The position numbers and the translations under genes were made by a program. Source: Mytilus trossulus (lineage: Eukaryota). Taken from it: a DNA stretch of 64,000 bases. Below the pieces are notes generated by a model. The model saw nothing but the letters and a program-made list of their open reading frames with translations, searched no databases and was not told the origin of the DNA. The DNA is taken from contig NC_086379.1 of assembly GCF_036588685.1 (NCBI RefSeq), positions 75,950,001 to 76,014,000 of the forward strand, given 5' to 3'. Below are positions 1 to 64,000 of the stretch, piece after piece. Within the stretch, counting starts at the first letter, position 1; each line of letters begins with the position of its first letter.

Positions 1-97
1 AAATAAGTCAAACAAAACTCCAAAATGATCTTAAGATAAGGTAAACAGTTAACACTGTCACATTCAAAATATCATGAATTTAGAGTAACAATTTAAA

Positions 98-560
98 AAC
101 AAGAATGTGTCCAAAGTACATGGATGCCCCACTCACATCATCTTCCATGTGCAATGGACCCTGAAATTTTGTAAAAAAAAAATCTCATTTGGCATTCAAA
201 TAAGAAAGATTATACCATAGGGTATGTGTGTACTAAGTTTCAAGTTGATTGGACTTAAACTTCATCAAAAACTACCTTGACCAAAAACTTTAACCTGAAA
301 CTTGCACTTTCATTTTTTTATGTTCAGTAGACCGTGAAATTGGGGTCGAAAGTCCAATTTGGCTTTAAAATTAGAAAGATCATATCATAAGCAACATGTG
401 TACTAAGTTTCAAGTTGATTGGACTTAAGCTTTATCAAAAACTACTTCGACCAAAAACTTTAACCTGAAACAGGACAGACGGACAAATGAATGAACGGAT
501 AGACGGACACACAAACCAAAAAAACATAATGCCCCTCTTTTATCATAGGAGGGGCATAAA
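98..560 (+). mobile_element. Helentron/HINE-like non-autonomous element (core repeats + GGAC microsatellite + 3' hairpin)
   Basis: Starts AACAAGAATGTGTCC, has two related internal units, a (GGAC/GAAC)n tract, and the terminal palindrome ATGCCCCTC...GAGGGGCAT before an A-run. Same family at 47435-48115; 3' fragment at about 2250-2360. Confidence 0.65.
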
Positions 561-760
561 TGGACATAAATAGGGGTAGATACTAACTTCTACTTCAGAT
601 TTCAGAAAATTGACAAATTGTCAGGACCTACCCTACCAGGTCTATAATAAATACAATCATCCGATATGAAAAGTTGAACTTTCTTGATGAAACTTGCTAT
701 TAAATGTTGACTCTAATTGTCTTTAATAACAAAATCCTCTCTTCAGTATTTAAATTTTAC

Positions 761-3700
761 CTCTTCTACCCTGACAAAGATTCTTTGAGATGGTGACATT
801 TTCTTGTGGTATTTCTTTGTCTCCTGGATCCACTTTATAACTTTGAGATTCTCCCTCTCACCAGTAAGAACAGATCCTGGGTAAATTTCCTGATCATATT
901 CAACATCATTCTTGTCTCCATCTTCAGGAACAATATCCAGATCATACAAGTCTTCATCTTCAGCAATACATTGTGCACCATCAGGAAAGACAACTCTTGA
1001 TCGCATTGAAGTTGTTTTCACTTTACCATACCAAGGGTCAAGGGACACATCATCATCTATATCAAACTCCTGTAACAAATCAAAAGTTGAAATATCAAAA
1101 ATCTTTTACATATATAAGTGTTGACTGTGAAATCCACCATTACATTTAAAGTTTTTTTCCCTTGTGCTTGTGAGCTAAAAAGCAAAGATGAGACTAATTT
1201 AAAGTTCTTATTCAACTTAGACCTTTCTTGCTAAACAAGGGTGCAAATACTGAAATGTCTTGCCTGAAGCAACATTTAAATTTTTGTTTACATGTGTGAG
1301 ACTGATAAAATAAGAATTATTGTTAAATTTATAAGCGACATGTACATTTCTAGAAATGCTTTATTAAGTACTAAATAACTTTGTGGTACCACCTCCTCAT
1401 ATATATAAATATATATTAATTTGTAGGATCCTTTACTAAAAGCAATTTAGCTGATCTGTTAAAATAACATCTCCATGCCTTATATACCATATACTGTAGT
1501 ACGACACTAGATTAAAACTGACGTGAAAAGGTAACGTCTGGCCACTGAAAGCTTCATTTTTACAAAGCCCAGGTGGTTGAGTGGTCTAGCAGGATACAGT
1601 GCAATTGATTTGGTGTCACGATATCTCAGTAGCATGAGTTCGAATCCCAGCGAGGGAAGAACAAAAAATTTACAGATCCATCATTGTTGGGTTGATGTTT
1701 AGACGAGTTGTATATATATATATATAATGTTTATGAAATTGGTATGATATATATGCTTGTATGTTTGTGTATAACCAATGTGTATTGTCTTGGTATCAAT
1801 CCTGTAATTTTGGATTTCAAACCAATAAAAATTACTTACTTACTTACTTGCCTGCTTTACAAATCATGGTTGAACTTATGTTTAAAGTCTTAAATAATTT
1901 ACTTAAACTATATATCACACAACTTAACATTTTCAATTATAAGTGACAATGAGATCAAGCACAATTACCCCCGAAAGAGAAACAAGTACATCTATTAACA
2001 GTCATTCCATACATCAAATACAGTATTAGATGTTACAATGTATTGCTATTAGGTTTATTTCTCAGATACTATTAGGCTAATAGTATCTGAGAAATAAACC
2101 TTAACATGGAAACTTAATGTTGAATAATGAACCATGAAAATAAAATCAATGTGCAGATCAACCTCGGAAGACCGACATGTACACCTTAAAACTATTCTGG
2201 TCAAGCAGATAACAAAATAAAATATTTTGAATGCTAATTCCTCCCATCAAAAGCTACCTTGACCAAAAACTTTAACCTGAAGTGGGAAAACAGACGAACA
2301 AATTGACCCACAGACCAGAAACATAATGCCCCTCTACAATCGTAGGTGGGGCATAAAAATTGAAAACTACTACCACCCCCTTTTTTTGCCAATAAGTCCA
2401 AACCTGACATTTCTTTATACATAATTTACAAGTAGTTTAAAGGAGGTAAATGCGAAACATACGAGATTACCCAACATTGTATGTTAAATATTTTTGATTT
2501 ACCTTCTTTACACTAGAACTGCTTTTAAAATGACTTAATTGCCTAAGGCCACACCAATTTGATTCCTTGTTTGACAGACCCACCCGCAACTATTTTTTCC
2601 AAAACAGATTTATTTTTATTTTTTCTATTTCGGCTTCCCTCATCCGGAAATGTAATCATGTCCATTTCCCGCACCGTTTTTATTGTAAATATTATAAAAC
2701 GATGTCAACATTTGTTTTTAAAATCACAGTCTGACCTTAAAAAATTGGTTTCTTTCCCCCCTACTTATATTCCCTATAAAAAATGTTTGTCGTTAGAATA
2801 AAGTACAAAGAACTTCTGAAGGATTTGCCTTCAACTGCAATTATATTGTATGCTGGCGAAACAAAACTATCCATAGCCGCTGCATGTTTATGCACCTGTC
2901 CTGATTGATTCAGGGGCCTGTTCAGCAGTTATCGTTTGTTGATGTTGTTCATTGGTATTTTCCCTTTCGAATATATAAATTAGATCATTGGTTTTCCTGT
3001 TGGAATTGTGTACGCTATTACTTTTGGGGTCCCTTTTAGCTTGCTGTTTGGTCTGTATCAAAGCCCTGTGTAAAAGGCCGTACTTTGGCCTGTGTTTGTT
3101 ATTATCAGGTTGAGAACAATCCTCCCTCAGATAAGGGGTCATTTTACTGATGTAGAAGAGAAAATAGAAATACCAACGATTTGTATAGTTCTTCTATACA
3201 AAACCTTCGAAAACTTAGAATTTTGTACTCAAAATGAGGAGAGTTACGTACGTCATATTTTGAATATTTTTTTGTTAAAGAGGGCTCACTTATTTTGAAT
3301 AATATTAAACTGTTAAAGTAAATGTGTTAACATGGTTAAAGTCCAGAAATATTACAAAAATTCTTGGACATGTTAAATTTGTATTGACCATTTAATACCT
3401 GATAGATATATAGTTCTTTGAGAAAATATAAACCCTTCTGTACAAACAAATATATTATAACTTTATTGATCCCTCATAAAACATGTAAAAAGGATATTTA
3501 TAACATTAACTGATTAAACTGATTATGACTTGGTTGGAGAATTGTCTCCTTGTCAGTCACACATACATACACCAGATTTAATTATTTCTTGGTGAACAGC
3601 GAAAAAATACTTCAGAAATTAAAGAAATGTCGAAGTATAAGTGATAAATCAAGTTTTGATATTGTCAAAACCTACTTTTTTCTGTATACAAAAAAATTAT

Positions 3701-5883
3701 AATCGCTCGCCTTTACTTTTCAGGCTTCGCTTCAAAAATTTTCAAATTAAATATTTTTTTATTAAAATTTTCAAATCGCCCGCACGCCCCAAATTTTGGA
3801 GTCCAAAAATCTGTAGAACAAGAAATTGAATTGGTGTGGCCAAGAAAAAAATAGTTTTCCCCCCAATTCCTAAACATTTTGAGACATAACCCCCCCCCCC
3901 CCCCAGTCAATACTAACCATCCCTTCATGGTATGGAAACTTGTGGTAAAATTTCAGAGAGATCCTTGTTATTGTTCAAAAACGACAAAAATGCTTATTTT
4001 GGGCCTCTTTTGTGGCCCCTAATTCCAAAACTATTGAGACCATACATTGTAACTCCATAAATCAATCCTAACCTTCCTTTAATGGTATTGAACCTTCTAG
4101 TAAAAAATTATTGAAATCCATTAATAAACTAGAGTTGTTGTCCGGAAACTAAATGTGTCTTTAGATGACAACAACAACATGATAGCATTATACATGTATG
4201 ACGCAAACAATTTTTTGCAGTCTTATAAAAACAAAACCCCCAATCTTTCCCCTTGATTTTGAATGGTTGCTTCCTAAAATATCTAAATTACAGTTATAAA
4301 GCATCTAGGTCTTCTAACTTATGAAATATAAATTGTTCAGTCCATTCCAATGTCATCTTTAATTTATTATATAGATCGCATTCTGTGACTTTTAACCCAG
4401 ATTAGACAATAAAACAAGATAATCATGTATGTTTTAACTTTTAACTCACACGTAAAGGATTCAGATCTGTTGCATCTACATCATAAATGTATTTGTTGGT
4501 GCCTTTAATATGAAGGTGACATTTGACAACTAAATTTTGTACATATCCTCTTTGGCTACTTTTACCACTGATCATTCGTCTTATAACATCTCCTGGCATC
4601 AAGGATCTGTCTACCAATGTAACCTATAAAATATACATGTATGTCATATATCATCCTGTAGATTCATAAGAAACTTCAGAGATCATGAAGTCAAATGTTT
4701 TCCTCAGTGTAAATAAATGAATAATACTAATGACTAATGTGTCACAAGAAATTGCTCGTCACATACAAAGCCATGCTTCAATATATATGTACATTGTACA
4801 ATGTACATTTAGCAAAGGCTTCTATAAATTTGCAAATGGTGCAACTAAAATTCAAGTTCTGGCATCTATAAAATGACTACATGTATGTGAAACAATTAAC
4901 AATAAATTATAATGTAATATTTTCTTCACCCTGGACAATCAAATTTGAAAATTCAATTGTCTGGAGTCGGGGTGTTATGTTTACTGGTCTGTGTGTCTAT
5001 TCGTCTGCTGCTCCGTAAGTAAGTTCATCCGTCTTCCCCCTTTAGATTAAAGATTTTAGTCAAGGTAGTTTTTGATGACGTTGAAGCTGATCAACTTTGA
5101 ACTTAGTACACATGTTCCTTCACCTTATGATATAATCTTGTTAATTTTAATGCCAAATTAGAGTTTTTACCATTGAGATTGATAAATTATCTGTGACTTC
5201 AGACAATTGAATTTTCGAATTAGAGTTTTGTCACTTAAGCAGAAAACTGGTCATCCCTAATTTTATAAAAGTGCACATATGTTGATGCATATAATGCTAG
5301 AGATTATAGCCAATATAACTAGAAAATGCCATTCTGCCCTTATTTAATTTAAATCCAGTGTAAACAAAAATACCCCTCTATAGTGGGATAATTTAATTTT
5401 ATCCCTCTAACGAAGGATTATTCCTCTATATAGGTATAATCACCATAAGAGTAAAGTAAATCGTGCTTGAAAGTTATATGACCGCGAGGCCAGTTAGTAC
5501 ATGTAAGTTACTCAAAGTCAAAAGGGAAACTATTCCCCAGTCAGAAGAAAAGAAACACCTACAGGTAACGGATAAATGTCCAATATTTATGACAATCTGT
5601 AAGCTAAATAGCAAAGGCTTCAAATATATATTTAATAAATTATGCATATTTTTTTGGCCTTGTGTTTTCGAACGTTCACCTTTTTCTCTTCTTCAACAGT
5701 TTCATTCCCATCTGGGTGCCAGATTATTCGAACTGTTCCACGACTTAACAATTCATCATCATCGTATTCTTCGTCACTGCTGACGTATTCTGAACTTTCA
5801 GTAACAATACCATAGATGATCTTGTCGTCACATCGCTTGCATACTTCATCTTCTTCAAACATGGCACAATCTGTCTGCGCCAT
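761..5883 (-). CDS. UBE2O: UBE2O-like (E3-independent) E2 ubiquitin-conjugating enzyme, first three coding exons (gene continues left of the window)
   Basis: Exons 5883-5680 (MAQTDCAMFEEDEV...YGIVTESSEYVSSDEEYDDDELLSRGTVRIIWHPDGNETVEEEKK), 4623-4450 (VTLVDRSLMPGDVIRRMISGKSSQRGYV...DLNPLR) and 1069-761 (EFDIDDDVSLDPWYGKVK...IYPGSVLTG...RVEEE). All have GT/AG ends, are phase 0 and stay open when spliced. The motifs 'V.I.WHP.G', 'LVDRSLMPGDVIR' and 'YPG.V' match the UBE2O N-terminus as I recall it. Confidence 0.88.
1400..1727 (+). mobile_element. Repeat with an internal tRNA-like (Pol III A/B box) segment, flanked by (TA)n
   Basis: A-box TGGTTGAGTGG (about 1574-1584) and B-box GTTCGAATCC (about 1638-1647). 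The 3' part GTTGGGTTGATGTTTAGACGAGTTG(TA)n recurs inverted at about 60407-60520. Confidence 0.55.
2547..3841. mobile_element. Non-autonomous TIR DNA element (Kolobok-like ends)
   Basis: TIRs GGCCACACCAATTTGATTCCTTGTT...AACAAGAAATTGAATTGGTGTGGCC. No coding capacity. Superfamily is a guess from the GG..CC ends. Confidence 0.6.
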
Positions 5884-6373
5884 CCTGCCTGCATGAAAAT
5901 GATTCAGATGAGAAAAGTGAAAGGCAAGAGCAGAGAATTGCGGGAAAGATCGTTCGGAACATTTCTTTTGTATTGTACTAAACAGACGCTCAACAAGTAT
6001 CACTATCAATATTTTTCCTCAACTGAATCAAGCAGTGGAATCAAGTCGACCTTGCACAATTTGTTTGGCTATTCTGTGGCTTGTGAAATAGGAAGTTGAA
6101 CGACTCGACATTTATTTAAACCACTAGGGCTATATGGAACCATTTTTTCTTAAATTTCGTAAATGTTCTTCTATATTTTATCAGGAACATATATATTAAC
6201 GTTAGATATACTGTTCCCAGATTTTATTATATATTTTTTTAAACTAATCAGTCATTGTTTTTTTTTATTGAAAAAACAGAAGTTTAAATGAGGGTGTAAA
6301 TATTAAAATAAATTGTAGATGATTTCAAATGAGACAACTCTCTGCAGTTTATAAGTCATCTATATAGTATAAT

Positions 6374-6519
6374 CATAGGCGGATCCAAAGGGGGGTCCGG
6401 GGGTTGGACCCCCTTTTTTGTCGATCAATGCATTTGAATGGGGGCATATAGTTGGACCCCCTCTTTTTTTCCTGGGTTGGGACCCCCCCTTTTTTTTTAA
6501 ATGGCTGGATCCGCCCCTG
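6374..6519. mobile_element. MITE with CA..TG ends and perfect 7-bp TSD (P/Galileo-like signature)
   Basis: CATAGGCGGATCC...GGATCCGCCCCTG flanked by GTATAAT at 6367-6373 and 6520-6526. A second, more degenerate copy lies at about 21883-22030. Confidence 0.75.
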
Positions 6520-7402
6520 GTATAATAGACCCAGGTATTACGTTATATTTCTTTATATATTTCTTATATATTCTATTTTCCAACTTGAATAAAACTAAGC
6601 TGGGTTCATTCCCCTAGCACCGGTGATTTAAAACTACAAACTAAAATTATCATTTCAATTATAAACGCGAGACCTATATGAATGAATGAATAAATAGTTT
6701 ATAACATTAAAGTGCAATCTGAATTGGCATTATATGGTATTTACATTTACATTTTCAGCAAGCCATATCGGCTTACGAAGGACTGTTGATTTAAAACAAA
6801 TTATACATAATGATATAAAATTGAGAATGGAAATAGGGAAAGTGTTAGAGAGAAAACAACCGGATCAAAGAGCAGACATCATATATCTACATTTTATTTG
6901 ATGAAAAATTAAGTTTTACAGTTTTTACGTCGAGTGGTTTCATAAAGTGAAAGTGTTTATATTACATCTTGTCTTATCTTCATAAAGTTTTCGAGGTGCT
7001 AGTTAACAGTTTCAATGCTTCATCGTTAAGTCAAATTTAATAGAACCGTTTAGTTCACGCATGAGTTCATTTCATCAACGCTCCCATAAGAGCAAGATGG
7101 AAAATGCACTCTTTGTATACTAGTTTGCATAAGCTTATGCAGTATATGCTGATTGTTGATTGTTGAAAGTCGTTTTTTTGGTCTTTGATGCAAAATTGAC
7201 ACAATTTCAATGAAAAAAAATCCGACCTCGTAAACTTGGAGCGCAAGTCAAAATATAGACAGGCCAATAAAATATGAGAGTACTAGCAGAGACGTATAAT
7301 GCATATTATATGTCTCTGCTACAACTGAGTAATAGTATCGTGGAGAATGTGTATGGAAAACATGTAGTCTGGTATATGAGTTGATTTTTAATACAATTAT
7401 CA

Positions 7403-8181
7403 AACTAGAGGCTCTAAAGAGCCTGTGTCGCTCACCTGGGTATATGTGAATTATTATTAAACAAAGGAAACAGACAGTTCACGGCAAAATTGTAATTGTG
7501 ATGTGTTTGTACATCTTGTTTTACTGAACATTCTTGCTGCTTACAATTATCTCCATCTATAATGAACTTGTCCGTGTAGTTTCAGTGTAAAATGTTAGTA
7601 AAAATTTACAAATTTTATGAAAATTGTTAAAAATTGATTATAAAGGACAATAACTTTTAAGGGGGTCAATTGACCATTGTTATTTTGACTTATTTTTGAG
7701 TCTTAAATTGCTTTACATTATTGCTGTTTACAGTTTATCTCTATCTATAATAATATTCAAGATAATAACCCAAAACAGCCAATTACCAATTTAGGGGCAG
7801 CAACCTGACAACGAGTTGTCCGATTCATCTGAAAAATTCAGGGCAGATAGATCTTGACCAGATAAACAATTTTACCCCAGTCAGATTTGCTCTAAATGCT
7901 TTGGTTTTTGAGTTATAAGCCAAAAACTGCATTTTACCCCTATGTTCTATTTTTAGCCATGGCGGTCATCTTGGTTGGTTGGCCGGGTAAAAAAACACAC
8001 TTGTTAAACTAGATATATCAATGATGGTTGTGGCCAAGTTTGGTTTAATTTGGCCCAGTAGTTTCAGAGGAGAAGATTTTTGTAAAAGTTAACGACGCCG
8101 GACGACGGACGACGACAGACGACTGACGCCAAGTGATGAGAAAAGCTCACTTGGCCTTTTAGGCCAGGTGAGCTAATAAAA
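7403..8181 (+). mobile_element. Composite Helentron/HINE-like repeat
   Basis: 5' hairpin AGAGGCTCTAAAGAGCCT, a (GAC)n microsatellite, and the 3' palindrome AGCTCACTTGGCC...GGCCAGGTGAGCT before an A-run. The 3' part recurs inverted at about 15242-15520. Confidence 0.55.
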
Positions 8182-8751
8182 AACGTTATAAAGTGTGAAA
8201 GATATATATATATTTTATTTGGCAATCGCCAATGGCAGTCAGCAGGGTTAAAGAACATCAGTTGTTCGACCTGTTAGTCAAATGCGTTTTGTTTAAATAT
8301 ACTTTTTCACTTTTTTGGTCTTTTGGAAAATTACGTTGCGTTTCCCGACTTAAATATGAAATTGCAAAATTCCTGGTAGATTCCTTCAGAAAATGCACTA
8401 TTTCAGAGTTACCTCCCCTAAAAATAATTTAAAAACGTTAAAAATCAAGCCAAAATAATCTACACTTGTAAAAAAATATTGATATTTTTTAGTTATAATC
8501 TTATAAATTTGTTCTTTTAAATGCATATTCACATTATTCATTATTTATCTGCATTCATGAATCAAATTTTGCCAACTTGATGGAAAATCTTTACCTTAGA
8601 TTCTCTGTTTTTTACTATCCAAGGTCAACTTGCCAAGGTGGAGAAAGATATCCATGCCACCTTAAATGAATGTTTTCATTCTAGTTGAGATTTTAGTCTA
8701 CCCTGTTTTTAACACACGCAATAAACATATGTTGTCCTTACATCAATGTAT

Positions 8752-8883
8752 CAAGGCAAGGACGTATATATATTAAAAGACCTTAAAATGTATTTATACG
8801 TCCTTGATCAAGAATAAGACTATATATACAGCCTGTAACACATCCTTGATTTTATCAAGGATTTGTATAGTTACAAATCCTTG
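8752..8883. mobile_element. Cluster of three CAAGGA..TCCTTG micro-foldback elements
   Basis: 8856-8883 (28 bp) has a perfect TSD ATTTTAT. 8757-8806 (50 bp) has TSD ATCAAGG/ATCAAGA. An older outer copy spans 8752-8848. Confidence 0.7.
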
Positions 8884-9083
8884 ATTTTATTAAATATTAT
8901 TTGTTTCAATATCGGATCATTTGTGATAGCAAGTCAAATGATTATGTACTTCGATTCCCTTAATTTAATGATGCGTTTATTTTAGAATAATCTATTCGAT
9001 CTACTTCTTCATACTTTATATTTGTGCTTAGATAGGTACATTGGCTGTTCAGTACAACATAATTGAGGATACTGTCAACAAAT

Positions 9084-9353
9084 ATGGCTACCAAATTTAG
9101 ACAGTTGGCTGGTTCTATGAAAAAAACGTTTACAGCTCGCAATGTAAACTCGCAAATTATTCCAAAAAGAACTATAATATACACCGAGACGGGAGGCATA
9201 TTAGCTGCTCCAAAGATACACCCATTTGGCTTTATTCCAGTGTTAATGACATTTTTTCCTTTCTTGTATGCTGGGGCCACAATAGGGAAAGAATTTGCTG
9301 CTTGGATGGAAGAAAATGAAATTTTCGTGCCAGATGATGATGATGATGACTAA
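9084..9353 (+). CDS. SMDT1: Essential MCU regulator EMRE (single-pass mitochondrial inner membrane protein with Asp-rich tail), 89 aa
   Basis: MATKFRQLAG...TIIYTETGGILAAPKIHPFGFIPVLMTFFPFLYAGATIGKEFAAWMEENEIFVPDDDDDD*. It has a basic targeting presequence, a transmembrane helix with PFLY.GxxxG, and the hallmark IFVP-D6 tail. An in-frame TAA lies upstream of the ATG. Acceptor at about 9031; 3'UTR intron 9366-12705. Confidence 0.95.
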   Translation: MATKFRQLAGSMKKTFTARNVNSQIIPKRTIIYTETGGILAAPKIHPFGFIPVLMTFFPFLYAGATIGKEFAAWMEENEIFVPDDDDDD

Positions 9354-9519
9354 AATTTCAGACAGGTATATGTTCAATATTGTAGATAGAGGCTCAAACA
9401 GGAACTTTGTGCCTCCCTAACCACAAATTATGACCGATCCATTTTGGCATTTATATCACCGCCACGAATGTAGGACAAAAAGTCACAATTCATTTTTTCT
9501 GACTATTTTCTTTGGATAA

Positions 9520-11408
9520 GGGAACAGTCATTATTTATCAGCTGAGGGGGTTGGTTCAAATTTTCACATCAAAAAGTTTTGTTGGCAACCCCCCCATATT
9601 TTTTATTAACCACATAATGACCCCCCCTTAAAATGGTGTTTCATAAGTATGACCCCCCCCTACTAAAAAAATCCCTATAAATTAACAGTGGACAAATAAC
9701 TATTAGAAGAATGTGGGCATTGACACTATCTGTTACCAAGTATGCATGGCAGAAAGAGATTTTCGCTGATTGCAGTCATTTTCTTTGATTTTGCACTGAT
9801 TTTTTTATATTGCATTCTACAATTATAAGTTCCTCTGGTATCTTTCGTCCCTCTTTTCTATTATTTAGTAAAGTAGCTTGAACTTATTGATTTGATAAAG
9901 ATAATTTAGTTTGACTGCATGTTAGCAGTCATTAATATCTGATATCTAGCTATTTTCAAATATTTTTATTGGAAAAGCAAAAAACTATAAGGTAATTTTA
10001 TATTCCGTTGATGTTCATCATGACTTCCATGTTCTTTGTTTTGAAGCTGATGGAACTGATTTTGGTTAATGTTTTTCAGTTTAATTCTACTTTGAAAAAA
10101 GCAGCCTGAATACATGAAATATCACATCAAATTTTTTCAGATTTTTTTCTGAAACACGAATTTCTGACACATGCAAGAAGAAAAAAGACAAAATAAACAA
10201 GCACAGTGGTCAGCACTTTTTGTGCTGACATGAATTGTTATTGATATGGTTATATTTATAAATTAACTGTTTACAAAATTTTGAATTTTTTGAAATACTA
10301 AGGCCTTTCTACCTCAGGTGTAGATTACCTTTGCTGTATTTTGCAAAACTTTTAGGAATTTTGGTTCTCAATGCTCTTCAACTTCGTACTTTATTTGGCC
10401 TTTTTACCTTTTTTTGTATTCGAGCGTCACTAATGAGTCTTTTGTAGACCAAACGTGCATCTGGCGTATATACTAAATTTAGTCCTGGTATCTATGATGA
10501 GTTTATTATTAAATGAAAAAATATAGATCGCAATTTAACTCGAATGATTGTGTAGAGAATGAAGAAAAATGTCTCAATACATTTAATGCCTTCATTAAAT
10601 TTTAAAGTTTTATGAATGTTTCGTGGATTTTAATTTTCTAATCATATAGTTCTAGGAAGTACATTTATGGTTCTGGTCCGTCCTACTTCAAATATGAACA
10701 TGCATTATTTTGGAGCAAACATTTATATATATATATCATGTATATATAGGTTTATAATTATAAGAACATTCAATTTCATTTCAATGTTGAAATGTTTTAC
10801 AAAATCCCTGAGTTTACTTTTTTTTTGTGAGTGAATGCCATGCTTCCCAACAAAATTAAAGCCCTTACTTGAATCATTTAATATTCTTTTTCTTAATCGA
10901 TAACTTTGTTATAATTTAATAAATTAATAATATCTATAAAATTCATTTTTAGAGTGTACACACCTTTAACAGTCCTACATCTATCCTAAGAAATATCATC
11001 AACATGATTTTAACACTTTAGAAAGTTGAAATAAACATGTTACACTGCATGTTCAGAAACTTTTCATGTTTTATACAGTTTTTAAGATAAGTCAGGTTGT
11101 AATTTTTCACATCCTATGGATAATGAACCATAACAAATGAGTGATTATTTACACTACAAATGAGAGATTGGGCATCCTGCTGGTGCTATCAGAGATTTTA
11201 AAATGACAGAAATTATCAAAAAGATTACACATTAACTTACAATATCGTCAACAATTTATATACTTGACCGACATAAAAACTTTCATTGTGTGACCCCCCC
11301 AGTAAAATAAAAATTTTGATGGCAACCCCCCCAGCTGTGGGATATTTTTGGTAATGACCCCCCCTAAAATGCACCGACCCCCTCAGCTGATAAATAATGA
11401 CTGTTCCC
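9520..11408. mobile_element. 1.9-kb non-autonomous TIR element (Kolobok-like) in the EMRE 3'UTR intron
   Basis: Perfect TIR of about 32 bp GGGAACAGTCATTATTTATCAGCTGAGGGGGT, ATAA/TAAA flanks, and subterminal (GA)CCCCCC motifs. Confidence 0.75.
10425..10466 (+). ncRNA. Degenerate type I hammerhead ribozyme within a retrozyme/Penelope-type repeat (about 10205-10507)
   Basis: CGUCA-CUAAUGA-GUCU-UUUGU-AGAC-CAAA-CGUGCA-UC-UGGCG. Same scaffold as 34276-34317, but the core has CUGAUGA>CUAAUGA and GAAA>CAAA. Confidence 0.7.
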
Positions 11409-12179
11409 TAAAAAACGCTTATTTCTACAAAAATATTTTTGTATTCCTTTTGAACTTTTGTATAAAAATCAAACCATGTAAACAATTGTCAACATATTAT
11501 TTAAAAAAAAATCTGTGATGCCTTACTACAAAGGTCTTTAAGAGTTTTCAAGACTTGAAAGTCATGCGTTCTTAATAAGGCTGTTACTTGGTATTTTGTT
11601 TTTTTGTGCGATTTACATTGACCATTTACATGTACCTTTACCCAATTCTGAACTTAACAATCTGTCCGAGGTTGTGGACAGTAGCGAACATAAAGCCAAA
11701 GTTGTCATAAATTACTTCCTGTGACTTTGAATAGACAACCAATGGGAAAAGTGCAGCCACACATATTTGAAACATCTTTTAACCCATGGATTTCTTGTTT
11801 AGGAAATAGAAAAGAAATAGGTGGATTCCAGTTTTCAATTAGAATGCTATGTATTTGAGCACAAGGTACAGATGTTGAAATTTAGTTTGCAATATCCTTA
11901 GATTCAGCAGGTGTCCCAATGGTCCCCGCAGTTGCAGAGTTTATATATAAAAAAAAAAAAAAATCTCCTGGATATAAGATAGCTAGATGAGAAAGTATTT
12001 TTCTTCAAATCATCCATTAACAGAAAAAGTTGTTTAAATTTTATAAAACAAACAAAGTGAATGTAATGAAATATAGGGATATCAGCCTTGGATTGTCTTA
12101 ATTAAAACCTTTGATCCTTAAATTATTTCCCCCAGGCCAATGAAATTATGACATGTGTATTTGAAGGAGTGCAGGGATG

Positions 12180-12242
12180 TCAAACAAATGAAAGTTTTTA
12201 ACGACCTTGACTGGCTATACAGTCCTTTCACGGTCGGTACAA
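12180..12242 (-). mobile_element. Very short 3' tail of a non-LTR retroelement
   Basis: Reverse complement (..CTGTATAGCCAGTCAAGGTCGTTAAAAACTTTCATTTGTTTG) matches 22703-22749, which carries TSD TAGATCAATA. Confidence 0.6.
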
Positions 12243-13433
12243 GGATGTGTCAACTGGATATTCAATTTATAGTTAAGATAATATGAAAACAAGGAATGAT
12301 TAATAGTAAGCCTTCCGTCTCTTTAACTTCAAGTGATTGTTTCGGCCCACAAAAAGCTCAAAGATAATGAAAAAAAAATTGTATACAGATCAGCAATTTT
12401 GTGGAATAGCTAATTATCAACATACATAAAAACATCAATATCTACATGTATGAAAAATTTTATGATCACTTTAATTATATAAGCTTATATTAACTATGCA
12501 TGGTAAGCATTATTGCAATTTGCCAGGTCAGATTAGATGGACTTGTAAAAGAGAAAATAAAATAACAGACACTAACCATTCATATGGATAAAAGTTTGAA
12601 AATGTTACAATAACATGTACATGTACATGTTTAAGAATCTAATATAATACAAAATTAAAAACCATAATAATTTACATATATACATGTACTCTTGTTATTT
12701 TTCAGGGTACATGCAGTCACAGAACCTTAAACGCATCCAGAACTATTTATAGAACATTTCTTCCTGTAACTTGTGATATATATATATATATTGTAATATA
12801 TCTATCTATTTTCTTTTGTTAGTGTGTATGGAGATGTTATGTCATTTATAAATATATCATCACTATACAGTCTCATTTGTGATCTAGCATTTCGAAATTT
12901 GATTAGATCTAATAATGTAAGACTATTAGCTTTCTACATCTGTAATAAGAATATAAAGAAAAACTAGAGACATTTGTATTTTTATTGTCGAAGAACTTAC
13001 AATACATTGTATTTGTTGTTATCATCAATTTATGTTAGAACAATGACTTTGATATATAAAGATTTGATACAATTGGCAATGAGACAAATTTCCACCAGAG
13101 ACCAAAGGGCACACAGAAAGCAACTGTAGGTCACCAAATGACCATCAACAATGAGCAAAACCAATACCACTTAGCAAGTTATAAAAGGCCCTTAGATGCA
13201 GTTCTGATTAAATTACAGATCCTGTATCCTAGCTTTGCTTACAAGGATCTGAAAACACTTCATTCTGCTTTCTGCTGTAGAGAACTTTTAGATTCTCTGG
13301 CATTGTCTGATTACTACAACCCTTCAAGAATTTCAAGGCTGAAATTTCATTGGCTGATGTAATAATTACAAAAACAGAAAGAAAAAGGATGTGTTTTCAG
13401 TTTATTTTAAGCAAAACTTTAAGACAGGATTTA

Positions 13434-13772
13434 CATGTTTCACAAATGATGTGGGATATGTTCCTTATGTCGTAACTACAATCCCCTTCCCTATCATGAA
13501 TGTGACTTACCAAATTCAACTATTCATCAGATTTTTCATCACATAAGCAACATGACGGGTGCCACATGTGGAGCAGGATCTGCTTACCCTTCCAGAGCAC
13601 CTGATATCACCCTTAGTTTTTGGTGGGGTGTGTGTTGTTTATTCTTTAGTTTTCTATGTTGTGTCATGTGTGGTTTTGTTTGTCTGTCTTTTTTAAGTTT
13701 TAGGCATTGCATTGTCAGTTTGTTTTCGTTTTATTTGTTTGACTATCACTCTGGTATCTTTCGCCCCTCTTA
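13434..13772 (+). mobile_element. 3' end of a non-LTR retroelement (tail ...CTCTGGTATCTTTCGCCCCTCTT)
   Basis: The same tail occurs at about 9832-9857, about 15567-15597 and about 48934-49137. Confidence 0.55.
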
Positions 13773-14366
13773 AATATGAATGTTCCTATTAAAATGAGAA
13801 ATGTTAAGCAATACGAACTAGAAAACTAATGGTCTGATTTGTCATGAGAATTAACTTGAATAAAGTTTTAAAGTATTGGTTGAAGAGTTTTCCAGTTATA
13901 ACAAAAACAACATAAAGGGCCTTTTTGTTAATCAATCAAGGAGACAAGGACCTCAATTTTTTTAATGTTTCTCAAGTCACACACAAACTACTTTATTGTG
14001 TTATATAAATAAGAAACAGCATGTGGCTTCAACATTTCCGTAGTTGTACTTTCATTGAAATAAGCTTGACCTGTGCACTTTCATCACACTATTAAGTCAT
14101 AATTAAAATAGATATGGTTGATGCTTAGAAATGATATTATTGTAGAACCTATTTGTTTAGTCCATGTAAACATATATATGTCTTTGGTTTAATCACATGA
14201 CAAGAAGTAAATGGATAATACTGATATTCTTCTAACTGCAAATAGTTTCCCCGACTTTGATCTACCATTTGATCATAAGTCATAAGGCAGTACTGTGTTT
14301 CAACAAGTGACCAATAAATCTGCACAAAACAAGATGTAATTTATCCAATAATTAGGCAATAGATAT

Positions 14367-14650
14367 TAGAAGATGTGGTATGAGTACCAATGAGACAACT
14401 CTCCATCCAAGACAAAATGTATAAACTTACTTATCCTCTTCATCCCTAGTGGGACATAAGGCCACAACAAAATGTATAAGAGTAAACCATTATAGGTCAA
14501 AGTTAGGTCTTCAACATGGAGGCTTAGATCACACTGAACAGCAAGCTATAAAGGGCTCCAAAAAATAACTAGTATTATACCATTTACACGGGAAAACCAA
14601 CAGTCTAATAAGAAACGAGAAACACTAATGAACCAAATAAACAAACAACT
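14367..14650 (-). mobile_element. SINE-like repeat (tail TTGTCTCATTGGCAATCATACCACATCT family) interrupted by a 42-bp RTE-like LINE tail
   Basis: The SINE tail motif recurs at about 13070, 41465, 46580, 56820 and 57080. The insert 14425-14466 ends in (TAAG)n on the minus strand and is flanked by the 13-bp TSD ACAAAATGTATAA (14412-14424 / 14467-14479). Confidence 0.6.
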
Positions 14651-17205
14651 TACCAATATTTAACTCCATAAAAAATTTCAAAGAGGACATATGATTTCTA
14701 TTTGATTAAGAAAAATGTAACAAAAATTTCCAATTTTGTACCATTAACAAAAAACGTCAGGTATATGGCAAATAGGAAACAGATGAGTGAAAGTTTTGAA
14801 AATGTGTCACAGTGTATACCAATACCTTACCAAAATGGATCTTGATACCAAAATTCAAGAAGCTTGTCCAGAAAACCATATGAAAAATTCTGAATATTCT
14901 TATATGGACATCAAAATAAAGTACACAAATACATGTGGCAAACCAATGCAGATAAGTGACAGATGAAAAAAAGGTGGAAAATGGGACACAGATGATGCCC
15001 CCACTTGCATATCATATAAAGTTATAAAGGAACATAACTAAAGAATGATAAAAATTAGGCTACTTAAATATGTATTTGATCTGAGTATTGTGTATCAGTT
15101 TCATAACATTTGGTTGATGCAAAATAAGGTTAAGAACATAACTTGATCTGTATTCTGTGGTAATAGGCATTGTGTATAAGTTTTATAACATTTGGTTTAG
15201 GTAAACTAAAGTTAAGAGAACGGTAACACAAAATTCCACATTTTTAGCTCACCTACCTGACCTGAAAGGTCAAGTGAGCTTTTCTCATCACTTGGCGTCC
15301 CTTGTCGTAAACTTTTACAAAAATCTTCTCCTCTGAAACTACTGGTCCAAAATTAACTAACTCGGCCAAAATCATCATTAGGGTTACTAGTTTTAAAAAT
15401 GTGTTGCGTGACCCAGCAATCCATCCAAAATGGCCACTATGGCTAAAAATAGAACATGGGGTAAAATGTAGATTTTGGCTTATATCTATGAAACCAAAGC
15501 ATTTAGAGCAAATCTGACATTTTGCTAAGTAATTAAATAACTATATTTGGTATGTGCATACCTTGACTGTCCCTTTGGTATCTTTCGTCCCTCTTTTGCA
15601 AGGTCCTTATACCTGTCAGCCAGTTTTCACTTGACCTTAACCATATTTCATGGATCAGTGAACAAGGTTAATTTTTTGTGGTCTAGTCCATATCTCAGAC
15701 ACTATAAGCTATAGGTCTAGTATATTTGGTGTGAGGAAGGACTGTAAGGTGTACGCTTTCAACAGGCAGGTGTCAGCTGACCTTGACCTCATAATCATGG
15801 TTCAGTGGTAAAAGTTAAGTTTTCAAGTTTTGGTGTTTTTTTTCTAATACTATATGCCAAAGTTCAACTATATTTGGTGTATGGAAATATTTCATGATCT
15901 ATATATCAGTTGGACAGCTTTTATTTGACCGTGACCTTATTTTTACAGTTCCTTGCTCAGTGTTAAGTATTTGTGTATTGGTCTTTTTTATTTAAACTAT
16001 AAGCAATAGGTCAACTATATTTGTTGTATGGAAGAACTTTTAGCTGTACATGCCTGTCTGACCTTGACCTCATTTATTGGTTCATTGGTCAATGTTTAGT
16101 TATCTTGGTTAATGTTAAGTTTAAGTGACAGTTGTAATAAAGCTTTATATTTAGGACTATTAACATTATATCAATGATTAGTCAAAAGGCGAGACATTTC
16201 AGCCTGTGCCCTCTTGTTTTTTTATTTGTAAAGGGGCATGACTGTAGAATCATTTAAGCAACACTACCAATATTCAAACTGATCTGCGTTTTGTTGTAAT
16301 AAGCATTCTGTATAAACTACAAAAAATTTAGTTGAGGCAAACTTAAGTTAGAGAATGGAGACCAAGTTGGGATGGACAGATGGACAAGGGTAAACTTAAT
16401 GCTCCATCCGTGATAGCAAGGGCATAAAAACTATCAAAACCGTATAAACTCAATGCTCCCTCCGTGATAGCAGGGGCATAAAAACTATAACACAGTATAG
16501 CTCAACACAAATTGACAGAAGCTTCGACTTGTATTTTGATAAGAACAAGAGTAGACATGGTGAAATGTCCTGCCTTTTTTTACTGATAATTGATTTTTAT
16601 TGAAAGCCTTATGCAAGATAAAGGTTTTACTCAATTATCACATAACTTACCAATTTTAGATATTGATGACAATAAAGTCAAGATCAGATAAACCCTGTCA
16701 GTCAGACATATTCACCTTACATGTGCAATTATTCCATACACCAATTATAGTTTCAACTATTGCTAATGGTAATTGTAAAACAAACACAAAACACAAAAAA
16801 ATAATATTGACCAATAAACCATGAAAATGATACCTACTTAACACATATGCAAGATATAATCATTCCATACACCAAATACAGTTGACATTCTGCTTATAGT
16901 TTTTGAAAACTGACAATAATGATACGGCAAAAATTTGGCCTCGACTAACCAGGCCTGGGGCCATTACATTGCAATGTAATGCATTACATTACAATTACTT
17001 TGTGATTCTTCCATTACAATTACAATTACATTTTTTCTTACATGTAATGCATTACATTACAATTACTTTGCCTGTGTAATGCATTACATTACACATTACT
17101 TTTTCACTATAAAAACTAAAAACGTTTCACAAAACAGATAAATATTACAGGGGTATATGTAGATATATAATTTACAGTGTTAGTGACATAGACTTCAAAT
17201 ACTGG

Positions 17206-17460
17206 TTAATCAATATGTCCATTGAACTTTATTATCATAAGAGGTTCAAAAGTGATGTCATTAAGAGAACAGCGATCAGTTCTGTACACCTTTCTGGCAA
17301 TACTAAAAAGCCTTTCTACAGCATCTCATGTGTGTGAAATGGCTAAATACTTGATAGCTGTATTAGCCAAAGAAGAAAGGCACACTGAATTTGACTTCCA
17401 TCATTCCAGTGCATTGATTGAAATTTCTTCACATGGCTCAGACAAGTAGATGTCACCATG
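17206..17460 (-). pseudogene. hAT transposase C-terminal dimerisation domain relic
   Basis: YLSEPCEEISINALE*WKSNSVCLSSLANTAIKYLAISHT*DAVERLFSIARKVYRTDRCSLNDITFEPLMIIKFN matches the L.WWK...LA..YL...TS..VERLFS pattern. Two in-frame stops. Confidence 0.85.
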
Positions 17461-17846
17461 TAATGCACCATACCTGTGTCTATACTCTTTGATGGAGTAG
17501 TAGGAGGCATGAAACTGGAAAGGTCACTTTTAAGATTCTTAATTGGTGGTAAAAAATAAATAAATTTTCATATAATTTTGTTTCTTACATTCATCACTTA
17601 ATCATTATGACATCATTAAGGGATTTCAAAGGAATATAATAAATGTGTCATTAAAGGATTATCTTTTGAAATGCTTAAGGGCTCTGTGAGGACAAACATA
17701 ATGAGAAGATTTGATTGCAATAAAAACATTTTGATATTAATTAGATGAAATAACAACACAGACAGGACCCAAACCACAGTTTGGTTTAAAAATGTTGTTT
17801 GACATATTCAATCTTTCACTGAAATACATGTAAGGTGTGTATAAAT

Positions 17847-20651
17847 GGTGTCATCCTGGTTTGCCCACTTTTAATTACATGCATATGTAAACATAGGATG
17901 AATTGTTGTTTTAACAATTATAGTTTATTTCTAAATAAAAGTCATAATTTTACCTTTTATTTTACCTGTAATTTTTATATAAATGATACAATATTCTGGG
18001 CGTATTGCATTTCCGCTAATTATTCAAAGTCCCAATACTACGTTTCCGCAAATTTAAAGTATACGTTTCCGCAATTTGTATTTATTTCTTTTCCGCAAAT
18101 TTACCTTGTAAATTATAAAGGTTTGAATGTACATATATGATAAAAAAAAAAATTTTTTTTTAATAAAACAAATGTTCTGATCTCAGTATAGCTACAATTT
18201 ACTAGATATAACTAGTTGACTCGGGTAAGGATGAGTTAAACTTCATTGAGAAATCTTTGGTTTGGCTTACTTACCAACTGACATGATTAAAGAATGCTTT
18301 GTTGAATTAATTGCTCCATCTGACGATAAATGCATGAGGTCTGCCGATTATTATATATTTGAATTTTATATGGATGGCAATTGAGATTTTCACCAAGCAT
18401 TTGGGCATCACCACTGACCCCGAGGAAAAGAGAACAGCATATGGTGTCGAGTCTTTTAGTGCCTACCTGAACGAGCACTTTTAAGCTAGCCATCCTACCA
18501 TATTTGTCTTTGTCGATGTGTTATTGAAACTGAAAACAACATCTTACATAAAGATGAGAACTCTAATTGTAAAAGCACCCGTTCGGAAATATGAAAAGGA
18601 GAAGATGGACTTAATTCTTTCCTGAACAAAATTCAGAACTTGTAAACGGTGAATGTGCTACTATGGACTTTGCACGACGTGTTGGCTACAAACATTCTGC
18701 CAGAACTGACTTATGAACTCATATAAAGATATTTTTGAACATACGTTAACATACAATTTAATGATGTTTTTAACTTACATGTTATGGTATCCTTAAACTT
18801 AATGCATATTTATTTTTTATTATAGCTTTGCTTTCGATCAATAGGTATTCCTTAATTATTTGCGGAAAAGTCATATTTTGTTTTTTCCGGAATAGTAACT
18901 TTTTTTCCGGAAAAGTAAAATATTTATTTGCGGAAACGCAATTTTTTTTTTCCGGAAACGTCATCTTTTTTTCGCGGAAAAGTAATGCCCATTTGCGGAA
19001 ACGTAAAACGCCGAATATTCTGCTAATAAATCAATGAAAATCTGCAAAAATATTTTTTATTTTAATATTTTTGAGCAGGAAAATGTGCAGAATATGACAT
19101 TATACCTCTTATTTTACCTGTATTTTTTTAATTAAAGATACAACATTGTATATTCTGCTATTAACTCAAGAAAAATGTGCAAAGATATTTTTGATTTGAT
19201 ATAATTTTGAAGGAAAGTGTATTGAAATTGACAAATATAAAAAAGGCAAAAATATGTATTACTTTTATAATTTATTAACAAAAAGTTTTAATTGTTGTCA
19301 CATTCTGAAAAATAATAAATTAAAGAAGAATATAAATATTCTTATTATTTAAATAAATCAATGCTCTGAAATTAATATAACAAATGTCCAATTAGTTGTA
19401 ACAAATAGAATATAAATGCAACTGCAGCTTAACAAATGCACAATTTAAACAGTAAACCTGTCTCTAAAAGCTCTGAAAGGTAGCATTTTCTTATTTTTAA
19501 AACAAATCAGAAGCTAAGTAAGGATACATCGCTAAAGAAATTCAGTAACAGCTTCATTTAGAAAAAAAATATGAGACAGCAACCAACAACACAGATGGTA
19601 TTCCCAACTTTATTAAGTGTATTTGTTGAAAGGCACAGAAATGTTGACTACAAACGTATGATAAAGAAAATGAAACATCACTTGATTTAAAGTACGAGCC
19701 GCAGTATAACCTCTTGTTCCACCCCAACTCGTTGAGGACGTTTTGCAAAAAAGTTTAGAAGACATTGGTGAAGCTGACAAAATACTTGCTACAACATTAT
19801 TGACTGATTATGTGACCGAATTCTGGGTTGAAGTATATCGCTTTCTATGGAACACCAAAATTATGATGAGACTCCAACATGCCCATCCTACGAGATAAGT
19901 GAGCTAATGAAGAAGTACCAGGCACTAATAGAAAGAAATGTTATCCAGTATGCAGCAGGAGGAGCCCGCCCACCAAAAAGAAGAAGATTCAAAGTAATAG
20001 ACACCAGATACCAACAAGGAATCGTCAGAGTGATAGACTATTCTGACATAGCATCCCATCATCTCAATTTCAATTGAACAACTTAATGAAATATTGTTTA
20101 AGTGTCTTTTTAAATATAATGTTTTGCCATTTTGTCAAATTGATATGATATATATTAAATATTCTATTGCCCTTTAGTATACATACAGTGCCCATGGTAA
20201 ACCTTATTACTTATTTTACCATGATAGTGGTTTATTTATTCCCTATGGAATGCACTTATAAACTTTGATTCATATACATGTATCATATAAATTATGTTTG
20301 CAATATTTGTATTGTCGTATTTATATCATGAAAATCATTCAGAAACTAAAAAAATGTGAAGACACTTTTATTACTGAATGTCATTCAATTGTTTTGTCTT
20401 TAGTTGTATGTTATATGATAATATTGAATTGATACCAAATTATTGAGAGAAAACCTTTTTGATTTATTTATTATTTTTCTAAAAAAATCATAATAAAAAA
20501 TAAGTAAATATAGTAAGAAAACACTGATAAACTATATACCTAATTTGGAACAGACTATACAATTGTATGCTCATTAAACCTTTTGTCTTTTTTGTTTTCT
20601 TTGCTGTTAGATAATTGGTAGGATTAAAAGTGGGCAAACCAGGAGTAAACC
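17847..20651 (+). mobile_element. Defective Mutator-like (MULE) element nested in the hAT
   Basis: TIR of about 29 bp GGT....TCCTGGTTTGCCCACTTTTAAT and TSD GTATAAAT (17839-17846 / 20652-20659). Relic peptide at about 19750-20077 (LTDYVTEFWVE...KYQALIERNVIQYAAGGARPPKRRRFKVIDTR) resembles animal MULE transposase C-termini. Confidence 0.7.
17999..19013. mobile_element. 1-kb TIR element nested in the MULE
   Basis: Ends GGCGT..ACGCC, inverted subterminal TTTCCGC / GCGGAAA arrays, and 9-bp TSD AATATTCTG (17990-17998 / 19014-19022). Confidence 0.75.
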
Positions 20652-23343
20652 GTATAAATCATGAAAATTTAATCTCCATATTTTTTCCATTCATTTATAT
20701 AGTTTTGTTTGATAGATTTTTATAAGATTTTTCATTGAACACCAAAATATTCCTAATATCATATTAAACAAATATCAGAATACAAAATCAAGACTTGATA
20801 ATTTTTACCATTTTATATTTATTACCTTAAAATGTGTGTTTTAAAGATTGATGTAATTTATTTAATACAGTAATTAACTGTGACAATTTTTTTTTCATAC
20901 TTATTTTTATTATACAATACTCTTCAATTTTATGTATTTTACCAATTTGTAATGAAAAGTAATGTACTGTAATGGAGGCATTACATCAATTTTTAACTAA
21001 AGTAATCATTACATTACATGTAATTGTAATGCAGAAAATGTGCATTACAAATTACTTTGCATTACATCCAAAAAATGTAATATTACAATGCATTACAATT
21101 ACAAATTACCATTACCCCAGGCCTGTGACCAACCATAAAAATGAGGTCAAGGTCAGATGAAACTGCCCGACTGATGTACACCACATACGACTGCTTAAAG
21201 TATATGATAAACTGACCTTATATAACATTGATAATTGACCCATATATTGACGTCAACGCCGGGTGAACTCTGTTTAACAGACAAGTTAAAAGCAAATTAT
21301 ATATATACCAAATATAGTTATCCAATTACTCATAATAAGGGAGAAATTCACTTAACAAAATATTTTCAAGCAGTCACTATGGGTCAAGAACAAGGGTCAT
21401 ATGACATAAGTGTCTGCATAAAAGGTATGAAGCATCCAGGTTTTCTACCTTTTGAGATATAAAGCTTTAGACAAATAGTTTTCACTGCTCAAATGAATGT
21501 CAGATAGTAACCCCTGTCTGGAAAACACAGACTTTCAGAGGCAAGACAAAAATGCCATGAAAATTCCTTACATAAACAGCAAAGTAAAAAAATTACATGT
21601 ATGCTATCAACACGAAGTAGATAAGTAACTGACTTGAAAAAGTGGCACATGTTATATGGCTTACCATTGAACCTTTGTACCAAATATTAAGAAGTGCTGA
21701 TTTGCAGTGTGACAAATTTCTTAATGTTCATCTATCTCAAATTGGTTTAACAGTCCCAGTGGTCATGTTTAACCTTTGGTGATGATACCCTACAAATGAT
21801 AATTAAAGTACCAGTAAAAAAGTTAAAACAGAATCTATTTGAGACATAAGTATTTAAACTATGAGGTCCTGTCGTCCTTATTCAGACGCATTTCCAGTGG
21901 GTGGGTTCCGGGGTTTGAACCCCCCCTTTTTTTGGACGATCAATGCATTTGAATGGGGACATGTAATTGGAACCCCCCTTTATGTCCTGGGTTAGGAACC
22001 CCCCTTTAAAAATGGCTGGATCCACCCCTGTTATTAAAGGAACTTTAAGCATGACACATATTTTCATTTTATTTCTTTTTATTATGTAACAATTTGTATA
22101 CAATTCAACAAGATCAAAATAAAATAACAGTAATATCACAGTTTAAATACTAGAACATTAACTGAGTAAAAAAATCACATTTTATATCACATGATGAGTA
22201 ACAATATATAACAACTGATTGAAAATTAATATAACAAGTCATTTGCTTTTGAATAAATACACAAACAAGTTATTCATTTTTGTACAGTATTCTTCAATAA
22301 AAATTTAGGGGACTATTGGAAATCTAAATTGACCCTTTCTAGATTTAGGTTTGACTGAACAATGAAAAAAAAAAGAAACTATAAATAAATATATGTATTT
22401 ACATATATGTAAAGAGAATGTTTTTTTAAAGACATTTTTTGTGTATTTTATAAAAAGTAACTTTGAAGGACAAAACAGAACACTTATTCATAAAATGACA
22501 ATGCACTTCAATAACACAGCTACAAACAAATAACAATACTGACAAATAAAAATATTTCCAGCCAACTTGTACCAGCAGATAACTATTAACAAGTGTTATG
22601 ATTTACCTATTTGCAGTAAAATAAAAGAAGAAGAAAGGTAATGGATAGTATCATAAATTATTGCAATTTGTATAAAAAGAGATGTGGGTTACATAGATCA
22701 ATAGGGCTGTATAGCCAGTCAAGGTCGTTAAAAACTTCCATTTGTTGTGTAGATCAATAAGACAGCAATAAATCCAACAAAAATATCTACAGATATAAGT
22801 GTATGTATACTGTACTGGGTTAATATCATAAGACTTCTTTTAAATCTTTGCTTTATAACTTATAGAACATCAAATATGCTAAACTTATATGTCAATAAAT
22901 AATAACGGAGGTGAGTTGCACATCAACAATGTATATACATAAATTCTAAAAAGTATGGGCTTTAGGTTGTAATTTGAACACAACACTCCATAAAATATGA
23001 TCAATGTTCAATCTTAGATATTTCACATTGCTTTATTTGATTTGTAGCATGTGTAAGATCTGAAAACATCCCAAAAACAAGAAATAAAATATAACCCCTT
23101 ATGGGATTTTTCCACGTCTCACACAAGCTACCAACAAATCTTACAGAGCAAGTGAAAGAACTGATTATAATCAGATAGATCAATATTGTACAGAAGATTG
23201 ATCATAATTGGTACATACTTGGGAGTATGCCTGCTAATAAAATACACATTTGGTATATGCTTGAACACAAAAAGTATATATCTGTTTCTGATACTGACAA
23301 TTCTTAAACTTTTTACCAGTTGCTTCAGTGATACATTTTTAAT

Positions 23344-26300
23344 TTACTGAGTAATCATAGCTGACAAAAGTCTTGAAGCTTTGACATTTTTGCCATACAG
23401 TGTACTAGTTGTACCATCAGCCAAATCTGTAAGGGTGTGTGTGACTCTATGCTGGTCAGGATATATGGTACTGGTTTCAACAATGACAGTACTGGCAAAT
23501 GCTGCTCTCTCATCCACTTTATTCTGAAAGAATGGGAAGTTGGATTATTGAAAAATGTGGACACACATAAATGTCTCTCTTGCCTAACTATTATTAATTT
23601 ATGACCAATAGTAATACAATTTTTTCAATTTTTTATTTTTGAAACCTTCACTAGTCTATTCTTCTACATACACTTATAATGTTTATTTCTGTTTTTACTT
23701 CATGTTTCCAAATATAATTGCTAACATTACATTATTATCCAGAATTTTAAACTTAAATAAAAGCCTGAAATGGGGATACAGTCAGAAAATTACACTGTTT
23801 TAAAATGCTATCTGATATACAGCATGAAATATCACACATGTATTTAAACATCTTGAGTACACTAAGATTACCAAGTTTGTTTATACCTTTAACTTCTGTT
23901 GATCTGTCTCTGAAGTCACTGCTATAATTCTTGGATAAGTGTCTTCATCAATTTCCTGTGAGTAGATTTTAGCATCTGAAATTATTACCATCATAAAATT
24001 TTAAAATCTGCACAACTGCCATATCTCTATGGCATATTTTTTTCTCTAAAAAATGGATTATAAACAAAAAAGTTGATTTCTTCATTTTTCACACTTATGT
24101 TTGGAATTAGCATTTTAGTTCAATTTCTATGGAAAACACATTTTCTTGTACATTTTTTATGAAAATCCATTCTACTTTTCATTATATTTAAATTTACCCA
24201 TGACAAAAGCTTCTGTGCTATTATTTTCAATCTGCTATATGAGTATCAATGTTGTAGGCCTAATGTTGACATCTAAATGTGTTTTTTTTGTTCTATGTGT
24301 CATAGGTTTTCTGTCTCGTTTATATATATCCTACAATTCTGTTTAGATACTGTATTATACTTTGAAACTCAGTCTGTTTTCAAAATATATCTTTCCACAT
24401 GAAATCTGCACAATTGAAATTTTGATTTTTTTACTACTATCATCATAATCAAATTTACAATATCTATGGTTTTTACTGGGCTACGAAACTAGTTATAATA
24501 CACTTTAAAGAGTTGACATGATTTAATACAATGTAAATGTTTGTCTCCAAAGAAAATGAACACACCTAAATCATATGATTTATGTAAATATGTATTAAGA
24601 AGTAAATTGATGATAGTTATCTACTCTTACCGCCTGATTCATTGTAACATTGTGGTACAGAATGGAAGGATGTATGCAGTTTCTTCAGCTGTTTATTTCT
24701 GGAGTTTTCCAACTTCATTGAATCTGAGCTTATATCACTATCATACTGTTTATGTTTGTAGTCTGGTTGCCTGGGAGTGTTCTGTCTGAAAAACTCTTCC
24801 CTTTTGCTGTAATTTGGGGTATAATTTGGGTTATAGCTATCATTGTATGATTGCCATTGTTGATTTTCTGATTGTTTACTAATTCTCTTTTTTTCTTTAC
24901 TATAGAAGTCATCTTTTAAAGAAGCCGATTTCTGTTTTATTTCAACAACTCTTTTGTCTTCTGATTTGTGGTACTGGTCCCTGAGTGGTTTAATATAATC
25001 TGGATGCTTTTTCTTTGAACTGGTACTTCTATATTCTGGGGGCTTATGACTTAATTTATGTGTATCGGGATTTATTTCATCATCAATATAGAACTCTTCT
25101 ACATCATACTGAAGTTTCTTTTTATTCTGTAACATAAAAATAAATATATACATGTATTGATTAGCACAAAGCTAGTATGTCTTAATGTTCAAATTGGAGA
25201 TCAGACCCTGAAGATCTGCTTGCTCCAACATATGTCATATGTTTTGTAAAAATTACTGTGATTGGCAAATGCAGTAACAGTTAAAATTGTTGGATCCTGA
25301 TTGATGAAGTTTAAAAAAAAATATCTTTGAGAATCTAAAGGACTGTGGTTAATCTATTTTGTTATTCTCAAAAACAAATACTAATTGAATAGATAAATGA
25401 TCAATATAATTTCAAAACTACAAATCTATAGATACAGAGAAAAACAGTACCTGGATTTTCTTTTTTGATTTTGGTTTCTTCTGAGATGTGCTTGGTGTAA
25501 TTCTCTCATCATCAAACAAAAGTGGACTCATGTTTTCTGAGAGAAAAAAAGTTGTTTGTATAACAAATTAGAATATTTTTAATAAAAAAAACAGTAAAAA
25601 ACTTCAATGTTGTCTCAAAAACTATTTGGTATTGACATTTGAATAAAATAAAAGATTTAAACTTGTTTATAAAAGCTATGCATTCAAGACCCTAATGCTT
25701 CTAGATTTCCCAATTATAATATTATAATCATTTACATTATATTTTTTAACCCTTTCGCTGATGAGTCCCGGTTTACCGGGATTCACGCTTCAGACTGCTG
25801 ACGATGAGTCCCATTTTACCAGGATCGGAATACCTCTTTTATATTTCCCGCTTAAAACAGTGCAAACATGAGTTATCTTTCTTTGATAAATACCAGGAAT
25901 GAAAGTGTAAACATGACGCTTCCGTTTGTTGAAAACCATGTCAAAATCAGAGGAAATTTACGGAATTTACAAGAATTTGAATTGAGGGAACATTTTATTT
26001 GAAAGAATATGGAAGAATAGAAGCCAAACTGGTATACTTTTTTGACATAAAATGTCGTTTTATGTACAAAACACTTGGAAAGGACATTGTTCAGAGTGAG
26101 GAATTTGTACAGCCTCATAAAAATTTTCAAAATTTTGCTGTTTTGGGTTAAAAAATTACGATGTGGGGTCAAAGACCAGAATTTTGAGAATTTCACCTAG
26201 ATAATGCCGAAAATTTGAAAATTTGAATATTTTATGAATTTTTTTTTTTACAAAACATAAACAAAACTGTGAACATGGTGTTAGTGAATAAAATAAATAC

Positions 26301-29300
26301 ACAAAAAACTACAAACAAGTTTTTATTGACATTTATTATGAAGATCTCCCACTTGAGTAAAAGTAGCCAGGGAAGCCATCGTCTCAGAGTAGCTTCTGTC
26401 TGGACAACAATCGGGGAAAGGGTTATTTTAAACATACTTTGTTACAAGATAAAGCAATAATTCAGAATATTAAAGTTTGCAATTAGCACATATGATGTAC
26501 AAACAAGACACATTATCACAAGAAATTTTCTTTACTCCTGCTCTTTTATCTATAAATTCCTCCTGCTATCCAAAAAGTTAAGTTTAAATTGTATTTATTC
26601 CTGAGTGTCAAAACATATCTAGTATTCTAATTCACTTTGAAAAACAAAATATTGTTCAACTTTGCAAATAAATACCTTGCTTCTTTTCATCTAATGCTTC
26701 AAAGACTTCTTGTGATAAAGTGCTTTGTATTCTAAACAATTCATTATCAATCCAGTCCGACACTTCATCAGAATCAGGACCACTAGAATCCTTTTTATCT
26801 ATGTAACAAAATTAAATATCTATTTAAGAAAATTTGAAAAGAAACAAGAGCAAATGGTGATGAAGTTAGATATTTTTCAATTCAACATAATCCAAGAAAC
26901 TGATCGTCAGTATATTAATGCTGCTGTCTTTAGTCGCAGGCACTTTCTCACTACTCTAAATGATACATTGAAGCCTTCAGAGTTTTTACCCCTCATTTTC
27001 TTTTGGATACATTTTGAGATTATCCATTCTTCTTTGAAAACTGTGATGGATTTACAGACACTCTAAACATCAATACAGAGGGGGGATAGGACCTTTATTG
27101 GGACTCCGGGATCAGGTTTTTTTAAGCTCAGGATTTGGGTATTGACCCTTTTGGGATCTGGGAATTCTTTTTTTTCAAATTTCGGGATTTTGTGTTTTTA
27201 AGCCTAGGATTTCAAGATCAGGACCCCTCCAATCCCCCTCATCAATACAAGATCCTGATTTTTATTTTAACATCAATATTGAATATTTTTAAAGATAAAG
27301 TTTGAAAAGTCCAAATAAGGGCAGCACTCACAAAAGTCTGACAATTTCATCACAGGAGAAGTCATCTACATTAAGCATGTCTAAACTATTTTTAGTATAC
27401 CAACCATTTATTTACTGAAGTGAGGTGCAGGATTAAATCAAGTCAATGTGATTTTTTAGAAAATACTACAAATCTACATTCCAATCAAATCAAAAATCTT
27501 TATTAAAGACCTCTTTATAATCTATTTATTATCTTGATTACCCTTGCACTCCTCAGGAGAAACTGTTGTAAGACTGCTGCAATTGGTTATTTCACATTCA
27601 TCAGATTGACGTCTAGGTTCTTTAGAAACTCTAAGTCCTAATGAAAATGCACATATAAATATTAAATCTTTTCAGTATCAATAAAATTGAAATGGAAATG
27701 GGGAATGTGTCAAAGAGACAACAACACAACAAAAGAGCAGAAAACAGAAATCTACTTTGTTTAAATTCACCATTTTTTTCTGAAGAAGTTATTAACCTTT
27801 TCCGTTGTTTCAGACATATGTTCAGACTTTATAAAGTTTTGGTAAAAACAAACATAAATTATGCAGAAATACTGATCTATTGAATGAAACATATATTGGG
27901 CTGTGACAAGTTATTTTGTGATGTTTGGTTGCTGTTTCCTTGCTTTTATCTCCACATCTCCTTAATTTATTTTAAATATGTCTAAAACTCAATTATTTTT
28001 TCTATATTACACAATATTCTATCAATTATATGGTACAATAACTCACAACTCAGCCATACTTTATAAAGAGTGGCTGTATAGTCTATAAGTTTGTTGTTGT
28101 TTTCCCATTTTCTTCCATTAAATGATATCAATGTGTAACACAAATTTAGATTTAGAAATGAAAATCAAAATTGAAGATACAGCATTGAAAAATCTATTTT
28201 TTTGTGCTCTCCTTTTTATAATTAGTTCCATAATAAAGGAGAAATAATCCCCCCCAAAAATGTGTTAAATCCAAACTATGGTTGGTTTAACAATTGTATT
28301 GGCTGTTTTTTTTCTATTTTATATATTGCATTAGATTGTTGTACACATGAAATAAAGTAATGACTTTACTGCTATATAGTGAATTACACAAATAATGTAC
28401 TACACAAAATGTTGCAATATACTTAATGGTGGTGCATGTAAAATCAAAATTGAAAACTTTATTTCATTTGTAAAACTATCTTTTGGCAATATACAAATAC
28501 AAAGAGAACTGCTAACACATTTCATTTTGGGTTTCTTTAATATGTAAGTATCTTTTGGCGGATAAAAATACCTTGATTGTTGCAGTTTTCTGGACTACAA
28601 CAAGGACTGATGTTCTGTATGTTAGGATAAATAGATTGAACCTGAAAATTAAATTTGTACGAAGAAGTTCTTGTCAACAGGTAGCAACCATTACATTGTT
28701 ATCCGCATGCAAACAACAAATTGTACCCTTCAAAAAAAGTTGCTCTTTATGTTACATTTATAGGCAAATCTTATGTTAATCAAGTTATCTGTATATTCCT
28801 CTAGATGATTTAGTTCAAACATTTCATTTTCCTAAATGCACAAAAAGAATACAACTTATGACACTTGTGCTATCTTCAATAGTAGTCCCATAAAAAAAAT
28901 CATATGTGCATCAAAATAAAACGACAAAAAGAAGGGTGAGCCCACAGACAAAAAAAAATAATGCCCCTTAGCTTAAGAAAACATAGTCTTCATTTTACCA
29001 GTAATGTTTTCCATATTGTTTCACCTAGATTAAAACAGTGCATGATGTATTGTGACATGTAGATAAAATACCTTACAGTTCAAAAATAAAACATTTCAAA
29101 TGGTGTACCTAACTAGAATAAAATATATGTTGTAAAAAGACTGATACTGACAAAGGCTATTTTGAAGTTAAAATACTTTTCTTTCACAACAATACTATTT
29201 AATATTTTTGATGTCTATTCTTTTTTATCATTATTCTTATTTTTTTTAAATAATCAATACTGCATACCTGATGATGAAGGCCGATATCAACAGTAGAAAG

Positions 29301-32300
29301 CTTTCCTTTGAGTAAATCTTGCTGAAATGAATGCTGCGGAAAATGAAAACATACCACTAAATTAATAATTTATCATCTTTAATGGAAGCTTTAATTTCAC
29401 TATAGCACTTATGAATATAAACATTGGATTTGTTGTTCAATAAGTTAAAATAGTAAACTGTCAGCTACAGTATAACAGCTCACTGATGATACCCCTGCTT
29501 TCTGTAAGGTCAATTGAAAAACACCTGCACCAGTCAAATTACAAATCTATGTTGTCCTTTAAATTGGTATATTAGCTTAGAAAATAGATAATTAGCCAGA
29601 ATATAACAGTTAAAACCAGTTTCATTTATGTTCTACCCATACTTTTGTCATTTTTGTTTAAACTGACATATGTTCAAAGTAAAACTATATATGACTCCAA
29701 CATCCTTGATGGCGGATCTCATTAATAGTTAAATTATTTGGGACAAAGTATCAAAAATTTCAAAAATTAAGTTTTCCTATAGACAATCATTATCCCTACC
29801 CGCAGATGGTGCTTCTATTATATCACTTCGTCAGAGAAGCCTGTTTAAGTTATTAATGGTTGACAAGGGCAAAAATTACACAATTACGTAAATCTTTCTG
29901 AAGTTATAATAGCAAAAACAAATAGAGGCTCCAAAGCCAAAGTCGTAATGCATTATCTTGTTAAAGGGTTGTTCAGAGATAAATGTACCTAGGTGTCCAA
30001 CACTTTTTTGTATACCCAACCACCATAAGTATGTGTTCAATTGTAACAGAATTGTTTTGCTTCCACCCCACAATACTTTTTGCTCCCTGGAAAAGCCCTT
30101 AATTAAATGGGAAAAATGAATAAAATGGGACAATAACAGATTCAACTAATCCACCTTTGTTCCCAGATTCTCTGTCATGGGAATTTACTCTTTGTTTTTT
30201 CAATTAATGCCAACTGCGCATGCTTGTCCTAAGAATTTGATAACTGTAATTTCAGCATTCAAAAAATATAAATTGGCATGCTCTGATTTTGTATACTGTT
30301 GAATAATAAAAAAAAGTTTAAATAAGTTGCCTACAATTTGTTTTCAGAGGCAAAAGTGAGACATATTTAATACCTCGTTGACCTGTTTCTGATATAAATT
30401 CACCAAATCTTTAACACTACCATTACCACCATACCAATCTTTAACTGAAGGACCAAGTCTACAAACAAAGGGTAATTTCATTCTTATTTCAATAGCTTTA
30501 ATATTTTAGCACCATTATTATTCAGATATAACAAAGACTGAAATTGTTGACAAAATCAAGCAGTCACTAAGAATCATGTTATAGAAATTAATGCCTTCAA
30601 GAATATTCAGATACAATTTTCACCAATTTTACTGGCATTTCAAGAAAACTGCTTTGACAAGACCTCAGACATTTTCATCACTATTTAATTTTGAAATAAC
30701 ATTCAAGATTGAAAAAACAAAATGACACCTACTCTGTATTTTCTGGTGTCTGAACAGACATTTTTTGCCTCTTTCTAGGCATTGTATTATATAATGGAGT
30801 TCTAGGATCTCGTGTAATTTTCTGTGGTGTCTGATAGTCCATGTTATAGAGAGCATACACACTGCCAGCAGTAGATAACTTCTTCTCAGGGGCACATTCT
30901 AACTTGGGATCTATACAGTGACTAGCAGGTTTGACACATTTACCAGGGGGACTCAAACATTGCTGCTGTACCTTCAGATAGCTGAACTTTGTAGCAAGGG
31001 ATCTGTTACCATGGTTAACATGCTCACTAGAAAGACAAAGAAGTGCATTTGAGGTTCCTTATATTTCTCAAATAGTTCAGTCAATCTAGCATAAATTTGA
31101 CCCTAACATTGAAGTAATTGCAACAGAAGGTTTTAAGTTTTAAACTTTAGCATTATACCCAAACTATACACTGAAAAAAATCCCATAAAATCTAACTTGA
31201 AGAAACTAAAAAATCATGATGTTAAAATCCCTATGGAGATTTGCATTGATATGGGAGATAACTCTGCAAAAAAAAAGGCAGAAATATCAATAAAATTAGA
31301 TTTAAAATTATAACATTAATGCCTCTATTCAACAAAATGTATTGATTCTTGAATTTTATCCATCTTTAGGGTATAACAAAGAACTCTAAAGGTGTTTTCC
31401 TATCTTTAATCAAGCTAAAACCTAGGTTTCATAATTCATAAGTTTACCATTTATTAGATATTTCAGCATGTCAAGGTAAAGAATCACAAATTGGATAAAA
31501 CTTATTAAGCATATATTCTTCTTTTAGTGGTCCAAAGTTTCTTCTAATAAGGTAGATGCTGAACAAAAATAATTAACAGATAAACAATACCAAATGTTCA
31601 CATTATTTTTACGAAATGGTCACCAAAAACTTAAAAATTCCCATAAGACTTCTATTTTATACATTTAATGAGCAGAATATTATATAATATAGTCAAATAC
31701 GAACTTGCAACCCCATCAAAGTATCATATTTTACATGAACTTTTAGAAAATCAACCAAAAACTGACCAAAAAAAAAGAAAAATTTTGCAGAGTTATCTCC
31801 CTGTCCAATGTTAATTTCCATAAGAACTTAAAAATGCAAAATTTGAATTTGCTCAAGTTAGATTTTATGGGACTTTTTTCTGTGTATATATGGGACTTAA
31901 GAAAATGTTTTGAACCTGACCTCCTTTTATTGCTTTAGTAAGTTCATCAGTATCATGCAATGAAAGATGGCAGAATTTTCAAGTGTTCAAGTCATAAGAA
32001 ACCTCAAATTAAAAAAAAATATGCATATGTTTTTTATAACTAAATGGATAGTTTTCATTATACCACTTATTTACATATACTTTTTTCTGATTTGTCCAAA
32101 TTTGTCCACATTTAGAAGAAGTTTACTTATTTTTAAGACATATTTTCGGTATGCATAGTGACCTGAGCGTAACCCTCCTCGTAAAAATCCTGTGATCGTA
32201 ACACATGGATCTGTCATTAAAATAAACAATTATCTGATTGTACATGTTAAACACATGCTCAATTCCCATGCTTTTAGTTATTTGTTTAATATAAGTTGAC

Positions 32301-35300
32301 AATCGGTAAACTTCGGCTTCAAAACATGGCATTTAATGAGCAGCCATATTTGTTAAATCATAACAGACAGAGAGAAAAAAAAATTGACGATTATACGATA
32401 TATTTGCATAAAAAATGAAAAAATCCTGCACAGAGGACTTTGTTTATGATAAGGGCTGTTCCAGAAAATACTATGTCCCCCCCCCCCCCCCCCCCCCCAG
32501 GGACGGCACTTTTTTTTAACCCCCACCACCCACAGAAATAAAATTTAATTAGAACAGCACTCCCTTTGCATTTTGTTATTTCAAATTACAACCACCCACA
32601 TAATATTTAAAAAAAATTGCCTTCCCTGGGGGGACATAGTATTTTCTGGAACAGCCCTAAATACATGAATTGGATAAACATCATTTTTCACCACTCACTC
32701 GTTTCATATGACTTTAATATCTCATTGTACCATACAAAATAAAAAAGTCTACCTGGATAGCACCAAGTACTTATATCGTCAAAGTGAGTGGAAAAGTATT
32801 ACAATGTGTTGAACTTTTTATTCATTATTGTTTTTTGCCCCATTGATATACACCCTACATCACCTTTTACTCATGTTAATGCAAAGTTTCTTGATTTTTT
32901 AAGAAAATTGTTAAACTTTTTTACCTGACAGAACTACCAGCCTCACTTTCACTCTGTTCTGATGGGGCAACAAACTTCTGTTCCTCCTCTCTTTCCAATG
33001 GGAGAGAGAACTTCTGTTCATCGTCTTTGTTTACTCTGACAGTGTAGTAGTAATCTTTTCCTTGTTGTTCTTCTTTCAATTCCCAGTCTAAACTGAAGTA
33101 ATAACAAACAGCATTTATATTTATCATTCAAAAGATTTTTAACAGTTCTTTATAATCATATAAAAGTTAAGTCATTTTATTTTAAAACAAATTTAAATTA
33201 TGAACATAATTGCATAGGATTGAAGATAATAATGCAAATATTTGAGCAAAATTGATAGCTTAATAGACACTCTTATAAATTGATATATGTTGTTGAAGAC
33301 AGTACATTGCTGTCTAGATGTCTTTTTTTAAGGTACATGGATGTCAAGCATTAGAAGTTCCTTGATGATATATTTTGTTACATATTTTCACTGGACAAAT
33401 ATTATAGTATTCTCTCTCAACAGAATAAAGGGTATAGAAAATTTATCCCAGCAGAAACATATATTATGAAATTGCTTATAACAAAGTTTCAAGGAGAGCA
33501 CATATACATTGACACAGTTGCTGCCTTGTTAACATTACACTTTACATACCTTTTAATTTGTATAAACCACTTGAATACAGATTTCAATATAAACACTAAA
33601 AATTAAAGCCTTAATAGATGATGCTTCAATCTCATATCACCACATAGACTCCATCATTGAAAATTGTTGTTTACCGTATAAATCGTTAAATAAGCCGCAG
33701 GTTTTTTTCTCTGTCTTTGTCCCTGCGTGTTATAGTCGGGTGCGTGTTATGTATGTATTATTTTCTGTTTTCAGGACGACGGTGAAAAAAAATTATCTGG
33801 ATTTGTTTTCTAGAGACAGTCAGATTGTCAAGTGCTTGCAGTGACTTGATAAATTGTTAATGTGGCATATTTTGTTATGAATAAATAAATATATTTACTA
33901 AATCGTTTGTTTTTATTTCATTCAATCACTCCAATCATTGTTGGTTTACAGGAAGTCGATAACCATGTGTTAGTGTTCATTTCGTAAACAAAGAAAGATA
34001 ACTGTGTCCATACAGGATATTAATTGTGTATTTATCATAAATATGTAGTTGTTAGTTGATTTAATGTGTTTTAATATAAAATTTTCTAATGAAATAATAA
34101 AGAAAGTGATTGTGTGGCTTGCCAATATTACAAGTTTCTTTAAATGACGATGGTGATGCATGTGCTTAAATCGACACTTTAAAGTGCTTCATAAACAAAG
34201 AGAGATAATCGTGTTTGAAAAGAGGTACCAAACAGGATAACCAGTTATCAAAAGTACCAGGATTATAATTTTATACGCCAGACGCGCGTTTCGTCTACAT
34301 AAGACTCATCAGTGACGCTCAGATCAAAATAGTTAAAAAGCCAAACAAATACAAAGTTGAAGAGCATTGAGGACCCAAAATTCCAAAAAGTTGTGAAGAG
34401 TAACTGTTTGTCGTTTTATTGTGTTTCAAAACGAAATATCTTTACGAAATATTATTGGATGTTTAACTAAAAAAAAAAGAATACTATTTTTTATAATTTA
34501 ATCTGTTAAAACATTTATTTATTGCCGTCTTATTTTGATTCCCCTTGTCATTGCTCATAACACTTTCATTTAAAAATAGACAATGACTTGCAAAAAGTAA
34601 ATTGTTTTGTTTGTGGTATTCATCCAAATTAAAATTGAAAAATGTTTGTTACTTTCAGAACTTCAACTTTTATTTTATAGACAACAATAAAATTCTTAAG
34701 ATTAATTTAATTAAAAAAAATCGACTTTTGGGTGAACAGTTTTCACACGTGGGTACAGGTAAGTAGGTCATAATCAAGGTAAACAATGGCAGTTTTATGG
34801 CTTGGGTGACCTTTCATGCATACATTTTTAAGATTAATTTAAATCCTTAATGCCAATTCAAACAATAAACAAGCAAGCAATACCATACTAATTTTAATCA
34901 AAACAACAAGGTTCAATGGACACCCAAACTGTCAACACATGGCCATTGTTGACAAAAAAACATCAAACGAAACTGGCATAATTAAAACAATGAGAAAAGT
35001 ATAATTATTTTATTACGATTTTTTATTTTAATATGACACAAATAAAAATATTCAAAAATACTCTCAACTTTCTCACCAATCTGAAAATAGAAATGAAACT
35101 AATTACGGTGTGAGTTACAAAAGGAGAAAATATTCATGACACTATCAGGTCAGTAGGATAAATATACGTTTTCTTCAGTGTGCGCTTAATATTCAGGTGC
35201 GTTTTATGTAAGGACAAAAACAATCTTCCCCCCTAAAAACGGCCGTGCGGCTTATAAAACGATGCGCTTTAAATTCGAAAATATACGGTACTTACTCTTT

Positions 35301-38300
35301 ATGATTGAATTTCATTCTGTCCACAAATCTTAATCTGTCATCCTGCAGATAATCAGGAGAAATGGGAAGTCTGTCATCCTGCAGATAATCAGGAGAAATG
35401 GGAAGTTTACTGGACTGGTTATTGTTGAACCTAAAACAAACACATCTCTACAACTTATTATGTCCAGACTTTAACTTGTTTAAGAACAAAAAAAATGTAT
35501 ATATATTGATTATATTGATGACAGATTGTTGATCTAAACATCAAAGATACATGTATGTTAGTGTGAGTAAACAGAAATTTGATGTTTTAATAGTAATGGT
35601 TTTCATCTTCCAATTTTCACAACCAGCCTAAACTATGTAAAATACAATTTCACAACTTGTCTGATGAGAAGCTATAATTCATAATGTTGCTGTTGTTGTA
35701 AAAGTGTAATTTTTACCACTTTTAAAAACAATTGTGTTTTTGGCAGAAAAAATATAGAAAAAGGAACAGGATATTTATCAAATTTTCCAGTGTGCTATCA
35801 CTTAATTATGAAAAATTTCATGATGATGAAGGTTTTACTTGGCACAGTTAATGATGTCTAAAAGTAATTTAGATTCAGATTCAGATTCAATTAAATAAAA
35901 CATATGTTAACTTAGTTGCAGAGTTAATTCTTTAACCATTGTGTTAACTATAATAAAGGGCTGCGCTTTAGCGCATGATACGCCTGTTGCTCTTTTAACT
36001 TGTCTTTTATGCTTTAAATGAATTTATATGATCAATTAGAAATAGGGTGAGCCCTGTCAAATACACCCCCCCCAAATAATAAATAAAAATGCACAAAAAA
36101 ATTGGCACTATTAAGGCTACCTCAAATCTAACTAAGTTTGTTGTCTTAATTTTTCATCCATACATAAAATTTTGTGAAAGTGTTAGTTATTGTCCCAAAA
36201 TTGGAAATATCCCCCCTTTTTTAAGCATAAAAATTCATAACATGGAAATGTAAAATCTGAAATTTATAAAAATTGAAAGGGAGCTTACATCAATAGATAT
36301 AAACAATTCACCAAAGTTTCATGGTCATTGGTGAAAGCCTTTTTGAGTTATTGTCCGAAGTGTTAAAAATCACCCTTTTTTTATGAATAAAGCCCCATAA
36401 ATCCAAAACTTTAAATCTGAAATTTATAAAAATTGAAAGGGAGCTTACATCAATAGATATAAACAATTTACCAAAGTTTCATGGACATTGGTGAAAGCCT
36501 TTTTGAGTTATTGTCCGAAGTGTTAAAAATCCCCCTTTTTTTATGAATAAAGCCCCATAAATCCAAAACCTAAAATCTGAAATTTATAAAAATTGAAAGG
36601 GAGCTTACATCAATAGATATAAACAATTCACCAAAGTTTCATGGTCATTGGTGAAAACCTTTTTGAGTTATTGTCCGAAGTGTTAAAAATCACCCTTTTT
36701 TTATGAATAAAGCCCCATAAATCCAAAACTTTAAATCTGAAATTTATAAAAAATGAAAGGGAGCTTACATCAATAGATATAAACAATTCACCAAAGTTTC
36801 ATTGACATTGGTGAAAGCCTTTTTGAGTTATTGTCCGAAGTGTTGAAAATCACCCCTTTTTATGAAAAAAGCCCCATTAATGCAAAACTTAAAATCTGAA
36901 ATTTAAAAAAAAACGAAAGGGAGCTTACGTCAATAGATATAAACAATTTACCGAAGTTTCATGGACATTGGTGAAAGCCTTTTTGAGTTATTGTCTGAAG
37001 TGTTGAAAATCCCCCCTTTTTTTCATGAATAAAGCCCCATAAATCCAAAACTCAAAATCTGAAATTAAAAAAAACAGAAAGGGAGCTTACGTCAATAGAT
37101 ATAAACAATTCACTTAAGTTTCATGGAAATTGGTGAAGGTGTTTTTGAGTTATTGTCCGAAGTGTGGACGACAGACGGACGGACAACGGTATACCATAAT
37201 ACGTCCCGTCCCGGGCGTATAAAAAGTAATACAATTTTAACAAATTTTAAGATGAACAAATATTTGAAAACTTTGTTCCAAAGATGTTTGGTAATTTTCT
37301 AGTATTTCTGAAAGTAATCTCATGTAAATTGGTTAGGGCTGTTCCAGTAAATACTATGTCCCCCTCCCCAGGGACTGCACTTTTTTTTAACCCCCACCAC
37401 CCACAGAAATAAAATTTAATTAGAACAGCACTCCCTTTGCATTTTGGTATTTCAAATACAACCACCTACATAATATTTAAAAAAATTGCCTTCCCTGGGG
37501 GGGACATAGTATTTTCTGGAACAGCCCTTATGAATTGCTTGATTCATTTAAAGGAAACACCGGGTTGACCTTAAAATCTAACCTCATTTCCTTGTGATGA
37601 GCATCTTCAAGCAATCTTCTGGGAGTAGATTCAGCTCTAGGTGATTTACTTATAGACCTGTCCTGTCTTCTAGGTGATGGGGAGTTAATGTTTCTTTGAT
37701 CCCTTGGTGTGTTACTTTGAGATGTTTCCCAGGTCTTTGGAGGTCTAGCAGGTTTGATAACAGTTTTTGAAGTTTTCTTTACTTCCTCAATGTTCAATAA
37801 ACTTTCCATATATTGTAATACATTCTACAAGCAAATAGTTTGTTGTTTGAAAAATAAAAACATGATTGATGGTTTTACCACCATCCATTAAGGAAAAAGC
37901 TTTAGTTTCGGTAATTAAATATTTAGCAAAGGGACTATAATCTTAAACATCACAGTCATTCTGTTAGCGATTAGAACAAATGTTTGTAGAAACAAATTAA
38001 TAGAGCACTAATGGTTTTGATATGCTATATAGATATGACTCTCAATATGTTGTCAGTATATCAAAGCATGTTTAAATGATCCAATATCTTATGAATTTGA
38101 CATATATACAAATACTTCATTTTATCAAGCTTTTTTACACACTAATGTGAGCTAGCATGAGCTATTGGTTCTAGTACATGCAGCCTGTGAGTTAATAGTA
38201 GAAAACTTCCCCTTTGTGGAGTGCAAATGATTGCATACAATCTGAGCTAGTTTATTTTAATATATCTGTATTATCTATGTTTCTATATTCAGTCTGAATA

Positions 38301-41300
38301 ACATAAAAAAAAACTTATTCACACTACAAGCTAAAAAGGTTAATAATGCATTAAAAGCTTCATGCCAAAACATTCCTTACAGGCCTAGAAAAAAATTATA
38401 TATTTTGCCATGCTTCTATTTTATATATACCATCCTTTTTGAAGCAAAGATGAAGACATATTTTACAAGAATAAAATCTAAGTTTATCCAAAAATAATAG
38501 ATTCTGGCGCACTGTTGCATTACATTGATTGGTCTAAAACAACCTGATTACCCTATATGAATAAATTTTGTAATAATTCATTTTGGTTATAAACCTCTTT
38601 ACTACACAAATTACATAGTCACCTGTTTAGGTATGGTGAGAATATTCCTGATATTATACATCTGTAATTTACGATGAAGTGGGTCTAATTGTAAGCAATG
38701 CTTTAAAATCAACATAAAAGCCTCTGGTATTCTGTCAGTCTCTATTTCTAACTGTTCTCTCTCCTTAAGTATTTTGTAATGAACAGTTTCTGTGTCTAAT
38801 TTACCCCAAGGAACTTCACCTGCAGAAGATTTAAAAGTAAGATTTAAGTCTAGTTGAGTGCTCCAAGGACATTAGTTTCAATATTCTTGACCATCAAATT
38901 AACTCAAACTCCTTTATTTGAATTAATAACATACATAATTAAAGAATGTCAAAACTTTCATAGAAAACAATGAACAGTGCATGTCAGAGTACATAATAAA
39001 TCATTATAAAGTATTCGAATAACAAATTTCTATTTTCCTTGGGTTGTGATTTCATGTCATAAAAATAACAAAATGTAAATCATTGATTCACCTGAATAAA
39101 AATATTTTTTACATTTTCATATTAATTTTCCTTTGCCACATTCTTGAAGAGCACTCTGCATAATATTCTATATAAATTAGTAGAATTCAAATTTTTAACT
39201 GTGTAAAACTCATTCAGACAGATGGACTAGAAAGAAACTAAACTAGTTTTCTCACAGAATAAACTTTCGATCAATTGTCAGCTTAATCTTACCATGAAAC
39301 ATTTCCCAAATGACCACAGCAAAACTATAGACATCTGAAGCCATTGAAGGAGAGCTTGCATTCATGATCTCTGGGGCCATCCAGTTGTAAGCCACATTTT
39401 GGTACATGTTCTGGTTCACAAAACTTTTAAGTCCAACATCTACTTTTTCACTGTTTCATAAAAAAAAATCAAAATCAATGATAAGTTACAGTAATTTTAG
39501 CTCTTAAACCAATTTTAACTTTTCTGTTAAATTGTGGGTTTTTTTTTATTTATTATCTGAACACTTAAATGTTGTTAGCTGACATTTGTTATTGATCTAC
39601 CATTCGGTCCCATCAGTATGATTAACATTGTCAACTAAACTCATTGTCATATATGTTGTACGTTTTTTACTGTTTTACCACATGCCAAGTTGTGCAATGA
39701 GTTTGCTAGCCTATTGAAATAAAAAAAAAAATCATGAAAAAAACCCATTGGTATTTAAATGTGGATTGTCTTGATGTTGCCATAGGGGATTCAGTGATGA
39801 CATTTTCAGAATTGCAAACTGTATTATTTGAGACTGCTCAAGTGTTAAATGAAAGACCAATAGGTACCAAGAACTGTGATCCGAATGAAGGGACATACCT
39901 ATGTCCGAATGATTTATTGCTCGGGAGAGCTAGTATTCGAGTTCCGAACGGACATTACAATCAGGATTGTAATCCAAGAAACTGTCATGCATTTATCCAG
40001 AACATAGTGAATTCATTTTGACGAAAGTGGATTCGTGATTATTTTCGTACATTGATTATAAGACAGAAGTGGCATACATTATATAGAAATCTCAAGAAAG
40101 GTGACTTGGTTTTGGTACAAGACAGCAATGCTTTGCGTGGAAAATGGAAACTGGGGCAGGTTGACGAGGCGATTCTGAGTCTTGATGGAAATGTTTGTGA
40201 TGTGACCGTGCGTTACAAAAACTTAGGTGGTAGTGGAACCCATTATCAAAATGTCACAGATAAAAAAAAATCGTCGTTCAGTGCACAGACTAGTCTTACT
40301 ACTTCCCGTTGAAGAACAAACAAATGTAACTGTTTAATCTGAAGTGTTCGTGGCGGGAGTGTATGGCAAGGCGATATAGTAATTTACGTTCTTTCCCCAA
40401 TACTAAATTTCCCCTGGAACAGAGAAATGTTGACATTAATTTGCTCAAGCTATTTACATATTGGAGCTCGTCAATGCATAAGTTTGTTTGAATAAAAGTG
40501 ACAATATACATCGGACAATACATGGCATACTATAGACCTATCATTCTGTTATGTTTATATCTTACAATGTAGTAAATGTGGTTTGTTCTTTATTTCAGGT
40601 TGAAACGTACATGATAATAAAACAATAAATGTTAAACAACCTGGCGTGTATTTCTTGAGTAAAACATCTACAAATTATTTCTGAATGGTAATACCTGATT
40701 GTTCAGTTCAAGGATAACTATTAATTCTCAATGTTAGCGTTTAACATTAAGCATTAAGATGTATTATCATTATCTTCCCTTTTTAACTTACCAGTCTACA
40801 ACATATTCAAAGTTGGCCAGTTTAGCACAATGTGGATTCACCAACATGATGGCATGTGATGTCACAAAACAATGGATAACATTCTGTTCATGCAGGAAAA
40901 CCAAGGCACTGCTGATCTGATATGTTATGTCATGAATATGGCTACTGGACAATCTTTCTAGCTAAAAAAGAAGTTAATCACAGTGAAAAAACTATTTCAA
41001 TTATTTTAAATCCAATGTAGACTCTTTATCAATAGCAGGAAATTCTTTAGAGTCTGTATCCCTGCCCTTGAATCTATAGCAATGCTAAATTAACAATGAA
41101 CACTGGCTAACCTTATTGAATCTATTGACTCAAGTTAATAACTAGCACCTTTGGCTATGCATGATAGAGGTGCAATATTTTTAGTCAATTGGATTGAAAG
41201 AGGAATTGAAGTAAAAGACCCTTCATCATTGCTGTTATCTGTGCCATTATCAGCATGCAAAGCTTTCTTAAAAATGTGTACAACATAGAAACAGTAGATA

Positions 41301-44300
41301 ACTGACCAATCAGGATAGAAAAATCTTTTGGTGGATACAATGTCATCAAATTGAAATAAAATAAGGTTTTTATGAACGACATTTAGAATATCGTTTTATT
41401 AGTATAATACTATTGCCAAGTCTAATTCACATGCCTCAGTTGTTTTAGTCTCTGGTAGATATTTGTATCATTGCCAATCATACCACATCTTCTTACTTTT
41501 AAGTGAATGCAAAATATCAGATTTTCAGTCGGTAAACAAAAGCATTGGTAAAACTTAATTTATATGAATAGCATTTTAATTTATATAGTTCTCTTGCAAA
41601 GAGGAAAACAAAATGATCTAATACAAAAAAAAAAAACATACCTTTTGATGAAGAACTTCATACAAGGAACCTTCGTCTATTCTTTCAAACAGTAACACCA
41701 TATTTTCTAAATTGTTGGTCTGACATACACCCATTAACATAAGAATATTGGGATGTCTTAGTTTACTGCAAGTAGAGAGCATAGATTGAAAATGTAATTA
41801 TACAAATTAACAATCATATCTGCTTAAAAGGTCATTTCCAATAAGAGAAACTGGACTTGACATGTTACTCTCTTCTTGTCGAACTGCTGTTATACATATG
41901 AATTTAAATGTCAAATAAACTGGCAAGCTCAATGTTCTCTGGTCTTTAAGATGACCTTTATGTGCAGGTTGACTCTAGTCTAATCTAACAAGTTGCTTAC
42001 CTAATAAACAAATTAAGTTTAATAGCTCACACCAAAATGTTTTAAGGAAAATGAAAAAAAAAAATGTGTTGGTTTGTCCTCCATTATTAAGTTAGTTTTC
42101 AATTACAAATTCTCATACAATTTAAAAGGCTAGAAGATTTGGTAAGAATTAAATGTTTACCCAATGTATTCAGCTTCTGTAATTAATAAATCTACTTCGC
42201 CACCAGGGGCAGCCTCTCTGTGTAATCTTTTAACTGTAATCTTTGTATTTTTCCATATCATACTGAAAATATGGTCAATTTAAAATACATTGTACACAAA
42301 AATGTTTAAAAAGTAAAAATTTGGTCTTTGTCTATATCAGGTGAATGCCATTCACCAGTTGTAAGAAGGCTTGAGGGCACAAAAATTCAGCAAAATTTCA
42401 AACATTTTTTTTCATTACAAATTGTATTTACAACAGTATTAGTTGTAACTTTATGCTATGATACAAAAATCAACCATAAAAATTGATTCGTTTTGGTCCC
42501 AGATGACTTTAAAAATGTTCATATCATTGAAAAAGCTCCAAATTATCTCCCTTTGGTGCAAAAATGCAATTCCTCGGCACTAAGATTGAAATACCTATTC
42601 AAAATCATTGGTGACCTATATATAAATTTGGCATTGGGAATGTTATGGAAACTATCTTGTAAGATGGCAAGAAATTTACATCAGTTTTGAGGTTTAAAGC
42701 ATTTTTTACATTTCTACTTGATCCATCCAGTGTTTTATTTTTATCTAAATGACCATTACTGACTTACCTTTCCATAACCATAAAAGCACCATTATTAAAT
42801 GACAGTCCATGGGAATCATGCTTCAGTAAATTCTCACTAACTAATGGCAAAGTACATATTATACCACTAAAACTGTCTCCATCTTGATATACCTATAAAG
42901 TACCAATATTAAAGCATTTTTAAACAACTTTATTTTGCATATAAGATTAAATTTCATAAAAGATTTCAAATGTCAAAACTTCATTTAGTGATCAGTTTTT
43001 GCTAAGGTCTATTCTAAAAGGATGATTATGGAGGTTGGAAGGCACTTTTGTTTTATGGTGATCACCCATACAATTGCATACATAACCCGACGACATGAAC
43101 TAAATGACCTGCCCCTTCCATACAAAATTATTAAAGTTACATCGGCCTTCCCATTTTTCTTTTTTTTTCTTGAATAGACCTAATGCAGCAGCAAATATAA
43201 TGGTGATAAGACCTAAAAATATAACTCCTGATATATAATATAACTTACTTTTCCAAATCCCATACTCTGACAACTTTTCATCTGATGATCTAAGTTCACA
43301 CTGCTGTATCCTGTGATTTTATCTCTTATCAATTTTATTACAGAACTTGTTCTGGAGGTAATTCTGAAAGGATAAACAATTCAGTTTTATGCTTTTCCTA
43401 TATTTAACAAAGTAAAACATATAGTTGGAAACACAATATGTTGTTGCTTTTAAGTTATAGCAAGGTGTTTTCTACCCTAACTGTTGAACTGTGCTTGGTT
43501 TTGTTCCCTTTTTGTATGGACTATGCTTTGTAGGGTTTAAATTATATTAATGTAAGTATAAGGATGATAATTGTTTAATGCATAATATATAACATACGTT
43601 GATCTAGGTTTTTTTTGTGTTCTTGGGTTGCTACCTCTCCAGGATACCCTAAATCCTTTGTTTATATTGGATTACAAGTATAATTTATATGAAGAAAATA
43701 AGAAAAAGTGAATTAACAGAAAATCTTACCAAACCCATCTAGCTTTAGAAATATAAACCTATAAACTTTTTCAATTTCACATGTTTGAGTACCATGTAAA
43801 TGCTTTTTTGTATGAATAGTGAAGACCAAACAGGGGAATATGAACAAAGCAAAACAAGGGTTTGGAAAATGTAATGTTTAGCTACCTGATAGATACTGGT
43901 TTTTTTTCAATCTGACAAATGTTGATCCTTTAACATATGACAGTTGTTCTCCATTCCTTTGATGAATTTTGTCAATTGATTTTGCCATTTGATTAGGGAC
44001 TTAACATTTGAATTTTACTCTTGGGTTCAGTATTTTTGTGATTTTACTTTTTAAACTATAAGCACTTAATAAGACAACAAAAGAGAATCCAATGTAAGGA
44101 ACTAGAAAAATGAGAGGTCAAAAAAGGTACATTATTGTGTTGGGCAAAGAAGCAAATGTCAGATAGTATTGATGCAAACAAAGCACTATATTTAACCCTT
44201 TCACAGATGAGTGACTGAGTGAGTCCCGGTTTACCCCTATTCACCCTTCAGACAGCTGACAGATGAGTCTCATTTCACCAGGATCGGAATACCTCTTTTA

Positions 44301-47077
44301 TATTTCCCTCTCGAAACAGTGCAAACATGAGTTATCTTTCTTTTTTGAATACCTGGATGAAAGTGTAAACATGGCGCTTCTGTTTGTTGAAAACCATGTA
44401 AAAATTTGAAATGAGGGTACATTTCTTTTAAAAGAATATGGAAAAATTGAAGCCAAACTAGTATACTTTTTTCACATAAAATGTCGTTTTATGTACAAAA
44501 CACTTGGAATGGACATCGTTCAATGTAAGGAATTTGTAGTCTCATTATAATTTCAAAATTTTGCTGTTTTGGGTTAAAAAATTACGATTTTGGGTCAAAG
44601 AACAGAATTCTTAAAATTTCACATAGATAATGCCAAAATTTTGAATATCTTATGTCAGAAGAAAAAATTATCAAAACATGAACAAACTGTGAATATGGTG
44701 TTAGTGAAAGAACATGATGAAATAAAGACACAAATAACTACAGGCAACTTTTTATTGACATTTATTACGAAGATCTCCCACTTGAGTAATAGTGGCCAGG
44801 GAAGCCATTGTCTCAGAGTAGCTTCTGTTTGGGCAGCTATCGGTGAAAGGGTTAAAGGGAGTTCAAATTTTGACATCCGGAAATCATTTTTGATAATTTA
44901 TCAAAAACATTACTTTTTTCTGCAAACTTAACACTGGGATTACATTTGAAAAATCATTCATATTAATTTTGCCTTGTAATCCTAGCACAAAAAGATGCTT
45001 TTGAAAATGTGTGATCTTTTAGTTAATAAAAACTGCATCATATGCTAAAGGAGCAGTTTTCTTCCAGAACTTGATTGTTTTACTATAATTGAAATCATTT
45101 AGGTTGAGGTCATTCATTCCTTTGACAATCAGTTTGACCTGTTTGAACTGTCATTGGACCAACAATACTTTCATTGCATTTAGAAAAATCTAGTGTCCTA
45201 CAACATAGCTACCTTGGTTCAACTGAGCATCTGAAATTTGACTATACTCCATCATATCTGAATTCTGTATATATCTACATCTTATTTGTTAATCTTACAA
45301 GGAACAACTTCTTATTTCTAGCATACCTATGGTTATGACGTGGTCCATTCAAAGAAGCTCTAAGATCCCTTCCTGACTTTGTCAAAGCAAAAAGTCTTGT
45401 CTTCTCTAAGAACTCCAACATTTTCATTCTTTTTTTCTGTTCTGGCTGTAGAAATGCAAATTCTTTAGATGATCTTCCAGTAGAATCATGCAACCTTAAA
45501 TCTCCACCAGCAGCTAACAGTTCATTCATTATGCTCAAATTACATGTGTATGCAACAACATGCACAGGTGTCATGCCATTGTTACTTCTCCTGTAATAAT
45601 AAGTAATACACACATACATTTGCATAAGACAACAAAAATGCATAAAAAAAAACATCAATATAATTTACCTTTTTCTTAAAACTTATTTTATATCTTACAA
45701 CTGAATTTCAGAAAAAAATTTGAGCTTTGTCCAACTGGAGACTAAGACAAGGTTGTAACCTTTTTAAAAAACAAAACTGACAAAAAGTCAGAAAATCTGG
45801 TCATTGACATTGTTTATAAATAAAAAATAAAGCAACTGACACCAAGTATTTGGAATGCTTCATGAATGTTTTTGTTATTTAAAAATCATATTAATAAAGT
45901 GCACTTTATGTAAATATGAGGGAAAGTAGATATTGGGTACATGTAGTTAACAAGTAATAAAATCATTTGGACATCCAGAGATTCACTAGGAAGATAAAAT
46001 TAAAGAAGAGCGAGTTTGTATAACAAGTCCATGTTTTAAAAGTTACAAGACAAGAGCTTCTTAACTTTTGGGACAGATGATCTGGTGTAAAAGTATACCC
46101 TAATTCTATTTAAGAAGGGCCTTTAAATTTCTAACATGTGTGTAACTGTTTGTGCATATTTGTACCCTGTTGGGCTAAGAATAAAGAGTATAGATTTTCA
46201 AAGTGGCAATTTAAATGTTTACAATATCTTTGATACTCATAAAGTCTTACTCATTAGGATTTGCTCCAAATTTCATAAGTTCTTTCAAAACAGCTTCTTC
46301 ATCTAAATAACATGCACAAAACAGAGGTGACTGTCCCAGACTATTTGGATAATCAACATGAATACCTGTAAATATAGTGACAAAAGTTTTATAATAACAG
46401 CTCGGTTAATTCTGTCTAATCATTACTGTAGATGGTTGAGTCTTTGATATCAAGGTGCTACAAAATGTCTTAAGGAACATTTTCCTTTCATTTCATATCC
46501 CATATATAAAAAGCCTTAAAGGTAAGTGAAAAATATTCTTTAAATGCTTAAATCAAATTCGTTTGGTACCTGGTGAATAGTTGTCTCATTGGCAATCATA
46601 CCACATCTCGTCACCAGGGTACTACTGTTACAACCCTGCCATACATTACCTCAACCAGTGCAGTATACCGTGATAAATCGAGGAGAATCATAAGCAATCA
46701 TTGTGAGAATATTTTATAAGAGTGTTTTTTTACTGAAAGCACTTTTGTAAACTCAGAGTACATGAAAAAATGCCTTTGCACATGCTATATTTTTTACAAT
46801 GTTTATTCCCATAGAAGGTATTAGTCGTGAAAAAATATTTATGATTGTAAGAAATACTGCTCCATTTGAGCCTTTTTATCTAGAAAACAATTTGTCACAT
46901 TCTGGTGGTATTTTGGATTTCTACTAATATAAATTCACATTATAATGCATATATACAAGTACCTTTGTCAATAATTTTTCTTAATCTTCTTTTATTTCCA
47001 TTTCTTGCAGCTTGATGAAAATCATAGCCCAATTTGTCGCCTGGTTCTACTGATCCAAGTTTAAGTATGCCCTCCAT
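23344..47077 (-). CDS. TEX14: TEX14-like protein: ankyrin repeats + inactive protein kinase domain + long low-complexity C-terminus; 23 coding exons, about 1200 aa
   Basis: Exons (minus): 47077-46963, 46365-46251, 45590-45327, 43363-43249, 42892-42768, 42262-42161, 41765-41642, 40961-40792, 39450-39293, 38819-38623, 37824-37583, 35430-35296, 33092-32925, 31026-30733, 30458-30374, 29321(or 29333)-29268, 28641-28572, 27637-27542, 26798-26676, 25536-25451, 25126-24631, 23975-23887, 23523-23344. All are GT-AG with matching phases and give a 3603-nt open frame ending MITQ*. TEX14-type motifs: NSLGQSPLFCA, GANPNER, GGDLRLHD, GFGK, ITVKRL, DLLITEAE, KLRHPNILMLMGVC, YNWMAPE, SDVYSF, EVPW. The N-terminal ten exons are well supported by homology; C-terminal exons rest on splice and phase consistency only. 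Confidence 0.88.
25750..26422. mobile_element. piggyBac-type MITE, copy 1
   Basis: TTAA|CCCTTTC...GAAAGGG|TTAT; homologous along its length to 44196-44851. Confidence 0.8.
27078..27240. mobile_element. MULE-type MITE with perfect 9-bp TSD
   Basis: GAGGGGG..CCCCCTC ends, internal (TTT)CGGGAT-like repeats, and TSD ATCAATACA (27069-27077 / 27241-27249). Confidence 0.75.
31165..31889. mobile_element. Old foldback/TIR element with imperfect inverted ends of about 110 bp
   Basis: TATACACTGAAAAAAATCCCATAAAATCTAACTTGA...GGGAGATAACTCTGCAAAA versus TTTTGCAGAGTTATCTCCC...TCAAGTTAGATTTTATGGGACTTTTTTCTGTGTATA. Confidence 0.65.
32453..32657. mobile_element. Kolobok-like MITE, copy 1
   Basis: TIR GGGCTGTTCCAGAAAATACTATGTCCCCCC with ATAA/TAAA flanks; near-identical copy at 37336-37527. 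Confidence 0.8.
33674..35288. mobile_element. Non-autonomous Tc1/mariner-superfamily (CCGTA-ended) element
   Basis: TA|CCGTATA...TATACGG|TA with subterminal TAAGCCGCA / TGCGGCTTA motifs. It contains a nested hammerhead-bearing fragment at about 34235-34395. Confidence 0.7.
34276..34317 (-). ncRNA. Type I hammerhead ribozyme (intact core) in a retrozyme/Penelope-type repeat fragment
   Basis: Minus strand: CGUCA CUGAUGA GUCU-UAUGU-AGAC GAAA CGCGCG UC^UGGCG. Stem I CGUCA/UGGCG, 4-bp stem II, minimal palindromic stem III, GUC cleavage triplet. Confidence 0.85.
35950..37225 (+). mobile_element. Helentron/HINE-like element carrying a 160-bp tandem array
   Basis: 5' hairpin TGCGCTTTAGCGCA, about 6 tandem units, (GGAC)n, and 3' hairpin ATACGTCC..GGGCGTAT followed by an A-run. 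Confidence 0.7.
36180..37165. repeat. Tandem array, unit about 160 bp, about 6 copies
   Basis: The ATCTGA anchor ends at 36260, 36420, 36580, 36740, 36899 and 37062. Confidence 0.95.
37336..37527. mobile_element. Kolobok-like MITE, copy 2
   Basis: Near-identical to 32453-32657. Confidence 0.8.
39757..40672 (+). mobile_element. 5'-truncated BEL/Pao LTR retrotransposon: integrase C-terminus + PPT + 3' LTR (40360-40672)
   Basis: MTFSELQTVLFETAQVLNERPIG...YLCPNDLLLGRAS...F*RKWIRDYF.TLIIRQKWH...NLKKGDLVLVQD...RGKWKLG.V is the typical BEL/Pao post-integrase region. PPT GGCGGGAG is followed by TGTA...TACA. A TGA interrupts 'FW' and there is a frameshift at the A-run near 40262. Antisense within a TEX14 intron. 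Confidence 0.88.
44196..44851. mobile_element. piggyBac-type MITE, copy 2
   Basis: TTAA|CCCTTTCAC...GTGAAAGGG|TTAA. Confidence 0.85.
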
Positions 47078-47756
47078 TGATTAATTGGCTAATATATAAT
47101 ATCTTTCTAGAAAGCTAAGTTTGCTCAAATACTGCACATGTACTGTTCCAGCTTAAAAATCTGAAATTTTAATGTATTTTTTATTCATTACCATTGATTC
47201 AAAAAAAATTTTAAAAAAAGTCATGTTACAAGTTAAATATCCCTAAAGAAAGTTGGTGTTGATAGATTATACCACAAACATTCTGAAAGCTTCCTGCAAT
47301 GCTCTAGAGACATTTCAGACATAAATCTTTTTGGACTAGGGTTAACAGCGTCACAATTTTACATGTTTATTCGCTTAAAATTAGGATTTCTTAAAATTCT
47401 ATCTACAAAAAAACTATGAATAAAAACATCTTTTAACAAGAATGTGTCCATGGTACACAGATGCCCCACTCCCACTATCATTTTCTATGTTTAGTGGACC
47501 CTGATTTTGGGGTAAAAACTCTAATTTGGCATTAAACTTAGAAAGATCATTTCATAGGGAACATGTATACTTAGTTTAAAGTAGATAGGAATTCAACTTC
47601 ATTAAAAACTACCTTGACAGACCAAAAACTTTAACCAAGAACTTAAACCTGAAATTTGCATTCTCATTTTAGTGTTCAATGAACTGTGAAATTGGGATAA
47701 AAACTCTAATCTGGCATTAAATTTAGAATGATCATATCATAGCCACAGGGAATATG

Positions 47757-47888
47757 CTAGTCCAAATAATTATGACGTCTTGAAAGGCTATTATAATTTT
47801 TTTTCTTTGACGCCTTACATCGTCGATGTAAGGCGTCAAAGAAAAAAATTATAATAGCCTTTCAAGACGTCATAATTATTTGGACTAG
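47757..47888. mobile_element. Near-perfect 132-bp palindromic (foldback) insertion
   Basis: CTAGTCCAAATAATTATGACGTC...ACATCG-T-CGATGT...GACGTCATAATTATTTGGACTAG. The arms differ only by a T8/A7 run. TSD GAATATG, or GGAATATGC if the ends are trimmed by 1 nt. Confidence 0.85.
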
Positions 47889-48055
47889 GAATATGCGTAC
47901 TACATTTTGTAAGTTTCAGGTTGATTGGACTTCAACTTCATCAAAAACCAAATGAAAAACTACCTTGACCAAAATCTTATACCTGAAGCGGGACGAACAG
48001 ACAGAAAGACGAACGAACGAACCAGAAAACATAATGCCCTTCTACTAACGTAGGT

Positions 48056-48095
48056 CTGAGACTACTATAACACATATGTGTTATAGTAGTCTCAG
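48056..48095. mobile_element. Perfect 40-bp palindromic insertion
   Basis: CTGAGACTACTATAACACATATGTGTTATAGTAGTCTCAG with TSD CGTAGGT (48049-48055 / 48096-48102). The empty site is visible in the sister copy at about 2341. Confidence 0.85.
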
Positions 48096-51000
48096 CGTAG
48101 GTGGAGCATAAAAATGTTATAAAGTTATCATAAAAGTTTATACAAGGTAAATAAATGATATTAAATGTATATGTTGATACAGATAGTGGGGCTTCCTATT
48201 AATAGAAACAAATGCTTCATGTGTGGCCAAAGTTCCTAACCATGGCCGATTCGGCAGCGAAACATCTTGAATGTTTCTTCTATCTTTATGATATCTTATT
48301 TCTGATAAAACAAGGTAAAGGTCCAGAGACATATTTTTACATATTATTGTGCATATGTCACCTCTTATAGCCAAATGCAGGGTTACTAGGTGCTGGCGAT
48401 AATGATTAGAGTCGTTAGTAGTTGGTTTTCGTTGGTGTTTTTTTTTTGTGTGTCATGACTCATGTATCGAAAATATCGATACTAAGGCGACTTGGTGGAG
48501 ACAGTCGGATATAGTTTGACAAACTCAATTGTTCGGCAACTGGTGCGATCTTTTCAAGGTTTCTTTTTGTATAGGTATTATTAGAAAGAGATCTGTTTAC
48601 ATCATTACCGGACTGAAATGTTTACACTGCATCCCAACTTGAACAGCGAAGTTGGGATTTCCAGACGATTTTTATCGCTCGTGCACATTGCCGCTTCGCA
48701 AACTTTTACAAGGGACATAACTTTGGAATACAACTAATAACCAAACAAATAAGTAAAATAAAATCCACAATAAAGGACATGATATTTCATTATCTTCTAG
48801 CCGCAATGTTTTTTGGACAGTGCATATATTGAAAATGTCTTTATCTTTTATTTCTAAATGAAAATCTACGATAAAAATTATATCCACAACCATCAACCAC
48901 CTATGAGATATTTTAACTATGTGGAAAATAATCTTCCGGAGCACCTAGCTGAAATCACCTGAGATCATGACACCCCCCCCCCCCCCCCCCCCCCCCCCAG
49001 TTTTCAGTGTTGGGGTTCGTGTTGTTATGTTTTTAGTTTTTTATTATGTGTCTTTTGATTTTTTTAACAATGACATTGTCAGTTTATTTTCGATTTATAA
49101 GTGTGACTGTTCTTCTGGTATCTGTCGCCCCTCTTTTATGCTAAATGGGGTCGGGGCAAATTTAACATCTTTTCTTTTTTGGTATTTAGCTGAATTTTGT
49201 TTCCAAAGGACCTTATATCTGCTCCGAATGCCATTCTGACGTCATGTAACAATCACTTTTAAATTATGACGTCATTTTTATTTAAAATTGAGTGAGGTCA
49301 AAGATCGGGAACCTATGTGATTTTTCGGAATCATCTGGTTTTACCCATTTAAATGCCTTGAAAAAAAATGCCCGGTGACCCCCATGTTTGTTTTTGTAAA
49401 TCTTTTACATGTTTAATGATAAGCTATCTGTAGAAGTCTTATAAAATTTTGAAATTACTTTTCAACAGTTTTTGAGAACTTCACTGACTTGTCAATGATA
49501 AAGCTATGAAAAGTCAAGAGAGAATATTTTTCCGCCAAAATTTCAACGGCTATTATTATGAAAACAAGCACGGTGACTTATATATATATTTTTCTCTTTG
49601 GTTTCCTTTATTATTCCACTATCTATATAAACTAGTGTTTTGAAAAACGGTTAATTACTTTGAAACTGAGAAACGTCTAAACCATGCCTTTTGCCACCCC
49701 AAAAAAAAATGAGTTATGAGACTTTTTTACTATCAGTATCACGCTTCAAGTTTTTCAATACTGTTAAATTTTGTATAGAGTGTATAAGGAAAACAATTTT
49801 TTGCGTGATCTTCACCGTGAGTAAGCCAATATAGTTGCTTAAACATCTATAACAGGGCCGGATCAAATTGAACAAAATCATAATTTTAAAAACAAACAGC
49901 AACATGGCTCCTAGGGGAAAAAGATAGAGAAACGACATGCAACAGGTCATCGTACACTTAATAAAACATTGCAATGAATGAGGAAAACAGATCCTTACTT
50001 GATGTTATTTCGGGTGTCCTTCTGTACGATATTCATATTCCACTATTCAGACTGTCGTATCTGCTGCTAACGACGAATGAAAAGTTGCATTCGCCGAAAG
50101 TCATATACGAGCCAATAAAGAGCTTTAAATTGAAAGTTTGACCAAACGTGGCAGAATAATCAGAAATGATGGTGACCACCAAACGGCAGAAAACAGAGTT
50201 CCATCAGACCTGTGATCGACAATCAGTAAAATAGGTCTTTCGTTAAGGTCAACTTTGAAACGTTTGGTTGAGAACGTTGCAAGACGAAAATAAAGTTGCA
50301 TCTTGGCATCTCGAAATAGGCCTTGTTTACTGGATTCTTCAAAAGATACAGTATATTCAGCACTTTTATAGCAGACACGTTCCTGTATAACATTATGAAT
50401 CAATGTTTATGGCTACAGTAAAGATCCGTTCTAAATTCTATATTAATTGATAAAGATTACCGTTACCTTGATGGTATGTTTGCTTTGAATAACCGAAAAT
50501 TCTCCAATAATCTACGGAATTGTACACAAGGGACCATCTGTCTATAACGGGCAAATTCTAAAGTAGGAGATTTCTCTACCATTAGTTCAAGTTACTTGAA
50601 ACTTTTATCAAATTCGTTCACAAAAATAAAGATCGATCCCGTAATTGTGTTACTGCGTTATTGTAAATTTTTTGTATTCTTGTCTTTTATTTTTGCTAAT
50701 GTGTTTTGTCTTTATGCCATTTTGTGCTTCTTTGTCACATATTTGTTTGTTTTTATAGTGATTAAGATTATAACTCAATGTTCCCTTTTATACCCATATT
50801 TTTGACATTTTTACCTATTATGTCTTTTTGTTTTGTCCAAACGTCGTTGTCAAATTATGGAATTTGATGCAACTGTTATACAAGTGAGAGTTTATGCTAG
50901 CTATAAAACCAGGCTCAATCCACCATGTTCTACATTAGAAAATGTCTGTAGCAAGTCAGCCAAGTCAGGAATATGACAGTTGTTATCCCTTCGTTTAATT

Positions 51001-52760
51001 TGTTGTGTAAAGGCTTTTGATTTTGCCATTTTATAAGGTACTTTCCGTTTTGAATTTTCGGGATATCATATCTTAATTCTGACAATTATGTTGTTAGTAG
51101 AGCTATACCATTTGATAATACCCATGTAAACTCATTACTCCTTTGAATTATTTACTCTTAAAACTTATCATCTTTTAAACACCATGTTACGTTTTTTTTT
51201 ATATTGTTTGACAGCTGTTATTCTAATGCTAGCAACTTTAAAAGTGTGATTTGCTTGCTTTGTTTTTGTATTAATGTTTGCTCAAGCCTCTTTATTAATT
51301 GACGTCTGAAAACAATACAGAAAGGTGGAGTTAAACTTGTATACATTATATTCATAAATTTGATTGGCAATATCAAACAATCAAATTTACCAATATACAG
51401 GTTTTGATTCCGCCTTCTCATTTTGATTTTAGAGTCAATCTCAATAACAATGCAAACAAAGAAAGCAAGCAAACCAAACCTTTAACTTGCTATCATTAGG
51501 AAAACAGCTGTAACGGTTTAATTACACTCATTATAGTTGTGTTCGGTTAAAAGTTATATTTTTAATGTATTGCTTAAAAACAGTTATGAAAACTTGTAGT
51601 CCTATATAGATAAATATATATTTTGCCTTTTCTTTGAGATACTTTATGTCGTTTGTCCTTTTATGTCAGGTAATTTTTACGTGTGTGGTTTGTACTAATC
51701 AGATGAATCAAACCATTTTCAACTGCTTTAACAGTCACCAATCATCAGTCTTTATTTGCTGTCTGAAGTCACGAGCCTGTAATTCTGTGGCCGTCTTTTA
51801 TTGCTGTCTGTCATATGTATTTTTCGTTTACTTGTTCGTAATAATTCGGTCGTTGTTTCCAGCACATTTGTCATATCGGGACCTCCTATATAGCTGTACT
51901 TTTTTTTACAATTGCTGAAGGACGTACACTGGCCTTTAGTTGCTCAAAAGTTGTTGTTTTTTTCAGTCGGGTGTGCCTTTGTTTTTAATTTTAAAGGTGT
52001 TTTCTTGAAGAAGCAAACAAAGTTGGTTGATATTATATAGGACACATAAACGTACAGCACATTTAAAAATTACATAGATAATTTACTAATTGTTTTCTCT
52101 GGTATGCAAACCACTCCTCTTTTCAATATTTGGGAACCTATTATTCATTAAATGTATAGTACACGAACAGGATAGGCGATTAAAACAATTGTATCCAATA
52201 AACATGCCATTGTCATGTGAAGCTGCGAGCGAAAAACAACATTTGCTTCCGTCTTGAATATGCATGATATAATTTCTACTGGGCGTTGAGAGAACAAAAA
52301 CTAAATCTCGCTGTCACGTTGGAAACCCATGGGTGGCCTTCGTTGTATTTTGCTCTTTAGTCGGGTTGTTGTTTCTTTGATACATTCCCCATTTCCATTC
52401 TTATTATTGCTATTTTGAAGACCTTGCAATGAACCAGACACCAGCATAGTTAATAATCAGTCACTGAACCAGGCAAATGAGGTCAAGGTCAATGGATAAA
52501 TACAAGCCGCAGACAGTCGATTTTTCGTTGTTTTGTGTATTTATCAAAATAAAAAGATTTGACGTTTAAAAGTACCATTCACTTACTTTTTTCAATCAAA
52601 TTACAAAAACACATCGTATTAAACTTGTATTTTGTCAATAATATTACCCGTTGTTTGACAAAAAAATGGTAATAGATAGTCATACGCTATTTACATATAT
52701 TTATAATATCTGCTGCAGTGTATGAAAGTACATTATTTGCATTGTGTGTGTGCATGGTCA

Positions 52761-52934
52761 TTATTGTTTTGTGCCATCTCCTTTGTATCCTGTGACGTAA
52801 CCTTTATCTTCAAATCGATACTCTCTTCCATCAATACCCTTTCCTTTGCCAGATTCATCGAACCTCTCCTTGTGAGCCCCTGTATATTTTGACGTATCTG
52901 TCAATCCACTAACGTTCCCTGTCTTTGAAATTTT
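52761..52934 (-). CDS. Second TPPP/p25-alpha C-terminal exon (alternative last exon, or end of a small tandem paralogue)
   Basis: Polypyrimidine-CAG acceptor, phase 0, encoding [57 protein letters not shown]. Confidence 0.8.
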
Positions 52935-54382
52935 CTGTAGAAAAAAAAACAATGTTAGTGTCCTATATTTACTAGTGTTTGAAACACCAACACGATTCTT
53001 TAGTAAATTTTGATTTAAAAAAGCATTCTCAAAAGTAAGCAGTTATTATTGCCTTTTCAACCAGTTAGTACATTTTATCTAGAGACAAAGACAATCCTAC
53101 TTCTGAAGAACCTGAGTAAGTTATTTCGACAACTTCGGAACACAAGTAATATTGATAAAATCGTAAAGACATGCGCGTTTTCTGTACAGGCACTTTGTAG
53201 CACAACAGACTGTGTTGTATACTAGTATTGAAGATATCTAAAATATGCATATAACAGTATTACAATTCTCCTCCTTATTTCACATGTGTCTCGTTCTAAT
53301 CATTATAATGGAGAAAACAAAACAAAAAACTAAAGTGAAAGCCGTCGTAGTTGATTAAAGCCAAATCAAAAGCTATGGTAACATCAGCATAAATACAGAA
53401 TGGAAAATACCTGAGTTAATGTACCATGCTGAACTACCATTCCATTTTCCGTCGTGGCGAAGTATCTGCTGCAAACTTATTCATCGTATCTTTGAAACAA
53501 ACTTATCATGCACATGGAATGTGGTTTATATACTATAACAAGCGTCGACGACGTAATATGAAAAGCGAATTTAAAATAGATATGAAGCCTGATCCCTTTT
53601 TATAAATGTATGAATGTTGCTTTGTGAAATGAATAAATGACAAACGCAGGATTTTTTTAAGTATGTTTTAGAGAAGTGTATGTAGATTGCGGTCCACATA
53701 GATATTTTTTCGTAAATTGTAATTTGAAAAAATACAAAGGAAGAACAGGATTCCTATGAAATAAATGAAAGACTAAATTACATATACTTGACGTTGTTGT
53801 GACGAAAAAGCACGGTGTGCCTCAAATGCTTCAATGTACAAGCGTGGAGCAGGCATCTGAATTTAAATTCTTCATTGTTTTTTGTTATACCGTTCGTTCT
53901 GCTCAGCATTTATTTCTTATTGTACTATCTAAGTATAATATTGTAGTTAACTTTGGTGGAGTACATTGTATTGTATTTTTCTTGAACCCAGTTGCTCTTG
54001 TGGTATTTGAGTTATAGAGCATAGGTCCGTTTACCCCCTCCGGTAACTTCGGAATAGAAACGTAATAAAAAATTGCTATCATTGTATGAGTAAAAGCAAG
54101 AACACATTTAATGAGTGTTAATAAGTCAAGATATTAAGAAACTTCACCAGAAAAAAAATTAAAAACACCAAACAAATATATATATAGAGAGAGAAGGGGA
54201 GACATTTCCCCAGCGCCTGTATAACGGAACGAATGGGCATTTCAAATTGGTATTAATCTAACCCTAAACAAAGATTCAAGTGATAATAATTGCTATGAAA
54301 CTAGTAAAGAAATACGTATGTCTAGTTATTTGACGAGTAGTAATCGTATGCTGTAATAAAATTAACGGTACCAATTTTCTTG

Positions 54383-54424
54383 CACCAGATGCGCATTTCG
54401 ACAATACATGTCTCTTCAGTGATG
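54383..54424 (-). ncRNA. Type I hammerhead ribozyme (intact core) in a retrozyme/Penelope-type repeat (about 54351-54615)
   Basis: Minus strand: CAUCA CUGAAGA GACA-UGUAU-UGUC GAAA UGCGCA UC^UGGUG. Stems I, II and III all covary relative to the 34276 copy. Confidence 0.85.
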
Positions 54425-54962
54425 CTCGTGGCCAAAATATTTGAAATCCAAAGCTTATATAAAAGATGAAGAGCTATAATCCAAAAGGTCCAAAAAGTAT
54501 AGCCAAATCCGTGAAAGGAATCAGAGCTTTGCATGAGGGAGATACATTCCTAAATTTATAATAATTTCTAATATTTTGTAACAGCAAATTTTAATAACAC
54601 AAAAAAAATCCGTAGTGCTGCGCATAAATATGCAAAACCGTCCATTCAATCGTGTCGGAACGTTAGAATTTAGTTGTGGACATGATACTTCTTGCACTTT
54701 CTACGTGGCTTTCACATTATTGCGAGACATGCATTTCAGGAATGAAATCAATTTAAACCTCGAAAGCTGCGGGTTTTTTACGAGTCTCGACATGACAAAT
54801 TATCGGCGGACTGCGTATAAATGACATAATGATATAAGTTTTGAATTTAATCAGAGATTCTATATACAAGTTGAACAGATAAATGTACTAACAACTATAA
54901 ATATTTGAATGGTTAAAAAATATTTGCATAAAATATTGACAAAAAAACGCATCTCAGCAAAG

Positions 54963-56729
54963 TCATTTCTCTTTGTCATAAGTGCCGGCACCCTTATACT
55001 GGCCGACATAACCTGACTTTTCAAATCGATCTTCTCGTCCTGTTACACCCTTCCCTTTTCCTGAATCGTCAAATCGTTCTTTATGAGCCCCTGTATATTT
55101 GGAAGTATCTGTCATCCGATCAACCCCTCCTGTAGCAGACGTTTTCTGAAATACAATGTAGCATGCATGTCCAAGGCGAAGTTATAGTACAAAACAGTTC
55201 GAACCAGCAGTTTAAGGCGAAGTTAGACGAAGTTATAGTACAAAACAGTTCGGACCAGCAGTTTAAGGCAAAGTTAGACGAAGTTATAGCACAAAACAGT
55301 TCGAACCAGCAGTTTAAGGCGAAGTTATACGAAGTTATAGCAGTTCTTGAAAGGTGAAGTTATAGCACACACAATTTCGATGCAAACACTTTTTACAGCC
55401 ATCAACTAAACGTATACTAAGTATATATAATCTAAACTAACGTCTTGCAGCATTTGAAATATTTCCGTATTTGTATGCAAAATGGTAAACCAACAAACAA
55501 CTTAACAAAATGACAACATAAATACTGTCATGTTGCAATGTGTCATTTTTAAAAAGCAGTAATGAAAATTTTTCATAGAATTAAGAATGTAAAAACACAA
55601 TATTTAAGTTATTTTCGGATAATAAGTTTATTTCACAAAGTTTAATATAGGTTGAAGTTTGTGACCAAATTACGGTATTCCAATTTTCACCAATTACAAT
55701 TAGATGTAACAATATCAACTTTAATGAATACTATTGTAAGAATCCTACAGCTGCATGGAAGAAAAACGAGATAATTTTGGCACAACAAATTAGACATTCT
55801 ATCAAACTTTAATTTCCAAAGAAGAAAGGACAAATAAGTATGTGCATCGATTTCACCGATTCATATTATATTTTATATATGTTAACAGCCAATGTTTATT
55901 CAGTTAGTACTAGTAGTGTGAGTGAGGTTACCGAAGAGTCCACGGAAAGTAAAGCACACATTTCTACAGTCTATACATGGTACCATGGAGAAAAACACAC
56001 TGAATAAGTGAAAATATGTTGAAAGCCAAAAACGCCTGTAATAAAATCATATTATATTATTATTCCTATATATTGAAGTCTCTGCTAGAGTCTCGAACAA
56101 TATTTGTTTGTTAAGATATTGTGTATTATGCTCATTGTGAACCCATTTAATAAAAATCTTCTTCTATACATACCGTAGCATGTACTTCAGGATTTTTTTT
56201 ATCAAGTATTCTCTTCACAAGTTTTTGTCGGACTTCAGCCACTGGTGTGTCTTTTTCTTCCTTGGGCTTACATTCCTTATAAACTTCAGCCATCTTATCG
56301 AGGGCTTTATCAACTTTGGCTTTATCTGTAAGATCAAGTGTTCTGTCGAAAAGAAAAAAAAAGCAAAGTAGAATCTTATAGTTTTTAATAAAAGTCGAAC
56401 AAGTACGTTGTACTAATAAAAAATATACAATTCAGATTCGTTAATCTGATGTCTAATTACTCATCATTTTTGGAATTGGAATTTAAGCTATTTAAATTAG
56501 CCAATACAAATAAAAGGCAATATAATTACTTTGTTGTTTTATCTTGGACGTAAGGAAATACACTGCTATCCATTCTCTGTCTAATGGTGGTGTCCTTCCC
56601 TAGACAGTCCTGAACCATTTTACCCCATGCTTTACTAGTCATTTTATTTGGGGGTTTGTCTTTTGAATTGAGAATATTGAAATTTCTAAATACTTCACAA
56701 ACATCGTCAATCTCGCCACCAGATGCCAT
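54963..56729 (-). CDS. TPPP: Tubulin polymerization-promoting protein (TPPP/p25-alpha family), 183 aa
   Basis: Exons 56729-56530, 56342-56174 and 55145-54963 splice in frame: [17 protein letters not shown]...[13 protein letters not shown]...[39 protein letters not shown]...[16 protein letters not shown]. Hallmark [14 protein letters not shown] and GKGKGxxGR motifs. Acceptor at 56735; probable non-coding exon ending near 59276. Confidence 0.92.
55177..55342. repeat. 51-bp minisatellite, about 3.2 copies, in TPPP intron
   Basis: The CGAAGTTATAG anchor occurs at 55177, 55228, 55279 and 55330. Confidence 0.9.
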
Positions 56730-57945
56730 TTTGCCTGAAAAATAGAATACATAATGTGTCTAAATGCTTTCTCAATATTAACAAATATAGCTTTACTAGG
56801 ATATAAAAATAAAATGTTGTGTGATTGCCAATGAGACAACTCTTCACAAGAGATCCTTTTGGGAAGATATTGGATAAATGTCTAACAGTTAATGTGAACT
56901 TGCATGACGTATCGTCATAAACGTGTAGAATCATGTCGAATTTCGAATCAAAATGATTATGTTCTATTTGCATGATTTGTATAGGCGACCACACGGTATG
57001 GATTTTTTCTCACTGTTGCAGGTCGTACGGTTGCCTATAATTGCTTACATTAACTTCATTAGAACTTTGGTGGATAAAGTTGTCTAATTTGCAATCATAC
57101 CTCATACCACATCTCTTTGTTTTTATATAGTTGCAGTGCAGTTAGTCCTAATTAGCCGTACAATATCAATGCTAAATCTGCATCATTTGCAAAATATGTA
57201 CCACGCCCTTTGTTAAGTTACTTTAACACCAAAATAAATGCATATATGTGTTTATCGGTAATTCGTATATTTTCCCTTTGATCTTACTGCCTGATATTTT
57301 CTAACGGGCTCGTCTAGATATTCCAGATATAGTCAGTATCAAAAACGAAACTACCTATTATTCTATAGGACTCTATATATATTATCCTTTTGTTTTCAAT
57401 TCAAGTTCTCAAAGGCAAACAAATTTAGCAGCTACAATATATAACGATGGTAATGTAAACAAAAAACGATAATCTTTTCATGTGATGGACAGACGCGCAT
57501 ATATGGAGCCGAGCAGTACAGTGACAATCGGAAAGGCAGTTGACTTTTAAAATTTGACCAAAAAAGATGACTGACATGATTAGTTTGATAAAGGTTGAAG
57601 TAAAGTGCTGGAGTTGTACAGAGCTACGTAATAATTATACGTATGGATCGAGTCGAGTAGTAACTTAACTGGCTCTTTTCGTCGTCGACAGTTAGTTATA
57701 TAAATTGTCAAAATAGGAATTGCACATCGACGATAATGGTGTGGCCATAGTTATTTGAGTTGCACATGGAACATAACATTTGATGACAATAACATTCAGT
57801 TTCAAACATTAGAAAACTGAGGAGAAAAAAAGATATTCCGTCCAAAATAGTTGCCTTTCTTAATTATTCTTCAGTGAATGTGATAATATTAGAAGGCATA
57901 CTTTGTTGACTTCAAGATAGCTTTCAGTGGCACATACATGTGGGA

Positions 57946-57976
<31 letters not shown>

Positions 57977-60900
57977 AACAAAAAAGAAGGAGGGAGAGCT
58001 CGAGAAGATTTGTCATTGTAATCCATAATAGGGGCTTATTAACAAATCTGGGAAAGGGAGGTGATATACTACATATATTTCATTGCAACAAAATCAAATT
58101 ATAGGAGCAATAATTATAATGATCGAGGGTTAAACAAGTATGTTGCAATTTCCGATAGAGGCATGGTACACAAGTTGCATCAAATGGTTATTACATATCA
58201 CGTACAGTCGCATTAATTTGAGACCCAACCCAACCCAGATAAGATTCCCGCGAACTTCCAATATATAGTGTGTGTCATCTTCCGTGGCGGATTCAGAAAG
58301 TTTCATAAGTAGGGGCCCGCTGACTGCCTAATAGGGGACCAAAACCAGTCATGCTTCAGTGATTTTTCCCAAAAAAGGGGGACCCTCCAAAAAAAATCCG
58401 CCTCCTTTAATGATCGTTAATTATTCTTACAACCAGTTAAGATAAGAATATTTTTATCAGACTTACGTATAAATTTGAGCAACAGGCAAATTTTGGGCAC
58501 CACGATTGTCATGCATGATGATAATCAAATGAATTATACACAATTACAAAACAGAGTAAATGATTCGAATGATTAGAGTGATTGAAGTACATTTAAACAA
58601 AACATGTATACACGCAAACTGAGATATAAATAAACATTGTTATTGTCCTAACATAAATTAAAAAAAGTCTTTTAAAAGCCACTGGTCTGGAGAGGAGAAA
58701 ATACTCTTTCCAAAATGTTAGTATAATAGAATTAATGTATACCATGTGTGTGTGCCATAGGGGACATATTTGTTTAGATGTTGACATATATATAGATACA
58801 TTGGGAAAATTCATGTTTGCAGTCGATATTATATATAGAGAGATATAATATTAATATAATAGAGATGTCATGATGAATATTGTGTATTACAGAGGATACT
58901 CCCAATGCATATACATATGATATACACAGTTGTTATGGAAATGACACACTCGACATTTATCATTTATAGATATTGTTTTCAGATAAATTATGAAAAATAC
59001 GCGAGTGGCAAACACATAAATCCAGATGCCGATATTAAAACTTGCTGTAACGCTCATATTTTTAAAAGTACAAAATGTTCATACAATTGTATATATGCAC
59101 CGCATAACAATTATCAGGATCAAATATCTGTTTTCAGACAACTTGAACAATAATAAATAACATTTTGCAATAAGTACATTGCTAATTATATCTATCGGAA
59201 GTTGGCAGGAAATTCATATTTACAAACTACACAAACATCTAAAAAGCAATCAATATAATTAACATCATGCCTTACCGTCTTCAGTCAGTGTATTGGATAA
59301 CTCCAGAGAGCTTATAAACAATTAACTTCTTGGTATACTTTGACAAACACGTGACACTGTCTTCAGAAAAAAACCTTGATGATACTGGTTTCAATGTGTC
59401 TCTATCGCTCTATAGCTATATATTATGATAATAGTAGAAGCGCATGAGTAAACTTCCTCTGGTTAATTTCTAAATTTGAGAAAACTTTTACAAACGTTTA
59501 CAAATATTTCCGTGAGAGGTTAAGATTTAAAATTGACTAAAACTATTTTGCACTTGAAAACATGTAGGAAAACTTGGTTCATAAGCGGAAATTGATGAGC
59601 GGATTTGCCAGTCGTGTGTATAATCTTATACAATAATATTTCTATAGCTACATGTCAACATTTTAGTGCTCCCATTTCATTATCATATTTATCGATTTGT
59701 GCATATTGATCGATACTCCTCTCGACATGCTGAAAGAGTACACACACCCATTTTTTGTTAACGTTTTCAACTTTTATTAAGTGTCGAAGATATTTGAAAT
59801 GAGTGCCGGTAAAACATAAAAAGTTAATAGCCGATCTGCTCTTGAGTTACCATATTAGTTTTCATCCGTGTACGGCTAATAGATTCCCTCAGAAACCATT
59901 ACTAATTTTAGGAAGTGGTTTCTCTGTATTTTTTTATGGTTTCTTTTAGAAATAAATCAAGACAATCAACAACTATACAGTTACAGATAAAAGGCAGAAA
60001 TAACTTCGCTTATTGTTTATATGCGCGAATGTTCCTTATTTCATACTATAACAAACGTGTTTGGTTTCTTTTCCCGATGATCTAAATTTAAAGATGGTCG
60101 CCAGATATAGTACAAATATAATACAATGTGTTAATACCTGGTAATTGATATGCTACATCATATTGGTTTGTAATATGTATAAAACATACAAATTTGTGTA
60201 ACAACTGATGTGGTGAACCACATTATTGTATTTTCCCTTTCCTACCTAGTTCCAGACTGGCTTTATGTAATTCACATGCCTCATTTCGTAACCTTTTTAC
60301 CAATTGATTCACTGATCATGACAATTTCAACTCCTTACACAGTATAAATTAAACAGTCATAATTAATGAAGTATTTTGACAGCTCAAGGTATATACTAAT
60401 GATGATGTATATACAACTCGTCTTAACATCAACCCAACAATGTTAGATCAGTAAATTTGCTTTCGAAAATTTTTGTGTTCTTTCCTCGCCGGTATTCGAA
60501 CCCATGCTTCTGAGATATAGTGGGTCTTTTTGAATGAGATCTACCCCACTGGAAGAGAATAAAATATGGGACCACTTGGAACAAACATGGATGTCTTTAA
60601 CTGATTATTTGCTTCTCCAATGTACTTATACCTCCGAAGAGTCCTCTACATCACGCACAAAATCCTACATTAGAGTTAAATAGAACGTTTATCTTTTTAC
60701 CACCTACGCAAACAAAATCGATAGATAACCTTTTCTAAATTCATCAATTTAACTTAGTAAAAATAATTTATTTCTTATCTATAAAAACTGCTGATTAAAT
60801 GCATTTTATATTTGTAACATCTGTTTCCACGCTTGGGCTAAGTAGCTTATTTATGATAGATAATTCAAGACATATCGATGTTATCATAAAGGCATATTTT

Positions 60901-62197
60901 CATAACATATCCTTGCAGCTTTTTCGTCTGTACTTTATTTATTAGTAATCATATTCAACACAATTAATGCACACAAATAATCAGATTTTCCATGTTATAA
61001 TAATATTTTTTCAGAGTGGAAAAGAAAAGACTAGTTAGAAAGACATACGAACTTCGGACTAGTACCTCACTCCAGAGACTAAGGCATTTTGTTTCGATAT
61101 CCAACTACATGTACTCGTGAGTCACTCATAGTACCTGTACGAGCTGAATATATCTAATATAATCCATACTTGAATGAGAAAATGTGACAAAATATATTCA
61201 GGAACAAGTAAAAATAATTTATTAAATGAAAATGTAATTTCATTACCAGTGCATATCAGTTGATTCATCAATGAATTCATGTCATATCAATATGAATTAC
61301 GTGTATTTTCCCATCAGTTGAGTGTTTGTTCAATAAAGGAGATATACATTTACTGATCCCAGTCCAATATCATAAAGAATTGTTGGAGACTATATATATA
61401 TATATAAATAAGCTTAATATTAGGGAATTTTTCTATTTCACATATTCCCCATTTTCATTCTCAATTTTATTAATATGGTGACAAGGAGTGTGAAACTTTA
61501 TTTAAAGTACAAATGTCCAATTATATGATATGTCTTTGATAAATAAAAAGGGGATATACATGTGTGTCAATGAGACAGCAACCTATAACACAATAAACAA
61601 GCTAAGACATCTAGATCTCAACATACTGTTATCAGTAATAGACATGTACATGTGATGCTGGAGTCGACTTAGCTTTTTCAGAAGCTGCAAACACCACCAC
61701 ATTCTCAAAACAACTAAAAGCATTTCATATGACAATAAATTATTTCGCCGAGCACAGCTGTATACAGCTACAGAGGTCCAACCCTGTAATAAAATATAAG
61801 ACACAAAAGTTCTTTGTAGTCAAAGAACTTAGCTTAGAATTGGTTATATGATTTGAATTTATATTCATTTTATTGCTATTGTGCAATACACTGTGCTGTT
61901 ACGAATTGCCCCCGCCCCCACCACACCTTTTTTTTGAAAAAAATGCCCCCCTCCCCCCCACACACACACATTTTTTTTCTTTCATAAAAACAATTCTTTC
62001 AGCCAAGAAATGGTCAAAATCTTAATTCAAATTTCCAATGGAGTTTGCAACCATAATTACAAATTTAATAATTTAAAAGAAGTGTAAGGGAGGTAATCCA
62101 AATTTAAAGATTTTACTTAAAAGTAATTGTCCATTAACCAGGACTAATACATTAATTTATATTATTGCATAGCAATGTAATATTTCCCACAGAAAGT

Positions 62198-63055
62198 AAC
62201 ACAAATTTGTAAGGGTTCCACGGAACCCAGTGTCTCGCCTACTTTTGCTGAAAATCACTGGCTCAACAAAAATGAGGGGAAAAAAATAAAAATATTCTTC
62301 TTAATACTATTTTTTGATTGTAATAAGCTTCTGTCCAAGTTTGGTAAAAATACAGGATAGTTTATGAATCTAATAAATGTTTAAAAACTTTAACTGAAGA
62401 CTGTATGTAAAGTTAACTGGAAGAAAAACTAAGTCCATTTATAAGTAAAATACAGATACACAGACCTGTACAAAATATTAACAAAATTTCCTTCTAAATA
62501 CTAGCTTTTGATCACAAACAAGCTTCTATCTAAGTTTGGTACAAATTAAAAGCAGTATAAGAAAGTTATTTTTTTTTTTAAATTTAACCACAGAGTAAAT
62601 GTGTTGTTTCTTGGCAGAAAATCTAAGTCCATTTAAAAGTAAAATACGGAAAAAACTGATTTATTTTTTTACAAAATTTATGCTGTATTTTATCTTTTGA
62701 TCATAAACAAGCTTCTGTCCATGTTTGGTTCAAACCCAGGATAGTTTAAGAAAGTTATTAAAATTTTAAAAACTTTATCCACAGAGTGAATGTACTGTTG
62801 CCCCGCAGAAAAACTAAGTCCATTTATAAGTAAAATATGGAAAAAAAAATATTTTATTTTTACAAAATTACCTTCTTGATACTATCTTGTGATCATAAAC
62901 AAGCTTCTGTCCATGTTTGGAAGTAAACAAGTATAAGAAAGTTATTAAAATTTCAAAAACTTTAACCACAGAGTGAATATTTGTGGATGCCACCGCCGGA
63001 ATGTAGGATCGCTTAGTCTCGCTTTTTCGACAAAAGTCGAAAGCTTGACAAAAAG
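62198..63055 (+). mobile_element. Helentron/HINE-like element with about four tandem units of about 190 bp
   Basis: 5' hairpin GGGTTCCACGGAACCC, repeated AAGCTTCTGTCCA anchor (about 62325, 62521, 62710, 62901), and 3' hairpin CTTTTTCGACAAAAGTCGAAAG followed by an A-run. Confidence 0.65.
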
Positions 63056-63177
63056 TTAGCCTGCAATAAATTCTAATATTGCACTAGTGCAATAAATCTT
63101 CAAAAGTAGTGACGTCATCAATAACAAAATCTTAGTTAAAACCAATTTTAACTTTCAATATTATATTGCTATACAAT

Positions 63178-63296
63178 AAAAGGGTTATAGCATGAATATT
63201 GTCCCTCGTAGAACATATATTGCACTCACAAGCTCATGCAATATAAACTTCTACTCGGGACAATATTCCCCAATATTCATGCAATAACCCTATATT
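63178..63296. repeat. Imperfect long hairpin repeat (MITE-like)
   Basis: AGGGTTATAGCATGAATATTGTCCC...GGGACAATATT...ATATTCATGCAATAACCCT with nested internal inverted repeats. Confidence 0.55.
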
Positions 63297-64000
63297 ATTA
63301 AAGAATTAAAGTGATAATAAGGCAGGATTAACCATATACTGACCTCTATTCTGTGATTCTGTCAACCTTTTTTTGGCTATGGTCAGGTTGTCAAATACTA
63401 TAAGCAGTAGGCCATCTGTATGTGGTATGGTGTATGGGATGATTGTAAGGTTTGTACAGTATTTTCTATTACTGCATTGTATTCTTTCAATTGGAAGGAA
63501 ATAAACTAGTGTAAAATCGCCCACCATAATTTTCCTCGTGTATCATTTGCGCAGAACAAGTAAACTATACAAGTGCATTTTTAATGGACCGGAGGTTCTT
63601 CACACTATGACAGTTAGCTTACACATGTGCATCTGACCATGACCTCATTTTGAAGAATCATTGATAATGTAGGTCTCTGATATATCTGTAGTAAGGCCCT
63701 CTAAATGTAAAATTCCATCATAACCAATAAAATAGATACTTCAGCATGTGCCCTCTTTTTTGTGTTTGCTGTTTGTTTGTATTTGTTGAGCTGTCTTAGT
63801 TTTGGATTTTTTGTTCATGTATTGTCTTTATGATTTCAATTTTGTTCTTATTCCCATTTCAACAAAGAAAGTAGGTTTAATATCTTCTACATTTTAGAAA
63901 CCATGAAAAAGGCCTAGAGGTAGTGCTATCACTATTGAGTAACAAGTATCAATTTACACTGACCATTTTAGTGTTAGGCTGAAGGAAGATAAGTTACAGT

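What the first reader, a model, noticed from the sequence alone, without database searches (positions are those of the whole stretch)
8745..8890. Stack of three ultra-small CAAGGA..TCCTTG hairpin elements (one only 28 bp) with 7-bp target duplications
Seen: CAAGGATTTGTA-TAGT-TACAAATCCTTG is flanked by a perfect ATTTTAT duplication. A 50-bp relative is inserted into the left end of a third copy (TSD ATCAAGG/ATCAAGA). All share the first 5-6 bp but have different interiors. Known: CA..TG (CANRG) termini with 7-8-bp TSDs characterise the P superfamily, and Galileo-type members are foldback elements with 7-bp TSDs. Inference: a family of minimal mobile hairpins, much smaller than typical MITEs, repeatedly hitting one site about 150 bp upstream of the EMRE coding exon.
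Basis: partly seen in the sequence, partly recalled or inferred. Interest (0 to 1): 0.7.

Follow-up and report, generated by a model that had tools for sequence, protein, structure and literature searches.

The report
Stacked scars of P-type transposon excision
These three tiny hairpins are real, and at least two are likely not miniature jumping genes but scars left when long relatives of the fruit-fly P element cut themselves out; their kept ends stop at 20 or 19 letters depending on the family, which suggests the enzyme places its inner cut by a sequence signal rather than at the fly's 17 letters.

Summary
Observation largely confirmed; the 'minimal mobile hairpin' reading is not supported. 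The 28-bp hairpin (B) is one of 1,199 short hairpins with the same ends in this genome, mostly with 7-bp duplications and varied middles. Long parents (3.6-10.6 kb, 35-bp TIR) exist; three of ten carry a P-type transposase gene. Hairpin arms copy the parent end and stop at nt 20 (987 exact ends reach 20 nt, 109 reach 22, 61 reach 27), and junctions favour microhomology: the pattern of end-joined donor sites after P-element excision, known in the fly with 17-nt tails. The 50-bp hairpin (A) is from a second family whose arm stops at nt 19; a third family elsewhere stops at 18. In all three the arm ends two letters before an inner GATTGG motif, and the fly cut has a similar context, so the cut is likely motif-placed. 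Two other samples lack exactly B plus one duplication. The third copy (C) is decayed and unassigned. No parent-to-scar change at one site was seen. The scan noted such scars before on other DNA and in this genome; new here are the parents and the cut depths.

The parts
8745..8751 (.). Left target-site copy of C (decayed; 5 of 7 like the right copy)
8752..8848 (.). Element C, likely the oldest scar: own letters 8752-8756 and 8814-8848 (40 bp), interrupted by A; family not assigned
   Evidence: exact 16-nt right end unique in genome; no significant fit to family A or B
8750..8756 (.). Left target-site copy of A (last 2 nt of C's left flank plus first 5 nt of C)
8757..8806 (.). Element A, 50 bp: likely excision scar of a second P-type family with two unlike ends; decayed arms plus filler
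   Evidence: (119 loci)
8807..8813 (.). Right target-site copy of A (6 of 7)
8849..8855 (.). Shared 7-mer: right target copy of C and left target copy of B
8856..8883 (.). Element B, 28 bp: 18 nt of one parent end and 12 nt of the other overlapping by a 2-nt microhomology; likely the youngest scar; absent in other samples
   Evidence: (18 exact copies)
8884..8890 (.). Right target-site copy of B (7 of 7)
9084..9353 (+). EMRE/SMDT1-like coding frame (neighbour, not part of the stack)
   Evidence: (PF10161, E 3.5e-21)

Best explanation
B and A are likely donor-site scars of two long P-superfamily transposons that inserted here one after another and later cut themselves out, and C is probably an older scar of the same kind. 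Steps: (1) a long element inserts and duplicates 7 bp (shown for parents and for B by empty sites); (2) its transposase cuts one strand at the tip and the other strand inside the TIR, leaving the outer TIR as a 3' tail on each host end (established for the fly P element at 17 nt; inferred here at 20 nt for family B, 19 for family A, 18 for a third family); (3) end joining trims and joins the two tails, often at 1-4 nt of microhomology or with filler, leaving a 24-50 bp hairpin between the two target copies (inferred from junctions); (4) the scar is predicted to be immobile, since two 20-nt staggered cuts would leave no paired middle in anything under 40 bp; (5) stacking likely happens because element ends supply the TTG/CAA flanks that the target motif prefers, so each old insertion leaves good new targets (inferred; fits B, not A). 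The inner cut is likely placed by a motif in the inner TIR (arms end two letters before GATTGG in all three families) and not at a fixed distance from the tip.
For: Family size: 1,199 loci with 10-nt B ends 20-50 bp apart, reversed-pattern control 0; 119 for A. Duplication length: 7 bp perfect in 37 of 50, <=1 mismatch in 46 of 50; 8 bp perfect in 1 of 41. Parents: 10 paired elements of 3.6-4.4 and 10.2-10.6 kb, 35-bp TIR, 7-bp duplication perfect in 7 of 10; 3 of 10 carry the transposase gene, with PF21787 E 1e-22, PF21788 E 4.5e-8, PF21789 E 3.1e-6 and best solved-structure hit fly P transposase 6p5a (E 0.017 and 0.0014). Arm cap: exact ends genome-wide 3,012 at 16 nt, 987 at 20, 109 at 22, 61 at 27; of 96 ends that reach 20 nt, letter 21 is the parent's A in 20 only (C 45, T 26, G 5), 7 of these explained by the other arm; four exact 20+20 joins, none 21+21. 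Filler-free joins explained: 11 of 50 with cap 17, 20 with 19, 25 with 20, 27 with 22 to 35. Microhomology in 16 of 25 joins against 23 of 89 possible, p 0.0007. One-long-arm remnants, as from aborted gap repair: 6 of 35 long ends. Family A: long end beside a P-type transposase (75% identical), arm stops at 19 (6 of 15 at 19, 2 at 20, none longer). Family D: 33 of 35 short ends <=18 nt. Empty alleles: contigs of runs X4 and X5 skip exactly 35 nt. Fly junctions have the same make-up (PMC2895639 Table 1).
Against: No site was seen in both states (full element in one copy, scar in another): the 9 paralogues of one parent site were all empty. Empty alleles and duplications fit a mobile mini-element equally well. 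The cut was not measured; arm caps are read from genome sequence, and 13 of 96 ends match to 21 nt. The two one-long-arm remnants of the G17 subfamily keep 21 nt. C fits neither family better than shuffles (50 and 157 of 300), and the interior of the window's A fits family A only weakly beyond its termini (37 of 300). For family A only one long end was found, without partner end or duplication. The target-regeneration account is weak: 3 of 112 scars abut another family-type end against 0.4 expected, one of the three being this site; a looser test gave 1 of 112; A's target scores only at the 71st-84th percentile. No THAP domain was found in the parent.
Confidence: 0.88

Rival explanations
1. 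Minimal mobile hairpins (micro-MITEs): the 28-50 bp units are themselves moved by the P-type transposase.
For: 18 exact copies of the 28-mer at separate sites; clean 7-bp duplications; presence/absence alleles.
Against: 43 distinct sequences in 50 copies, commonest 3 of 50; the 28-mer is 18 of 1,199 and is a microhomology join expected to recur; arms lack TIR nt 21-35 and all inner sequence; the fly enzyme needs inner TIR contacts and internal binding sites (PMC7776569).
Confidence: 0.06
2. Scars of excision, but with a fly-like fixed 17-nt tail extended by a few letters of repair synthesis from the sister chromatid, or plain internal deletions of parents; the 18/19/20 caps reflect where repair stops.
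For: Long-arm remnants show that templated extension happens (6 of 35 long ends); many arms end at 16-18.
Against: Match to the parent continues at 0.88, 0.77, 0.59, 0.80 for nt 17-20 and falls to 0.28 at nt 21, a cliff and not a tail; exact 20+20 joins occur; the cap shifts with the inner motif across three families.
Confidence: 0.05
3. Local hairpins made by replication slippage or template switching, or chance.
For: AT-rich region (33% GC); C is unique and decayed and could be of this kind.
Against: B is letter for letter the same at 17 other loci; 0 such cases in 60 simulated windows; duplication length fixed at 7.
Confidence: 0.01

Closest known systems
Drosophila melanogaster P element and its end-joined donor sites (PMC7776569: passages and section 8 read; PMC2895639: passages and section 7 with Table 1 read)
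   Same: CA..TG ends, short TIR (35 vs 31 bp), RNase H transposase split by a GTP-binding insertion, scars made of the outer TIR of both ends joined by microhomology, blunt or with filler between the two target copies; the kept tail ends in A and is followed by AGG (fly sequence from the gRNA target in PMC11368186).
   Different: 7-bp not 8-bp duplication; kept arm 20, 19 or 18 nt, not 17; parent about 10.4 kb with a second opposite-strand ORF; no THAP domain found; scars are a natural dispersed repeat (>1,199 loci), not laboratory repair products.
1360 (P superfamily, D. melanogaster; PMC3276498 passages read) and Galileo (search listing only)
   Same: 7-bp target duplication (1360: 274 of 279 sites); 1360 target motif GTTNAAC resembles the R-T-W-W-W-A-Y profile here.
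   Different: No long foldback arms in these parents; no comparison of transposases with 1360 or Galileo was made.
MITEs of the P superfamily (e.g. BuT5, about 1 kb; abstract start only)
   Same: Non-coding, TIR-bounded, many copies. The 3.6-4.4 kb transposase-less parents found here are non-autonomous elements of this general kind.
   Different: The hairpins keep only part of the TIR, have no common interior and are predicted to be immobile.

Membership tests
P superfamily (parent of B) | CA..TG terminal inverted repeats | tested here: met
   35-bp TIR on 10 paired elements
P superfamily (parent of B) | 7- or 8-bp target duplication | tested here: met
   7 of 10 perfect, 9 of 10 within 1 mismatch; 9 of 9 empty paralogues of one site hold a single copy
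P superfamily (parent of B) | [quoted passage not shown] | tested here: met
   PF21787, PF21788, PF21789 above cut-off, in order, over two exons with an in-frame GT-AG intron
P superfamily (parent of B) | Catalytic D230, D303, E531 and GTP-contact residues of the fly enzyme | tested here: met
   Counted by me on the printed alignments to 6p5a: D303, E531, D528, F443, D444, N447 identical; D230 aligns only in a non-significant stretch; residue list
P superfamily (parent of B) | N-terminal THAP domain | tested here: not met
   No Pfam THAP hit at E<=0.1 in the long ORF; no THAP-like pattern in six frames of four parents; a split or diverged domain is not excluded
P-element excision footprint | Outer TIR of both ends kept between two target copies, arms capped at the cut depth | tested here: met
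   B; A
P-element excision footprint | Varied junctions with microhomology, blunt joins and fillers | tested here: met
   43 distinct of 50; microhomology 16 of 25, p 0.0007
P-element excision footprint | 17-nt tail | tested here: not met
   cap at 20 (B), 19 (A), 18 (D)
P-element excision footprint | Same site seen with the full element and with the scar | tested here: inconclusive
   One parent site searched: 9 paralogues, all empty; contigs of 8 runs at this site showed no full element
P-element excision footprint | Staggered cleavage measured with enzyme | not testable with these tools
   needs in vitro mapping
MITE | Uniform length and interior across copies | tested here: not met
   20 lengths from 24 to 46 bp and 43 sequences in 50 copies
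MITE | Complete TIR of the autonomous partner | tested here: not met
   at most about 20 of 35 nt kept
Galileo-type foldback element | Long, internally repetitive TIRs | tested here: not met
   parent arms diverge at nt 36

The most novel reading that the evidence does not exclude
P-type transposases set their inner cut by sequence, not by a 17-nt ruler: three mollusc families cut 20, 19 and 18 nt inside the tip, always after an A two letters before a GATTGG motif, and the fly cut sits in a like context. Thousands of natural scars then give the cut depth of any P family from a genome alone and record more than a thousand germ-line excision and repair events.
Probability: 0.6. Interest if true: 0.65.

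Novelty: new variant of a known kind. Interest (0 to 1): 0.5.

Why it matters
[quoted passage not shown] Natural scars matched to their parents predict family-specific cut depths and a rule for placing the cut that can be tested with one enzyme. They also warn against annotating 25-50 bp hairpins with target duplications as tiny mobile elements, and give a large natural sample of germ-line end-joining junctions in a mollusc. No effect on EMRE is shown.

Tried and rejected
Family for C: exact 16-nt right end found only here; no convincing look-alike in fetched loci; alignment to B and A scars no better than shuffles. Parent of A through its first end: 30 of 87 hits read, none long; the pattern held a letter at position 20 that the parent lacks, so it could not find it; the long end came later through a transposase search. 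Second long end of family A: not found. Full element and scar at one site: flanks of 10 parents against fetched loci gave one empty paralogue; genome search with one flank gave 9 empty paralogues. First stacking test, by a third copy of the duplication: 1 of 112, not informative. The 'cap 16' row is a script error and was ignored; the 'abut' list was too loose and was redone. Second parent ORF: only sub-threshold C2H2 hits and no Atlas hit at 0.9 or above. Literature: nine searches listed no paper on natural P-type scar families or on cut depths other than 17 nt; only listings were seen for most hits, the library lacks most subscription papers and Repbase, and the two primary papers on the fly cut (PMC316450, PMC6948148) were not held, so novelty of the motif rule is not secure. 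No supplements were opened.

Full report
What is there. The three units are as described: B at 8856-8883 with a perfect 7-bp duplication, A at 8757-8806 with 6 of 7, and C at 8752-8848, interrupted by A after its fifth letter and sharing one 7-mer with B; C's flanks match at 5 of 7. Two hairpins with arms of 10 or more and a duplication within one mismatch occur in the window, against none in 60 simulated windows. The EMRE-like frame (PF10161) starts 194 bp downstream; candidate splice acceptors lie 142-146 bp downstream. The genome is 1.3 Gb and likely a mollusc: a run labelled mollusc metagenome holds 201 nt of the site with 3 differences.

The hairpins are dispersed families. B occurs exactly 18 times. 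1,199 loci have its 10-nt ends within 50 bp and 119 have A's, with reversed-pattern controls of 0. In the first 50 of the 1,199 B-type loci (contig C1, all fetched), 37 have a perfect 7-bp duplication and 46 are within one mismatch; they show 20 lengths from 24 to 46 bp and 43 distinct sequences. In a set of 41 (47 extracted, 6 duplicates dropped; biased to the 28-mer) other duplication lengths were perfect in at most 1. For A, 6 of 15 are perfect and 12 of 15 within one mismatch. The target profile from 66 perfect sites of 85 is TTR, then R-T-W-W-W-A-Y, then YAA.

The parents. Two unpaired ends shared sequence beyond nt 20; that longer end occurs 61 times and gave 10 paired elements of 3.6-4.4 kb and 10.2-10.6 kb with a 35-bp TIR and 7-bp duplications (7 of 10 perfect, 9 of 10 within one mismatch). 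Three of the ten carry a two-exon transposase gene, one of them with a stop. It hits the three P-type domains PF21787, PF21788 and PF21789 above cut-off; its best solved relative is the fly P transposase (E 0.017 and 0.0014), with D303, E531, D528, F443, D444 and N447 matched by my count on the alignments. No THAP domain was found. Nine of nine paralogues of one parent site are empty with a single target copy.

Arms stop at nt 20. Exact ends genome-wide number 3,012 at 16 nt, 987 at 20, 109 at 22 and 61 at 27 (position 17 was left free among T, A, G). In the first 100 of the 3,012 ends, the share that goes on matching the parent is 0.88, 0.77, 0.59 and 0.80 at nt 17-20 and 0.28 at nt 21. Among 96 of the first 100 of the 987 ends, letter 21 is C 45, T 26, A 20, G 5, the parent having A; 76 stop at 20, 13 at 21 and 7 later; four loci are exact 20+20 joins and none is 21+21. 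Sixteen of those 25 have 1-4 nt of microhomology against 23 of 89 possible products (p 0.0007). B itself is 18 + 12 nt with a 2-nt overlap, so its recurrence needs no mobility. Of 20 fetched ends that reach 22 but not 27 nt, most were short scars, several of them the same scar copied inside a host repeat, and two were mutated long ends. Six of 35 long ends read close within 150 bp as one long arm plus one short arm of 20 nt (three), 21 nt (two) or decayed (one), as expected from partial gap repair followed by joining.

This is the anatomy of fly P donor sites. The fly enzyme makes a 17-nt staggered cut (PMC7776569) and the 17-nt tails left on the chromosome are joined by microhomology, bluntly or with fillers, never keeping more than 17 nt per side in the table read (PMC2895639 Table 1). 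I wrote this reading down, before looking at earlier notes, which agree and supplied the second paper.

Three families, three depths, one motif. A search with the transposase found several more P-type families; ten were fetched with 10 kb each side. One has a long end identical to A's first end, downstream of a 75%-identical transposase and of a homologue of the parent's second ORF; its partner end was not found. A-type scars match that end for 19 nt: 6 of 15 at 19, 2 at 20, none longer; by eye in the 50 listed of 119 loci, 23 arms reach 19 and the next letter is T 18, A 4, C 1, none continuing as the parent for two letters. A third family (D, not in the window) has a 13-kb parent with a perfect 7-bp duplication, and 33 of its 35 short ends stop at or before 18. 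The motif GATTGG begins at nt 23, 22 and 21 in the long ends of B, A and D, two letters after each cap. In the fly the 17-nt tail is followed by AGG and then TGG (gRNA target in PMC11368186; one passage read). I infer that the inner nick is placed from the inner TIR, which the fly enzyme binds with its helix-turn-helix domain, while the looped single strand, partly disordered in the structure, absorbs length differences. This is inference from three families, two of them with small samples.

The site in other samples. Contigs from runs X4 and X5 (one study) skip exactly 35 nt, B plus one duplication, with 125 and 197 nt on the shorter side. In X1 (another study) contigs end at 8855 and resume at 8877, as a present/absent branch would give (inference). 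X2 and X3 carry another allele that skips 8833-8872 and has 7 extra letters somewhere upstream. A is covered without a joint in X1-X5 and X7, and in part in X6. No contig spanning a B-filled or full-element allele was listed. With duplications matching at 5, 6 and 7 of 7, the likely order is C, A, B; the 35-nt skip could also be a deletion between the 14-nt direct repeats, which gives the same letters.

Why a stack. Element ends provide TTG and CAA next to each target copy. For 66 scars the mean target score rises from 3.2 before insertion to 4.6 and 4.8 for the two copies after it, and B's target, made by C's right end, ranks at the 99.97th percentile of the window (the profile includes this site). 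Three of 112 scars abut another family-type end, 0.4 expected, one being this site. A's target does not fit this account. So repeated use of the site is shown by the nesting; its cause is only partly explained.

Verdict. Real feature; scars of P-type excision, about 0.88. The scar type is known from the fly and was noted before in this scan, also in this genome. The parents, the counts and the family-specific caps tied to an inner motif were not found in nine literature searches, but the two primary papers on the fly cut were not held. New variant of a known kind; interest 0.5.

Noticed in passing
L128:859-2097 (parent on C12); homologue near L328: The 10.4-kb parents carry a second, opposite-strand ORF of 413 aa near one end with a weak C2H2 zinc finger; a homologue lies by the family A end. 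It might stand in for the missing THAP domain (speculation).
   Followed up: partly
L125/L126 (G000:C5:9026899-9037405): One parent has no target duplication but is flanked by a 97%-identical inverted duplication of at least 300 bp, as a transposase-driven rearrangement would give.
   Followed up: no
L014, L017, L068, L072, L079, L084, L142, L164, L171, L180: Further CA..TG hairpin families with 7-bp duplications; parents found only for the CAGAGACA family.
   Followed up: partly
L191, L193, L202-L204; L192, L195, L196, L200: Some scars ride inside other repeats and were copied with them (same flanks at several loci), so locus counts overstate independent events somewhat.
   Followed up: no
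L060 (about 9430-9500), L146, L033: Other stacks: a B-type and an A-like scar side by side, a B scar sharing a target copy with a CAGAGACA scar, and a B scar inside another B scar.
   Followed up: partly
window 8400-8640: High-copy repeat just upstream of the stack (depth); a 14-nt tandem duplication at about 8614-8639 is probably missing in other samples (inferred from gap counts).
   Followed up: no
L341-L344: A distant P-like family (27% identity, 798-aa frame, four copies) lies in 7.8-8.1 kb elements with long inverted repeats and, in one copy, an 8-bp duplication: a foldback-type P element.
   Followed up: no
L325/L326 (G000:C14): A 9.9-kb element of the G17 subfamily with a 913-aa open frame, a perfect 7-bp duplication and one end truncated after 15 nt.
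   Followed up: no

What the first reader, a model, noticed from the sequence alone, without database searches (positions are those of the whole stretch)
34276..34317. Second intact hammerhead, sense in a TEX14-like intron, with compensatory covariation versus the 54-kb copy
Seen: stem I CGUCA/UGGCG versus CAUCA/UGGUG, stem II GUCU/AGAC versus GACA/UGUC, and stem III CGCGCG versus UGCGCA. All three helices change in sequence but keep pairing, and the catalytic nucleotides are fixed. This is direct evidence that two distinct repeat subfamilies were selected for the ribozyme fold. This copy sits inside a Tc/mariner-type element in intron 12, in the sense orientation.
Basis: partly seen in the sequence, partly recalled or inferred. 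Interest (0 to 1): 0.7.

Follow-up and report, generated by a model that had tools for sequence, protein, structure and literature searches.

The report
Stranded mussel retrozyme copy in intron
This is a short, near-new fragment of an abundant mussel repeat that carries a hammerhead (self-cutting RNA) motif, likely the repeat already published; it sits in a gene's intron, likely does little there, and was likely pasted in by the copying enzyme of Naiad jumping genes.

Summary
The hammerhead is real (34275-34318, minus strand; Rfam Hammerhead_1 33.0 bits, cut-off 34). It lies sense in intron 12 of a TEX14-like gene of a Mytilus mussel, inside a non-autonomous TA-flanked DNA transposon. It is a 153-bp, 5'-truncated copy of a ~355-bp tandem repeat (17,984 exact-core matches genome-wide); the 54-kb copy belongs to a second family (5,144). 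This fits the published mussel retrozyme with two ribozyme families (PMC7229834). The covariation holds (4 compensatory pairs, 12 of 12 core bases fixed; simulated P about 1e-5), and a third family adds more. It reflects selection on the source lineages, not on this copy: unselected inserted copies lose core bases as fast as stem bases. Six sister transposons lack the insert, so it arrived later, with a 5-bp deletion and no target duplication. With one ribozyme it cannot release a unit-length circle. Copies end about 11 nt before a stem-loop shared with the start of Naiad retrotransposons, whose own copies end at the same point, so Naiad is the likely helper. This scan noted that link before on other DNA; I re-tested it and did not find it in print. 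Known element, ordinary copy.

The parts
34275..34318 (-). Type I hammerhead motif, family A; predicted cut after GUC, between 34281 and 34280
   Evidence: Rfam RF00163 33.0 bits, E 2.4e-4; pairing table
34243..34395 (-). 153-bp retrozyme fragment: positions 241-355 of the unit, the cut site, then 38 nt of the next unit; it stops just before the Naiad-type stem-loop
   Evidence: 100% identical to array units on G000:C60 (L108-L125) and to L002
34241..34242 (-). 3' junction: two bases (GG) between the last family base and target DNA; 5 bp of target lost; no target-site duplication; 2-nt microhomology (CA) at the 5' junction, 34395-34394
   Evidence: Comparison with empty sister transposons; same 5-nt replacement in run contigs
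33674..35288 (.). Non-autonomous DNA transposon (about 1.46 kb when empty) with imperfect terminal inverted repeats and TA on both sides; its end lies at intron position +8
   Evidence: 6 sister copies 95.5-97.7% identical, none with the retrozyme; longest ORF 72 codons
33093..35295 (-). Intron after coding exon 12 of the TEX14-like gene (2,203 nt, GT-AG); predicted cut 1,015 nt from the donor and 1,188 nt from the acceptor
23347..47077 (-). TEX14-like gene (ankyrin repeats plus kinase-like domain), 23 coding exons
54353..54614 (-). Family B retrozyme fragment (262 bp; hammerhead 54382-54425), ending 35 nt past its cut site
10197..10498 (+). Older family A copy with a damaged core (G5 and G12 changed)

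Best explanation
This is a 153-bp, 5'-truncated copy of an abundant mussel hammerhead repeat (likely the published non-LTR retrozyme) that inserted into a pre-existing DNA transposon in intron 12, was likely copied from a circular or multi-unit RNA by a Naiad reverse transcriptase, and is likely neutral for the gene. Shown: the motif, the families, the order of insertion, the junctions, the fixed 3' end, the sequence shared with Naiad. From the literature: tandem arrays are transcribed, self-cleave once per unit and are ligated to circles. Inferred: the enzyme recognises a stem-loop that begins about 45 nt past the cut site, starts cDNA about 11 nt upstream of its GUCGAUG, crosses the cut junction and stops at random; here it stopped after 153 nt. 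Lineages must self-cleave to make new templates, so source lineages keep the fold (the covariation) while inserted copies decay freely. This copy is intact because it is young. It lacks a second ribozyme and the stem-loop, so it can neither release a unit nor, likely, be copied again. In pre-mRNA it may cut slowly, mostly too late to stop splicing.
For: Tandem units of 354-359 and 350-352 bp, 38% GC; 17,984 family A and 5,144 family B exact-core matches, reversed-pattern control 0. Published mussel repeats are 350-390 bp with two ribozyme families and kobs about 0.1 per min (PMC7229834). Six of six full sister transposons lack the insert. The fragment is identical to array units, while the host transposon differs from its sisters by about 3%. 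In 800 kb of unselected DNA, 30 of 40 family A/B insertions end within 14 nt before to 3 nt after the stem-loop start; after dropping 5 rows that share flanks, 25 of 35, with 21 of 35 in a 10-nt window; 5' ends scatter. The stem-loop core lies at the start of 11 published Naiad consensus sequences. Naiads in this genome carry it: 9 of 13 fetched loci have an ORF of 1,056-1,060 codons, with GIY-YIG N-terminal, and 10 of the 13 show a free 3' end 0-6 nt from the same point. Naiad and retrozyme stems differ by three compensatory pairs in the outer helix. Core decay equals stem decay in inserted copies. About 0.09 sense intact copies are expected in a 24-kb gene (6 insertions with the core pattern in 800 kb). 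Introns cut by a slower hammerhead were still spliced in mammalian cells (as described in PMC2995048).
Against: No direct sequence comparison with the published mussel elements was possible (supplement unreadable; no sequence found in PMC4918200 supplements). No cleavage, circle or reverse-transcription assay was run. ViennaRNA does not favour the hammerhead fold in this copy's context (stem I pairing probability at most 0.04, stem II 0.1-0.27), so even slow cleavage is uncertain. The shared stem-loop could reflect descent from Naiad while another Penelope-like enzyme does the copying. The Pfam RT match in the Naiad ORF is below cut-off (E 0.045). The Naiad loci were chosen for carrying the motif. 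A copy that spans the cut site could also come from an uncleaved linear transcript. The spliced contigs may come from animals without this insertion. A deletion without duplication is also what break repair leaves.
Confidence: 0.75

Rival explanations
1. The intronic hammerhead is functional in cis: it cuts the TEX14-like pre-mRNA and lowers or reshapes expression, possibly helped by pairing through its self-complementary helix III with abundant retrozyme RNA.
For: Intact core, sense orientation, about 1.2 kb before the acceptor. A cloned mussel unit self-cleaves at about 0.1 per min (PMC7229834). Helix III 8-mers are self-complementary in all three families, and the tetraloop changes GCGC to CCGG in family C, a change that keeps pairing only between two molecules. 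Retrozymes are under-represented in Xenopus introns (bioRxiv 10.64898/2026.07.22.740005).
Against: The insertion is very recent and absent from all six sister transposons. Such placements are expected by chance. The fold is not favoured in context. Slower hammerheads did not block splicing in mammalian cells (PMC2995048 passages).
Confidence: 0.1
2. The compensatory changes arose without selection on RNA function, by template switching that repairs imperfect hairpins during DNA replication or reverse transcription, followed by amplification of a few masters.
For: Only two or three lineages are compared. Each change is one event. Stems II and III are local hairpins.
Against: The single-stranded core (12 of 12) is also fixed while 77 of 296 aligned positions outside the motif differ. 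Family C shares the core although its unit is otherwise different. Within inserted copies only 2 changed pairs are compensatory against 63 that are not.
Confidence: 0.05
3. The fragment was captured at a double-strand break or copied by another enzyme (a hammerhead-bearing Penelope or Neptune element, or a LINE), and Naiad is not the helper.
For: 5-bp target loss, microhomology and no duplication. Xenopus retrozymes resemble the pseudo-LTRs of other Penelope-like elements. Family C spreads without the stem-loop.
Against: Random capture does not give a fixed 3' end (21 of 35 in 10 nt, binomial P about 4e-24). The end point matches Naiad's own, next to a shared structured motif.
Confidence: 0.1

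Closest known systems
Non-LTR retrozymes of Mytilus galloprovincialis (Cervera and de la Pena 2020, PMC7229834; parts 1-4 of 6 read, supplement unreadable)
   Same: Mussel, type I hammerhead, tandem units of 350-364 bp, GC under 45%, two related ribozyme families, short helix III, no coding capacity.
   Different: This locus is a solitary sub-unit fragment. The paper counts about 5,000 motifs; this assembly holds about 29,000 loose-core matches and a third, ~570-bp family (727 matches). The text read names no fixed 3' end and no specific helper beyond 'PLEs'.
Naiad Penelope-like retroelements (Craig et al. 2021, PMC8557442; passages and parts of supplementary file 1 seen)
   Same: Shared 5' stem-loop motif, partial-tandem structure, variable 5' truncation, 3' end just before the motif.
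   Different: Naiads encode GIY-YIG plus RT and lack canonical hammerheads; the retrozyme has the ribozyme and no ORF.
Vertebrate retrozymes as non-autonomous Penelope-like sequences (bioRxiv 10.64898/2026.07.22.740005; parts 1-3 of 5 read)
   Same: Proposes that retrozymes use Penelope-like machinery; notes solo monomers that cannot transpose.
   Different: Links Xenopus retrozymes to pseudo-LTRs; no mollusc analysed (0 occurrences of mussel, Mytilus, bivalve, mollusc, hairpin); no Naiad start signal.
Conserved intronic hammerheads of amniotes (cited in PMC7229834 and PMC7761336; details recalled, not read)
   Same: Single hammerhead, sense, in an intron.
   Different: Those are few-copy and conserved across species; this one is a recent copy of a family with tens of thousands of members, with no evidence of conservation at the locus.
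Tc1/mariner-type non-autonomous elements (MITE-like; the likeness of the CCGTA end to Tc2/pogo is recalled, not tested)
   Same: TA on both sides, terminal inverted repeats, dispersed near-identical copies.
   Different: No transposase in the element, so the family cannot be fixed from it; it is only the landing site, not the carrier.

Membership tests
Type I hammerhead ribozyme | Conserved core CUGANGA / GAAA / UH | tested here: met
   12 of 12 core positions; Rfam alignment
Type I hammerhead ribozyme | Three helices with helix I open | tested here: met
   6 + 4 + 2 bp, covarying
Type I hammerhead ribozyme | Rfam RF00163 gathering score (34 bits) | tested here: not met
   33.0 bits, E 2.4e-4; the 54-kb copy is not listed
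Type I hammerhead ribozyme | Fold favoured in its own sequence context | tested here: inconclusive
   Low pairing probabilities in ViennaRNA, which does not model the core
Type I hammerhead ribozyme | Self-cleavage | not testable with these tools
   A cloned mussel unit cleaves at about 0.1 per min in PMC7229834
Metazoan non-LTR retrozyme (family level) | Tandem 150-450 bp units, one hammerhead each, GC under 50%, non-coding | tested here: met
Metazoan non-LTR retrozyme (family level) | Sequence identity with the published mussel clones (MN642551-76) | not testable with these tools
   Supplement unreadable; no sequence found
Metazoan non-LTR retrozyme (family level) | Expressed as linear and circular RNA | tested here: inconclusive
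   Run contigs cover the repeat deeply and continue into family sequence, but contigs show neither strand nor circle and RNA status is a guess
Active retrozyme (this locus) | At least two ribozymes in tandem | tested here: not met
   One ribozyme, 0.43 unit
Metazoan non-LTR retrozyme (this locus) | Target-site duplication (described as optional) | tested here: not met
   5-bp deletion instead
Naiad-dependent non-autonomous element | Shares the Naiad terminal motif and end point | tested here: met
   (family level; this fragment stops before the motif)
Naiad-dependent non-autonomous element | Mobilised in trans by Naiad protein | not testable with these tools
   Needs an assay
Tc1/mariner-type element (host) | TA target duplication and terminal inverted repeats | tested here: met
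Tc1/mariner-type element (host) | DD(E/D) transposase | tested here: not met
   Longest ORF 72 codons; an autonomous partner was not sought
Conserved (domesticated) intronic hammerhead | Conserved at the orthologous locus across species | not tested
   No relative genomes held; the recent insertion argues against it

The most novel reading that the evidence does not exclude
Mussel retrozymes are a two-module parasite: a hammerhead that makes the RNA circle plus a stem-loop taken from ribozyme-free Naiad retrotransposons that sets where the Naiad enzyme starts copying, about 11 nt upstream. This names the helper and the initiation signal for an animal circular-RNA retroelement and points to how Naiads start reverse transcription.
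Probability: 0.6. Interest if true: 0.6.

Novelty: already known. Interest (0 to 1): 0.3.

Why it matters
The locus itself matters little: it is one of tens of thousands of copies. It is useful as a clean record of one insertion, because six empty sister transposons give the pre-insertion sequence. The family-level point is worth more. The helper that spreads animal retrozymes is an open question in the papers read, and the shared stem-loop with a matching end point makes it testable. The many young, sense, intronic copies also offer a natural test of whether slow hammerheads harm host pre-mRNA.

Tried and rejected
Rfam scan: only the 34-kb copy scored, just under the cut-off. Folding did not recover the hammerhead as the best structure. 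Retrozyme carried as transposon cargo: rejected, 0 of 6 sisters have it (L062 was lost from the multiple alignment by a script anchor but is empty in the BLAST table). Target-site duplication: none. Run search: no holder on record as RNA, so depth is not used as evidence. Whether the insertion is polymorphic could not be told from contigs. In one search the family C row was sliced one base off and the A2 reference held an insertion; family C was redone, and 3' ends were not affected, but 5' positions of A2 rows are not comparable. Eight family C rows were set aside from the 48 insertions before the end count. Three A2-type rows scored against the A1 reference read -11 or -12 and probably end later. 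The first two genome searches included the 3' end and are biased, so end counts use unselected DNA. PMC3365414 gave nothing relevant. Searches for a printed Naiad-retrozyme link: 'Naiad + retrozyme' (two papers) and 'Naiad + Penelope-like + non-autonomous + hammerhead' (one paper); neither text as read reports it. Subscription papers and the unread supplements of PMC7229834 and the preprint could hold it.

Full report
Observation. The motif reads on the minus strand from 34318 to 34275. Rfam scores it as Hammerhead_1 at 33.0 bits (cut-off 34, E 2.4e-4) and does not list the 54-kb copy, which nevertheless has the full core. The two 44-nt motifs differ at 12 positions: four compensatory pairs, one G-U to G-C, N7 and two loop II bases; all 12 core positions agree. 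Helix III is 2 bp with a GCGC loop, not 3 bp. A third, damaged copy lies at 10197-10498.

Gene context. Homologues with ankyrin and kinase domains from Mytilus, one named TEX14/SGK307 by its source, match the exon at 45.5 kb at 96-100%. tblastn maps 23 coding exons on the minus strand; the intron 33093-35295 follows the twelfth. Contigs of four runs guessed to be RNA, from four studies, join across it with GT-AG ends. The motif is therefore sense and in intron 12. Those animals may not carry the insertion.

What the repeat is. Genome searches return near-identical copies in tandem at 354-359 bp (family A) and 350-352 bp (family B), 69% identical to each other and 38% GC. Exact-core patterns count 17,984 A, 5,144 B and 727 of a third family C; a looser A/B pattern counts 29,067; reversed-pattern controls give 0. 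In 800 kb of unselected DNA there are 48 insertions. Cervera and de la Pena (PMC7229834, parts 1-4 of 6 read) describe about 5,000 type I hammerheads in two similar families in 350-390-bp mussel repeats, kobs about 0.1 per min, abundant circles and ligation by RtcB. I could not compare sequences directly, so identity with that element is inferred from organism, size and organisation.

This copy. It covers unit positions 241-355 and 1-38, 153 bp, identical to units of an array on G000:C60. It sits in a TA-flanked inverted-repeat element without an ORF. Six sisters at 95.5-97.7% identity all lack it. The empty site shows a 5-bp loss, a 2-nt microhomology at the 5' junction, two extra bases at the 3' junction and no duplication. 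Five other terminal copies continue with the same GGTTA, so TTA may be a 3' microhomology; those were found with a query that held it. The transposon came first and the retrozyme later and recently. With one ribozyme and 0.43 unit it cannot release a monomer.

What the covariation shows. Placing 12 substitutions at random left the core intact in 1.6% of trials, all pairs in 0.25%, both in 0.001%, and gave four or more compensatory pairs in 0.005% (400,000 trials). Adding family C gives six pairs changed on both sides and 69 of 70 cells paired across five sequences, with slid controls far lower; relatedness inflates the shuffle control. In contrast, 31 unselected family A insertions show core mismatches at 49 of 367 and stem mismatches at 65 of 679; 8 keep the core; 63 changed pairs are not compensatory and 2 are. 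Dropping four rows that share flanks gives 40 of 319 against 54 of 591 (P 0.11) and 7 of 27 intact. So the fold is kept in lineages that reproduce and lost in copies that merely sit.

How it likely got there. All three window copies end 34-45 nt past the cut site. In unselected DNA 30 of 40 A/B insertions, or 25 of 35 independent ones, end between 14 nt before and 3 nt after the start of a GC-rich segment, while 5' ends scatter; loci picked on the core alone mostly show the same. Earlier notes of this scan suggested the segment is shared with Naiad elements, and I tested that. In the supplement of PMC8557442, 11 of 12 occurrences of CTGCTGGTGG lie at the start of Naiad consensus sequences, including two from Mytilus; I did not count how many Naiads lack it. 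In this genome 9 of 13 loci fetched on a Naiad-type motif have a 1,056-1,060-codon ORF, with GIY-YIG at residues 183-273 and a weak RT match further on. Ten of the 13 show a free 3' end, all 0-6 nt from a point 11 nt before GTCGATG; the other three run on in tandem beyond the stretch. Retrozyme ends cluster 7-13 nt before the same word. Both fold into the same two-helix stem-loop; the outer helix has three compensatory changes. Copies cross the cut site and are often longer than one unit, which fits a circular or uncleaved multi-unit template. The inference is Naiad-driven copying that starts just upstream of the stem-loop. It is untested biochemically. This fragment stops before the stem-loop, so it is likely a dead end.

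Effect on the gene. The cut would fall 1,015 nt after the donor and 1,188 nt before the acceptor. A half-life of about 7 min (from the published rate) is long against the time to transcribe 1.2 kb. PMC2995048 (passages only) reports that introns cut by a slower hammerhead were still spliced whereas a fast HDV ribozyme blocked splicing; I did not read the two primary papers. Equilibrium folding does not favour the active form here. Six insertions in 800 kb match the core pattern, so about one 24-kb gene in ten would hold a sense copy by chance. A small cost cannot be excluded; a preprint reports intron depletion in Xenopus.

Novelty. The element class, the mussel example and two families are in print. 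A general link to Penelope-like elements is proposed in PMC7229834, PMC7761336 and PMC8557442 (passages) and in a 2026 preprint without molluscs. The Naiad stem-loop and common end point were not found in two literature searches, but this scan had already noted them at other loci of this genome. Verdict: a real but ordinary copy of a known element; interest 0.3, resting mostly on the family-level helper hypothesis.

Noticed in passing
G000:C1:1504984-1505593 (L307); G000:C3:20193668-20194283: A third hammerhead repeat family, unit about 570 bp, 727 exact-core matches. Its core is like family B but helix III has a CCGG loop. It lacks the Naiad motif, and 9 of 15 aligned segments end at unit position 374-376, mostly before a TA run.
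   Followed up: partly
window 54353-54614 (-): The family B copy lies about 350 nt past the stop codon of a p25-alpha (TPPP) exon (54963) and upstream of a similar exon at 52761-53042, in sense. It may be in a 3' UTR of one isoform, where cutting would matter more than in an intron.
   Followed up: no
window 35288-35295 (-): The DNA transposon inserted at the TA at intron positions +6/+7, immediately after the splice donor GTAAGT, leaving the donor intact.
   Followed up: partly
all three families, helix III: The 8-mers ACGCGCGU, AUGCGCAU and AUCCGGAU are each self-complementary; the loop change keeps pairing only in a two-molecule (dimeric) hammerhead.
   Followed up: partly
window 36185-37168: 160-bp tandem array, about 5.7 copies, in intron 11 of the same gene.
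   Followed up: no
window 35334-35406: Exact 36-bp duplication inside coding exon 12 (12 codons); homologue P0001 has it, P0003 and P0004 do not, and run contigs show both forms.
   Followed up: no
window 39710-40312 (+): Decayed retrotransposon integrase / DUF5641 remnant in intron 8.
   Followed up: no
L064 (G000:C13:39930464 onward): One sister transposon carries a different ~420-bp insertion about 15 bp from the retrozyme site.
   Followed up: no
G000:C12:27544285-27545100: Seven copies of the Naiad start motif at 131-bp spacing, a possible mini-element array.
   Followed up: no
L300 (G000:C9:47285600-47293400): A family A retrozyme begins right at the 3' end of an intact Naiad; one case, possibly a template switch or chance.
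   Followed up: no
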